Shown here: piece after piece, positions 1 through 64,000 of the stretch
How positions within the stretch are numbered: position 1 is the stretch's first letter
Layout of the letters: every line of letters begins with the position of its first letter
Source of the DNA: Pristiophorus japonicus
Taxonomy: Eukaryota
Direction: 5' to 3'
NCBI RefSeq assembly: GCF_044704955.1
Contig: NC_091977.1
Location: forward strand, 200,322,001-200,386,000
Length of the DNA: 64,000 nucleotides
Notes under the pieces: generated by a model
Told to the model about the DNA's origin: nothing
The model's input: the letters and a program-made list of their open reading frames with translations, nothing else
The model's database searches: none
Position numbers and translations under genes: made by a program

Positions 1-2157
1 ACAGTTTGGGACACTATCGAACACGTGCAGAACCTGGAAGAGGTTCTTAGTCAGTTGGATCGCGTGGGGCTCAGGTTGAAACGCTCGAAGTGTGTTTTCC
101 TAGCGCAGGAGGTTGAGTTCTTGGGAAGAAGAATCGCAGCAGACGGCATCAGACCCACTGATGCCAAGACGGAGGCCATCAAGAATGCACCAAGACCACA
201 GAATGTGACGGAGCTGCGGTCATTCCTGGGACTCCTTAACTATTTCGGTAATTTACTACCTGGGTTAAGCACCATGCTATAACCCCTGCATGCGCTACTG
301 CGCAAGGAGACGACTGGGTATGGGGGAATTCACAAGAGGCTGTCTTTAAGATAGCCATAAATCTGTTGTGTTCAAACAAACTGCTTGTCCTGTATAACCC
401 TTGTAAAAGATTAGTGCTGGCTTGCGATGCATCGTCATACGGGATCGGGTGTGTGTTATGCATCCAGGAGTTTGTCTAAGGCTGAAAGGGCCTACAGCAT
501 GATTGAAAAAGAGGCTCTGGCGTGCGTTTACAGGATAAAAAAAATGCACCAGTACTTATTTGGCCTCAAGTTTGAGCTTGAAACTGACCACAAGCCGCTC
601 ATATCGCTGTTCTCTGAGAGCAAAGGGATTAACACCAATGCCTCTGCCCACATCCAAAGATGGGGGCTCACGCTGTCGGCGTACAACTATGTAATCCACC
701 ACAGACCGGGCTCAGAGAACTGCGCAGATGCTCTCAGTCGGCTACCATTGCCCACTACTGGGGTGGAAATGGTACAGCCTGCGGACTTGCTCATGGTAAT
801 GGATGCATTCGAGAACGAGAAGTCCCGCATCATGGCCCGCCAGATCAGGACCTGGACCAGCCAGGATCCTTTCCTGTCCTTGGTAAAAAAAAACTGTGTC
901 CTCCATGGGAGCTGTCCAGCGTCCCAGCGAAGATGCAGGAGGCGATTAAGCCATTCCACAGGAGCAAAGACGAAATTTCCCTGCAGGCGGACTGTCTGTT
1001 GCGTGGTCTTGCCCAAGAAAGGCAGAGATACGTTCATTTGTGAACTGCACAGCACCCACTCAGGCATTGTAATGGTGAAAGCCATAGCCAAATCCCATGT
1101 GTGGTGGCCCGGCATCGACTCAGATTTAGAGTCATGCGTGCGCCAGTGCAACACTTGCTCTCAGCTGAGCAATGCACCCAGAGAGGCACCGCTAAGTTTG
1201 TGGTCGTGGCCCTCCAAACTGTGGTTGAGGATCCACATGGACTATGCGGGCCCATTTCTTAGCAAAATCTTTTTGGTTGTCATGGACGCTTGCTCAAAAT
1301 GGATGGAATGTGCGATAATGTCTGTAAGCACATCCACGGCCACTATTGAAAATCTACGAGCCATGTTTCCCACGCACGGCCTGCCTGATGTCCTGGTCAG
1401 TGACAATGGGCCGTGTTTCACCAGTGCTGAATTCAAGGAATTCATGACCCACAATGGAATCAAGCACGTCACATCTGCCCCATTCAAGCCCGCATCCAAC
1501 GGCCAGGGAGAACAGGCAGTTCAGACCATCAAGCAAAGCTTGAAACGTGTGTCGGAAGGCTCCCTGCAGACCCGGCTGTCCCGAGTGCTGCTCAGCTACT
1601 GCACCAGGCCCCACTCACTCACCGGAGTTCCCCCAGCCGAGCTGCTCATGAAAATGGCGCTCAAAACAAGGCTCTCTCTTGTCCACCCTGATCTCCATGA
1701 TCACATGGAGGGCAGGCGGCATCAACAAAGTGTGTACCATGACCGCGCAAATTTGTCATGCGATATTGAGATCAATGATCCTGTGTTTGTGCTCAATTAT
1801 GGAAATGGTCCCAAATTGCTTGTTGGCACGGTCACAGCCAAAGACGGGAATAAAGTGTTTCAGGTCAAATTGGCCAATGGACTAACGTACAGAAAACATC
1901 TGGACCAAATCAAATTGCGGTTCACCAACAGCTACGAACAACCCGAAGAAGACACCACCAACTTTGACCCTCCAACACACACACAAGTGACAACTGACAT
2001 CATGGTTGACCACGAAGCCAAACTCACCATCCCCAGAAGCCCCGTAAGGCCGGCTGCCCAACAGCCCAGTGAAGAACTAACCAACTCACCCACACCCGCA
2101 TTTGTACGGAGACGATCGACAAGGGAGCGAAAAGTCCCAGATCGTCTCACCTTGTAA
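1..2157 (+). pseudogene. pol: Gypsy pol pseudogene
   Basis: Stop at 280-282 and frameshifts near 430-465 and 910-1000. The true-frame segment SSVPAKMQEAIKPFHRSKDEISLQADCLL lies in a different ORF (660..1043). Confidence 0.88.
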
Positions 2158-2189
2158 ATAAGTGTACTATTGACTTCACGGGTGAGTGA

Positions 2190-2401
2190 TGTTATGTATT
2201 TAACCCCTTGCAACCTGTATTACACTACACCAGAGGACCTACCTGTTGGAGTCCCAAGGGATCCCAGCATTCCTTGGGAGCACTGTATATAAGCAGGCCA
2301 CCCACAAGGTACCTGTACTCTGGAGTTTCATTAAAGGAGGTAAGGTCACACTTGCTCATTGTACACAGTACTCAGTTTCATCCTTTGTTATGAGGTTAGC
2401 A
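2190..2401 (+). repeat. 3' LTR of the Gypsy element (~212 bp)
   Basis: Begins TGTTATGT after a decayed purine tract (GGGTGAGTGA) just downstream of the pol stop. Contains TATATAA and ATTAAA and ends ...TTAGCA. Confidence 0.78.
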
Positions 2402-2701
2402 GGGCTCATCTTAGTTCATCCATCCAGAAAAACCTACTGTCTCCCCCATTACAGCATTCAAGTGTCACTCAAACAATTTAAAGATGTTTGTCTTCACTGC
2501 CCTTCCAGAGTTGATCGCTCTTGGCATGAAGAAGAACCTCCTGACACAAGTGCTAAATTTTCTTATCATCAGTTTTATCCTGTGCACCGTGTCCTATTTC
2601 CATGGTTTAATTTGAAGTAGTCCAAATGTACCTATTCTGTTCCGTTTAGTATCTTTTATACCTCCACGAGACTACCTCTCAGTTTAAAGCTAAAGAATGC
2701 A

Positions 2702-3120
2702 GCATAGAAATTGGTTAGCCTGCTCCACCCCGCAAGCCTGCTCCACCTGGCTCCACTTTTAGATAAATATTTTTTTAAACAAAATTGCCCTGTTTGTGGC
2801 AGCCTGCAGTGGTCCCTTTAAGGACCGCTGGTTAGGTCGCATGTGGACCACGTTTTCCTGATCGCAGTAGACTCGCGCTGGCTGCATTCCGAGCAGACCA
2901 ATTTTGCAAAGGAGGCTTCAAGAAAGCTTTAGTCCTCTTATTTACCTATGCAAAGGGTCTAACACCTGTTTCAGGCACAGGCCCTGGATACCTCTTTTTC
3001 TGACTCTCCCAATACGGTGGGTGGCACAATTCCAGCATGGAGACACCTGCCATGCTTGATGTTTTGCCACCCGTTTTACATCTGTAAAACGGGCGCGACA
3101 TCAAACAATTTCTAGTCCCA
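2702..3120. mobile_element. Non-autonomous DNA transposon (MITE-like)
   Basis: Imperfect terminal inverted repeats GCATAGAAATTG ... CAATTTCTAGTCCC around a GC-richer interior. Confidence 0.55.
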
Positions 3121-3124
3121 CATG

Positions 3125-3960
3125 TTTTTCCATTCTTTCATCATAACTCAATTCTCAGTTACTAGTCACTCAGTTTGAATTCCAGCATCCGCAGTATTTT
3201 GCTATTGTTCTCAGTTGCTAGTTATCAGCCTCCTGCCTCTTTCCTGCAATGCCTCCAGGGCTTAAATGTCTTCCTTGTGTCTCAGTGGCTAAAACTCGAC
3301 ACAGTGCTCAAGGTGCAGTCTGACAAGAGCATTTACAGTTTTAGCTTGACATTCTCTGACTGATAATCTACTGATTTAGCAATATAATTGAACATTAGCA
3401 ATATAGTTGAACATGTTATTTGCTTTGTTGATTGCTGCCCTAACAACAAGATATGTTAACCAGCAAGACCATTAACAGTCCTAGATCTCTTTCAACTTCA
3501 CTATTGCCTGTTTCAACACCACAGATTATGTCAGCCATTTTTTATTCTAATGCACAATATACTTTATCCATATTGCATTTTATTTGTCACTGTTTCCCCA
3601 TAACAGATTTTATCTAGCTAATTGTGTACGTCCTGGACTGCCTCATCAGACTTGACTGCCTCCCCACATTGCTGTTTTCTGCCAATTGCACTCATTTGCA
3701 TTAAGTTTCTGAGTTCAAGTCATTAATGGAAGTCAGAAACAATGGGATCCCAGCAGGGAATCCTTGGGTCGCTAATTGAATAGTTCTCTTTATGCTGGTA
3801 CCACTCCCCTAACAAGTGCCCACTGCTTTCAACCCTCCAGTCAATTCTTAGCCAGTTTTATCCATGCTCAATGTATGTAGTGGCCTTTACTGTAGAATAT
3901 GATCAACTTTATAATGATTTCCACCACCTATTAGGATGTCACTTCCTTAATTCTCCATGC
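3125..3960 (-). mobile_element. Old, degraded CR1 LINE fragment
   Basis: Reverse complement resembles CR1 RT/3' coding sequence (ALVRLHLEHCV-like) with many substitutions. Confidence 0.55.
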
Positions 3961-5429
3961 TTTAAAAAATATATATCTTTCATGGTGTGGAGCTTTTTTG
4001 AACTGTCTCAATCAAATTAGTTGATAAGATGAAAAGACAGAGGAATATAAAGATTACTATATAAAGATTATTATAAAAAAAGTAACTGGGACATGGAATC
4101 TATGGATGGGATGAAGTCATTAACATCGCAAGATATCTGTCTGCTTTGTTGCTTTACTTTATTTCACAGCTATATGGTCAGCAAAACAGATAACCAACAC
4201 AGTGCCTTAAAAGCAAGCAGAATATTCTTACAATGACAGGAATATTATTTGTGGCAAAATTTTTTAAAAGAATAAGAAAGAAAATGAAAGCTGATTTTGT
4301 GTTGTTTGCATATGAATAATTAAAGGCCTGAAGAGAACATAATGATGTGTCTTATCTATAGCGTGCAGGAGATGTTAATGGGGAAGCCGGGCTTCTTCCT
4401 GGTGTGCACACAATCAGCATTGAGATGAAAATGCCTTCAGTTAAATACAGAACGACTGATTATAATCCTGAACAGTTATTGCATAGAAGCTAAAATAATA
4501 AGAACCATGTAGTCAGCACACAGTGTTGCAAGGTCCGTTAAATGGAATATAGGTTGCACTGGGAGAGAAATATTCTTTAGTATTTTTCTTGACTAAATCT
4601 AGAGTTTCTGTGATCAATCATATCAGAAATTATATATTGTGTAATAAAAACAGAAAATGCTAGAAACACTCAGATCAACAGGCAGCATCTGTGCAGTGAG
4701 AAACAGAGTGAATGCTTCAGGTCAATGACCTTTTGTCAGACTGCTTTTATATATTGCGTACTTTAGTTTATACCTAGGAATATCGGGACTAGCTTTCTCT
4801 GCAATTTTGTATAAAATTCTGTATGACAGGCAGCGCACTTCTACTATGACATGTGTGCGTGCATGTTGCCCACTATATTGGAAGCTAAAAACCTGTTTTG
4901 CTCCTGAAAAATGAGCATGCCACCAATGAATTTCTAAGCCCATGTTTCAGAAAATTCCAGATGGTTGAGTAGTCGAGCGTTCCATTTGAATTTTTAAAAT
5001 ATATGAATGCTCAAGAGAAGAATCAGTATATTTAAGGGTTAATTCCCCCATGGTGAAGCAGACCCATGTATTCTGCACATGTGCATCGCAGAATTTACCA
5101 GCATTATAGCTATCCGCATTGCCTGAATTGAGATATGTTTATGTTTTTTGGAAAGCTGCAATAAAACCATGTGCAGGTCTCATTACACCCCTTAATTTAA
5201 TGCATGTCAAAATAGATACCATGGTGAATTCTGACTTCTTTACTCCTGTAGTGTTATTCTCCTGCAGAAAACACCGTTTATACGCTTCCATGCTGCTTGC
5301 TTGAGAAATTGGATTCTTAAAGCTTTGTGCTGATTTGCAATTCGGTTAATTGTTCGACTTTTTATACTACATTATTGATTCTGCATTATTGATTTTGTAT
5401 TAGTGCTGTTGTTTGCTGCTGCATCTTAG

Positions 5430-7150
5430 ATGGAACCGCACTGCTCAGTATGGGCATTGCACTCAGCTTTCCAATGCGTGTTTGGATTTGGAAAGGGCAT
5501 TCAGGTAGAGAGGAGAAAGGCAGGTGCACTTACACCTCAGGTATTAGGCGCCGACTTAGAATTGGCCCAGGAACCAAGTTTTCAAACCCAGGTATACCTA
5601 CCTGGTCATGTCTGAGCAGACCTACCATCACTATCGCCACTTCACAAGCGGGGCGATCATCAAGTTATGCCATCTACTGGAGCCTTCGACCCATTGTTGT
5701 CACCATAGCATTGACCTTTTATACAACTGGGTTCTTTCAAGCCAACACTGGTGAAATTTGCCACATTAGTCAGATTTCATCCACTATTGCAGGTGACAAA
5801 CGCTTTGTTTTTCAGAGAAGATACTTTTCTCACTTTCCCCCTGGAAAGGAGGCAACAGCACCATTAACAACCGGCAGGCTTCCCTGAAGTGCAGGACCTC
5901 ATTGATGGCACATATGTAGCCATCAAGGTCCCGAACAACAAACCATTGAATATATGAACAGGAAAGGCTTTGACTCTATTAATTTACAAGTGCTGCTAGA
6001 TCACAGGAATAGAATCATGCAGGTGAGTGTGTGATACCCAAACAGTCGCCACAGTGCCTCCATTTTGCCAGTCCACTGTGCCAGCACTCTCAACAGGATC
6101 AAGCCCTGGAGAAGTAAATGTTGAAGCAGCAGTCACAGTGTTGGCCAGCAGAACTGCCCTTGTGCTTTTCTTTCTGTCCTTGGGGTGCTCCTCTGTAGGT
6201 GGCCATGAGGTTACCACATGCTCCGTTAGCCTCTTTCATGCCTGCACAGATCTCAGAGTTACACTTCTGCCTAGTCTCTGCCATACCATACAGGGAGCAT
6301 TGAAGGTTCGCAAAGGACTGCACGAAACACTCTAGTTAGTAATAAGTCTAGCTTTGTATGCAATCCCTATAAGGTATACATCCATGGGTCCCGCAACATA
6401 AAGCCAATAAGCCTTCCCTTGCCCTCACCTTTTTATGACCACCACCCTCACAATTTGTAAGGTAACCACTTCATGGCAGGTCAGTTGGCACAGGTTGGCT
6501 AGATTTCACCCAGTGTTGGTTTTGTCTTGTTGGTTGTGGGCAGCCTCCTTTACAAACAGACGCTTTCAGCATTTGGATGTCACGTGAAATGCTCCTTGGT
6601 GCCCAGCCTACATTTGATGTTGTTATGTGAAGGGATTACTATACAGCATGCAAACAGGTTGAAAAGCAATGTGGATTTGTCAAAACATTCAGCAGTTATG
6701 TGAGCAATTGAAGTCTTTTCCTTTTGGAAGTCTTGCTAAAGCATTACAGTTATTGTAGTGTGGGTGAAAAGGATTGAAGGGTTTTGCCCAGTGCTTTCCA
6801 TGCTGCATTTCTGATGCTGCACCTGGCTATCACTCAGTGTTTGGTGCATGCATACTACAGGCATTCATTTAATCTTAGTGGCCTAATTATAGTCAATCTT
6901 GGCACCTTCCTGAGGCCAGAGAACTTCCTTCTCATCTGCTTTCATAGCCTATGGATGTGGGAAACTGCATTTACTCTGTGGGCTATTCCCCATGCACATA
7001 GGCTTGGAGAGGAGGGTTTGTGTCTGCCTCAAAATTGATACCTTCCTTTGTTGCACTTCCCCCAGTAATACTTCCAGCATCCCCTCATCAACGGGGATGA
7101 TTCTGGTACTTGGCTCTTAAAAACACTTCATCTTCTTCCCAGCCATCAGC
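5430..7150. mobile_element. Decayed PIF/Harbinger DNA transposon (HARBI1-like transposase on +, Myb/SANT gene on -)
   Basis: + strand fragments VTIALTFYTTGFFQANTGEICHISQ and AGFPEVQDLIDGTYVAIKVP...YMNRKGFDSINLQVLLDHRNRIMQV. - strand 6900-7110 reads MLEVLLGEVQQRK...AWGIAHRVNAVSHIHRL*KQMRRKFSGLRK. Confidence 0.8.
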
Positions 7151-8786
7151 AGAATTGACATCAGCAATTTTTTTTAAAAGCAGCTCTTTAAGGGCAGTAG
7201 TCCTTTCAGACGTGTGGCCCTCCTTACCTGCTATTTATTTGCAGCCACAGTATTCCCTGCACATGTGAACTTGTGACAATTACATGTATTAGCTCGTGTG
7301 AAATATTACCCTGAACTTTATATTATGACTGAAAAGCAGTTAAAGTGCATTTTATAAACTGTCTTGAATTTCCTTTATCGGGTCGATGTGTAAGCTGTGG
7401 TATTTTGACAGTTGAAAAGCAATCCTAGGAGTTTGAGGCACAATAGCAATTCCCTTTTGTAACCAGATCCACGAGCTATCCAGAGTGCTGAAATACCGGG
7501 CCTGTACAATCAGGACACCCGATTGCAAACAGTGGGAAAAAGATCTTCAATTAGAAATGAAGCAAGCCGGTATTACATACCTTATGTGATACTATTTTAC
7601 GTATAGTCCAATAGAGATAATTATATTCTCATTAGTAGGCCATAGATAACAGTAATTAAGAAGTACAAGGTAGACTAAGGACAGTTTGCCTATAAAGCTG
7701 TAGAACAGATTATCTTAAAAACATAGGCATCCACCACAAATAATTGGCCCTGTCACACAATCTTTCCCACTTGACTGTTTAACTTTTTATTCTGTTATTC
7801 CCAGACAGGCATTTAAAGCAGTTTTGCTGGTAATCATTATTATTACAGTGGAGCCTCTTTTCTTAAAGCTGTCTTTGGGAGCCCTGGAAAAAGCAGGTGG
7901 CTTTCCACAGATATGTCAGACAGCCTTATATTAGCACCCTGCTGCCTTAATCTAAGTATATTACTACTTGAGAAGAAAATCCCAATGGATTTGGCTACCG
8001 TATTTTGAATGTTTCTGGAGTATACTGCAGTAGGACACCTATTGATAAAAACAGCTATAGAAGTTTAATGAAATGAGACAGGACAAGGTAAACACAAATA
8101 AGATTTTATGCAGATTTGAAATGCAGCTGCTGTTTAGTACATTAGTGTAATGTATTATGGATTACTCTGAATGCGTTGGAAATAGTTTTTCCCATTTTGC
8201 GGTGGCTGACTAAGATTTATATTGGGGGGCGCAATGTCACCTCTTCCATGACACTGTTTCATTGCAGTGGACAAGTGTGTGGAAACAGCATGCCAAGCAG
8301 AGCATGGATCAAACCCGCTTGTCTCATCAACTCCTCTGACAGAGTTTAACACACTATCATTTAGATGTGGCATGTATTTGAACCTGTAATACACAGCCGT
8401 TGTGATAAAAACCGGGCCAGTTAAAACACACTTTGCTGTAGTGTACTTTAGTGAACCAGTGCCTAAAAGTCAACAACATTTAAAATGCTAATTTTTTTCA
8501 TGGCGGGGTAGAATTAACCAGGATACAGCCTGTCCATGACTAGAATTCCTATATTCCCTTTTATCCTCTCCTAATGTACAAAGTTATGATTTTATAAAGT
8601 AAATACACATTTTCCTGATGAAATATTGTAGTGCTCTCAAATCTGAAAGTTTCACGATGTTATTTTATACTTACTGTACAACAGGATTGTTTTTTAATGT
8701 AATCACTTCTACATAGGGTCATATATATATTTTCTCTGAGGTCATTTGTGCTACACTTTCCAAATACCCATTTCTGGTATACAATG

Positions 8787-10174
8787 ACTGGGAAGTCATC
8801 GCTAGAATCCTCCTCAACCGTCTTCTCCCTGTGGCTGAGAAGCTCCTCCCGGAGTCACAGTGCAGATTCCATCTGCTATGGGGTACAACGGACATGATCT
8901 TTGGCTGCCCCCAAAACTTTGTCACCATCTTCCACCTGCTCCATGATGACATGCAAGCCATGATCTTGACCAATGAATCTATCACAGACCCAATCCACGT
9001 CCGGACCAGGGTCAAGCAGGGCTGTGTCATTGCGCCAACCCTCTTCTCGATCTTCCTCGCTGCAATGCTCCATCTCACGCTCAACAAACTCCCTGCTGAA
9101 GTGGAACTAAACTATAGAACCAGTGGGAACCTGTACAACTTTTGTTGCCTCCAGGCTAGATCCAAGACCGTCCCATCCTCTGTCGTCGAACTACAGTACG
9201 CGGATGATGCATGTGTCTGCGCACATTCAGAGGCTGAACTCCAAGTCATCGTCAACATCTTCACCAAGGCATACGGAAGCATGGATCTTATACTAAACAT
9301 CCATAAGACAAAGGTCCTTCACCAACCTGGCCCCACCACACAGCACTGTCCCCCAGTCATCAAAATCCACAGCGTGGCCTTGGACAACGTGGACCACTTT
9401 CCATACCTCGAGAGCTTACTATCAGCAAGGGCAGACATTGACGACGAGGTCCAACACCGCCTCCAGTGCACCAGCGCAGCCTTTGGTCGCCTGAGGAAGA
9501 GAGTGTTCAAGGATCGGGCCCTCAAATCTGGCATCAAGCTTATGGTCTACAGGGCTGTAGTGATACCCGCCCTCCTGTATGGCTCAGAAACGTGGACCAT
9601 ATACAGCAAACACCTCAAATCGCTGGAGAAATACCACCAACGATGTCTCCGCAAGATCCTGCAAATCCCCTAGGAGGATAGATGCACCAATGTCAGTGTT
9701 CTCGATCAGGCCAACATCCCCAGCATCGAAGCACTGACCACACTCGACCAGCTCTATTGGGCAGGCCACATTGTCTGCATGCTCGACACAAGACTCCCAA
9801 AGCAAGCGTTCTACTCGGAACTCCTACACAGGTGGGCAGAGGAAACATTTCAAGGACACCCTCAAAGTCTCCTTGATAAAGTGCAACAACCCACCGGCAC
9901 CTGGGAGTCCCTGGCCAAAGACCGCCCTAAGTGGAGGAAGAGCATCCGGGAGGGCGCTGAGCACCTCGAGTCTTGTCGCCGAGAGCATACAGAAATCAAG
10001 CGGAAGGGACGTGCGGCAAACCAGACTCCCCATCCACTTTTTCCTTCAACAACTGTCTGTCCCACCTGTGACAGAGACTGTAATTCCCATATTGGACTGT
10101 ACGGTCACCTGAGAACTCACTATTAGAGTGGAAGCAAGTCTTCCTCGATTTTGAGGGACTGGCTATGATGATGA
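8787..10174 (+). mobile_element. RTE-clade LINE, 5'-truncated, with internal deletion
   Basis: RT motifs VKQGCVIAPTLF, LQYADD, PALLYGSETW; C-terminal CPTC..HLRTH zinc finger; (TGA)n tail; degenerate TSD ACCCATTTCTGGTATA (8766..8781) / ACCCATTGCTGGTTATA (10174..10190). Confidence 0.92.
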
Positions 10175-10370
10175 CCCATTGCTGGTTATATTGAAAAATG
10201 GTATCACTATCAATTTCCAATTGAAGTATCATGCATAATCTAAATTTTGTGCCACTCAGAAATCAAATACTATCTTTGAGAACAAGAAGTTCTTACAAGT
10301 GTAATTTTGGTTAAGAGTTTTTTTTGTGGAAAATCTGACGACAAAAGCAATAAAATTCAACTTAAATCAT

Positions 10371-11182
10371 GGCCGTAATTTGCGGTCAGCGGCAAAGCAA
10401 AGGCTTTTGCTGCTGGCCCCGAAGAAAACTGCCCACAAAGATCTCGCACTCTCTGTGATGAGAAATTTGGCTTTTCCGACGTTCAATTGCGATCAGTGCA
10501 ATGTAGTGGGAATTCCATTGCGCTAGCTGCTGTGACGTCAACACGCTGGCTAAGCGGCCAATCACAATGCAGAATTCTCACAGACTGGGAACCAGAAAAT
10601 GTACAAGATCTTTTTATTCTGACTTTTTAAAAATGTTACAGAGAGCAAAACAAAGATTGGGGCTCTCACATGGGGAAAAGGGAAACCTGATATAAAGGTG
10701 AACAAACTTTAAAAAAAAAGTAAATTTTTCAAGTTTTTTAAAATTAGAATTTTTATTAAAATGGGTAAAGTTGACACTCCACAAAATTAAAATTAGTTTT
10801 TTCAATGTTTGTTTAGCATCAATACACTGTTAAAACCCCAGTTACACCCTATCCAACAAGGTCTAACTGTTAATGGGGTACTTAGCAGCGATATTATCGC
10901 AGAAATGCCAACGTTTTTGTCAGTTTCACTGATTTCCCTCATGACTCTGATTGCCGGCTGTTGATGGGTGGTCGGGGGGGCGGGGGGGGAGCGGTTGGCC
11001 ACAGTGCAGCCAGTGTCAGAGCAGTGAATGACTGACCGCAACTTCAGGATTTCCGCGGTCGGAAGCACATGCGCTATATCCTGAAGCTGCCGTCAGTTAC
11101 AAATGGGTAATAACAGCGAACGCTGTTCATTTTCTGTTATTACCCACTCGTTCGCAGTTATTGCTCACCGCAAATTCTGGCC
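10371..11182. mobile_element. MITE-like non-autonomous DNA transposon
   Basis: TIRs GGCCGTAATTTGCGGTCAGC ... GCTCACCGCAAATTCTGGCC. A related copy lies at 48538..49971. Confidence 0.7.
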
Positions 11183-11594
11183 GATTGTTTCATCAAAATG
11201 TAGAATGTTTCTTGAAAATTATGAAAATAATTCTCTGAACGTTTTTTTTACCCTACCAGACTCCCCATCCAAATCAGTGGACTCCTGCTGCTGCTTCTCC
11301 TCTCACTGCTTGGCTGATCCTTCACTCTACCAGCAGGTACACCATTTCAATCCATGGTTGAAAAGAGAAATTCCGTCATGATAGATATTGCCGATTGCAT
11401 GAAAAATAAACTGAGGAAAGGAAAATATCATGCATTTCAATTTATCACTAATACGTGTTTAATATTAAGTCAGCAAATATAATAATTTTTGTTTTCTGCT
11501 CACTGTAAGACCTCATTTGGAGTCAATCAATTTAACTGACATGGCATTATGTCTGATTGTTTTTTTTCCCCCATTCATTCTTTTGTTGTGCTAG

Positions 11595-11814
11595 GTCCCC
11601 GATGATGGGAATATAACAAAATAGCAATCATCAACCACTAGCTGCCAACACTGAAACCCCAGCGCTAAACTCTCGAGCTTTTTGAGTGTATCAATTAAAA
11701 ACTGAATGCCAGAAGCCCAAACCCAAGGTTGCAAATTTGGACGGTGGTTCCTATTTTCTGTATCCTCTGGCTCAGTCTGTTCACTGAAGGAAGGCGTCTA
11801 AGATTGGAGAAAGG
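11595..11814 (+). other. SV2C: Predicted 5' UTR part of the SV2C first coding exon
   Basis: Polypyrimidine tract and acceptor (TTCTTTTGTTGTGCTAG|G) at 11594/11595, upstream of the ATG. Confidence 0.55.
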
Positions 11815-12385
11815 ATGGATGATGCTTACAGGGACAGGACTACCCTGATGAGGGGTGCCAAAGACATTGCCAAGGAAGTTAAGAAGCAAACAGTAAAGAA
11901 AGCAAACAAAGGAGCAGACTACACACAGGATGAATACTCTAAGACATCTTATGCTAATTTTCAAGATGATGAGGGCTACAACTATCGTGGAGGGACATAT
12001 GGAGAAGAACCTCATGAAGATGAAGGATCAAGTGATGCTACTGAAGGTCACGATGAGGAGGATGAGATTTATGAAGGGGAGTACCAGGGAATCCCAGATA
12101 TGGGCCAAAGGAAGGAGAACCAGGTCGCCATAGGACAACCTGTTTCAGATGAATACAAGGACCGCGAGGAGCTGGATGCTGAGAGGAGGGCCGACGAGGA
12201 GGAGCTGGCGCAGCAGTATGAGCTGATCATTCAGGAGTGTGGGCACGGCCGCTTCCAGTGGGCACTGTTCTTTGTGCTGGGATTGTCTCTCATGGCTGAT
12301 GGAGTGGAAGTATTTGTGGTGGGTTTCGTCCTGCCAAGTGCCGAGACGGATATGTGTGTAGAAAACTCCAGTACAGGATGGCTGG
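11815..12385 (+). CDS. SV2C: Synaptic vesicle glycoprotein 2C, first coding exon (N-terminal acidic domain plus TM1)
   Basis: MDDAYRDRTTLMRGAKDIAKEVKKQTVKK...EGHDEEDEIYEGEYQGIP...ERRADEEELAQQYELIIQECGHGRFQWALFFVLG..MADGVEVFVVGFVLPSAETD matches SV2C. Ends at a phase-1 donor G|GTGAGT (12385/12386). Confidence 0.96.
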
Positions 12386-13031
12386 GTGAGTAACTAAATT
12401 CATCTTTATTCCTTTGAATTCCAATCCATTTTCCTTCCAAGAACAAAGCTGTATGTCACCTTGAGTTATATTTTGTAAGCTATCATTCAGTTTTATGATT
12501 TTGTCCTGCACAAGTCCAAAATTACATTGACTTTACCATCATTAAACTATTTGCAAAAAATATAAATATAAATGGAAAATGCGATCGTGTTTCTTGTTGT
12601 TAATAACCACCGTCTGAGATGACTAGGAGAAAATACTAAAATGCTATAACTCCGTAGTTGGTTTACTGCAATAGCATTGGTTTAGCAATATGTATTCATG
12701 TTTAAAAAAACAACCTTACAAAAGTGTTGTTAAGACTAAACTTTGGCGTGTATTTTCAACTGTGGTTATTTTTGAGACACTATCTGAGACAGATAAAATA
12801 TGCAAAAACAAATGCTGACCATCACAGCAATTACAAGGTGCAGATGTCATCATGGACAAGTACTGTGTTGTCTTTCAAATATAAATTATACAATGTCTTC
12901 AGTGTATCAGTATTTGAAAGAATTTCAGCTTTTAAAAATGAATTGTTTCACATTGTTACCATAACATCAAGTTTGGCCACTAAATGGATACATGTAGAAC
13001 CAGATCTCTGATAAATAATGAAAATATAAGA

Positions 13032-13137
13032 CACACATTTACACATGGAAGCACACACATACACGTACACCACACACACCACACACATACACACACACAC
13101 ACAGGCTGTTGCACACACACAGGCTGGCACTCACACG
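13032..13137. repeat. Imperfect (CA)n microsatellite
   Basis: Interrupted runs of CA/AC visible directly. Confidence 0.85.
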
Positions 13138-13914
13138 TAATGCTCCCTGAGATTTAGTGGCCCACTGACATTCGAGGTCAATACTTATGTGAGCATTTAT
13201 TTGGATGAGGAGGCAGAAAGGGAGAAGGATGAGCAAAAACTGGAAAAAAATGTTCCTTTAACTGTTTTAGATTTGGATTCTGCTACAAATGATCTCATTC
13301 CAGACATAAGCTTATATGTCTGGAATGAGATAAGGCCATATGTGCTTGTCCCCATATCTGGCTGTTTTAGTCAGCATGCAACAACCCTTTCTTTCTCCAC
13401 TTGCTAGGCGAGGCAAAAAAACAGAGACCTGTAGGTAACTGAGGTGTCCTCTTTCAAAATTAATTTCCAATCCCTGATGGGAAAACAGGCAAGTCCCAGA
13501 AGCACCAAATCATTAGTTCCAGATTAATTTACCCCTACCTCCATATCAGCCTGTTTTCCAGAAATCTATTGCCTTCTTAAGGATTGTAAAGCCTTCACGC
13601 ACCTCCACTGCAATCCTGTTCCATAGGTCGATCATCCTCTGGGTAAAGTAAAACTTCTGGACATGCAACTTCACTCCCGACTTCCTCCGTTTATATATTC
13701 ATAACTCTTAGTTCTACCCAACCCCATCCCCCTAAGCACATGACATGCATATTGTTCTTGCCTTTAATAATTGTTAATAGCTGGATGAGATCCCCTCCAA
13801 GTCTCCAATTATTCAGTGAGTAACACCCAATACATCACATCTACCATCATAGTTCAATGATCTCAGGCCAGGGATCATTTTGTTGTCCTTCTCTGCATCT
13901 TCACCAAAGTCAAT

Positions 13915-14547
13915 GGGGCTGAAATTGGTGAAGGCCAAGGCCCACCCAAGTGCTGCCCAAACGATCACCGATGGCCGCCGAGAGACCGGGCGGTACTTTG
14001 CCAGGGAGATTCCTATAAAGGAGGTGACAGTACCACCCAGTGGCCAAATAACGGCTTACACCACCAATCTGGACAGCAGCAGGCGGGAGCTCTCAATCTC
14101 GGCGGCAAATGAGCTTGCCGCCGAAGATGGAGTTGGGCCCAGGGAGGGTGGAGGAGCTGAAAATAAAAATCATCATCAAAAAAAACCACCGGAACATCTT
14201 CAGGGGACTCCAGGTAAGTCGCTGTAAAAAAAAATGTTGAAGATGTTCTCTAAACTTTTTTTGCAGGTGTTCTTACATACCGTCGGGCTTAGAACAGCCT
14301 CCATGCAGTGGTTCTTTCCCCTGCTGGTGCCGACTCCCACCGACTCCGCCCGCACCAATCTGGCAGCTCGGCAGGCGGGAGGTCACTTATGCTACTTGGC
14401 CTCCAGCAGCCGTAAGCGGGCGGTTCCTGGCGGTACTCCCCTCCCGCCCGCTCTAGCCCAAGTGGAAACTGGCACAGAGGGGAGACCGGAGCCAAAATTC
14501 GACAGCAGTCGGTGGCAGTAGGCGGTAAGGCCACCGATTTCGGTGCC
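13915..14547. mobile_element. GC-rich MITE inserted in an old CR1 remnant
   Basis: Termini GGGGCTGAAATTGGTG ... CACCGATTTCGGTGCC. Decayed minus-strand CR1 sequence on both sides (~13560-13890 and ~14560-14860). Confidence 0.65.
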
Positions 14548-15051
14548 ATAAAGTCCTTCCTGAATTAATGGGTTCAAACCTGGACACAGTATTCCAATTG
14601 AGGACTTACCAAAGCCTTGTATGAATCTATTATTGTGGTCTTAAGGTGTAATGAATAGCCAGTCAGTAGCTGGGAGTCTGTTTGCCTTGGCTGGAGACTG
14701 CTGACACTGCACTTCAACGTTGAGGGTATGGTCAGTGCTCAGTGCCAAGCCATTCTCCCTCCCAGTTACCTCTAATTGACACTCACTCATGTTGCAGTCT
14801 ATGCTTTCATTAAGAGTGCCTATGTGCATAACTGCACAGTTGTCTATTGTAAAGGCCACACTGCCTGGATATTCATTCCAAAACTAGAACCACAATAAAA
14901 GGCTTACGCAATGCTTTGGTAAGATCTCATTTGTTTCCAGCTTTGAACCCTGCCAATCTTGGGTTCACTTCTCTGCTCTATCCAAGTTCATGTGGTGGAA
15001 TACAAAATTAGGGCCCCAAAATTGCATTCCGCACCATATGGGAATGGTAAC

Positions 15052-15243
15052 TGTCATGTATGTACTTTTGGGATCACTAGCCACTAGATGGCGTCACTGT
15101 TGGAGGTCATTGGGCTGCACGCACGTGTATAAAAGGCCAGCCATTTTGTATATTCGGCACTTTGGGCCTTAATAAAGCAGAGCCAAGGTCATACCTCTTG
15201 GAGTTAAACAGTACTCAGTCTAATAGTTATTGCATACACAACA
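15052..15243 (+). mobile_element. Solo LTR (192 bp), Gypsy-like
   Basis: TGTCATGT...ACAACA flanked by exact 5-bp TSD GTAAC (15047..15051 and 15244..15248). Contains TATAAAA and AATAAA and shares CAGTACTCAGT with the LTR at 2190. Confidence 0.88.
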
Positions 15244-15279
15244 GTAACTGCCATGAGGCGGGAGTTCCTGCGCCAGGAT

Positions 15280-15465
15280 TAATTGAGGTGAATAGCATAG
15301 ATGCATTTAAGGGGAAGCTAGATAAGCTCATGAAAGACAAAGGAATAGAAAGATATTCAGATAGGGTTAGATGAAATAGGGTGGGAAGAGGCTTATGTGG
15401 AGCATAAACACTGGCATAGACCAGTTGGGCCGAATGGCCTGTTTCTGTGTTGTAAATTCTATGTA
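15280..15465 (+). mobile_element. CR1 LINE 3' end fragment
   Basis: EVNSIDAFKGKLDK coding tail and CR1 3' UTR (GGGCCGAATGGCCTG...TTCTATG). Confidence 0.8.
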
Positions 15466-17959
15466 ATTTGCTATTTATTTTGTTGTCACAACTTTGGCAC
15501 ACAATTTGGTGTCATCTGGAATTTTAATTACTGTACAGGGTACTACCTATGTCCTCCTTTAGATCAGTAATGATTAGATATTGAATAGAAAGTTACCCAG
15601 CACTGAATTATGAGGCAAACTATTTAAGACCAGACCCTATGGTGGGGTCCACAATGCTGAGAGCGAATTTGTGACTAGAGTCCGGCCCAAACGAGGCCAA
15701 CTGTGTTAGAGGAGGCTCGGCCAGGGGAGGACTCCCACCAGGGGGTTCCCTCCAACCTGACCTGGCAGAATAACAGCAGCTGTTACGCCTGCAAAATTAG
15801 GCTTACTGGCAGTTGCAGGGGCACAAGGTGGTCCAGGCATGGATCATGGTCTAGAGCGCCAAAGAAAATGGGGCAAGCTCATGGCTCGATTGGTCTCCTT
15901 TACAACGGGGCCTTTAGTCACGTCGAGATTTGAAACTGTGGCTGGGCTGCTGCTGTTCACACAGGTGACACACCTCTGCTGCACTTGCTACCTCCCCCGC
16001 TATCGTGAGTACCTGCAATGTACCCCGAGTGGCATGGTCAGCAATATTTAAATAAGGTGATCTCTCCCTGACCTCTCATACTCTGGCAAGGTCAGGAATG
16101 AAGGTCGCTGGCAGGAACATCCCAGCATTTAGATTGGAACGTCAGCCTTGCGGATTTACGCCCCCATTCTTTCATGCAACAATGAAATGGCCGTATCTGT
16201 TAATGAGGTTCTTAAACAAAATGCATTGCTCAGTCCAGCAAGGAAAATACACGTCTCAGAACAGATGGTGACATTTTCAAGGGCCTGAGGCCATGTAATA
16301 TAAATGAAGGAATGATTTGAAGCTGAACCAAGTTTGTACATATCAGACCCTGTTGAAACCTTTGGAGTTCTATAAATGTAAAGCTCTGGTAACCTGGATT
16401 TGGACCCTTTCTGCCATTTGTGCACAAGAGGACAGTTAATAAAAGGTTATGAAATAGATGTTTGTATTTCACTGGTTAGGATAGCCCCACAACTCACGAG
16501 CAATAAACAACATGATTATTGTGTAAAGGGCAAACTACATTATACACTCTATATAGTTTATTTATACAGCCACAGACTTCAATCCTTGTTTTCTTATGAT
16601 AAAGAGTGAAGGCAGGTAAGCTGGTTCACAATATAGTAAGGAGCTCATTAAAGGTGAGAGCCAAGCTGCAGACTGTGCAGGTCCCTACCTGGACCATCAG
16701 GGAGTGGGGTGTCGTGTCATCAGCCCGGCGCGCAAGCAGAGTGCCGGGCTGCCAGATCGCAGCATGGAACCCATGTTCAAGGAGGCAATGGGCCCCGACA
16801 GGTAAGTCAGACAATTTTAGACTTACCCGCACGCCACCTCCCCTTTAAGTAGTGACCGGCCACCATGTATGGACCCCTTGAAGCTGTCGGTGGCATCGCC
16901 CTGCGAAGCTTCAGGGGGCGAACCAGAATTTTTGCTCCGGGGCAAAATTGGGTCGCTGCGCTGGGTGATGGCATTGTTTATGGTGGCGCAGCGGTGCGGG
17001 GCACTACTAGTTACCACCACCGCTAATCTCCCGCCGAATTTAGCAGGAGTCGTAAGCAGCGCTGCACCTAGGCAAAACATAATTTGCACCCTGTTACGGG
17101 AGTCACAAATGACCCCAATTTCTCCACCAATGTTTCTTGTCAGTTTACCAAATTTATGAAATGTTATGAATATTTTTTGGACAAAAATGGCATCCATTTT
17201 TCCCACTCCTTAAGGTAATAGTGGCCCTGAAATTTCTGTTGGGGATGGATTCTCCTGGTCTCCCACTGCAAGTCTGGTGGGAGAACAGCAGAACCTCCCA
17301 AAAAAGGGCAGAGACCCAGAGTTATCCAGTTACACTGAGCCTCTACTGCTTTAGGGGGGGGGGGGGCGCGGGGGTTCACCAGTCTCCCATAGAGTTACAG
17401 GGAGAATTGGAATAAGCCCATGACATTTTGAAGGCTTTGTTTTTAAAGTACCCCAAATACATTCTTTCATAGTTGAGGTGGTGCAAGATAATAGCATGGA
17501 GATCAACAGGCCTCAGAACATTTGACAGAGTTTGGCACATCTACCTGCTTAGGAAAACTAACTCAGCTGGGTATAGGTTATATGGAATTTACAGCACATT
17601 TGGTCCAACTGGTCTATGCAAATTTTTATGCTTCACACTAGTCTCCTCCCACTCTATTTACTTCATGTCACCCTATCACACATCCTTTGTTCACAGAATG
17701 GGGTTTGTCATCTGCAGCAAGGGACACTTGTAGTTCCTTCTCTGCTCTCTCGCTTTGCAAAGGTTAAAAACTGCTGTGATAATTTTCAGTCTCAAAAAAG
17801 GCTCCAATATTTTTATTCCCTTATAGCTGGCCACTTACTTATGGCCACATCCTTTGAACTTCAATCAGTAGCCTGCAAGAGTTCCAAATTTCCTTCCTTC
17901 TTTACCCTCCCTCAATCTGTGATCATCATGGATTAGGCAGCTGCATAACTAGAACAATG

Positions 17960-18232
17960 GGTACAGTGGCCTGATAGTTATGGCGATAGACTAGTAAACC
18001 AGAGGTTGTGAGTCCACCATGGTAAATTGGGAAATTAAGTTAATTAAATCTGGTAATTTGTGGGCTGGTACCAGATAAAATAACCATGAAAGCTGCTGGA
18101 CTGTTGTAAAAATCCAACTGATATGCTTCAGTGAAGGGAAGCTACCACCCCAACTCAGTCTGGCTGACATGTGACTCCAGTTCCATGATTGACTGTTAAT
18201 GCTCTAAGGGTAACTAGGGAAGTTCAATAGAT
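17960..18232 (+). mobile_element. Decayed SINE with 3' tail resembling that of the LINE at 33075..34575
   Basis: Body ...GTCTGGCTGACATGTGACTCCAG... (related fragment at ~28560..28710). Tail AAGGGTAACTAGGGAAGTTCAATAGAT resembles LINE tail AAGGGCAATTAGGGATAGGCAATAAAT. Confidence 0.55.
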
Positions 18233-19257
18233 TCACATGTTTACAGAGCTTTAGATAGATAATTCAAAACTTTATCAGCTTATAAGTTAATACCTGTGGA
18301 TTTCTGCAAGTACTTTTTCACCATATATGAAGAGAAATGCAAATGCTGTACTATTCAGCTGTGAGTATAAAGGATGCAGAATTCCTAGTGACCTATATAT
18401 CGCTGTGTAACAAGTGCCACTGAAAATATAGCTATAATCCAATAATTGGATCAACAGGTATTAGTCACTAAAGGTGACTTAAGGTCAATAGAGGGTCAAC
18501 ATGTTTTTTGTTTAATGAAAAAAATCCATTTAATGGACCCGTTTCCAAGTTACTGGTAAGCTCAAGGAATTAATTCAAGTGCTATTATTGATCTCTGCTC
18601 CAATCTCGGTATCCTGGAGTAGGTTTAATACTCTCACTTGGGGATGTACTTCCCTTGATCTGGGATATCTGGTATCCACCAGCTTACTCAATGAAAACAT
18701 CAGTTATCGACGCGTAACACTAGTTGTGTAAAGAATACAAATTATACACTTCATTTAGGAATTGACATCACAGAGTTCAGAACAAAAAATGCTTTTATTC
18801 ATTATACACCATGCTTTTTGTACATAAATAATCAAAATGGTTGTGAATGCTGATATAATATAATGATTGTGACTACCTAACTACATAATTTTATGGCAAC
18901 TGTCCTCAATAAGTCAATATGACAAAGAGGAGTTTTATCATCAGTAACCTTTTAAAAATCAGTTAGAAGTAATTAAAATTTACTCTAAACTCCTTCTCAT
19001 CCCCATCCAATTTTGAATGTTTTTGCTTAAACAATAAGTACAGATGAAATCATGGGGGAGGGGAGATTCTAACTGCATTGAGTAATTGAGCATGACAGTG
19101 TGAGGGAGCTTGATTAACACAAACGAAAGACTATAATCCTTAAAGTACACTAGGTTAATGGCCAAGTCTACTGATGTTAATTCATGCCCCTCACAGTCAA
19201 TCTAAGTAAATCCTTTCAGCAAGTACCCTCAGTGATGTTGTCCGCACTCACCATTCA

Positions 19258-20340
19258 ACAATCAACAACAACTTGCATTTATATAGTGCCTTTAATGTAG
19301 TAAAACATCCCAAGATGCTTCACAGGAGCATTATAAAACAAGATTTGACACTGAGCTACATAAGGAAATATTAGGGCACTTGGTCAAGGAGCATCTTAAA
19401 GGAGGAAAGAGAGGTAGAGATGCGGAGAGGCTTAGGGAATGCATTCCAGAGCTTAGGGCCTTGGCAGCTGAAAGTATAGCTGCCAATGGTGGAGCGATTA
19501 AAATCGGGAATGCTTAAGAGGCCAGAATTAGAGGAGCGCTGATATTTCGCACAGTTGTGGAGCTAGAGGAGATTACAGAGATAGGGAGGGGCGTGGCCAT
19601 GGAGGATTTGAAAACAAGGATGAGAATTTTAAAATCAAGCCTGTGTAGGTCAGTGAGCACAGGGATGGTGGGTGAACGGGATTTGGTGCGAGTTGCACCA
19701 AGTTCGAGTTAGGACACAATCAGTGGAGTTTTAGATGATGTCCCAAAGTGCTTTACAGCCAATGAAGTACTTTTGAAGTGTAGTCACTGTTGTAATGTAG
19801 GAAATGCAGCAGCCAATTTGTGCACAGCAAGCTCCCACAAACAGCAATGTGAAAATGACCAGATAATCTGTTTTTGTTATGTTAATTGAGGGATAGATAC
19901 TGACCAAGACCAGAGATAACTCCCCTGCTCTTCTTTGAAATAGTGCCATGGAATCTTTTATGTCCACCTGAGAGAGCAGACAGGGCCTCGGTTTAACGTC
20001 TCATCCGAAAGACGGCACCTCAGTGCAATATTCCCTCAATGGAGTGTCAGCCTAGATTTTTGTGCTCAAGTCTCTGGAGTGGGACTCGAACCCACAACCT
20101 TCTGACTCAGAGGCGAGAGCCATGGCTGACACGGTCAAGGGTAGAACGTGGGAGGCTAGCCAGGAGTGCATTAGAATAGTCAAGCCTAGATAGAAAGAAA
20201 GAAAGAAAGACTTGCATTTATACAGCGCCTTTCACCACTACCGGATGTTTCAAAGCGCTTTACAGCCAATGAAGTACTTTTTGAAGTGTAGTCACTGTTG
20301 TAAGAGGTAACAAAGGCATGGATGTGGAGATGGAGTCATG
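19258..20340 (-). mobile_element. L2-clade LINE 3' part, interrupted by DeuSINE insertions
   Basis: Reverse-strand 3' tail ...GGCACTATATAAATGCAAGTTGTTGTTG and L2-type ORF2 C-terminal sequence that resumes after 20133. Confidence 0.72.
19737..20132 (-). mobile_element. tRNA-derived DeuSINE (SacSINE1-like)
   Basis: Minus strand has B-box GGTTCGAGTCC, then Deu-domain core GGTGCCGTCTTTCGGATGAGACGTTAAACCGAGGCCCTGTCTGCTCTCTCAGGTGGAC..AAAAGATTCCATGGCACTATTTC. Confidence 0.85.
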
Positions 20341-20829
20341 AGATGGACAGAAAGAAGTGGTTTTAAAGTTAACCATAATGCTGTGAAATTATTTTGCTTA
20401 ATATACACAAGCCTAGATTTTCATTTTTTTCAAAAAATGGGAAAATTGACTGTTTTTCAACTTAATTTAAGACCAACTATTGAAATCACATGGTTTTCAA
20501 ACCTGCCCTTTCTGTTAAATGCAAATGAAAATTAGCAGCCAGTCGTGATGCACCTGTAATAATGATCTCTTATTACTTCTTAAATAGTTAATGAGCCAGT
20601 TAAGTGGTGTAAATATCCATCAGTTTAGAAATTGAGCTATGGAGTACACAATGGTTGTGTATAATGGTAAGTGCCAGTTAAAACATCACTTTAACTAATA
20701 AACGCTGTATGTACAGGCAAACCTATTAATGGAGAAATACAAACAGATTTTTGGTTATGAGCGCGGCCCTCAAATGTGTAAATGTGGCCCTGACTGTGGC
20801 TGTATGTCACTGAAAGAGTGAACATGCTA

Positions 20830-21160
20830 TCAACAACAACTTACATTTATATAGTGTCTTTAACATAGAAAGAAAAGGCACAAGGCGCTTCACAGGAACG
20901 TAATCAGACAAAGGTTGACACCAAACCAAAGAAGGAGATATTGGGAAGGTTGACAAAAAAAAGATGGATTTTAAGGAGGGTCTTAAAGGGAGAGAGGGAA
21001 ATGGAGAGATGGAGTGGTTTAGGGAGGGAATTCCAGAGCTTATGATCTAGATGGCTGAAGGCACGGCCACAAATGGTGGGATGAAGATAGTAACACAGAG
21101 TTCTCACAGGGCTGAAGAAGGTTACAGAAATGTGGAGACCATGAAATGATTTGAATACGA
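20830..21160 (-). mobile_element. L2-clade LINE 3' fragment
   Basis: GRAFSHLDHKLWNSLP...FKTLLK C-terminus and (TTG)n tail. Confidence 0.75.
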
Positions 21161-22063
21161 GGTGTCAACTATTCAGAGTATCAAGGTGGAGGTGTAAAGA
21201 AGTTGCATGTCTTACAGATGATAAAAGGTAAGGTGCTGATATGACTGTAAGGTGGCAACATAGGACATATAAGAAAGTAGCAATAGATACATTCAAATCT
21301 ATTATACTGACACATAGAAATGTTAGTAAGGATGCAATCGGGAAAGCGAAATTAATAGGATTATACAAAGCATGATGGCAAAGATGATATATTGCAGGAA
21401 AGTATTTCCAAGGGACTATTCCCCTTGTACAATCTCCATCGCTCTTATGTTTAAAAGTAAAGGTCACATATAGTGGAGGGCATAGCATGGAAAAGGCGGT
21501 GGATCCTATGATATGAAAGAGCTGATACAAAATAAAGAAGGATTAATTGATTTATTTGGCAGAGTGAGTCTGGAAGGGATTGGGACAATGGAGCTGCAGA
21601 GAACTACTGATATTTACTATGTTTATTATACATTCTATAATATACAAACTATGTTAAATCAAGACGTTTGTATACACTGTGCACAAACACACAATGTTGC
21701 GTGTAATAGTGATGTAGTACTCAAATGTCTACTTATGAACATATACCCCATGTGCTCTTTTTTCAAATCAAGTAGTGCCGAGTGGTTGACCAAGTGCATC
21801 AAAAGGGCATCATTCTCCTGAGATCCAACCATCACTACTTTCACTTGAAGCAGGCACTAGCACAGATACGGACACCACAAGAGGAGATCATAGTGATGCA
21901 CAGAGTGAAGTACTGAGCACTGGTAATGAAGAAATAGTAATGAAGGGGATTTATGAGGTGTCAGCTGCTAAGTGCATCTCCAGACCTGTATGGGGATAAA
22001 CATCTCAATGGGTTTGTTTTCGAATGGAGTCTTCAATACCCTGTACTGTACTTTCCCTGTTCA

Positions 22064-22719
22064 CATGTTGGCCTTCATAGCTAGAGGATTTGAGTATTGG
22101 AGCAGGGAGGACTTACTGCAGTTGTACAGGGCCTTGGTGAGGCCACACCTGGAATATTGTGTTCAGTTTTTGTCTCCTAATCTGAGGAAGGACGTTCTTG
22201 CTATTGAGGGAGTACAGCGAAGGTTCACCAGATTGATTTCCGGGATGGCAAGACTGACATATGAGGAGAGACTGGATCAACTGGGCTTGTATCCACTGGA
22301 GTTTAGAAGGATGAGAGGGGATCTCATAGAAACATATAAAATTCTGATGGGATTGGACAGGTTAGAGACAGGAAGAATGTTCCCGTTGCTGGGAAGTTCT
22401 AGAACCAGGGGTCACAGTCTAAGAATAAGGGGTAAGCCATTTAGGACCGAGATGAGGAGAAACTTCTTCACTCAGAGAGTGGTTAACCTGTGAAATTCTC
22501 TACCGCAGAAAGTTGTTGAGGCCAGTTTGTTAGATATATTCAAAAGGGAGTTAAATATGTCCCTTACGGCCAAAGGGATCAAGGGTTATGGAGAGAAAGC
22601 AGGAAAGGGGTACTGAGGTTGAATGATCAGCTATGATCTTATTGGATGGTGGTGCAGGCTCGAAGGGCCGAATGGCCTGCTCCTGCACCTAATTTCTATG
22701 TTTCTATGTTTCTATGTTT
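22064..22719 (+). mobile_element. CR1 LINE 3' fragment
   Basis: LAFIARGFEY..LLQLYRALVRPHLEYCVQF...TRGHSLRIRGKPFRTEMRRNFFTQRVVNL; (TTTCTATG)n tail. Confidence 0.93.
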
Positions 22720-22887
22720 CACACTACATTGGTTCAGGTACTGTGGGGGATTCAGCACCCAGATAGTCATTACCATCTCTCATGTGAGTGAAGCCATGAA
22801 GCAGTAACTTTACTCACTGTGGTCTGCCATTGAACAAAGGGGCAACACTGGTGGAATATTCACTGGAGACCCCAATTACACAGACAT

Positions 22888-23828
22888 AGATAAGTTTGCT
22901 GATGATACAAAGATGGGAGGAAAAGCAATGTGTGAGGAGGACACAAAAAATCTGCAAAAGGACATAGACAGCCTAAGTGAATGAACAAAAATTTGGCAGA
23001 TGGAGTATAATGGTGGAAAGTGTGAGGTTATGCACTTTGGCAGAAAAAATCAAAGAGAAAGTTATTATTTAAATGGAGAAAGATTGAAAAGTGCCGTAGT
23101 ACAGCGGGACCTGGGGGTATTTGTGCATGAAACACAAAAGGTTAGTATGCAGGTACAGCAAGTGATCAGGAAGGCCAATGGAATCTTGGTCTTTATTGCA
23201 AAGGGGATGGAGTCTAAAAGCAGAGAAGTCTTGCTACAGTTATACAGGGTATTGGTGAGGCCACACCTGGTATACTGCGTGCAGTTTTGGTTTCCATATT
23301 TACGAAAGGATATATTTTCATTGAAGGCTGTTCAGAGAAGGTTCACTAGGTTGATTCCAGAGATGAGGAGGTTGACTTATGAGGAAAGGTTGAGTCGGTT
23401 GGGTCTCTGGAATTCAGAAGAATGAGAGGTGATCTTATCGAAACATATAAGATTATGAGGGGGCTTGACAAGGTGGATGCAGAGAGAATGTTTCCACTGA
23501 TGGGGGGAGACTAGAACTAGGGACATAATCTTAGAATAAGGGTCCGCCCATTTAAAATTGAGATGAGGAGAAATTTATTTGCCCAGAGGATTGTAAATCT
23601 GTGGAATTTGCTGCCTCAGAGAGCTGTGGAAGCTGAGACATTAAATAAATTTAAGAAAGAGATGACAGTTTCTTAACCGAGAAGGGAATAAGGGGTTATG
23701 GGGAGCGGGCGGGGAAGTGGACCTGAGTCCATGATCGGATCAGCCAAGATCGTATTAAATAGCGGAGTAGGCTCGAAGGGCTGTATGGCCTACTCCTGCT
23801 CCTATTTCTTATGTTCTTTTGTTCTTAT
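22888..23828 (+). mobile_element. CR1 LINE 3' fragment (second subfamily)
   Basis: KFADDTK..KCEVMHFGRKN..RDLGV..LVRPHL; (TTCTTATG)-like tail. Confidence 0.92.
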
Positions 23829-24667
23829 ACTCCCACTCGAAGCTGAAAGATGTAGTCATGCCTGGTGTCAACTTTGTTTGAAGAACAGTTACAACCCTCC
23901 ATGAGGGACACATTCGGAGACACCTTTTTTTACCCTCAGATTGATTAGTGGACATTGTGCATAGATACTTTCCAGCAATGATACGCATAAAGTTACACAT
24001 GTATTGAATTCATGCCAGATGACGAAAAGCTGCTGTCGGAGAGGAATATTTAGAGAACAGTGCCAAGCACCATGAACTCGCCCCTGAAGTGCCCTTTTGA
24101 GACTGGTGATTAGGATTTTGTTTGAGGCACACATTGGTATTCCAGAGCGCAGATGTGGATTTTTGATAAAAAGGGGAAGCAGCTGCAAGAAGGGAGAGAT
24201 CCAGCTCCATCAATCTATCACTCAGTAAACAGGAGCAAGAGCTGAGCCTCATAATGGGCATGGCTCAGATGCAGATCTGAATTAAGCACTTGGTGATGAA
24301 TCAGCCTGGTATAAGACATCTAAAATATCGAGGAGGCTGACACAATGCATGCTGCCCTGTGTAAGTCCTTTATTTACACCAATGGTGGATTGTATAATAG
24401 CCAGCTTGGCTAATTAATGGAAACCTACAAGGTAAACCCTGTCACTGGAGGCAGGAATTCAGCCCAATTGGCTCCAGATAACTCAACAAGCTAAAGCCTA
24501 ATGAGTAGGGTGGACAAGAAGCAGGAAGTTCTTGTGATTTAGTGCTCTAAATCATCAAACTGTATGGTGTTGCAATAGACCTGCTGCCTGGGGTAATAAA
24601 TTCTGTGAGGCTGCACCTTTTACCTCCTCTGCACACCTGGGTTGACTTCTCTTCCTGCTCCACAGTC

Positions 24668-25115
24668 ACCATCATCATCATAGGAGGTCCCTCAAACGAG
24701 GATGACTTGCTTCCACATGAGTTCACAGATGTTTCAATGAAGGATCTGATGTACCAGTCCTGAACTCCAATTGAAGGGGTGGAAGATGCCTGTGCGTAGA
24801 CTGGAGACCAGTTCTGCTGCACGGACCTAGTGCGCACACATATTGCAGTGTGGGCTGGCCCGTGCTGCCCCTGGGCCCTCGGCTCTTCTGGGCCCCGTAC
24901 CTTGATTTGCCGCACCTCTGCCACGATCTCTCGCCGTTCCTCTGCCACAAACATTCGCTGCATCTCTGCCACGATCTACCTCCGCACCAAGCATTCGCCG
25001 CACCTCTGCCATGTCCTTCCCGCTCCTTTGCTTTACCAGGGCACCACCGATGCTCCTGCCCACGCTTCAAACAGCGACCTGGGTCCTGATGACGTCACCC
25101 AGTTGCCCACCTCCA
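24668..25115 (-). mobile_element. Non-autonomous RTE-tailed retroelement (SINE-like) with internal CCTCTGCCAC repeats
   Basis: Minus-strand 3' end GTGGAAGCAAGTCATCCTCGTTTGAGGGACCTCCTATGATGATGATG matches the RTE LINE tails at 10130 and 28155. A second copy lies at 57876..58114. Confidence 0.75.
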
Positions 25116-25262
25116 CAATAATCTATTATCAATGGCCACTGCACCCTCCTCTCAGGCAGAAAACTCATCTGCACTATTAACTTCTTTCACTGCTATGGTG
25201 ACACATCCAAATGTTCTCCTTCATTAAACTCACTCCAGCTCTGACCTGGAGCTAAATACCCA

Positions 25263-25899
25263 GGGCTAGAATTTCCATTGGCTTACCACCTAGTTTCTGG
25301 GAGTATTGGCCATTGTAGGCGATAACCAGGTGAGCGAGAAATTCCTTACCTGAGTTACGCAGCGGTTTCGAGGTACTGCTGGGGAGCAGACTGCTGGCGT
25401 GCATCGTCCTCAGATTGCCCCGGCACGATATTTGGCTCAGCAGTGACCCGTAGATAAGTTTTAAAAAACGAGAATTAGCGGAGCTGGGCGGTAGGTGAGT
25501 AGCTTTGCAAGACAAAGGTTAGTAATTGGATTTTTACTCATTATTTTTAAATTCTGTTGTGGTGATTTAGGTTAAAGGGGTCTGGAGAATGTTTTAATGA
25601 TTTTTTGTTCGGTTTTTTGAAGAAATATTTTTCGTGTTTTTCTGCTCCTGGGCCCAACCTGCAGCCTCAAGGTAAATTTTTCGTGAGTTTTTAATTTATC
25701 GCCCATTTTCTTTAGGAACCACCCAATCGACCCTAAATTCCATTTTTTCGCCATGAATCGGGGTGCAACGCCCATTTCTTTCGCTGGGCGGATTTCTTTT
25801 TGGGGGGGGGGGGAGTTTTCTTTGACGATAATCTTGGGAATCTTAGTGGTCTTTTGGGCGGCAATCGGACGCTGGCGGGCTGATAGGAAATTCTAGCTG
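25263..25899. mobile_element. GC-rich MITE
   Basis: TIRs GGGCTAGAATTTCC ... GGAAATTCTAGCTG. Confidence 0.68.
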
Positions 25900-25996
25900 C
25901 AGAATGTCACATGATTGCATCACTTAATGATTTTCACAAATTACTAAGTAAAACTTGGCTTTTAAATTACTTTTCACTAATACTGGTCAACCCATT

Positions 25997-27106
25997 AGAA
26001 ACATAGAAACATAGAAAATAGGTACAGGAGTAGGCCATTCGGCCCTTCGAGCCTGCACCACCATTCAATAAGATCATGGCTGATCATTCACCTCAGTACC
26101 CCTTTCCTGCTTTCTCTCCATACCCCTTGATCCCTTTAGCCGTAGGGGCCACATCTATCTCCCTCTTGAATATATCCAACGAACTAGCATCAACAACTCT
26201 CTGCGGTAGAGAATTCCACAGGTTAACAACTCTCTGAGTGAAGATGTTTCTCCTCATCTCTGTCCTAAATGGCTTACCCCTTATCCTTAGACTAAGTCCC
26301 CTGGTTCTGGACTTCCCCAACATCGGGAACATTCTTCCTGTATCTAACCTGTCCAGTCCCATCAGAATTTTATATGTTTCTATGAGATCCCCTCTCATCC
26401 TTCTAAACGCCAGTGAATACAGGCCCAGTCGATCCAGTCTCTCCTCATATATTAGTCCTGCCATCCCGGGAATCAGTCTGGTGAACCTTCGCTGCACTCC
26501 CTCAATAGCAAGAACGTCCTTCCTCAGATTAGGAGACCAAAACTGCACACAATATTCCAGGTGAGATATCACCAAGGCCCTGTACAACTGCAGTAAGACC
26601 TCCCTGCTCCTATACTCAAATCCCCTAGCTATGAAGGCCAACATACCATTTGCCGCCTTCACCGTCTGCTGTACCTGCATGCCAACTTTCAACGACTGAT
26701 GTACCATGACACCCAGGTCTTGTTGCACTTCCCCTTTTCCTAATCTGCCGCCATTCAGATAATATTCTGCCTTCGTGTTTTTGCCACCAAAGTGAATAAC
26801 TGCACATTTATCCACGTTATACCGCATCTGCCATGCATTTGCCCATTCACCTAACCTGTCCAAGTCACCCTGCAGCCTCTTAGTATCCTCCTCACAGCTC
26901 ACACCACCACCCAGCTTAGTGTCATCTGCAAACTTAGAGATATTATACTCAATTCCTTCATCTAAATCACTAATGTATATTGTAAATAGTTGGGTCCCAG
27001 CACTGAGCCCTGCGGCACCCCACTAATCACTGCCTGCCATTCTGAAAAGGGCCCGTTTATCCCGACTCTGTTTCCTGTCTGCCAACCAGTTCTCTATCCA
27101 TGTCAG
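25997..27106 (-). mobile_element. CR1 LINE, 5'-truncated
   Basis: 269-aa open C-terminal ORF2 (26093..26902); [10 protein letters not shown] and KFADDTK upstream; (TAGAAACA)n tail. Confidence 0.94.
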
Positions 27107-27334
27107 TTTGAACTGGGGGTATAGTGGGGAGGGTTGAGTGGTAGGACTCCTCAGAGCAACATAACACATGGATGGATGAATTGTCCATTCTGCTTTCGAC
27201 TGACAATATACCATTTTTTGCTCATATCTTTTTCTAAAATTAGCAAAGATAAAAATATCAGCCCTCTATTGAGACGGAGCCTCCCATTTAGATGTGTTTT
27301 AGCACCTAACCCCATTGCAGGTACAGGTACTGTC

Positions 27335-28205
27335 CTCACCGCACACACTGCCCCCAAAACATCAAGATCCATGCCTTGGTCCTAGACAATGTGGACCACT
27401 TCCCCTCTCTCGCGAGCCTCCTATCAACAAGAGCAGTCATTGATGATGAGATTCAACACCGCCTCCAGTGCGCCAGTGCAGCCTTCGGCCACCTGAGGAA
27501 AAGAGTGTTTGAAGATCAGTCCCTCAAAACTGTCACCAAGCTCATAGTCTACAAGGCCATAGTAATACCCGCCCTCCTGTATGGCTCAGAGACGTGGACC
27601 ATGTACAGTAGACACCTCAAGTCGCTGGAGAAATACCACCAGCGATGTCTCCGCAAGATCCTGCAAATACCCTGGGAGGACAGACGCACAAACATTAGCA
27701 TCCTTGTCCAGGCCAACATCCCCAGCATTGAAGCACTGACCACACTTGATCAGCTCCGCTGGGCTGGCCACATAGTCCGCGTGCCAGACACGAGACTCCC
27801 AAAACAAGCACTCTACTTGGAACTCATCCACAGCAAACAAGCCAAAGGCAGGCAGTGAAAACGTTACAAGGACACCCTCAAAGCCTCCCTGATAAAGTGC
27901 GACATCCCCACTGACACCTGGGAGTCCCTGGCCATAGACCATCCTAAGTAGAGGAAGTGCATTCAGGAGGGTGCTGAGCTCCTCGAGTATCGTCACCGAG
28001 AGCATGCAGAAATCAAGCGCAGGCAGTGGAAGGAGCGTGCGGCAAACCAAGCTCCCTGCCCACCCTTTCCCTCAACGACTATCTGTCCGACCTGTGACAG
28101 AAACTGTGGTTCTCGTATTGGACTTTACAGCCACCTAAGAACTCATGCTAAGAGTAGAAGCAAGTCTTCCTCGATTCCGAGGGACTGCCTATGATGATGA
28201 TGACT
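27335..28205 (+). mobile_element. RTE-clade LINE 3' fragment
   Basis: LDNVDHFP..SAAFGHLRKRVF..PALLYGSETW..QLRWAGHIVR; zinc finger; (TGA)n tail. Confidence 0.92.
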
Positions 28206-29379
28206 ACAATCAATATGCTGTGCTGATGAGCTAAGCAGAGTGCATTGTTGACATGGTTGTAATCCTGGCCTAGTATCTCTCTTACAGACACACTAACTAC
28301 TGTGTGCAGTAGCCGTAGATCAAACCGACTTATCAGTTTTGTTGCACGAACATCAATTTCTTAATTCAGTTGCATCCTAGTGCCATACTTTATTGAATAT
28401 AATGGAATTTCTGAATAGAAACAGAGCTGATAATCCTACGGAGCTGCATTTTAAACAAAAAGCAATAAATGGCTGGATACTCTGTAAAAACGCCATCAAC
28501 AAAGGATAGTTTGCACTATTAACACTAACAATAAAAAAGTTGGTAGTGTTAAAAGTGATCACAGAACTGGTTCACTAATGCTCTTAAACCTGTAATCCTT
28601 CCCCAGTCTGGCCTATATGTGACTCCAGTCCCACACCAACATGGTTGACTCTTACCTGCTTCTGAAAATAGCCTACAAGCAACACAGATGTGCAATGCCC
28701 ACATTGTGATAATTACTAAAATAAATATATTTTTGCCTTCATTAAGTGATTTTTGTTTCTAACAGCAGATGGGTGAAATGACAGACTGACATTGATAGAG
28801 TGATGGACTCCCACTAACAGATTTAACAATATTTCTGTTGAGTTGATAGAAAGTGGACATCGCTCCTGTCAGCACCATGTATTCCAGATATCCGTATGAT
28901 TGCTGCAACATCCTTTAAGGCCACTACTTCAGAATGACATATTCCGCAGTGTGTCTCATAGCTACTGTATGGAGTATTTTTAGCCCATCCGCAGAATAAA
29001 GATAAGCTGCCTTCTCACTGGTATTGGTGACTGTTTCTCTTGTGAGGGCTTAAGTCCAAATCAAAGAAAGCAGTAGAAGGGCGTGTCCACTGGCAGCTGT
29101 TAACCTCCCTTCCCCATGGCAGAAACTTTCAGTATTGGAGAAGGTACTCATAATGATACCCTTCAAGTTTGTTTTTTCCTATTAATTCTTCAATTATTTA
29201 AGCATTTTCCTCAACTTCAGATGAGTTGCATCGGGGCTATGCATATTTCATTCACAGGGTGTCGTACCAGTGTGCAACATTATCATACACACCAAAATCC
29301 CAGCTGGTAGCTTGTGGAGTGCAGTTTGTCTAAATCTAAACACAAGTTTGTGCTATCGAAAGGGTTAAGGGTCAAACTC

Positions 29380-30405
29380 CACTCAAACTCAGCAACATCA
29401 TCCGAAGACGTGGGGTCATGGTTCCACATGTGCGCTGATGACACCTAGTGCTGCCTCTCTGGCGCCTCCATTGTCTTTGTGTTGTCAGACTCTTTGGCCA
29501 ACATCCAGTCCTGGATGATCACACATTGGGAAGACTGAAGCCAAGGGCAGAGCTATGGATGAAGGAATAAATTGAAGTCCAGATTTGGCCAGCTTGGCAC
29601 CGAACAACCACAATGATGTTCTCCAATTCCTCATTGCTATCCGTGTCAGAGTCAAAATGGTGACACGACCGTGATCAGGAATTAAAAGGTAAAATGAGTA
29701 AATTATTTGCAGTCAGTTTTAACTGTTCACATACTCGGCATCCTATTTGATCCTCAGATGAGCCTCCAATCCCATATCCTCTCCATCACAAAGACCGCCG
29801 ACTTCCATCTCCATTACATTGGTCATCTGTGCCATTGCCTCAGTGTATCTGTTACTGCAACCCTCATCATCCAGGCTTGACTATTCCAATGCTCTCCTGG
29901 CTGGCCTCCCATCTTCCACGCTCCATAAACTTCAGTTTGTCCAACCTTCTGCAGCCCGTATCCTATCCTGCACCAAGTTCTGCTCTCCGATCACCCCTGT
30001 CCTTGCTAACCTACATTGTTTACCGCTCAATCCCTTCATGGCCTCATCCCTTCCTATCTTTGTAACAACCTCGAGCTCTACAACCCTCCAAGACATCTGC
30101 AATCCACCGACTCTGGCCTCTTCAGCATCCACACTTCCTTTGCACCATCATGGGTGGCCATGCCTTCAACCATCTGGGCCCTAAGCTCTGGAAGTCCCCC
30201 CCCCCCCCCCAAATGCCTCTGCCTCTCCACCTCTCTCTCCTCCTTTAAGACCCTGCTTAAAACTTAACTCTTTGATCCGGCTTTTAGTCACCCCATCTAA
30301 TATCTCTTTGGCTCGGCGTCAATTTTGATCTGATTTGCTACTGTGAAGCTCCTTCGGGGTTTTTTCTATGTTATAGGCACTATGCAATTGCTAGGTGTTG
30401 TTCTG
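29380..30405 (+). mobile_element. L2-clade LINE fragment
   Basis: FHMCADDT, SRLDYSNALLAGLPSSTLHKLQ, SPITPVLANLH, FKTLLKT; L2-type tail. Confidence 0.8.
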
Positions 30406-31837
30406 CTTCTGCTCACACTATTTTCCCTTTCTATTATTCTCTCTTTCTATACTTTTATCATTTCAGCTTTACTTTAATTTTATTTCTATATAATATATCC
30501 TCTTTTAACTTTTCCATATTTTTTCTGAACCATTAAGATTTTACCATTTATTTAGGAGGTGGGTCATAATTCAGTATGACCTTTGATTTACAAAAGATCC
30601 AGATCCAAAAGGAAATTCATCCAATTGATTTATTGGGGGATGAAATTTAACTTTGGTTTAAAAATACATAAAAAGAATAACCTTGCCACTTTAGTGACTC
30701 AACCGGGGTAACATTCAACTCTAGCAGGTTTACTCTTGCAAGGAAAATCGGGCGGAGTGTATACCAAACGGCTGATCCACTACCGCCCGTTTTGGGCCCA
30801 TGGTAAAGTTCTACTTGACCCTTGTGTTGCCAAAGTGACTAAGTTAGTCTTTTGATGTTTTTTTTAAGAACTGTTACTTCTTAATGAAATAACATCTTGG
30901 CCACAGAGAAAAGTAGATGCCACCAATATCTTGTTAGCAGTGCAGCATCATACTGGTTAACAAACCCTTTTCTGATCAGCCACGAAAAATAGATTTTAAA
31001 ACCAATTTACGTCACAAAGCAGTTTCCTTCTACATTCGTTCGTTCGTGCATTTATTGTGAGAAAAAGAAGGCCAATAATCCAATGACGTGGACCCCAGGA
31101 AATTGGGCATGGAGGCCTGAGGCCTACAACACACCTGGAGCACTCAGCATGCCCAATGAAAGCTGGGGACTGGCAGCCAGTGCACGAGTCACATTAGTCA
31201 CCCCAAATTTTGTTTAAATGAGGTGTCCACCCTATACTACAGCTGGCACACAAAACACTCATATTGAATAGGTGAAGGAGGGGATGTTGCCATAAAAATG
31301 AATGGAAAAATATTTGGATACCCCTGCCTTTTGCCTTTCTTTAGCACCCTGGCCTTTGGCACCAATAGCCCTTTGCCGAGTACCCTTCACCACCCGCTTC
31401 TCCCTCTCCCCACAGCCAAGAAAGCACACAGTGCATAATAGGTGGCTATCAGACCTTCACTGACTGCTAGTGTCCAATGATGCATTGTAAAATATGTGCC
31501 TGGGCCGCAAAGAAATTATGAAAGTAGCCTGATCTTGCTTTATCCAACCAGTTCAGACCATTTGTGTACATTCGTACATAGCTTGGGCTAGATTATTAAC
31601 TGCATAGTGTATGGCAAAATCGTGCCGGGGTAGTACTTCCGTCAAAACTTATTTTTCCTGACTCTGATGGTGAGAAGAAACTAAAGGTGCCAGATCAGAA
31701 GAAGGAATTAGTAAGGGTCAAAATTCATGTATCGAAATATATTGTAATTTTAATAACTGAGTATGCGACTAATTGATGACTGACTGTGTATGGTGCTGTG
31801 ACACCATGCAGTACCCATGGTGATGAGTAGTGAGCAT

Positions 31838-32825
31838 GGGCCCAATTTTGACCATGACTTGCTCCAATTTTTTTGGAGTAAGTTGGTTTTTCTGGCCTAA
31901 GTTAAAAAACGCCATTTTCCCCAATAAATTTGCTCCAGAGTAACTCAGTTAGCTACGATTTTTTTTTAGTTGAGTTTTTTTTTCAAAAGGGGGCACTTAC
32001 GCCAGTTTGGGCCATTTATGCCACTTTGGCCAGCTAAAACTTACTCCAAATCAACTTAGGTCAGCGTATGTGGCCAGCTCTGGAAAACATTGCGGACAGT
32101 TAAGAATTTGGCGCAGGTTAGTACATTTAAAACACCAAGACTTACAAAGCACTAAACAAAGCAAAAAATAAGCATTCAATAACAAATAAATAATACAAGG
32201 AAGCTGAGAGGACCTGCACCAAGACTTACAAAGCACCAAACAAACCACAAAAAGTAATAAGCAATCAATCAATAACAAATAAAAACTAGAAGTCCTACCT
32301 TTATGCCAGAAACAAGTTTTTTTTTAAAAGTTCCCCCCCCATCAAAACACTTTTACCCCCCAACCCCCTCAATCAAAACTCTCCTCCTCCCCCCACCCAC
32401 CGCCCCCCTGACCCAAACAAAACTCTCCTCACTAAACAAAGCACAACCATCAATAAATAAAAAATAAAACTCAAGTCCTACCTCAGCCCGGGAAGTCAGC
32501 GGGCCGGCCGGCCGGTGCGGGAGGCCACTCGGCCAGGGATAGGGTGCAGCGAGCATCGGGTCCTGCTCACAACCCGCAGGACACGCTGGGAGGGTGAGGA
32601 GCATGCGCGCAAACTCCACTGCGCATGCGCGCAGCTGCTGGCAGTGTTTTCTGCGCTGGGCTGTTGCTCCGCCCCCCCACTGCACTATGTATGTCACACT
32701 GGGACACCGGAGACTCGGCAGAACGGGCAGGATGGGGCCACTTTTTTCGGTGCCGTTTCCAGCGCGCAAAGTCGGCGCATTTAGGGTAAGTGTGCCGAAA
32801 AAAAGGGTTGGGGAAAATTGGGACT
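31838..32825. mobile_element. GC-rich MITE (~1 kb)
   Basis: Termini GGGCCCAATTTT ... AAAATTGGGACT, flanked by CAT/CAC. Internal direct repeat CACCAAGACTTACAAAGCAC x2. Confidence 0.7.
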
Positions 32826-33074
32826 CACGTGTGGCTGTGAGGTTGCATGCAAGACTAAAAGACTACATTATATTATTTTACCACAGATGCTCAAAGAAAT
32901 CTTACTGTGCTTTTCCAAAAAAAAAATTATTTTTTCATGTTGATAAATTTAAAATTCTCAGATGATTTATCCCATCATAACCCTAAAATTCCGCAGGGAT
33001 TCTCCTCATCTCTCACCGTGACTTCAGTGGGACACCAATGGAACCTCCAGAGAATCCCATAAATGGCTCAATAC

Positions 33075-34575
33075 AGGCTATGGGCCTCCACAACATCCCA
33101 GCTGTTGTGCTGATGCCTTGTGCTCCACGCCTCTAGCCAAGCTGTTCCAGTACAGCTACACACTGACATCTATCTAACAATGTGGAAAACTGCCCAGGTA
33201 TGTCCTGTCCACAAAAAGCAAGACAAATCCAATTGGCCAATTATCGTCCCATCAGTCTACTCTCAATCATCAGCAAAGTGATGGACGGTGTTGTCGACAG
33301 TGCTATCAAGCAGCGCTTACTCACCCATAACCTGCTCACCAATGCCCAGTTTGGGTTCCTCCAGGACCACTCGGCACCAGACCTCATTACAGCCTTGATC
33401 CAAACATGGACAAAAGAGCTGAATTCCAGAGGTGAGATGAGAGTGGCTGCCCTTGACAACAAGGCAGCATTTGACTGAGTGTGGTATCAAGGAGCCCTGG
33501 TAAAACTGAAGTCAATGGGAATTAGGAGGAAAACTCTCCACTGGCTGGACTCATACCTAGCACAAGGAAGATCGTTGTGGAGGTCAATCATCACAGCCCC
33601 AGGACATCACTGCAGGAGTTCCTCAGGGCAATGTCCTAGGCCCAACCATCTTCAGCTGCTTCATTAATGTCCTTCCCTCCATCATAAGGTCAGAAGTGGG
33701 GATGTTCGCTGATGACTGCACAGTGTTCAGTGCCATTTGCAACTGCTCAGATAATGAAGCAGTCCGTGACTGCATGCAGCAAGACCTGGACGACATTCAG
33801 GCTTGGGTTGACAAGTGGCAAGTAACATTTGCACCACACAAGTGCCAGGCAATGATTATCTCCAACAAGCGAGAGTCTAACCACCGCCCTTTGACATTCA
33901 ACGGCATTACCATCGCCGAATCCCTTACCATCAACATCCTAGGGGGTCATCATTGACCAGAAACGTAACTCGACCAGCCATATAAATACTGTGGCTACAA
34001 AAGCAGGTCAGATGCTGGATATTTTGCGGCAAGTGTTTCACCTCCTGACTCCCCAAAGCCTTTCCACCATCAACAAGGCACAAGTCAGGAGTGCGATGGA
34101 ATACTCTCCACTTGCCTGGGTGAGTGCAGCTCCAACAAACTCAAGAAGCTCAACACTATCCAGGACAAAGCAGCCCGCTTGATTGGCACCCCATCCACCA
34201 CCTTAAATATTCACTCCCTCCATCACCGACGTACCGTGACTGCAGTGTGTATCATCTACAGGATGCACTGCAGGAACTCGCCAAGGCTTCTTTGGCAGCT
34301 CTTCCTAAACCCGTGACCTCTACCACCAAGATGGAAAAGGGCAGCAGGCACATGGGAACACCACCACTTCCACGTTTCCCACCAAGTCAAACACCATCCT
34401 GACTTGGAAGTATATCGGCGTTCCTTCATCATCGCTGGGTCAAAATCCTGGAACTCCCTCCCTAACAGCACTGTGGGAGTACCTTCACCACACGGACAGC
34501 AGTGGTTCAAGGGCAATTAGGGATAGGCAATAAATGCTGGCCTTTCCAGCGATGCCCACATTCCATGAACGAATT
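33075..34575 (+). mobile_element. CR1/L2-group LINE of a distinct family, 5'-truncated and decayed
   Basis: ANYRPISLLSIISKVM, AQFGF, KAAFD*VWYQG, GVPQGNVLGP, MFADD, QQDLDDIQAW; own 3' tail (GGCAATAAATGCTGGCC...CCATGAACGAAT). Confidence 0.88.
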
Positions 34576-35228
34576 TTTTTTTAAATTCTCTAGGGATTCT
34601 GCAAGTGTCCTACTGAAGTTACAGCAGGAGACACGGAGAACACCTATGGAATTTCAGGGCCTATATATGTTACACTGTAGTCCTTTAAAAATAAAACATA
34701 ATTTCTGGTTATTAACATAGTATTACATAGTATTTACAACACAGAAACAGCCATTCGGCCCAACAGGTCCATATAAATTATTTTACTTTTAGTTTCCATG
34801 TGGGACCTTGCTGTGTGCAAATAGGTTACTGTGTTTTTTTACATTACAACAGTAACTCATTGGCTGGGAAGTTGTAATGTCCTGAGGATATAAAAGGCAT
34901 TATACAAATGAAAGCCGTTATTGACATGGGATCCAACACCAAGCGACAGGCCAGTCAATTAAGATGCAGAAGAAGTAATTTAAAGGTATCAAAGGGATTT
35001 TACCCAGGCACTTACCATTTTACCAAGTTTCCAACAAGTTTGCCATGCCTCGGGTTTCACGCCAAGTAAGTGTGTTGGGTTCGCAATGATTCTGCTTTTC
35101 ATTGCCTAGTTGACAGCTGCAGAAGTGGTATAGAAACATAGAAACATAGAAAATAGGTGCAGGAGCAGGCCATTCAGCCCTTCTAGCCTGCACCGCCATT
35201 CAATGAGTTCATGGCTGAACATGAAACT

Positions 35229-38210
35229 TCAGTACCCCCTTCCTGCTTTCACGCCATACCCCTTGATCCCCCGAGTAGTAAGGACTTCATCTAACTCCCT
35301 TTTGAATATATTTAGTGAATTGGCCTCAACTACTTTCTGTGGTAGAGAATTCCACAGGTTCACCACTCTCTGGGTGAAGAAGTTTCTCCTTATCTCGGTC
35401 CTAAATGGCTTACCCCTTATCCTTAGACTGTGACCCCTGGTTCTGGACTTCCCCAACATTGGAAACATTCTTCCTGCATCCAACCTGTCCAAACCCGTCA
35501 GAATTTTAAACGCTTCTATGAGGTCCCCTCTCACTCTTCTGAACTCCAGTGAATACAAGCCCAGTTGATCCAGTCTTTCTTGATAGGTCAGTCCCACCAT
35601 CCCGGGAATCAGTCTGGTAAATCTTCACTGCACTCCCTCAATAGCAAGAATATCCTTCCTCAAGTTAGGAGACCAAAACTGTACACAATACTCCAGGTGT
35701 GGCCTCACCAAGGCCCTGTACAACTGTAGCAACACCTCCCTGCCCCTGTACTCAAATCCCCTCGCTATGAAGGCCAACATGCCATTTGCTTTCTTAACCG
35801 CCTGCTGTACCTGCATGCCAACCTTCAATGACTGATGTACCATGACACCCAGGTCTCGTTGCACCTTCCCTTTTCCTAATCTGTCACCATTCAGATAATA
35901 GTCTGTCTCTCTGTTTTTACCACCAAAGTGGATAACCTCACATTTATCCACATTATACTTCATCTGCCACGCATTTGCCCACTCACCTAACCTATCCAAG
36001 TCACTCTGTAGCCTCATAGCATCCTCCTCGTAGCTCACACTGCCACCCAACTTAGTGTCATCCGCAAATTTGGAGATACTACATTTAATCCCCTCGTCTA
36101 AATCATTAATGTACAATGTAAACAGCTGGGGCCCCAGCACAGAACCCTGCGGTACCCCACTAGTCACTGCCTGCCATTCCGAAAAGTACCCATTTACTCC
36201 TACTCTTTGCTTCCTGTCTGACAACCAGTTCTCAATCCACGTCAGCACACTACCCCCAATCCCATGTGCTTTAACTTTGCACATTAATCTCCTGTGTGGG
36301 ACCTTGTCGAAAGCCTTCTGAAAGTCCAAATATACCACATCAACTGGTACTCCTTTGTCCACTTTATTGGAAACATCCTCAAAAAATTCCAGAAGATTTG
36401 TCAAGCATGATCTCCCTTTCACAAATCCATGCTGACTTGGACCTATCATGTCACCATTTTCCAAATGCGCTGCTATGACATCCTTAATAATTGATTCCAT
36501 CATTTTACCCACTACTGAGGTCAGGCTGACCGGTCTATAATTCCCTGCTTTCTCTCTCCCTCCTTTTTTAAAAAGTGGGGTTACATTGGCTACCCTCCAC
36601 TCGATAGGAACTGATCCAGAGTCAATGGAATGTTGGAAAATGACTGTCAATGCATCCGCTATTTCCAAGGCCACCTCCTTAAGTACTCTGGGATGCAGTC
36701 CATCAGGCCCTGGGGATTTATCGGCCTTCAATCCCATCAATTTCCCCAACACAATTTCCCGACTAATAAAGATTTCCCTCAGTTCCTCCTCCTTAATAGA
36801 CCCTCTGACCACTTTTATATCCGGAAGGTTGTTTGTGTCCTCCTTAGTGAATACTGAACCAAAGTACTTGTTCAATTGGTCTGCCATTTCTTTGTTCCCC
36901 GTTATGACTTCCCCTGATTCTGACTGCAGGGGACCTACGTTTGTCTTTACTAACCTTTTTCTCTTTACATACCTATAGAAACTTTTGCAATCCGCCTTAA
37001 TGTTCCCTGCAAGCTTCTTCTCGTACTCCATTTTCCCTGCCCTAATCAAACCCTTTGTCCTCCTCTGCTGAGTTCTAAATTTCTCCCAGTCCCCAGGTTC
37101 GCTGCTATTTCTGGCCAATTTGTATGCCATTTCCTTGGCTTTAATACTATCCCTGATTTCCCTAGATAGCCACGGTTGAGCCACCTTCCCTTTTTTATTT
37201 TTACGCCAGACAGGAATGTACAATTGTTGTAATTCATCCATGCGGTCTCTAAATGTCTGCCATTGCCCATCCACAGTCAACCCCTTAAGTATCATTAGCC
37301 AATCTATCTTAGCCAATTCATGCCTCATACCTTCAAAGTTACCCTTCTTTAAGTTCTGGACCATGGTCTCTGAATTAACTGTTTCATTCTCCATCCTAAT
37401 GCAGAATTCCACCATATTATGGTCACTCTTCCCCAAGGGGCCTCGCACAATGAGATTGCTAATTAATCCTCTCTCATTACACAACACCCAGTCTAAGATG
37501 GCCTCCCCCCTAGTTGGTTCCTCGACATATTGGTCTAGAAAACCATCCCTTATGCATTCCAGGAAATCCTCCTCCACCGTATTGCTTCCAGTTTGGCTAG
37601 CCCAATCTATGTGCATATTAAAGTCACCCATTATAACTGCTGCACCTTTATTGCATGCACTCCTAATTTCCTGTTTGATGCCCTCCCCAACATCACTACT
37701 ACTGTTTGGAGGTCTGTACACAACTCCCACTAACGATTTTTGCCCTTTGGTGTTCTGCAGCTCTACCCATATAGATTCCACATCATCCAAGCTAATGTCT
37801 TTCCTAACTATTGCATTAATCTCCTCTTTAACTAGCAATGCTACCCCACCTCCTTTTCCTTTTATTCTATCCTTCCTGAATGTTGAATACCCCTGGATGT
37901 TGAGTTCCCAGCCCTGATCATCCTGGAGCCACGTCTCCGTAATCCCAATCACATCATATTTGTTAACATCTATTTGCACAGTTAATTCATCCACCTTATT
38001 ACGGATACTCCTTGCATTAAGACACAAAGCCTTCAGGCTTGCTTTTTTAACACCCTTTGTCCTTCTAGAATTTTGCTGTACAGTGGCCCTTTTTGTTCTT
38101 TGCCTTGGGTTTCTCTGCCCTCCACTTTTCCTCATCTCCTTTCTGTCTTTTGCTTTTGCCTCATTTTTGTCTCCCTCTGTCTCCCTGTATAGGTTCCCAT
38201 CCCCCTGCAA
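35229..38210 (-). pseudogene. CR1 ORF2 (APE endonuclease plus RT) with a single premature TGA at 35625..35627
   Basis: NARSIRNK, ITETWL, VYRPP, GDFN, LDWVL, SDHN (endonuclease); [35 protein letters not shown] (RT). EGVQ*R here versus EGVQRR in other copies. Confidence 0.95.
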
Positions 38211-38212
38211 TA

Positions 38213-38764
38213 TTAGTTTAACTCCTCCCCAACAGCACTAGCAAACACTCCCCCTAGGACATTGGTTCCGGACCTGCCCAGGTGCAGACCGTCCGGTTTG
38301 TACTGGTCCCACCTCCCCCAGAACCGGTTCCAATGCCCCAAGAATTTGAATCCCTCCCTGCTGCACCACTGCTCAAGCCATGTATTCATCTGCGCTATCC
38401 TGCGATTCCTACTCTGACTAGCACGTGGCACTGGTAGCAATCCCGAGATTACTACTTTTGAGGTCCTACTTTTTAATTTAGCTCCTAGCTCCTTAAATTC
38501 TTTTCGTAGGACCTCATCCCTTTTTTTACCTATGTCGTTGGTACCAATGTGCACCACGACAACTGGCTGTTCTCCCTCCCATTTCAGAATGTCCTGCACC
38601 CGCTCCGAGACATCCTTGACCCTTGCACCAGGGAGGCAACATACCATCCTGGAGTCTCGGTTGCATCCGCAGAAACGCCTATCTATTCCCCTCACCATCG
38701 AATCCCCTATCACTATCGCGCTCCCACTCTTTTTCCTGCCCTCCTTTGCAGCAGAGCCACCTAC
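38213..38764 (-). pseudogene. CR1 ORF1 C-terminal SGNH/GDSL esterase domain (5'-truncated)
   Basis: IGDSMVRG, CLPGA, HIGTNDI, DGLHL motifs. Confidence 0.9.
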
Positions 38765-39375
38765 GGTATAAAAGCTACTGTTTCACAGCTGTTCACTGTC
38801 CAATGTCAGAAGCTGAAGCCTTCAGGATTTGGAAGACACTTTTGAGCGGTATGCAGTTTGGAAGTATTTGCAGTGAACTCTCTATCCAGTTTCACCTCCT
38901 TGGAGCAACCTCTCTCAACATTGACAGATCGCTTCTGTCATCTCAACCTCACCTGCCATCTATTCCAGCAGCATCAGTGACCTTGAATAAATCTCACCTC
39001 GGTCCTCAGAATCCCACCACGATCAGCCCCAACACCAACATCACTAAACACACCAGCATCACCAACAACACTAACCTTCTCCACAATGACCTGATGCTGC
39101 ACAGGCATCAGCACCTGACCACATTGCTGCCCGGGAGGCCAGGGATGGTCTCACCATGGCCAGATTTACTTCACGTGATGCTGTACACCCTGGCTGCCAC
39201 ATGATGCACCAGGTTGGCACCACCCCACACTAGCACCATAAAGCATCCCAGCAATGCCCAAGCCATTCCTTTCACACTCATCACCATTGTGGGGGTTACC
39301 CTTATATCTGACCATTCATTACAACTCACTAAGGCACTTCCAAAGCTGCACACAAATCTGTCCAAGGAAACAAAG

Positions 39376-40122
39376 GGGCCAAAATTTCCCTCTGCCCGAA
39401 ACGGGGCATACCTATTGATTTTTAAGGGTTCAGGATGCCCCATTGGTCAATCCGAAGAAATTAAATTCTTTGTTTTTTTTGGAGCGGGGCGGAAGTGGTG
39501 TCATCATCGAGGCGGAAGTGCAGGCAGGTCGGAGCGGCCGTCGCTCTGAGTCATCAGCACCGTGCTGATGATGTCAGCATGTCGCTGATGACGTCAGCGC
39601 GACGCGGATGTGCCGCGTCTCGCTGACGCGTCACAGCGTCCTTCCCCTTCAGTTAAAGGGGATGGCCGCTGCGAATTCTGAAGCCACTTTAGTGACCACC
39701 AGGGAGGGTTTTGGCTGGGCCAGCGGCCTGGTACCCAAGAGGGGGGGTGGCGGACTGCCTGTTGGCGGCTTGGCCGTACCATGGCCATCATTGTCGGGCC
39801 GACTTGGCAGTCGGCCGACAATTAAAATAAAATGGCGGCTGCGGCAGTGCACCCTCCCCTTTAAGGACGGACGCGCCGCCCAGCCGCAAGAAGCTTCCCG
39901 TCAGGAAAAGCTGTTGGGGGCTCCGAGTGGCGGCCGATCTGCTCCGCGGGGCGGAAAGGGGATCGCCGCCGGTCAGTAAGTGGTTGGTGGAGGGGTGGAG
40001 CGGAGATGTTCTCTACTGGGAAAATCCACAATGGCAATTTAAAAGATGTTGGCAGCTCCACGCCGACTGGACAATGAGTCTTTACCAACCCGTGGCTGCC
40101 TTTTTGAGGTGGCCACGGCTCC
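39376..40122. mobile_element. GC-rich MITE-like insertion (right TIR not found)
   Basis: Starts GGGGCCAAAATTT..GCCCGAAACGGGGC and is absent from the sister element at ~61620. Related to 63805..64000. Confidence 0.62.
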
Positions 40123-40284
40123 ACAGTGTTCAAAATAAAGATTTCAATGTTTGACACCACATTAGCAGAAACTCTACATGAGCATTGGATAAAACACCCA
40201 AGTGCCTACTCTTGTGTGTTAGTTGGTATGATTGGATAAAGATGAGGGTGAGAGTGAGGGGTGGCTAGTGAGATGGGCAAGTGA

Positions 40285-41024
40285 TAACAAGAAGCGACTT
40301 TGATGACATGATCTGATGATGTGTCATCAGCCGGTTTCCTTAAAGGTAATATGGCCAACTTTTTTTTAACAGTTGTTCTGTCAGAGTTCTACAGCATTGA
40401 GATACTGCAAACACTGACAAGCACTGCACAAAGCTGCATGGCGGTACCCAAGCTCTCCCATGACTCCTTCCATATGCACACAGGGAGGTTCTCTTCCCTT
40501 CCCATGGACGGAAGAGACCTCCCAAGGACACCGACACAGAGAGAAAGATAGAGGGATGGGTGGAGGTGCAAGGTCAGTTGGTGTGAGTAAGGATGTGCAG
40601 GGACAGAGTAGAGAATGCAGAGTGATGGGGCACAACAGGATGAGGTTGAGTCTGGCTTTGCAGTAACGTTTCATGATCTACTGAGATCATTGAAAGGTTT
40701 GTGCTGCTGCAGCCAGATACTTCTGATGACGTCACTGCTTGTGCTCTCCTGTGCAATGTGCAACCAGGCTGTGTCGGTGTCCTTGGGAGGTCTCTTCCGT
40801 CCATGGGAAGAGAAGAGAACCTCCCTGTGTGCATATGGAAGGAGTCATGGGAGAGCTTGGGTACCGCCATGCAGCTTTGTGCAGTGCTTGTCAGTGTTTG
40901 CAGTATCTCAATGCTGTAGAACTCTGACAGAACAACTGTTTAAAAAAAAGTTGGCCATATTACCTTTAAGGAAACCGGCTGATGACACATCATCAGATCA
41001 TGTCATCAAAGTCGCTTCTTGTTA
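40285..41024. repeat. Inverted repeat: arms 40285..40539 and 40769..41024, 229-bp spacer
   Basis: Arms are reverse complements with only one substitution and one 1-nt indel seen. Mirror-image ORFs appear in the ORF track. Confidence 0.95.
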
Positions 41025-41214
41025 ATTGGCCGGGAACCTCGCAGGGTGGGCTTAACAAGCCCAATCAACGGAAAATGTTGTTGCGAGCGCAGAATGGAGC
41101 TGGCAGTGCATTCCCCACACACCACCAATGCGTGGCCTGGGAATATTAATTAAAAGCGGTGATTCTGTTCTTTACTGCTACTACTTTATGTATAAAAATA
41201 CCTCCAATTAAAAT

Positions 41215-43090
41215 GTCGCAATATTAATGGATAACTTTACAGAAGATCAGCGGGAGATATTCAAAAAATAATTTAATGTGATGCAGGACCAGTTTATACC
41301 CCCGAGGGACAAGAGCTCTACTTGCCAACAAAAAAACTGCCATGGACAACTAAATAGGTAAGGAACAGCATAAAATTAAAAGAAAAAACATACAAAAATG
41401 CCAAAAATAGCACAGATCCTGGCAAATGGGAAAGATACAAAGAACAGCAAAGGTTCACAAAACAGATAGTAAGAGCTGCAAAAAGGGAGTATGAAAAGTA
41501 ACTTGGAAGGGATGTCAAAATCAATACAAATTTTAAAAATAATTATATTAGGAAAAAAAGGTAGCCAAGAGCAATATTGGCCCTTAAAAGCTGAAAGCGG
41601 TGATACGGAAATAGCGGACATTTTGAATAATTACTTTGCATCAGTATTTACAATAGAGCACATATGCTGGCAATCCCAAGGAAATTATTACTGAATCAGG
41701 GACAGGGACTCAATAAAATGAATGTAAGTAAAATAACAGTAATAAAGAAAATAATGACACTAAAGAGTGATACTATTTATATGACAATAATAACACAAAA
41801 GAGTTTCCATCTCAAGGTTTTAAAGGAAGTAGGTAAGCACATTGTAGATGCCCTAACTATAATCTTTCAAAGGTCTCTTGATTCAGGAACCATTGCTTTA
41901 GATAGGAAAATTGTGCATGTCACTCCGTTATTTAAAAATGGTGAGGGAGAAACCAGGAAATTATAGACCAGTTAGCCCAACATCTGTTGTTGGGAGATTG
42001 CTAGAGGATGACTGAACACCTCGAAAATGTTCAGTTGATCAGAGAGAGCCAGCATGGATTTGTGAAGGTAGGTCATGCCTGACAAACCTCATTGCATTTT
42101 TTGAGGAGGTGACTAAAGTAGTGGACAGGGGAATGTATATGTATGATATTTGTATAGACTTCCAGAAGACATTAGATAAAGTCCCACATAAGAGACTGTT
42201 GACTAAGGTAGAAGCCCACGGAACTGAGGGCAAATTATAGACCTGGTTCGGAAATTGGCTGAGCAGCAGGAGACAGGTAATAGGGATAATGGGTAGGAAC
42301 TGAAATTGGCAGGGTGTGACTAGTGGTGTCCCGCAGAGATTTGTGTTGAGGCCTCAATTATTCACATTATTTATTAATGACTTAGCTGATGGCATAGAAA
42401 GTCATATATCCAAATTTGCCGATGAAACAAACATAGGTGTAGGCAGTGTAGATGGAAGCATAAAATTGCAAAGTGATATCGACAGATTAACTGAATGGGC
42501 AAAACTGTGGTAAATGGATTTGACTGTAGGCAAATGTGAGGTCATCCACTTTGGACCTAAAAAGGATAGAACAGGATACTTTCTAAACGGTGAAAAATTT
42601 AAAATAGTGGAGGCCCTGGAGGTCCAAAGAGACTTAGGGGTCCAGATACATAGATCATTAAAATGTCATGAACAGGTATAGAAAATAATTTAAAAGATTA
42701 ATGGGATGTTGGCCTTTATATTTAGAGGACTAGAATACAAAGGCGTAGAAGTTATGCTGCAGCTATACAGATCCCTGGTTAGACCACACCTGGAGTACTG
42801 TGAGCAGTTCTGAACACCACAACTTAGGAAGGATATATTGGCCTTGGAGGGAGTGCACCGTAAGTTTACCAGAATGATATGCGGACTTCAAGGGTTAAGT
42901 TATGAGGAGAGATTACACAAATTAGGGTTGTATTCCCTAAAATTTAGAAGGTTAATGGGTGATCTGGTCGAAGTTTTCAAGATATTAAGGGGAACAGATA
43001 GGATAGATAGAGAGAAACTATTTTCACTGGTTGGGGATTCTAGGACTAGGGGGCACAGTCTAAAAATTTGAAACATTTCTACACACAAAG
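41215..43090 (+). mobile_element. Decayed CR1 LINE (RT region)
   Basis: NYRPVS, QHGF, GVPQRFVLRPQLF, KFADET, LVRPHLEYC, TRGHSLKI with many stops. Probable 3' tail at ~47455..47535. Confidence 0.88.
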
Positions 43091-43600
43091 GGGCTGAAAT
43101 TGGTGGACATACTGCCCGCGTACCATCGACATACCGCCCAAAATTTCAAAATTTATCTAAAAACACCTACACACCGACATAATTCATCAGCAACATACCG
43201 CCGAGCGGTATGCATACCGTCTGCCCATGCAGACCACCGACATACCGCCCAAAATTACAAAATTCATGACTTACCACTGACATACCACCGGAGCTGCAGA
43301 CCGTCCTGGAAAAGGTGATTTTAAGTCAATCTTCAGTGGGCGGTATGTAGACAAAGCTGACAGGTCATCTTGAAATTTAATAAAAATTTACCTGTCACCC
43401 CCCAGTCTCTCCCACACACCAGTCTCTCCCACACACCAGTTCCCCCGCAGCGATCCCCCCTGCAGCGATCTCCCCCCCTCCGCCCCGGCACCGATCACCC
43501 CCCCCCGCACCGATCTACCCCGCCCCGCACTGATCCCTCCCCGCCCGCACCGATCGCCCCCCTGCCCCCCACACACAGCGATCTCAAGCCGCCCCACAAT
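43090..43600. mobile_element. GC-rich MITE fragment with C-rich CGATC-containing repeats
   Basis: Starts GGGGCTGAAATTGGTGG; repeated ACATACCGCCC and CCCCGCACCGATC units. Confidence 0.6.
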
Positions 43601-43821
43601 GTCATGAGTAGGGGAGAGAGTAGAGAATAATTGATGCACTGTACCTCTGACCTTTCAGAGCATTGTCTGGTAAATGGGAGATATACAAATAATGGACACA
43701 CAATTAAAAGTATCAACTATGGACGTTACGTTATACAGCGGGATCAGACACCAACATGCTGACCTCCACTCATTGAAAGCACATTCACTGTTAAAATAAG
43801 TAATAATTTGGAGAAGTACAT

Positions 43822-45160
43822 TAGAAACATAGAAACATAGAAAATAGGTGCAGGAGCAGACCATTCGGCCTTTTGAGCCTGCACTACCATTCAATATGAT
43901 CATGGCTGATCATGCAACTTCAGTATCCCACTCCCGCCTTCCCTCCATATCCCCTGATCCCCTTAGCTGTAAGGGCCACATCTAACTCCATCTTGAATAT
44001 ATCCAATGAACTGGACTCAACAACTTTCTGTGGTAGAGAATTCCACAGGTTCACCACTCTCTAGGTGAAAAAGTTTCTCCTCATCTCAATTCTATATGGC
44101 TTACCCCTTATCCTTAGACTGTGACCCCTGGTTCTGGACTTCCCCAACATTGGGAACATTCTTCCTGCATCTAACCTGTCCAGTCCTGTCATAATTTTAT
44201 AAGTTTCTATGAGATCACCTCTCATTCTTCTAAATTCCAGTGAGTATAAGCCTAGTCGATCCAGTCTTTCTTCATATGCCAGTCCTGCCATCCCGGGAAT
44301 TAGTCTGGTGAACCTTCGCTGCACTCCCTCAATAGCAAGCATGTCCTTCCTCAGATTAGGAGACCAAAACTGCACACAATAATCAAGGTGTGATCTCACC
44401 AAGGCTCTGTACAACTGCAGTAAGACCTCCCTGCTCCTATACTCAAATCCCATAGCTATGAAGGCCAGCATGCCATTTGCTTTCTTTACTGCCTGCTGTA
44501 CCTGCATGCCTACCTTCAGTGACTGATGTACCATGACACCCAGGTCTCGTTGCACCTCCCCTTTTACTAATCTGTCACCATTCAGATAATAATCTGCCTT
44601 CCTGTTTTTGCCACCAAAGTGGATAACCTCGCATTTATCCACATTATACTGCATCTGCCATGCATTTGCCCACTCACCTAACCTGTCCAAGTCACACTGC
44701 AGCCTCTTGATATCCTCCTCACAGCTCATACTGCCACCCAGCTTAGTGGCACCTGCAAATTTGGAGATATTACACTCAATTCCTTCGTCCAAATCATTGA
44801 TGTATATTGTAAATAGCTGGGGTCCCAGCATTGAGCCCTGCGGCACCCCACTGGTCACTGCCTGCCATTCTGAACTGGACCCGTTTATTCCCACTTTCTG
44901 TTTACCAACCAGTCCTCTATCCACGTCAATACATGAATCCCAATAACACGTGCCTGAATTTTGCACACTAATCTCTTGCGTGGGACCTTGTCAAAAGCCT
45001 TTTGAAAGTCCAAATACGCTACACTCACTAGTTCTCCCTTATCCACTCTACTAGTTACATCCTCAAAAAACTCTAGATTTGTTAAGCATGATTTCCCTTT
45101 CTGCAATCCATGCTGACTTCAACCGATCTTGTCACTGCTTTCCAAATGCACTGCTATTAC
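43822..45160 (-). mobile_element. CR1 LINE, 5'-truncated
   Basis: 301-aa RT/C-terminal ORF; (TAGAAACA)n tail at 43822. Confidence 0.93.
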
Positions 45161-47455
45161 ATAGACATAGACATAGACATAGAAATAGATGCAGGAGTAG
45201 GCCATTCAGCCCTTCGAGCCTGTACCACCATTCAATAAGATCATGGCTGATCATTCACCTCAGTACCCCTTTCCTGCTTTCTGTCCATACCCCTTGATCC
45301 CTTTAGCCATAAGGGCCACATCTAACTCCCTTTTGAATATATCCAATGGACTGGCATCAACAATTCTCTGCGGTAGAGAATTCCACAGGTTAACAACTTT
45401 CTGAGTGAAGAAGTTTCTCCTCATCTCAATCCTAAATGGCTTACCCCTTATCCTTAGACTGTGTCCCCTGGTTCTGGACTTCCCCAACATCGGGAACATT
45501 CTTCCTGTATCTAACCTGTCCAGTCCCATCAGAATTTTATATGTTTCTATGAGATCCCCTCTCATCCTTCTAAACTCCAGTGAATACAGGCCCACTCGAT
45601 CCAGTCTCTCCTCATATGTCAGTCCTGTCATCACAGGAATCAGTCTGGTGAACCTTCACTGCACTCCCTCAATAGCAAGAACGTCCTACCTCAGATTAGG
45701 AGACCAAAACTGAACACCATATTCCAGATGAGGCCTCACTAAGGCGCTGTACAACTGCAGTAAGACCTCCCTGCTCCTATACTCAAATCCCCTAGCTATG
45801 AAGGCCAACATACTATTTGCCTTCTTCACTGCCTGCTGTACCTGCTTGCCAACTTTCAATGACTGATGTACCATGACAACCAGGTCTCATTGCACCTCCC
45901 CTTTTCCTAATCTGCCGCCATTCAGATAATATTCTGCCTTCGTGTTTTTGCCTCCAAAGTGGATAACCTCACATTTATCCATATTATACTGCATCTGCCA
46001 TGCATTTGCCCATTCACCTAACCTGTCCAAGTCACCCTGCAGCTTCTTAGCATCCTCCTCACAACTCACACCGCTACCCAGCTTAGTGTCATCTGCAAAT
46101 TTGGAGATATTACACTAAATTCCTTCATCTAAATCATTGATGTATATTGTAAATAGTTGGGGTGTCAGCACTGAGCCCTGTGGCACCCCATTAGTCACTG
46201 TCTGCCATTCTGAAAAGGACGCATTTATCCCGACTCTCTGCTTCCTATCTGCCAACCAGTTCTCTATCCATGTCAGTGCATTACCCCCAATACCATGTGC
46301 TTTAATTTTGCACACCAATCTCTTGTGTGGGACCTTGTCAAAAGCCTTTTGAAAGTCCAAATACACCACATCCACAGGTTCTCCCTTGTCCACTCTACTA
46401 GTTACATCCTCAGAAAATTCCAGAAGATCTGTCAAGCATGATTTCCTTTTCATATATCCATGCTGACTTGGACCCATCCTGTCACTGCTTTCCAAATGCG
46501 TTGCTATTTCATCTTTAGTAATTGATTCCAACATTTTCTCCACTACTGATGTCAGGCTAACTGGTCTATAATTACCCATTTTCTCTCTCTCCTTTTTTAA
46601 AAAGTGGTGTTACATTAGCTCCCCTCCAGTCCATAGGAACTGATCCAGAGTCGATAGACTGTTGGAAAATGATCACCAATGCATCCACTATTTCTAGGGC
46701 CACTTCCTTAAGTACTCTGGGATGCAGACTATCAGGCCCTGGGGATTTATCGGCCTTCAATCCCATCAATTTCCCTAACACAATTTCCCGCCTAATAAGG
46801 ATTTCCTTCATTTCCTCCTTCTCACTAGACCCTCGGTCCCCTAGTATTTCCGGAAGGTTATTTGTGTCTTCCTTCATGAATACAGAAGCAAAGTATTTGT
46901 TCAACTGGTCTGCCATTTCTTTATTCCCCATTATAAATTTACCTGAATCTGACTGCAAGGGACCTACGTTTGTCTTCACTAATCTTTTTCTCTTCACATA
47001 TCTATCGAAGCTTGTACAGTCAGTTTTTATGTTCCCTGCAAGCTTCCTCTCATACTCTATTTTCCCCCTCCTAATTAAACCCTTTGTCCTCCTCTGCTGA
47101 ATTGTAAATTTCTCCCAGTCCTCAGGTTTGCTGCTATTTCTGGCCAATTTATATGTCTCTTCCTTGGATTTAACACTATCCTTAATTTCCCTTGTTAGCC
47201 ACGGTTGAGCCACCTTCCTCATTTTATTTGTACTCCAGGCAGGGATGTATAATTGTTGAAGTTCATCCATGTGATTGTTAATTGTTTGCCATTGCCTATC
47301 CACCGTCAACCCTGCCATATTAGTTTAACGCCTCCTCAACAGCACTAGCAAACACTCCACCTCGGACATAGGTTCTGGTCCTGCCCAGGTGCAGACCGTC
47401 CGGTTTGTACTGGTCCCACCTGCCCAGAACCGGTTCCAATGCCCTAGGAATTTGA
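45160..47455 (-). mobile_element. CR1 LINE with internal deletion of the endonuclease domain
   Basis: Tail at 45160; RT region 45260..47318. At ~47315 the sequence jumps directly to the ORF1 3' end (KFLGHWNRFW...DGLHLG-like). Confidence 0.9.
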
Positions 47456-48537
47456 TATTAAGGGATATGGGCCAAAGGTGGGTATATGGAGTTTGCTGCA
47501 GATCATTACATGCTGGAGCAGGCTCAAGGAGCTCAATGGCCTGCTCCTGTTCCTGTGTTCCCATGTTCCTATGATTTTGAAGGCTAAGATTACCATTTCA
47601 TTCCTTGCAAAAATACAGGTCACTGGCAATGGTAAACTGGTATTTTCTTCTAACATTCATTTATTTAAGTTTAATTTTATTGGAGAAACACCAAACTTCC
47701 ATCACGAAATGCTGCTGCAGATTCAGGTGTTATGATAGAATCTTACAGCATCAAAGGAGGTCATTTGGCCCATTGTGCCTATACCGATTCTTTGAAAGAG
47801 CTATACAATTAGCCCCACTCATCTGTTCTTTCCCTATAGCCTTGAAAGTTTTTCCTTTTGAAGTATTTATCCAATTCCCTTTTGAAAGTTACTATCGAAT
47901 CTGCTTCCACTACCCTCTTCAGGAAGTGCTTTCCAGATCATAACAACTCACTGCGTAAAAATAATTTTCCTCATTTCCCCTCTAGTTCTTTTGCCAAGAT
48001 ATTTTATTGATTTGCACAAAGCTCTTCAGCAGCCTGGTCTGAGTCACATCACTCGTTATAATAGAAGAGCCATACGTATTAGAAATGTATATTTAATGCA
48101 GGGCATTATGCATCACAGAGCATTTTGATATGAAATGAGCTCGGCATCAAATATTAACTATTTCTTTCAATATTATAATATTCAGTCGGATCAAACTTGC
48201 GCACATTTGAAGGAGAAACGTGGCTTTTTTCCCCTCCATTGTTATACTTTTAATTTTAAACGCTGGTCACAAATTGTAACTGAGGCACCAGTGCAAATAG
48301 CATAGTGTGACAAGAACATTGTTTCTGGACTGAGACATATAGGAACAAAACAAATAGATATAGCAGGGCACGGCATAGACTTCCAGTTATTAGCATCAAT
48401 GGATGGGCAAAAAAGCAATGGTGGCGGTGTGTTTATTGAAAGAGAAAAAATAAAGTGATATTTTGTACCTAGACACTCTTAAGTTGGGATCAATTGCTAC
48501 ATTTTTAATTTTAGGCTCTGATGTGGTTTTATGTGGA

Positions 48538-49971
48538 GTCCTGGAATTTGCAGTCAGTTGTGAGAAATTTGTGTTTTTACAGCGTTCATTTGATTTCAGC
48601 ACTCTGTAATGGTAATTCCTAGATGCTGCCATAACACCAACAAGCTGTCTAAACAGCCAATCACATTGCAGGATTCTCACAGGCAGGAAACCAGGAAATG
48701 CGAAGTTGTGAGGAGAACACAAAGCGTCTGTAAAGGGCTATAGATAGACTAAGTGAGTGGGCAGTAAGGTGGCAGATGGAGTATAATGTAGGGAAATGTG
48801 AGGTTATTCACTTTGGTAGGAAGAACAGAAAAACAGAATATTTTTTAAATGGTGAAACACTTTTAAATACTGGTGTTCAGAGAGATTTGTGTGTCCTTGT
48901 GCAAGAAACACAGAAAGCTAGCATGCAAGTACAGCAAGCAATAAGGAAGGCAAATTGTATGTTGTCCTTTATTGCAAGGGGGTTGGAGTATAAGAGTAAG
49001 GAAGTCTTGCTACAATTGTACAGGGCCTTGGTGCGACCACACCTGGAGTTTTGGTCTCCTTTTCTAAGGATGGATATATTTGCCTTGGAGGCGGTGCAAT
49101 GGAGGTTCACTCGATTGATTCCTGGGATGAGAGGGCTGTCTTATAAGGAGAAATTATGTAGAATGGGCCTATACTCCCTGGAGTTTCGAAGAATGAAAGG
49201 TGATCTCATTGAAACATACAAGATTCCGAAGGGGATTGACAGGGTAGATGCTGAGAGATTGTTTCCCCTGGATGGAGTGTCTAGAACTAGGGGGCGCAGT
49301 CTCAGGTAAAGGGAAAGGCCATTTAAGACCGAGATGAGGAGGAATTTCTTCATTCAGAGGGTTGTGAATCTTTGGAATGCTCTGCCCCAGAGGGCTGTGG
49401 ATGCAGAGTCTTTGAATATATTAAAGGCTGAGATAGATAGATTTTTGGGGTCTAGGGGAATCAAGGGATATGGAGATCGGGAAAGTGGAGTGGAAGTTGA
49501 TGATCAGCCATGATCTTATTGAATGACAGAGCAGGCTCTTATTTCATATGTTCTTATGAAGCTGCTTTTATCCGGACTATTTAAAAATATTACAGAGAGT
49601 GAAATAAAGGTTGGGACTCTCACTGTGGGATAAGGTAGAACCTGAAGTATCATGAACAAACTTGAAATTAAATTTTTTTTGAAAATAGTAATTTTTATCA
49701 TTATGGAGAAATTTGACACTCCCCAAATATAAAAATTAGTTGTTCAGGGCCATAACATTTGTTTAGCAGTCAACATGTTTTTAAAACTCCAGGTATAGCT
49801 AATCCAACAGGCTTAACATTTAATGGGAGTATATTATCGCAGAAAAGCCCAAGTTTTCGGCAGTTTCAATGATTTTCCTGATTGCCGGCAAGTTGGGGGA
49901 ACCACAATGCAGCCAGTGTCGGAGCAGTGAATAACTGACTGCAACCATAACCCACCCCAAATTCCGGGCCA
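48538..49971. mobile_element. MITE of the 10371..11182 family, split by a CR1 insertion
   Basis: GTCCTGGAATTTGCAGTCAG start; shared GCCAATCACA.TGCAG.ATTCTCACAG; resumes at ~49565 and ends AAATTCCGGGCC. Confidence 0.65.
48710..49560 (+). mobile_element. CR1 LINE 3' fragment
   Basis: MEYNVGKCEVIHFGRKN...LVRPHLE...TRGRSLR; CR1 3' UTR. Confidence 0.92.
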
Positions 49972-50925
49972 TCAACCCTCAGGAGACTGAAGAGTAATTT
50001 TGCTTTCTGAAAAGTAAATGTTTCCAATTGGACTTCTTTAAAGACGACCTGTTTTTCTCTCTCTATCTATATGATTATCAAGTTAAAATATTTAAATGTT
50101 TTAAAATATAAGTATATTAGGGTAAATTTTACAAATTCATACTCCTGGTGCAGAACTTCAGCCACTGGGACCCTATATTCGGAATTTGAGCATAGACATC
50201 AGCGGGCTCTGCCGCATTTTCCATTATTCTCATAAGGAGAGGCTCCTGATAAAATTACCCACATAGTCTTACCACACTAGTATATTGCCTTCTAGTCAGG
50301 TACCTGTCAAATGAATTGTATTATTTTAAATGGTCACTGAGATCCTCAGAGCGAGTACATGACACTATAATTTGTCTTAAATAGTATTATTTACTACATT
50401 TTATATTAACAAGTACATACACGGATTTTAATGAAATGTATACATTACAACCAGGTTCTGTTTGTTGGATAAAGTGTCAAACCCAGATTTAACAAAATCA
50501 GAATCTAATACATAGAATTACATAGAATTTACAGCAGACATAGGCCATTTGGCCCAACTGGTCTGTGCTGGTGTTTATGCTCCACACAAGCCTCCCCCCA
50601 CCCCTACAACATCGAACCCTATCTGCATATTCTTCTAATACAAGAACATCTAAGCTTTTCTTTGTGGGTCACACAACTGCATACCGTAAAATATTGGGTG
50701 CCACATGTTGGCCTGGAATTCCTCAAGCGGTTCTCCTGATTTCGCGCCATAACCTTGGCAGGAGATTGGTGGAATCCGCAGAGAAAGAGCACAAATGGCA
50801 GAATTTATAAGCCATACAACTTTAATCAATATTCCGTTAACCTGCAAATATCTCAAGCTGTGGATGCAAATAACTCTTATATTCTGAAATGTATTCACTA
50901 ATTAGGTAATGACACTAAAAACAAC

Positions 50926-51602
50926 TGTTAGCGTTAGTGTTTTCTTAGAAGAATCACTCAACACTCAGGGTCGGTTCCAATGCTGAAGCAGCTTTTATTA
51001 CGCTCAGCGGGAAGGAAAAACTCAGGACCGTATCCAGGTTTCTCTTCACAGAACAAAGAGTTACATGTACCTTTATATGTTTCACAACAGTTACAAAACA
51101 GTTTACTACAGTTACACAGCCCATCACGGCTGGACACAAGCCAATCACAACGATTATAGATTACATATAGGTTCTTTAACCCAATAGAATTCTCCTACTA
51201 TCCAGGGAACCATATGTTCGGTTATTGTCAGCTTGGGCTGATCGATGGCTTTATAGGTTCTCTCCCTAGTTCTTTCATCTGGGAGAAATAATTGGTATAT
51301 AGCCTTGTTTACAGCAAATGGTTTCCCTCTTATCTTTCTTCCTGAAATAATTGGTTTCATGGCCTTGTTCACAGGAGATGGTTTCCTTCTTATCTCTGTC
51401 TTCCCAGGCATTCCTACAGTGGGCCTCACAGGGTTATTGCTCGGTCAGTGAACGTTCAACAGTTCACAGTTTGACTACCTGATTTCCCATAATGCCTGGG
51501 CAGCCATTTTATGTGTGTGTCCATTTAAGCTTATGTGAGTTCTAAATATCCAGCAGGTGCCTAATGCCTAAGTCTATATATATCTTTCGACTCTCTACAA
51601 CA
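50926..51602 (-). repeat. 3' LTR
   Basis: No difference seen from 56418..57094; AATAAA (minus) at 50994..50999; preceded by the PPT. Confidence 0.96.
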
Positions 51603-51603
51603 A

Positions 51604-51614
51604 TTCCCCCTTTC
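51604..51614 (-). other. Polypurine tract GAAAGGGGGAA
   Basis: Lies 1 nt upstream of the 3' LTR TG on the minus strand. Confidence 0.88.
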
Positions 51615-51739
51615 GGTAAAGGGACTAGTCCTAGTCCCCTTTTAACCGAAATACTGCCTTTATCTGATATTTGTGCACGGCCCAGTATTCCTTGCCTCAA
51701 CGTGCTGGCCAGTCACGCGGTTTCAGGAGTTCCGGTTGC

Positions 51740-53754
51740 TTAAATCAAATTAACAAAGGCTAGCTCCTCCCGTCCCCTTATCAAACAGGCTTGTTTAATA
51801 TCCAGGGAACGGTGATTAGTCCGTTTCCGCCATTTGTGGCGCCTGCATACCTGGCAGGCCATCACGCCCCATGTTATTGCTAAGATTAATTGTATACCGA
51901 CCAGTGTGTGTGAAATAATTCGGATCCATGGGTGGATGTTCACATTTATTCCCCAGTCCCAGACCTTTCTCCACCAACTCTGACTTTGTAAGTCTACCTC
52001 GGTATCTTCTTCCAGTTCTTTGATTTTAGTTTGTAGCTGGTGATAGATTTTTACGGATTGCCCCACTCTGAGCCTTACCTCCCGTAATACTTCGGTTAGA
52101 TGTGGGATAGGGACCTGCTCTGGCTCGTCATAATCCTGTAAATGATCATGGAGCTGATCGGTTACCTCGATAACTTCGGACTTCCGGCGCCTAACCTGGG
52201 TGATATGCGCTTGCCTGATCGCGGCAGGTCGTAGTGGTGTAAAGCAAAAGTTTGGCTGCGGTATAGGGCACTGCAGGTCATTATACTGGTATGAACGCTC
52301 TGTGGTAGAGACGCAGTATCTTCCCCTCCCTCCGTAGCCTGCCCTCGCGAAGTGCATGTGTGCGGGCACTATTTCTAGTACACACCCGTTGGTTCGGTTA
52401 AACCCGCACTCGTCTAGTTCACCTCGGCCCACCGGGTGAGGGCATACTGTGATTTCCCCCCCTTTGCTTGCAATCTGCTAGGGAAATCCCAGTAAGTATG
52501 TTGTTTTGACGAACGGCAGAGGTGGTGGTTAGGTAGTAGCGTATGGAGACATTTTCCCGTATTACTCCAATATTCTCTCGTTGGTATAGGGGGAACGGCC
52601 CTGAGTCCGGCGTGACTATAGGGATCATCAGGACTGTCCCTATCCCGGTAATCCTACCCATCTGGCAATCTGGAATTGCTGGGTATACTCTGGTCAGTCC
52701 CTTCAGAGTACAATTATCCAGTGTCCCCCTTTGGTTAGCCAACTGAGCTAAATCTTCCTGTTCTCTATCAATGAGGTGATTGATGGTTCTGGCGTGAGCT
52801 TCCATGACTGAGATGCCATCCAGCTGGATTTTGGCACCCTCCTTTCCTAGGTTGGCTTGGTCTTCCTGGTTTTGCTCCACCCTCTCCAATAACCCCTTCA
52901 TCACCCCTCTAAGCTGTTCCACCCTCTCATTTAATTCTTGTATGTCTATCGAGTTCACTACGGAGGTCTCTGTATTGAAAACGGTAGCAACATCATTAAC
53001 TATTTCCCTCTTCATCCTGGGGGCTAACCCCTGTCCCCGGAACTTACTGGCACCCATGGCATCGGCAGCCTGCTGCATTACAACTTTACTTAATACATTG
53101 TACATCTTCCTTGACTGTTCTGTACAGTATTCCAGCATCTGGATGCCTGAAATATTGATCAGAACAGGCACAATTTCATGTCTAACATTATCATACAACA
53201 GTTCCCCCTCGCTGTACATTACAATCCCATTCTCTGATCCCTTCGTAGTTATGGGGCAAGGCAGTTCCTCGGGCAATGTAGTGATTCTTATGGGGCGCGG
53301 TGTCGGAGGGGGTGAGAAACATACATACAATGATATTGCAGCCGCCCCCGCCTCCTCGTAATACCCACACAGCCCCACTCCCTTCTTGCGGATGACTGAT
53401 TGCTGGGATTGTCCCGGAGGCGCGCAAATTATGCCGAAAGTACATTCATCAGGCCCTTTGACATCCCTCCGTTTAATGCATCTGCTCCTTATACCCGTGG
53501 AGCACTGTACACATACTCTTATTCTTATTAGGATTCTTATTAGGATTCACTTGTAACCATGCATTAAAATAAGTCCTGTCCTTGCTCCAGTCCTTGGCTG
53601 CTGGGATGCACATTCCGGCCGTTAAATTAAACAAGACTCCATAGTTCATATAGTTGTTTATTTCCAGCGTGCTCTGCTGTCCGTCGGTGTTGCCCAGGGT
53701 ACGTGCATGTCGCAGGGCTATCCAGATTACGAGTAGCGCCGTTCGTATTCCCAT
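51740..53754 (-). pseudogene. env: Envelope/fusion glycoprotein gene (~670 codons reconstructed) with two frameshifts
   Basis: Signal peptide MGIRTALLVIWIAL (ATG 53754), Cys-rich N-terminal part, furin site RMKR (53007..53018), heptad/coiled-coil segment, Cys-rich C-terminal part, W-rich SWWRKVWDW, TM ISHTLVGIQLILAITWGVMAC, basic RRHKWRKR. Frameshifts at a 12-bp duplication (~53515-53550) and in a G7 run (52456..52462). Confidence 0.85.
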
Positions 53755-56355
53755 TCCGGTAAGTATTATCTGTAATTTTAAACAGACGGCCTGGTCGTCA
53801 CCAGGGGTTAAGTTTTTTGCTCTACGAGAGTCCCTGTCACCCTGCAAAATCAGAAGCACAAGGTTATAATCGAACCATTTCGAGCTGAATCTGTAGGGCA
53901 TGCGCCCGTGTCTTTACTCACTTAAATATTACCCAAACTCCTATGACCAAGGCCAAAGCTATTCCTCCAAACATCGCTGTCTGCTTTACCATTAGGTTGG
54001 GTTTGTGGACTACACCTACCCACCGTGGGGTACATTGGCTCTATTGCCAGAGGTGACGGTGCTATGGCTGCGCACTGCACTATCCGTCTAGTCCCGTTAT
54101 CTCTTCCAGCCTGTTTATCTTCGCTTTTAACTCTTCAATTTGTTTTATTGAATATCTATTTCTTTATTGTATCAGGCAAGTATTATTACATAAGCTAGTT
54201 CTGTTTTTATTTTTGTTTCCTCTGTTAGGTGAGTCTTTTTTTTCTATTAAGAAATCCAAATTAATAATGTTCAGTATAAAACGGCTGTCAATGGAAAGGG
54301 TTAACTCCTTTCCAGGTTTGTAAGAAGACCTGATGTCATTACGTGACTTCACGTAATCATCTGAAAAAAAAAAGTCTTTGTGCCTTCAAAACTGGCTTCG
54401 AAATTAGGAATCCGTTAAAAACAGCATAAATCATTAGAGTAAACTCCAATGTTTTCTTAACTTCTAATTCAAGTACTTGCCAAAGAATTTTTTTTTTTTT
54501 TAATTGTTTTAAAACAAGACCACACATACAATAGCAATTTTGTTTACTGAAATTCAATTCTGTTTTTTTTTATTTCTCTCTTTCTCCTCGTTATCTTCAA
54601 AACCCTCCTGCTTGTTTAGACTGTTCGGGACATTTTTGATAAACACTGTCCATTTTAGAAATCTTTTCAAACTGCATTGAAACTTTTGAAAATTCGAATC
54701 CATGTAGAGTGTTTTTTACTTATTCCAATTATTTTTTTTTCTCTTCTAATTAAACCAATATCTTTTTCACAGCAAACATCAACTAGTATTTAGTAAGTTA
54801 TGTCTTTTTCCATTTAGTCCGTTACATCTTTTTTTTTCCTTTCTTCAAATTAGGTTTTGTATTTTACACGGAGGGTTCGTAACTCCATAAAGTTGTTAAT
54901 TTAAAATCATTTGTTTACTTTCAAAGTGGCGTCTTTATCTTTTTCTTTTTCTCCATAACTGGAATGGAGACCAGCTTTGAGAGTTTGAGTGCTGCCTTTC
55001 GTTATCTCAAAATGCTCCAGTTTCAAAGTCGTTACTAAAGCTTGCTGTTTTTTAACATTTTCCAAAAGTTCCTTTTACACCTTCGCAGATAGCTCGCCAC
55101 TTGCCCAGGAGTTTGACCTGATCAGATTTAATTTAATCTTTTTCTTTTTTTTTTTAATCCACCTCAGTATTTCCTGTGCCTTCTCTGAATATCTCAAAAT
55201 CCCAATTCAAACTTTGTAATTTCAATCTTTATTTAAAACTTTTTTTTTTAGAAGCTCTCTTTTTTTTTTAAGCATTCTTCATCTCATTCCGAGACCAAAT
55301 TTATGTCTTTCAACCCAATCAATCATTGCATGTTTTCTTTCGGCAAGTAAGTGAGCATGTCAAATAAATATTTTGCTCAACAAACCTATTCTTTATTTGT
55401 TTATTTTCCTAGCTCCGTAACTTATCATCCGAATAAATCCACACCTGCGTTTCTAACTTAAATGTCTTAAAACTTCCCACATACAGGACAACATTACAAA
55501 GGGTTTAAAAAAAAGACTTTCACTCTGTTTCTAAAATAAACAGACACTTGCATTCCTCTTCCAACCAGGCTTTCGGAACATGAAAACATAAAAAAATTCA
55601 TTCTGCAGTCAAAAATCACACAGACACTTCTCACTCAACGATTTACAACAGTCTCTCTTCTTGTTTTGGCCGGCTCTATTTTTGGATCCATGACCTTTCA
55701 GGGAATTCGTAGTTTTATCTAAATAATTCCTCACATAACTAATTCCTGAGGATTCCACCCTGCTTTAATCATTTTTTCAATTAGCTTCTTTTGTTTTTCC
55801 GCCAGGTGGCGGGTAAGCGACCCTTCTGGTCCCCACTCGAGTTTACTTGTTTTCATGGCCATTCCTGGGTAGGACTGGTATCGTTAGGAATCTACTCTCA
55901 GAGGTCCGCTTTCTTTCTAGCGCGACTTGTAGTAAACTGTCTCTTGCCTACTGTCAGGTCACAAGTTCTGCTGTTACACAAACTTATACAATTCTTAAAA
56001 ACGCGTTTAAGCAATTCCCGCAGTGCTCTACGTATCCTTAACGACTACCTACCACCGCTCAGCCCGTTGGTCCGACCCTGTTCACAGGTTTGGATTCCGT
56101 TAGCCGCTGTACACCGCTTGGTTCTACCCCGGGGTATTTCAAATTTCACTACTGGGTCCGGAAGATGTCTCTCGGTATCACGATCCCACGGTCTAAGTGT
56201 GTTCCCTACGCCTACTTGGTTCCTGGCCGTCACGTGGGACAAAAGTCCTCTTAATTCAGGCTCAGGCTAGGCGTTTGAGATATTAGACCGTCTCCTCATG
56301 TCGATCAACCAGCTTCCACCTTCCGCACCCTTTATACTTAAAAATTGTTTTTTAT

Positions 56356-56364
56356 ACTCACCCG
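56356..56364 (-). promoter_or_regulatory. Putative major splice donor CGG|GTGAGT
   Basis: Consensus donor ~37 nt downstream of the PBS. Candidate acceptors TTTTGCAG|G (53842) and AATTACAG|A (53770) lie just upstream of the env ATG. Confidence 0.65.
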
Positions 56365-56398
56365 GGTTTTTTCCAAGGGCGTCCAGCGACTCCGGGAA

Positions 56399-56416
56399 AT
56401 CCCGTCGACTACGCCA
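56399..56416 (-). other. Primer-binding site, tRNA-Ser type (TGGCGTAGTCGACGGGAT)
   Basis: Lies 1 nt after the 5' LTR CA; 16/18 match to the complement of the vertebrate tRNA-Ser 3' end as recalled (TGGCGTAGTCGGCAGGAT). Confidence 0.85.
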
Positions 56417-56417
56417 T

Positions 56418-57094
56418 TGTTAGCGTTAGTGTTTTCTTAGAAGAATCACTCAACACTCAGGGTCGGTTCCAATGCTGAAGCAGCTTTTATTACGCTCAGC
56501 GGGAAGGAAAAACTCAGGACCGTATCCAGGTTTCTCTTCACAGAACAAAGAGTTACATGTACCTTTATATGTTTCACAACAGTTACAAAACAGTTTACTA
56601 CAGTTACACAGCCCATCACGGCTGGACACAAGCCAATCACAACGATTATAGATTACATATAGGTTCTTTAACCCAATAGAATTCTCCTACTATCCAGGGA
56701 ACCATATGTTCGGTTATTGTCAGCTTGGGCTGATCGATGGCTTTATAGGTTCTCTCCCTAGTTCTTTCATCTGGGAGAAATAATTGGTATATAGCCTTGT
56801 TTACAGCAAATGGTTTCCCTCTTATCTTTCTTCCTGAAATAATTGGTTTCATGGCCTTGTTCACAGGAGATGGTTTCCTTCTTATCTCTGTCTTCCCAGG
56901 CATTCCTACAGTGGGCCTCACAGGGTTATTGCTCGGTCAGTGAACGTTCAACAGTTCACAGTTTGACTACCTGATTTCCCATAATGCCTGGGCAGCCATT
57001 TTATGTGTGTGTCCATTTAAGCTTATGTGAGTTCTAAATATCCAGCAGGTGCCTAATGCCTAAGTCTATATATATCTTTCGACTCTCTACAACA
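56418..57094 (-). repeat. 5' LTR
   Basis: 677 bp, apparently identical to the 3' LTR; contains two ~60-bp tandem CCAAT-containing repeats and TATAAA. Confidence 0.96.
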
Positions 57095-57165
57095 CAACCC
57101 TTTACGATCTTCTAGGCCTACAAAACTCCAACAGAACAAACCAGCAAATAAAACATATATAAAGT

Positions 57166-57758
57166 GGGCTGGAGTTTTGAAAAGTTTGTGACTGGGTTTT
57201 CACTGCTATTTGACCCTCCACGGCGAAAACCTGGTCGCAAAGCCCGGGCAGGATCCTCAAGTACCTGTTTTCAGCGGCGATGGGACATACCACCGGGGTG
57301 GTACGTCCTATCGCCGCTGCAATGACGCCGATTGAGTTTGCATCCAACTTTCAGCTCTCTCACGACCCGTACGCCGTGCCCAGAATAGCGACAGGTCAAA
57401 CCTGTCGGTACAGCCTGCCAGCAACGGTAAGTATGAAAACCTGCAAAAAAGATAAGTTAAAGTATTTATTTTTGAATTATTTTTCAGCAATTTGCTAGCT
57501 AAGGGTTTTTTAAATGTTTTTGGAATGTTTTTTGCAATTTTTTTTCCCCCTCCCAAGGCCTCTCTCGCAGCGATCCCAGCCCCGGACTAAATTTGGTGAA
57601 ACTCGCGTTTTTGCACCATGAATCCTCGTGCCATGCCCCCCCTTACCAGACGTAAAACCCGAAAGTTCGGCCTAAAAACGGTTGCGCCGCGAAAACGGTA
57701 AGTTTCATGTATTGCTACCGTTTTCGTCGAAAAAACCCGAAAGCCGATAATCCGGCCC
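57166..57758. mobile_element. GC-rich MITE
   Basis: Termini GGGCTGGAGTTT ... GATAATCCGGCCC. Confidence 0.62.
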
Positions 57759-57875
57759 AAGAGCACAAACAGGACTATGTAACCTGGGCTGCAAGGGCTG
57801 GATGTCCAAGGTTCAGAGGTCAAATAGCAGATTGAATGCCCCTAGTGTAACTAGTGAGGTTATAAATATAAATTT

Positions 57876-58114
57876 GCAGCAGAGCAGGTCTCCAGTCTTC
57901 CTGGTTAACACTTGCCACTGGATAAAGGCCTAGTTCTGTCAAGCCGTCTGGTGGCTGATGTGCAATGATCACCACAGGTTAAAAAAATCCACGCACAGGC
58001 ATCTTTCACCCTTTCAATTGGAGTTCAGGACTGGAATATCGGGTCCTTCATTGAAACATCTGTGAACTCGTGGAAGTAAGTCATCCTCGTTCGAGGGACC
58101 GCCTATGATGATGA
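57876..58114 (+). mobile_element. Non-autonomous RTE-tailed SINE-like element, 5'-truncated
   Basis: Ends GTGGAAGTAAGTCATCCTCGTTCGAGGGACCGCCTATGATGATGA; homologous to 24668..25115. Confidence 0.78.
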
Positions 58115-58574
58115 AATATTACCCCTTGCCCCATCATAGGTAGCTAGTAAAGTTTTCTAACTTTATTTCTTAACTAGCAAGCTGAACCAATTTTGATCAA
58201 TTAATCAACCACTAGCTCCCCTATTGTTGCTGAAATAATCAAATAGTAAATTGGAGATGGTGGCCTGCATTTAACAATTTCAGAATAATTCAAGCTCTCA
58301 GTTGTACATTTGGAATCTTTCCCTCAGCACCCTCGATAAGAATCACATGAAAAAAAATGGACTGGCTGAAATGTCTATCCAACACAGAAATATTGTAGTT
58401 TAAAGCTAGCTATAAATGATCACCATGCTGCTGGGGTAATCAATGTGACATCTGTGAAATGAAACTAATAATCTATGGATAGTGTGGGTTGCAAAGTTGT
58501 ATTGATACCAAGTTTGGCGTAATTATTTTCAAGTGCCCTTGGACATGGCATAAGTAATATAAAATAAAACAAAG

Positions 58575-58840
58575 AGAGAGCTTACATTTATCATTTACTC
58601 AGACATGCCAAAACACCTTACAGCTAATGGATTAATTTTGAGATACAGAAACTGTTATGTTGGCAAATGTGGCAGACAATTAGCAGACAGCAAATTCCCA
58701 CAAACAACAAATGAATGAATGATCAGCAAATCTATTTTTGATTTTGTTGAATCGGGAAAAGTGCTGGCCAGGACACTCGGGGAACTCCTTTGCTCTTCTT
58801 CGAATAGTGCCATGGGATCTTGTATATAAATCTAGACAAG
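58575..58840 (-). mobile_element. Decayed DeuSINE fragment
   Basis: CTGGCCAGGACAC..GGGGAACTCC.TTGCTCTTCTTCGAATAGTGCCATGGGATCTT, homologous to 19900-19960. Confidence 0.75.
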
Positions 58841-60007
58841 CAGAAAAATAAGGGTATAAGTCAAATGGGCCTAGCTCCCAATCTCCTCCCACAGCCCTTC
58901 AGTATACAGTAGTTAAGTCATGATTATACAATCATGTATTTTTTTTACAATATTGGCAGCGATTTTGATACTTCATAATATTTATGGATAGTATAGAAGC
59001 AGTACAACAAACCCAAGGATGCAGCAACCCAATGTTACCTCTTAATGCATTAGCTGTGGGCTAACCATGTCATGTCAAAATTGTAGTATATTTAAAATAT
59101 CCAAGGTGAAAATTGTATTATGGGATGTATATTTATATAATAAAAAGTTGTGTGTCTGCAATGTGAGCTGTGATCATGATGTCTCTTGTGACCGTCTATC
59201 AGTTTTCTTCTTTGAATGTCTATCAGTTTCCTTTTTTTCTTATTGTTTAAGTGTATTTTCTTCTCCTCTCTGTGTTTTTCTCATTTCTAATTGGAGATTT
59301 TCTACTTACATTGTGCAAAACTTCCTTCCAAATTTAATGTTATTCATCAATTATTTTTCACCAAAAGAAAATGTTCCCTGTCACATTGTGGCAGCAAAGG
59401 AATTCTGCCCATTCACAGAAAAAAATGAATTTCTTCAAGCTACAGCCACTGTGGCAGTTCTTCACCCACCCTACTATAGACACACTTATTTGTAACACCA
59501 AAAAGCTCTGAATGGGTCCCCTTGATCACATGACCTGATTGCTGATTGGTCCCCTCTGGAATGTGTAATTAGAACCGCCCTGCCTAAGTAATTAGTGACT
59601 TTACAAAGTGTAATTTGAGCCATTCTGACTGCCGACTCCAGACAGAAGAGAGCTCACTTGGAATAGACATGACTTACTCTCACGGGTTAAGACCTTCTCC
59701 CATCCCCCATACAAGTTCCTGCCTCCAACCCCCACCGCCCAAGTGCCTGACCTTCCACCATTCTCCCCGCCCCCCCCACTGCCAAGTTTCTGATAATCAC
59801 AGCGATATTCGAGGCAAACGTCCTGGAGATATCCCAAAAGCCCTAGAAGCAGCTCCAGTGGCAATGAGCTCCACGCGGGATTGTGGTTCGGCCACACTTC
59901 CAGCTTCCTCGTATATCACACGCATGCTCAAAAAGGGGGCAGAGTCCAAGGCGTGCATGGTAGAAGGACACAAAAAAGCTGTTGCAAATAATCACTCCAC
60001 CTTACTA

Positions 60008-60810
60008 AACATAAGAACAAGAAATAGGAGCATGAGTAGGCCATACGGCCCTTCGAGCCTGCTCTGCCATTCAATAAGATCATGGCTGATCATTGACCTC
60101 AACTCCACTTTCCCGCTCGATCCGCATATCCCTTGATTCCCCTCGTGTCCAAAAATCTATCCATCTCAGCCATGAATATATTCAATGACTCAGCATCTAC
60201 AACCCATTGGGATAATGAATTGCAAAGATTCACAACTCTCTGAGTGAAGAAATTCCTCCTCATCTCCGTCTTAAATGACCGACCCCTTATCCTGAGGCTA
60301 TGTCTCCTAGTTCGAGATTTTCCAGCCAGGGGTAACAACCTCTCAGCATCTACCCTGTCAATCCCCTTCAGAATCTTTTAAGTCACAATTAGATCACCTC
60401 AAATCCTTCTAAACTCGAGAGAGTATAGGCCCAATGCACTCAATCTCCCCCCATTGGACAACTCTCTCATCCCAGGGATCAATATAGTGAACCTTTGTTG
60501 CACCGCCTCTAAAACAAGTATGTCCTTTCACAGATAAGGAGACCAAAACTGCACACAGTACTCCAGGTGTGGTCTCATCAAAGCCCTATACAATTGTAGT
60601 ATGTCTTCCTTGCTCTTGTACTCCAACCCCCTTGGAATAAAGGCCAACGTGCCATTTGCCTTCCGAATTGCTTGCTGTACCTGCATGCTAACTCTGTGTG
60701 TTTCCTAAATCTCTCTGGACACCAACATTTAACAGTTTCCCACCATTTAAAAAATATTATGTTTTTCTATTCTTCCTAGCAAACTGAACAACCTCAAACT
60801 TCCTCACACA
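60008..60810 (-). mobile_element. CR1 LINE 3' fragment
   Basis: ACATAAGAACAAGAAATAGG tail; RRNFFTQRVVNL; RPHLEYCVQFWSP. Confidence 0.9.
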
Positions 60811-60814
60811 ATGT

Positions 60815-62575
60815 GCTCGATTTTTTGCTAAGGAGAGAGGCAGGTGCCATCTGAGGCGGGCTGCAACCCTGCTCCTGGCTCCATGTTGGCTCCTCACCAA
60901 GACTTTCCCTAGATTGGGCTTGTTAAGCCCGCCCTGTGAGGTTCCCGACCAATTAAAAGGAAGTGGGTCTGATGACTTGATCTGATGATGCATCATCAGC
61001 CAGTTTCCTTAAAGGGACCATGCCCACATACATTTTGACAGCTGTGCTGTCAGTGTTCTATACCATTGAGGTGCTGCAAACACTGCACAAAGGTGCATGG
61101 CTCCACCCAGGCTCTCCCATGACTACCTCCATATGCTTATGGAGGGAGTCACAGTACACAGGGACGTTCACTTCCCTTCCAATGGGCGGAAGAGACCTCC
61201 CCAGGACAACAACGCAGTCTGGTTGCACATCGTACAGAAGGGCACAAGTAGGGATGTCGTCGGGAGGACCAGGCTGCAGTGATGCAAATCTTTCAATGAT
61301 CTCAGTAGATGACAAAACGCTACTGCAAAGCCACACTCAACCTCATCCTGTTGTGCCACTCATCACATCCCCATCACACTGCCTTCCCTATCCTACCCTA
61401 CCCCTGCATGTCCTTACTCACACCAACTTACCTTGCACCTCCACCCATCTCTCTGTCTATATCTACATTTTCACATCCCCATCTCACTAGATACCCCTCA
61501 CACTCACCCTCATCCTTGTCTAATCACATCAACTAACAGCACACGAGGGTGTTATCGCCAACGCTGATGTAAAGTTTCTGCTAATGTGTTGTCAAACATT
61601 GAAATCTTTATTTTCAACACTTTGCCTTCTTGGACAGATCTGCGTGCACCGTTGGAAGGGCTTAGTGAGTTGCAGTGAATTATGAGACATAACGGTATCC
61701 CCCCCGCCCCAATGGTGAAGAGTGTGAAAGGAATAACTTGGGCATTGTAGGAATGCTTTATGGTGTTGGTATGGGGTGGTGTTAACCTGGCACATCATAT
61801 GACAGCCAGGGTGTACAGCATTAAGTGAAGTAACTGTGGCCATGCTGAGGCCATCCCTAGCCTCCCGGGCAGCAATGTAGTCGGGTGCTGATGCCGTGTG
61901 TCCTGTGCAGCATCAGGTGATTGAGGAGAAGGTTAGTGTTATTGTTGCTGATGCTGGTGTGCCTGGTGATGTTGGTGTTGGGGCTGATCATGATGGGATT
62001 CTGAGGACTTTTTCAAGGGCACCGATGCTGAAGTAATAGATGGCAGCTGAAGTTGAGATGACAGAAGCAATCTGTCAGTGGTGAGAGAGGTTGCTCCAAG
62101 GAGATGATACTGGATAGAAAGTTCACTGCAAACACTTTGAACCTTCATAAAGCTGAAATGTGTATTCCAAATTCTGAAGGTTCCAGTTTCTTTGATTGGA
62201 TTGAACAGCTGTGAAATGGTAGCTTTTATACCACCTCAGCAGCTGTCAACTAGTCAAACCAATCCAGAGTTTTTGGGAACCCAACATACTTAGCTGACGT
62301 GATAACCGAGGGATGGGAACCTCGTAAAAACTTGGAAAAACCATTTGGACCTTGTAAACTTGCTGCTTAAATAGCTTTAAGCTGTTTCCTAACTATCACA
62401 GTTGCCTGATACGCCACTTAGTGCCAGGTCTGCAAACCGCAGCCAGAGCCGGCACTTTGGAAATTCAGAAGTACGTGGGTTCAGAGCGGACTTCCACCCT
62501 GCTGTCAATCAAGGCCATTTTGACAGCTGGCTTGCTTCCAAACTCGCATTCGCAGGGCTGGTATGATTCCAGCCA
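60815..62575 (+). mobile_element. Harbinger-derived non-autonomous element with Myb/SANT remnant
   Basis: 61097..61310 reads APPRLSHDYLHMLMEGVTVHRDVHFPSNGRKRPP..AVWLHIVQK..RTRLQ*CKSFNDLSR. Inverted homolog of 34930..41140. Confidence 0.72.
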
Positions 62576-62789
62576 TTACTTCATCTGCCACCTTATTGCC
62601 CACTCAACCTGTCCACAGTCCCCTGCAGGCTCTTTGTGTCCTCCCCACAGCTTACTTTCCCATCTAGCCTTATATCGTCAGCAGACTTGGATATATTGCA
62701 CTCGGTCCCCTCATCCAAGTTATCAATATAGATTGTGATTAACTGAGGCCCAAGCATTGATCCTTGTGGCACCCCACCAGTTTTTTTTT

Positions 62790-63440
62790 ACATAGAATAT
62801 ACAGCACAGAAACAGGCCATTCAGCCCAACCAGTCCACACCGGTGTTTATGCCTCCTCCTGTCCAACTCTACAGCTGGCACAGGCTCAACAGGCCGAATG
62901 GCCTCCCTCTGTGCTTAACCATTCTATTATTCTATCAGCATATTCCCTTCTCCCTCATATGCTTGTCTAGCCTCCCCTTAAATGCATCTATACTATTCGC
63001 TTCAACCACTCCCTGTGGTAGCAAGTTCCACATTCTCACCACCCTCTGGGTAAAGAAGTTTCTTCTGAAATCCCTATTTGATGTTTTGGTGACTGTCTTA
63101 TATTGATGGCCTCTAGTTATACTCTTCTCTACAAGTGGAAACATTCTCTCTGCATCCACTCTATCTAAACCCTTCAAATTTTAAAGACCTCTATTAGGTC
63201 ACCCCTCAGCCCTCTTTTTACAAGAGAATAGAGACACAGCTTGTATACCTTTCCTGATATGTATACCTTTGCATCTCTGGCATCATCCCTGTAAACCTTC
63301 TCTGCACCCTCTCCAGTGCCTCTATATCTCTTTATAATATGGCGGCCAGAACTGTACGCAGTGCTCCAAGTGCGGTCCAACCAAGGTTTGATACAAGTTT
63401 AGCATAACCTCTCGACTTTTCAACTGTATCCCTCTAGAAA
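62790..63440 (-). mobile_element. CR1 LINE 3' fragment (flanked by further CR1 RT fragments at ~62575-62780 and ~63580-63800)
   Basis: GLDRVDAERMFP..TRGHQYK..RRNFFTQRVVRMWN..DAFKGRLDK. Confidence 0.88.
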
Positions 63441-63804
63441 TGTACACAAACTGGCTGCCGCGTTTCCTACATTACAACAGCGAGTACACTTCAAAAGTAC
63501 TTCATCAGCCGGGATTTTTGAGCTCAAGTTACAGCCCGCCAACCAGATAACGGCCTAAAATTTCTGCCATTTCCCCACTCCTCATCACAATTTCATCTGT
63601 CTCAGCATCCAAGGGACCAACACCCACCCTTGCTATCTCCTCTTTTCCACATACCTGTAGAAGCTCTTACAATCTGTTAACATATTTCCTGCTAGTTTAT
63701 TCTCATATTCTATCCTCTTCCTTCCTATCAATTCCCTGGCCATCCCTTGCTGGTTTCTAAAGCTCTCCCAATCCTCAGGCTCATCACCACACTTCACAAG
63801 ATTA

Positions 63805-64000
63805 CGGGGCTGAAATTGTCCGCCGCCCGAAACGAGGCGCACCTAACGTTGAAATTTAGCACTTCAGGGATTTTTTTGAAGCGGGGTGGAAGTGGCCTCA
63901 TCATGGGAGTGGAAGTGGTGGGGGGGGCGGAGTAGCCGGGGCTGTCAGTCATCAGAGCTGCACTGATGACATCATCACGCTGGCGCGTCACAATGTGTCT
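63805..64000. mobile_element. Left end of a GC-rich MITE (runs off window)
   Basis: GGGGCTGAAATTG..GCCCGAAACGAGGCGCACC, related to 39376. Confidence 0.6.

Follow-up and report, generated by a model that had tools for sequence, protein, structure and literature searches.

Helper-parasite systems of the general kind described here are already well known. VL30 elements are not known to carry env, and their LTR differs from that of their helper, EAV-HP is a precedent for a pol-deleted, env-bearing element, and co-packaging followed by template switching is an established route to mosaic elements. For the mouse, one account gives about 240 ETn versus 100 MusD copies and describes VL30 as a class I element that is non-autonomous and relies on a helper virus for its co-packaging (PMC6466679). 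The commonest primer-binding site (PBS) of ETn/MusD is reported to differ from the tRNA at two positions, perfect sites being dispersed over the tree (PMC7472051). In recKoRV, as outlined in PMC6112702, the 5' LTR/gag leader and the 3' env/LTR of KoRV surround a middle derived from PhER.

With respect to possible helpers in cartilaginous fishes, ERVs clustering with epsilonretroviruses have been reported from the elephant shark (PMC4422223), and the Env of epsilonretroviruses is described as differing in structure from that of other orthoretroviruses (PMC3758190). Lokiretroviruses are described as having an F-like Env with an RXKR site and an RT that is sister to all sampled retroviruses; the host classes named there do not include cartilaginous fishes (PMC7947760). 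Retention of env in high-copy anamniote ERVs has been reported for gamma-type Env (bioRxiv 2021.11.23.469661).

Here we analyse a provirus in a stretch of 64,000 nucleotides from Pristiophorus japonicus, referred to as the window. With a probability of roughly 80%, it belongs to the recent copies of a non-autonomous ERV that is present in high numbers and is likely mobilised by a co-resident epsilon-like helper, its broken env likely being a passenger. No description of the family was found in the papers searched, which comprised main texts, largely from outside the subscription literature.

Results

Architecture and insertion site of the provirus

The provirus spans positions 50926-57094 of the window on the minus strand. 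Its features and those of its surroundings are as follows.

11788..12393, plus strand: frame with the upstream SV2 coding exon
50922..50925, plus strand: left target-site duplication CAAC
50926..51602, minus strand: 3' LTR, 677 bp, same sequence as the 5' LTR
51604..51614, minus strand: polypurine tract
51740..53754, minus strand: env, F-protein-like (fold of a natural relative), broken
near 53842, minus strand: candidate env splice acceptor in the pol-env spacer (motif only)
53755..53973, minus strand: pol-env spacer with the remnant of a small hydrophobic ORF (the helper has here a frame of 66 codons that includes a hydrophobic stretch)
53974..55739, minus strand: A-rich non-coding middle (40% A) that replaces gag-pol, without match to the helper
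55740..55862, minus strand: gag stub of ~41 codons, where homology to the helper stops
55863..56398, minus strand: leader, likely the packaging signal (a putative function), 92-95% identity with the helper leader
near 56362, minus strand: candidate splice donor in the leader (motif only)
56399..56416, minus strand: primer-binding site of the tRNA-Ser(AGA) type, two mismatches
56418..57094, minus strand: 5' LTR, 677 bp, same sequence as the 3' LTR
57095..57098, plus strand: right target-site duplication CAAC

Exact alignment of the two LTRs, which have TG...CA ends, revealed 677 identical bases out of 677, as stated in the original prediction, and the exact 4-bp duplication CAAC that it had named was present in both flanks. 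Elsewhere on the same chromosome, a paralogous copy of the flanks represents an empty site with a single 4-base unit at the insertion point, which supports a genuine 4-bp duplication at the provirus. Duplications of this length form a minority among the scored parasite copies (11 of 51), the other 40 having 5 bp. The polypurine tract proposed earlier was located at the expected place, and Pfam analysis of the interior ORFs gave no match of note, in agreement with the proposed pol-less interior. Two parts of that description had to be modified: the leader, termed GC-rich, has ~50% GC and is rich only relative to the middle with its 33% GC, and the interior, said to hold only leader, A-rich segment and env, retains the first ~41 gag codons as well.

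The provirus lies antisense within an SV2 intron, after the coding exon at ~11.8-12.4 kb (plus strand); the next SV2 coding exons start ~85 kb past the end of the window. The earlier placement in a presumed SV2C intron holds as far as the SV2 context is concerned, and the host gene is presumably SV2C, a name given on the basis of SV2 motifs.

A multi-copy, pol-less family

A search of the 5.9-Gb genome with the interior yielded 4,199 candidates, the best 31 of which were scored; a near-full-length pol-less interior with 96-100% identity was found at 22 of these 31 loci, the window copy included. The fetched copies of this element, hereafter the parasite, had different flanks and their own 4- or 5-bp target duplications. 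The occurrence of the same pol-less interior at many loci indicates that its present form predates the window insertion and was copied as such. A marker of 20 bases that occurred in all young parasite loci but one (68 of 69), in none of 14 helpers and in none of 16 chimeras (see below) had 2,171 exact matches in the genome, older members counted in. The gag marker of the helper had 65 matches, giving a parasite-to-helper marker ratio of ~33:1. All copy samples used in this work consist of best-scoring matches rather than random ones, with a few duplicated loci among them.

The predicted replicating non-autonomous lineage is upheld by this common pol-less structure at many loci with distinct target duplications. 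The related claim that the interior had decayed before insertion stands as far as the pol-less form is older than the insertion and multi-copy; it fails where it takes the middle for decayed gag-pol (see below). Three properties expected of a non-autonomous ERV were found together: LTRs, PBS, polypurine tract and target duplication without gag-pol, many independent insertions sharing one defective interior, and a coding partner with shared cis signals in the same genome.

The A-rich middle

Searches with tblastn, blastn and nhmmer did not match the 1.77-kb A-rich middle significantly to the helper, and no Pfam match was obtained with the three minus-strand frames of the window middle (9 frames overall, X at stops). 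DNA searches of the own genome with the middle returned family members only, among 40 scored candidates each. Compared with four older versions, the window middle showed ~7% substitutions and 48-59 gaps; the indels were of all lengths, and 10-17 of the gaps were in multiples of three, as expected of non-coding DNA. At four older loci, about half of gag was joined to the same A-rich middle. The middle took the place of gag-pol long ago and outlived several LTR types. Its lack of detectable homology to the helper does not support the reading of this segment, previously called ruined, as the decayed gag-pol of this virus. An origin by G-to-A hypermutation was rejected, the differences from an older middle being symmetric in direction (17 A>G versus 15 G>A) and the window middle lacking any alignment to helper gag-pol.

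A co-resident epsilon-like retrovirus

Using a public shark Env relative as query, 18 loci were fetched in this env-biased search, 13 of which bear gag-pol and share their LTR with the window copy. Most helper copies are ~9.4 kb long and comprise gag, a ~1,180-aa pro-pol in the same frame as gag and split from it by a single stop, and an env frame of 737-765 codons; Pfam identified protease, RT, RNase H and integrase domains. The helper has the first 1,355 bases of the window element in common with it, as well as all sequence of that element from base 3,122 onward. Helper LTR pairs were up to 100% identical, and helper LTRs had 93-97% identity to the window LTR (96.9-97.1% for two gag-pol-env copies, 93% for a third); older family members matched the window LTR at 70-79% over part of its length. 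The helper that was predicted to have been recently active in this host, and to be recognisable by the same LTR, is represented by these gag-pol-env relatives. Among the 54 examined of the 65 gag-marker loci, a count confined to helpers that bear the marker rather than divergent ones lacking it, nine had open gag and pol. All nine carried env, open in seven; env was absent at six of the 54 loci, all six with broken gag-pol.

Helper Pol scored 405 bits to MLV-type RT versus ~205 to foamy and to Ty3. Its RT-RNase H region showed 35% identity to WDSV, 32-38% to gammaretroviruses, 24-26% to foamy viruses and ~20% to class II, a comparison in which two unnamed library entries score equal or higher in part. 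Judged by similarity scores, helper Pol is class I and nearer to the gamma and epsilon groups than to either spumaviruses or class II. Helper Env had no Pfam match. A model of a natural relative, predicted at moderate confidence (pLDDT 62.7), had WEHV-1 Env as its top viral match (E 3e-13), with WDSV Env at rank 11, and matched the F proteins of RSV and hPIV3 (E 1e-10 to 6e-10); the TM-scores of these top matches were only ~0.3. The Env family profile matched foamy Env weakly (E 7e-4), the atlas leads for Env were of the F family, and the closest Env relatives of the element are from sharks. According to the model, helper Env is of the epsilon type, i.e., non-gamma and F-like, and would connect the fusogens of epsilonretroviruses, foamy viruses and paramyxoviruses with the short F-like Env proteins encoded by ERVs of sharks and frogs. 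We call the helper epsilon-like on the basis of similarity and the Env model rather than of a reference tree. Lokiretrovirus identity, considered in view of the F-like env, was rejected on the strongly MLV-leaning similarity scores of Pol. Fused pol-env proteins were absent at E<=0.001 among 3,268 public candidates, which is weak evidence.

Lesions of env in three parasite lineages

The env of the window copy, originally described as nearly intact, turned out to be broken by three lesions: a frame break near 53524-53547, just past the signal-peptide region; an in-frame loss at 52753 of ~40 codons that relatives retain; and another frame break near 52455-52465. Each of them recurs in independent insertions in a nested manner, the second and third marking subclades. 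The first break was scored by a frame test: of 70 young parasite loci, 67 had it, the N-terminus being in frame in the other three. It was already present in all four older half-gag forms; in three of these, the two LTRs are 93.6-97.8% identical. In a second parasite lineage, the hydrophobic env N-terminus was lost in 8 of 8 scored copies, plus one copy without a start codon. A third lineage, the chimeras, was found at 17 of 20 chosen integrase-bearing loci; here, the A-rich middle is joined to helper pol (98% identity), and env has a deletion. The env N-terminus (first ~115 codons) is disabled in a different way in each of the three lineages.

The env frame was uninterrupted between the N-terminal motif and the end of the membrane anchor in two of the 70 young copies and in five of the 24 copies of the older lineage, several of which came from a search that favoured open env; none of the 16 chimeras and none of the four half-gag forms had such a frame. 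The env N-terminus of the older lineage had a hydrophobic peak of 0-0.17 versus 2.76 in two helpers. None of the parasite lineages looks able to supply secreted Env.

Selection and recombination in env

Selection was assessed from variants against column-majority codons. The omega values of shared variants in the helper were 0.14 for env, 0.15 for pol and 0.19 for gag; helper variants are under purifying selection. For parasite env, values of 0.78 (near neutral) for singletons and 0.27 for shared variants were obtained. When 62 helper and chimera copies were used for comparison, 135 of the 169 shared parasite variants turned up in these as well, suggesting that they were imported by recombination. 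The parasite-only variants had synonymous to non-synonymous ratios of 15:15 when shared and 38:110 as singletons (Fisher p=0.015). Addition of 33 helpers reduced the parasite-only shared variants from 43 to 30; the synonymous excess shrank and persisted. This bias resists a reading of env as a pure passenger, and it can reflect unsampled helpers or CpG effects.

Env trees were calculated from 62 rows, namely 13 helpers together with subsets of the parasites (32 of 64), the chimeras (6 of 16) and the older copies (11 of 21). In neither half of env did the parasite copies form one clade, with three and five label changes, and their placement shifted between the halves. The window env was 5.3% apart from its nearest helper at the 5' end and 1-2% at the 3' end. 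Together, the middle-pol chimeras and the discordant env trees point to repeated recombination.

These data are consistent with the following scheme. The helper would package, reverse-transcribe and integrate the parasite by means of its Gag and Pol, a mobilisation in trans that we infer from the chimeras and the shared sequence ends. Parasite and helper RNA would be co-packaged, and template switching of the reverse transcriptase would give rise to the mosaics. The LTR and 3' env of the parasite would periodically be replaced by helper sequence, so that env would look conserved without being used. The env DNA is likely retained for splice or RNA signals, or for the homology itself. Retention of env DNA need not imply env function, since recombination with a helper can refresh the sequence.

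A much less probable competitor holds that the parasite makes a selected Env fragment without signal, e.g., an interfering or regulatory one, from the frame past the first break. The residual synonymous bias among parasite-only shared variants is as expected from it, as are the frames of 570-640 codons kept past the first break in many parasite copies and the disabling of only the first ~115 codons, each time in a different way, in the three lineages. However, subclades with further shared frame breaks downstream, that of the window copy among them, kept spreading; the parasite-majority codons absent from other classes comprise five non-synonymous and three synonymous ones; and the same bias can arise by parallel CpG changes or when sequence is imported from helpers that are extinct or unsampled. 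We give similarly low credence to the fuller version, in which the secretory N-terminus was cut three times independently, the remaining 600 codons are selected, the fragment modulates helper or host, and a captured foreign segment stands in for gag-pol.

That the element supplies a functional envelope to an env-less gag-pol partner, as the original prediction had suggested, is very improbable. Near-full-length env DNA is indeed kept across more than 2,000 marker matches, and some older-lineage copies have open env frames, but these frames are without the hydrophobic signal. Moreover, none of the nine open gag-pol loci is env-less, and the three lesions of the window env as well as the scarcity of open env in young copies and its absence from all chimeras speak against a supplier. 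A passenger env carried along by a helper-dependent parasite remains the preferred reading.

Primer-binding site

The predicted tRNA-Ser PBS was confirmed in position and as of the Ser(AGA) type, albeit with 2 of 18 positions differing from the 3' end of host tRNA-Ser(AGA). The perfect sequence occurs at 1,099 genomic places, and all five checked were tRNA-Ser(AGA). A second tRNA as the source of the variant was discarded, as the two patterns searched gave no tRNA-type match in the genome. The variant and perfect sites occurred at ratios of 44:15 in parasites, 8:5 in the first 14 helpers and 9:7 in chimeras. The mismatched site would mark source copies, and a perfect one would arise when the tRNA primer gets copied. 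The two-mismatch pattern of mouse ETn/MusD/IAP is extended here to a distant vertebrate, in which the idea of silencing by tRNA fragments is testable.

Age of the insertion

Zero differences in 677 bases set a bound of <0.44% on LTR divergence. At 7e-10 mutations per base per generation, the value given for the epaulette shark (PMC10587355), identical LTRs allow up to ~3 million generations; the rate of this host may differ. The window copy, formerly designated very young, is young only relative to other copies, its absolute age being bounded by this value.

The least credible reading is that gag-pol was lost from a single provirus after it had inserted, or that a collapse of the assembly feigns LTR identity: it gains from the short contigs on which the read comparison rested, but the same interior and breakpoints occur at many loci with different flanks, the nearest sibling, whose two LTRs have one mismatch, is separated from the window copy by 15 bases and 8 gaps over 6.2 kb, and sibling LTR pairs are 0-17 bases apart, showing that the assembly does resolve LTRs. 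Among the insertion-site reads (one DNA run, short contigs), one contig stopped exactly at the left junction; it had 7 differences in 147 bases, the four listed ones corresponding to the paralogous locus, and is not callable as an empty allele.

Comparison with known systems

The family resembles ETn/MusD in that a non-coding LTR element is more numerous than its coding partner (copy numbers as given in PMC6466679) and in that a two-mismatch PBS is the most frequent one (as described in PMC7472051). ETn/MusD are class II and env-less, whereas the shark helper has a class I Pol and an F-like Env, and the parasite retains near full-length env DNA at a marker ratio of ~33:1. With VL30/MLV, in the description of PMC6466679, it has in common a non-autonomous class I element with a helper; unlike VL30, the shark parasite shares LTR, leader and env with its helper. 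Active-virus ends around a middle, here possibly from another source, are the arrangement outlined for recKoRV (PMC6112702). In recKoRV, however, the donor of the middle is known and only the 3' end of env is present, whereas for the shark parasite no donor was found and nearly all of env is kept; furthermore, the shark middle persisted through LTR turnover, the older LTRs being only 70-79% like that of the window.

The helper resembles the walleye viruses WDSV and WEHV-1, with WEHV-1 Env as the top viral match of the Env model and 35% RT-RNase H identity to WDSV. It differs from them by a shorter Env (~710 aa versus 1,159-1,317 aa), by having no long accessory ORFs 3' of env and by its serine primer. 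An F-like Env with an RXKR site is also a feature of the Lokiretroviruses as characterised in PMC7947760, in contrast to which helper Pol is of the MLV type by similarity scores (405 versus ~205 bits to foamy and Ty3).

By analogy, the shark parasite functions like ETn/MusD and VL30/MLV, while its build is that of recKoRV. It forms part of a complete system, the helper, the parasite, older intermediates and recombinants all residing in the genome of one cartilaginous fish.

Chimeric elements form a third class

Besides the pol-less parasite and its gag-pol-env helper, a third class of family elements was found, with a length of approximately 8.8 kb (loci L071-L082 and L085-L089, a non-random sample chosen by common frame length). 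In these chimeras, the A-rich middle that replaces gag-pol in the parasite passes via a short A-rich overlap into helper pol, which begins at the protease end and is 98% identical to that of the helper. They lack gag, and their env carries a deletion close to its start. The two LTRs of each chimera differ at only 0-4 positions, indicating a recent spread of this class.

In the helper, the pol-env spacer holds a frame of 66 codons that overlaps the end of pol and includes a hydrophobic segment. In the parasite (window positions 53870-54060), the counterpart of this frame is broken, and ahead of it lies an unrelated coiled-coil-like segment that may hint at where the A-rich middle came from.

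Integration and primer-binding sites

Target duplications across loci L001-L110 were of mixed length: 11 of 51 parasite copies, 1 of 12 helper copies and 6 of 16 chimeras had 4 bp, all others 5 bp, and a few of the loci counted are duplicates of a single insertion. Both lengths were likely made by one integrase. Parasites also occurred as head-to-tail tandem arrays with LTRs in common (L028, L033, L034, and L091).

The commonest primer-binding site among young copies was a two-mismatch version (positions 56399-56416 in the window copy), with the tRNA-perfect version scattered among them; the window copy differs in version from its nearest sibling, to which it is 99.6% identical. Older members carry a third version, which we take to be of the tRNA-Ser(CGA) type. 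The tRNA-Ser(AGA) 3' motif gave 1,099 matches genome-wide and was observed in extended arrays of tandem repeats whose units measure approximately 1.95 kb (host genome, G000:C23, 18.56-20.47 Mb).

Other repeats and distant Env relatives

The window contains further repeats, whose family names are presumptive:
415-2157, gypsy-like pol fragment
22000-27100, 35100-38300, 43800-47400, and 60000-60700, several LINE-like repeats related to one another, one with an 870-codon frame

Distant relatives of the family Env (22-26% identity; P0020, P0027, P0034, and P0037) were found in bamboo shark and in the frogs Pelodytes, Mantella (16 cluster members), and Xenopus, all named as uncharacterised or hypothetical proteins.

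Follow-up and report, generated by a model that had tools for sequence, protein, structure and literature searches.

A broken env gene of predicted F type in a young, pol-less shark endogenous retrovirus whose relatives probably carry an SnRV-like polymerase

The window analysed here, the whole stretch of 64,000 nucleotides from Pristiophorus japonicus, contains a provirus on its minus strand. With good confidence we regard this element as a pol-less copy, with a broken env gene, of a young shark endogenous retrovirus (ERV) whose Env is predicted to be of F type (class Ib) and whose Pol, carried by full-length relatives, is likely of the snakehead retrovirus (SnRV) kind and not lokiretroviral. 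The predicted structure would make the family an F-type (class Ib) retroviral Env outside both the lokiretroviruses and the foamy viruses. An earlier note, written from the sequence alone, had proposed a class I F-type fusion protein in a lokiretrovirus-like lineage; the first part of that proposal agrees with the predicted fold, and the second conflicts with the polymerase of the relatives.

The provirus in the window

The provirus (50926-57094, minus strand, as are all features given below; 6,169 bp) lacks pol and is bounded by two 677-bp LTRs. The 5' LTR (56418..57094, TG...CA) and the 3' LTR (50926..51602, with AATAAA near 51000) show 0 mismatches over 677 positions, and a 4-bp target-site duplication stands at both ends (left copy GTTG, 57095..57098; right copy 50922..50925). 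Directly after the 5' LTR lies a primer-binding site (56399..56416) that is kept in sibling copies and presumably pairs with tRNA-Ser; the polypurine tract is found at 51603..51618, with a short inverted repeat in and just upstream of it (51607-51636). Between the start of gag and env, pol is absent. What remains of gag is its start (55740..55862), where the match to pol-bearing relatives ends at element base 1355, and the place of the relatives' gag and pol is taken by about 1.8 kb of A/T-rich non-coding filler (53974..55739; GC 33% vs 51% in the gag-pol of one relative), for the source of which blastn and tblastx against nine relatives gave no useful match. A small single-TM ORF of the pol-env interval, about 66 aa long in one full-length relative (L034) and possibly an accessory protein, has left a remnant at 53918..53992. 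No RNA record holding the element was listed; judged by sequence motifs alone, a candidate splice donor for an env mRNA (G|GTGAGT) is located at 56360..56361 and a candidate acceptor upstream of the env ATG at 53842..53843. At the slow rate that PMC4422223 assumes for sharks (2.2e-10 per site and year), identical LTRs would make the insertion less than roughly 10 million years old, and probably far younger.

A public contig of 339 bases (run X1, depth 14) joins the flanks 50779-50920 and 57094-57237 without the element and carries 7 differences on one flank side, a weak hint of either an empty allele or a paralogous site. The window also contains several RT-encoding LINE-like copies in both orientations (within 22064-49479 and 60022-60704), which we take to be CR1-like, and a 180-bp inverted repeat of 99% identity (40360-40948).

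Env reading frames and three inherited breaks

The env gene opens with an ATG at 53754, after which comes a hydrophobic stretch resembling a signal peptide; it ends at a stop at 51740 and is distributed over three pieces. Piece 1 (53473..53754) encodes the signal peptide and the first half of a Cys-rich N-terminal module. Piece 2 (52419..53546) provides the rest of this module, a Pro/Thr linker, F2-like strands and the RMKR site, and continues with the fusion-peptide region, HRA and domain III, whereas the Cys-rich domains I/II, HRB, a W-rich membrane-proximal stretch, the TM segment and a basic tail belong to piece 3 (51740..52477). The motif layout described previously is thus recovered completely in the three minus-strand frames: the signal is followed by GIVMYSEGELLYDNVRHEIVPVLINIS, RMKR, the heptad segment NSIDIQELNERVEQLRGVMKGLLERV and VLMIPIV...PLYQRENIG, and then by a Cys-rich part, a second heptad, the W-rich stretch and the TM segment. 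That parts list was right for the core motifs but had overlooked the N-terminal module between signal peptide and F-like core. The module comprises roughly 125 aa with 8 Cys and is conserved among shark relatives; taken alone, it gave no Atlas match, a model pLDDT of 48.7 and a best Z of 3.7. More distant F-type Env relatives (P0148, P0128, P0135 and P0142) have different N-terminal modules, that of P0148 with a weak V-set Ig match (E 0.045), and P0128 is named Ig-like by UniRef.

Two frameshifts had been claimed in this gene, but we find three breaks. The first, near 53510-53546, shifts the frame within a short tandem repeat; it ends the env frame after about 94 codons and is common to 18 of 33 other loci; the second, a frameshift at a G run (52456..52462), recurs in 6 of the 33. 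The third had been overlooked: 41 codons are absent near 52752, within piece 2, and the same gap is found in 17 of these loci. The 33 loci are the top of the hit lists, so that these counts are not genome-wide frequencies; the search of the shark's own genome returned at least 195 matches from 148 scored candidates. Because the window copy lacks the 41 codons, the post-cleavage subunit had been put at ~420 aa; in an unbroken relative it measures about 462 aa. With three breaks, the first after about 94 codons, the window copy cannot fuse membranes.

The frameshift at the G run, previously thought a possible sequencing error, is inherited, since sibling copies have the same break. In a tree of env DNA the window groups with three copies broken at the G run (support 98/95), and the breaks are nested, the first preceding the 41-codon gap and this gap preceding the G-run break. 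The G-run state requires three changes over the whole env tree, as slippage or conversion would give. Public contigs contain both forms, but the listed pieces do not reach far enough to either side of the run to bridge it, and we therefore relied on the sibling tree. The nesting of the shared breaks shows that the pol-less subfamily continued to multiply with its env already broken, and it likely did so by being packaged and integrated by the enzymes of full-length relatives, with which the window element has LTRs, primer site and polypurine tract in common. Sibling copies with an intact env, which the earlier note had advised to look for, do exist, L030 among them. One further locus (L029) consists of tandem proviruses with common LTRs, and the envs of L011 and L012, 5.2 kb from each other on C7, are identical.

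The predicted fold of Env

An AlphaFold model was obtained for the natural open-frame sibling L030, the env of which has a short out-of-frame patch within the N-terminal module, using about 50 aligned relatives. Its core is mostly predicted at pLDDT 70-95; weak points are a pTM of 0.42 and 249 of 708 residues below pLDDT 50. Foldseek against the PDB yielded 250 chains at E<=0.001, the best 40 of which are all paramyxo- or pneumovirus F proteins. Matches to hPIV3, RSV and henipavirus F reach E values of 1e-10 to 1e-8 (best 1.2e-10) at whole-chain TM-scores of about 0.3. In VIA-align the top nine matches have Z values of 11.7-10.7 and place Env residues 173-626 onto F 26-485; for Nipah F, 275 residues are aligned with a Z of 11.5 and an rmsd of 4.2. 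The model has the nested domain I-III core to which both subunits contribute. The RxKR site is found at residues 246-249 and helices at 249-363, 593-627 and 646-684 of the unbroken sibling; the segment after the furin site is not strongly hydrophobic, having no 19-aa window over 1.4, and looks amphipathic at best. The suggested combination of AlphaFold and Foldseek thus led to F proteins, and at the level of a model (PDB E 1e-10, Z about 11) these results support a class I F-type and not a gamma-type fold.

Comparison with other collections broadens this picture. The top Atlas matches are Fusion_gly/Baculo_F clusters (score 0.94, 210/256 features, recognition below the Atlas threshold). In BFVD the best named retroviral fold match is the Env of WEHV-1 (rank 4, E 2e-12), followed by that of WDSV (rank 11, E 6.5e-10), which has the highest identity among the matches listed (18%), and, at rank 42, by the Env of feline foamy virus; the best 50 rows name no SnRV Env. 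The earlier exclusion of an epsilon-type Env is hardly compatible with the ranks of the two walleye proteins.

Sequence comparison alone is less talkative. Neither TLV_coat nor Pfam Fusion_gly (PF00523) was matched by the three window frames or three unbroken envs, Pfam and PDB sequence searches with the window frames and one unbroken env gave nothing informative, and Baculo_F was matched by 1 of 50 family members only (E 0.0011). A family profile searched against the PDB had its best match in the TM subunit of foamy Env, over the TM Cys-rich region (E 0.0024). Resemblance to foamy Env had been set against resemblance to F as a means of refuting the F reading; foamy Env is indeed the best profile match, yet it is itself F-like (PMC11468914). 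As had been stated, CX6CC and the immunosuppressive motif (ISD) are absent, here from the unbroken sibling Env. A gamma-type env of the same genome, used as positive control, matched TLV_coat at 1.7e-11 and has both ISD and CX6CC. Related F-type Envs come from other sharks, a skate and three frogs, which fits the proposed setting in a cartilaginous fish.

Full-length relatives

Pol-bearing relatives of about 9.4 kb, referred to here as the helper, are 94-97% identical to the window element in their LTRs and about 95% (aa) in env. They encode a gag with two zinc knuckles and a PR-RT-tether-RH-IN polyprotein, gag and pol being in frame across one TGA in all eight copies checked, which suggests readthrough. 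Twelve such relatives were fetched, most of them picked for long pol frames; in six, the gag, pol and env frames are all open, and three of these six have identical LTRs. Together with the identical LTRs of the window copy this means that the family is young.

The A/T-rich filler also replaces gag in L041, L043 and L044, which keep most of pol, so that a gag-less, pol-bearing subfamily exists as well. A 4-bp target-site duplication was seen in 9 of 17 independent pol-less copies (that of the window included) but, among 11 pol-bearing copies, in one (Fisher p 0.04, off-by-one ends corrected by hand); a second integrase may act on part of the pol-less copies.

Placement of the polymerase and rival origins

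The helper RT is characterised by LTIDY, NGFW, LPQGFH and QYVDD. If the family were lokiretroviral, it would be the first such lineage in a cartilaginous fish, and its F-like Env with RxKR, the LTIDY and NGFW characters common to both RTs and the dual RNase H would fit; the latter, seen as matches to both RT_RNaseH_2 and RNase_H, is a tether plus RNase H common to all retroviruses. The integrase, which in lokiretroviruses is CGIN1-related, scores 208-209 bits in pairwise comparison against Pols with the Loki signature, above class I (138-183), but non-Loki Pols equal or exceed this value (up to 283). The helper RNase H scores 115 bits against the MLV type, 23 against PDB 2lsn, which we take to be a foamy RNase H, and about 20 against two Loki-signature Pols. 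Lokiretroviral RNase H groups with that of foamy viruses (group I), and the Loki consensus RTs have CPFGY and IYVDD (supplement of PMC7947760), neither of which is present in the helper with its LPQGF and QYVDD. For the trees, three database Pols labelled by their RT motif signature served as Loki stand-ins. Lokiretroviral RT is sister to that of all other retroviruses, and in a 49-row RT tree the stand-ins fall outside the 99/98 clade that includes the helper; an AU test rejects a grouping of helper and Loki on RT+tether (p 0.0002), although not on RT alone (p 0.07). Lokiretroviral Envs, moreover, are about 510-520 aa long, lack the N-terminal module and have a hydrophobic fusion peptide. We therefore consider the lokiretroviral reading largely refuted and very improbable; six chondrichthyan genomes have no asterisk in the table of PMC7947760, as far as that source was available, which we take to mark them as Loki-negative. 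A class I ERV related to epsilonretroviruses, with a native epsilon-type Env, is an unlikely but less remote origin. Among named retroviral proteins the walleye Envs match the fold best, a stop is all that separates the gag and pol reading frames, MLV-type RT-RH gives the highest score for the whole Pol (370 bits), and the helper clade adjoins class I in the RT+tether tree. A grouping with class I is rejected, however, on RT (p 0.017) as well as on RT+tether (p 0.0006), with a class I set that is motif-defined and holds one named gammaretrovirus and no WDSV; the helper RT is without the class I characters xxQDL/HDL and DAFF/NAFF, and its Env has 707 aa vs 1159-1317 in the walleye models. An assignment of Pol to class I on the strength of the 370-bit match was dropped after the scores of RT alone (MLV 161-166 vs foamy 144-155) and the tree rejection. 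The RT phylogeny that had been recommended thus supports neither Loki nor class I on RT+tether. In a hand count over 245 RT columns, SnRV shares 113 positions with the helper, MuLV 100, WDSV (third of the four) 93 and one Loki consensus 91. This lead of about 5 points over MuLV comes from counting by hand, SnRV being in no tree, and two protein searches and one viral-contig scan returned no named SnRV, WDSV or Loki Pol; on balance, the sequence characters make an SnRV-like helper Pol the probable assignment.

Least probable by our estimate, and hardly to be expected, is a recent capture of env from a virus with a negative-strand RNA genome (paramyxo-, lispi- or chu-like) instead of inheritance among retroviruses. 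In its favour, glycoproteins of lispi/arli-like and chu-like viruses and of fish filoviruses rank high in BFVD, and the Atlas top clusters are mostly Negarnaviricota. Identity to these negative-strand glycoproteins is, however, 9-15%, the best profile match is foamy Env, every named sequence relative among the 10 that were looked up belongs to a shark, skate or frog genome, and several divergent F-type env lineages follow pol in this genome.

Probable exchange of env within the Pol clade

In this genome, 46 loci have an RT at least 68% identical. Their env is of F type at 20 loci and of gamma type at 19, one locus has both types, and six are without env; the gamma-type envs of this clade carry CWVC, ISD and CX6CC. 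The presence of both types in one shallow Pol clade makes one exchange hard to avoid, and from the sequences at least one swap and likely two appear to have occurred. A DNA tree (1,080 columns) groups one F lineage with one gamma lineage at 99/98, and a single split between F-type and gamma-type loci is rejected on DNA with p 0.008, a test made on 18 hand-picked loci of the 46 with groups named after the tree had been seen. On protein RT alone, single origins of the env types are not rejected (p 0.20 and 0.24); here L064, the env of which lies 5 kb from pol, and the six env-less loci were dropped and L045 was relabelled as gamma-type. The distant F-type loci entered the exchange tests without a check of their LTR bounds. 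Env would thus be an exchangeable cassette in the surrounding Pol clade, of F type in some lineages and gamma-type in others, and the exchange could have run either way. L068 and L073, the pols of which are about 90% identical, have F-type envs from different env clades, possibly by an F-to-F exchange.

Discussion

Reading the mechanism from the predicted fold, an unbroken Env would be translated from a spliced mRNA as a precursor with a signal peptide, would form a trimer and would be cleaved by furin at RxKR. The small Cys-rich module would, judging by its position ahead of the F core, bind the receptor; this placement is as in coronavirus spike and contrasts with foamy Env, in which the module sits inside the core. 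Foamy Env also has a leader peptide. In the long post-cleavage subunit, HRA is expected to extend into a coiled coil and its N-terminal peptide to enter the target membrane, whereupon HRB presumably zips back to drive membrane fusion. The window copy itself is a dead passenger.

Wang and Han 2021 (PMC7947760) left four scenarios for the origin of retroviral env, and foamy Env has been described as F-like within a split into classes Ia and Ib in which orthoretroviral Env is placed in Ia (PMC11468914); for Fernandez et al., an F-like fold distinguishes foamy viruses from orthoretroviruses. A tentative generalisation, to which we give somewhat less than even weight, is that the F-type Env (Loki, foamy, walleye and SnRV-like of shark and frog) is ancestral among retroviruses and the gamma-type later, that in this shark genome the two unrelated fusogens have been swapped in both directions within a single shallow and still active Pol clade, and that N-terminal modules, one of them Ig-like, are interchangeable on the F core, as in coronavirus spike. 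An F-type Env on a Pol that is neither lokiretroviral nor foamy, together with the walleye match, would extend this fold over the basal branches of the retroviral tree and would favour it as the ancestral retroviral Env. Young open frames and gamma-type sister lineages in the same genome would make exchange between fusogen classes countable, and a compact retroviral class Ib Env of 707 aa is a candidate for structure work. In the accessible parts of the literature searched we found no report of SnRV-like or shark ERVs with an F-type Env; the search also covered PMC13524379, PMC12583693, PMC12193657, PMC11521997, PMC13709493, 10.1101/2024.03.17.585361, 10.1101/2021.11.05.467493 and 10.1101/2023.10.26.564294. 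Nor was a report found of an F-like fold for WDSV or WEHV Env, which Calcraft et al. 2024 (Cell) may cover.

Several known systems invite comparison. SnRV-related ERVs form the clade Huo of Xu et al. 2018 (PMC6001957); they include CmiERV lineage I of the elephant shark (PMC4422223) and are the 'class III SnRV-related' ERVs of Chen et al. (10.1101/2021.11.23.469661). The latter study, in its accessible part, screened gamma- and beta-type Env only and reports frequent Env/Pol recombination, with SnRV-related Pol and gamma-type Env among the recombinants. The shark family resembles this group in its RT (LTIDY, NGFW, LPQGFH, QYVDD; the hand count puts SnRV first of four named RTs), in a non-foamy, MLV-type RNase H, in its occurrence in cartilaginous fish and in env exchange, which is already described there with gamma-type Env. 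It differs in that its Env is of F type, of which the accessible parts of the group's papers give no description, and in that only the small TM ORF was seen, whereas a 3' ORF and several accessory ORFs occur in SnRV. With lokiretroviruses it shares an F-like Env that has RxKR, a coiled coil and a TM segment, the order LTR-gag-pol-env and a tether plus RNase H (PMC7947760, accessible part), but it departs from them in its RT signature, the type of its RNase H and its place in the tree; the shark Env is about 200 aa longer, has an extra N-terminal module and gives no PF00523 match, and its fusion peptide is less hydrophobic. The Envs of WEHV-1 and WDSV, likewise without gamma-type hallmarks and described for epsilonretroviruses as distinct and uncharacterised (PMC9967133 and PMC3758190, accessible parts), come closest in fold among named retroviral proteins but are much longer, and the shark Pol falls outside the class I set in trees without WDSV. 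Foamy Env has the same class Ib core and, over the Cys-rich part of TM, is the best match of the sequence profile, but a large RBD is inserted inside its core (PMC11468914), unlike the small N-terminal module of the shark protein. Paramyxo- and pneumovirus F proteins, finally, have in common with the shark Env the domain I-III core, the cleavage site, HRA/HRB and the TM segment at 9-15% identity; the shark Env differs from them by its N-terminal module and by being encoded in an LTR element.
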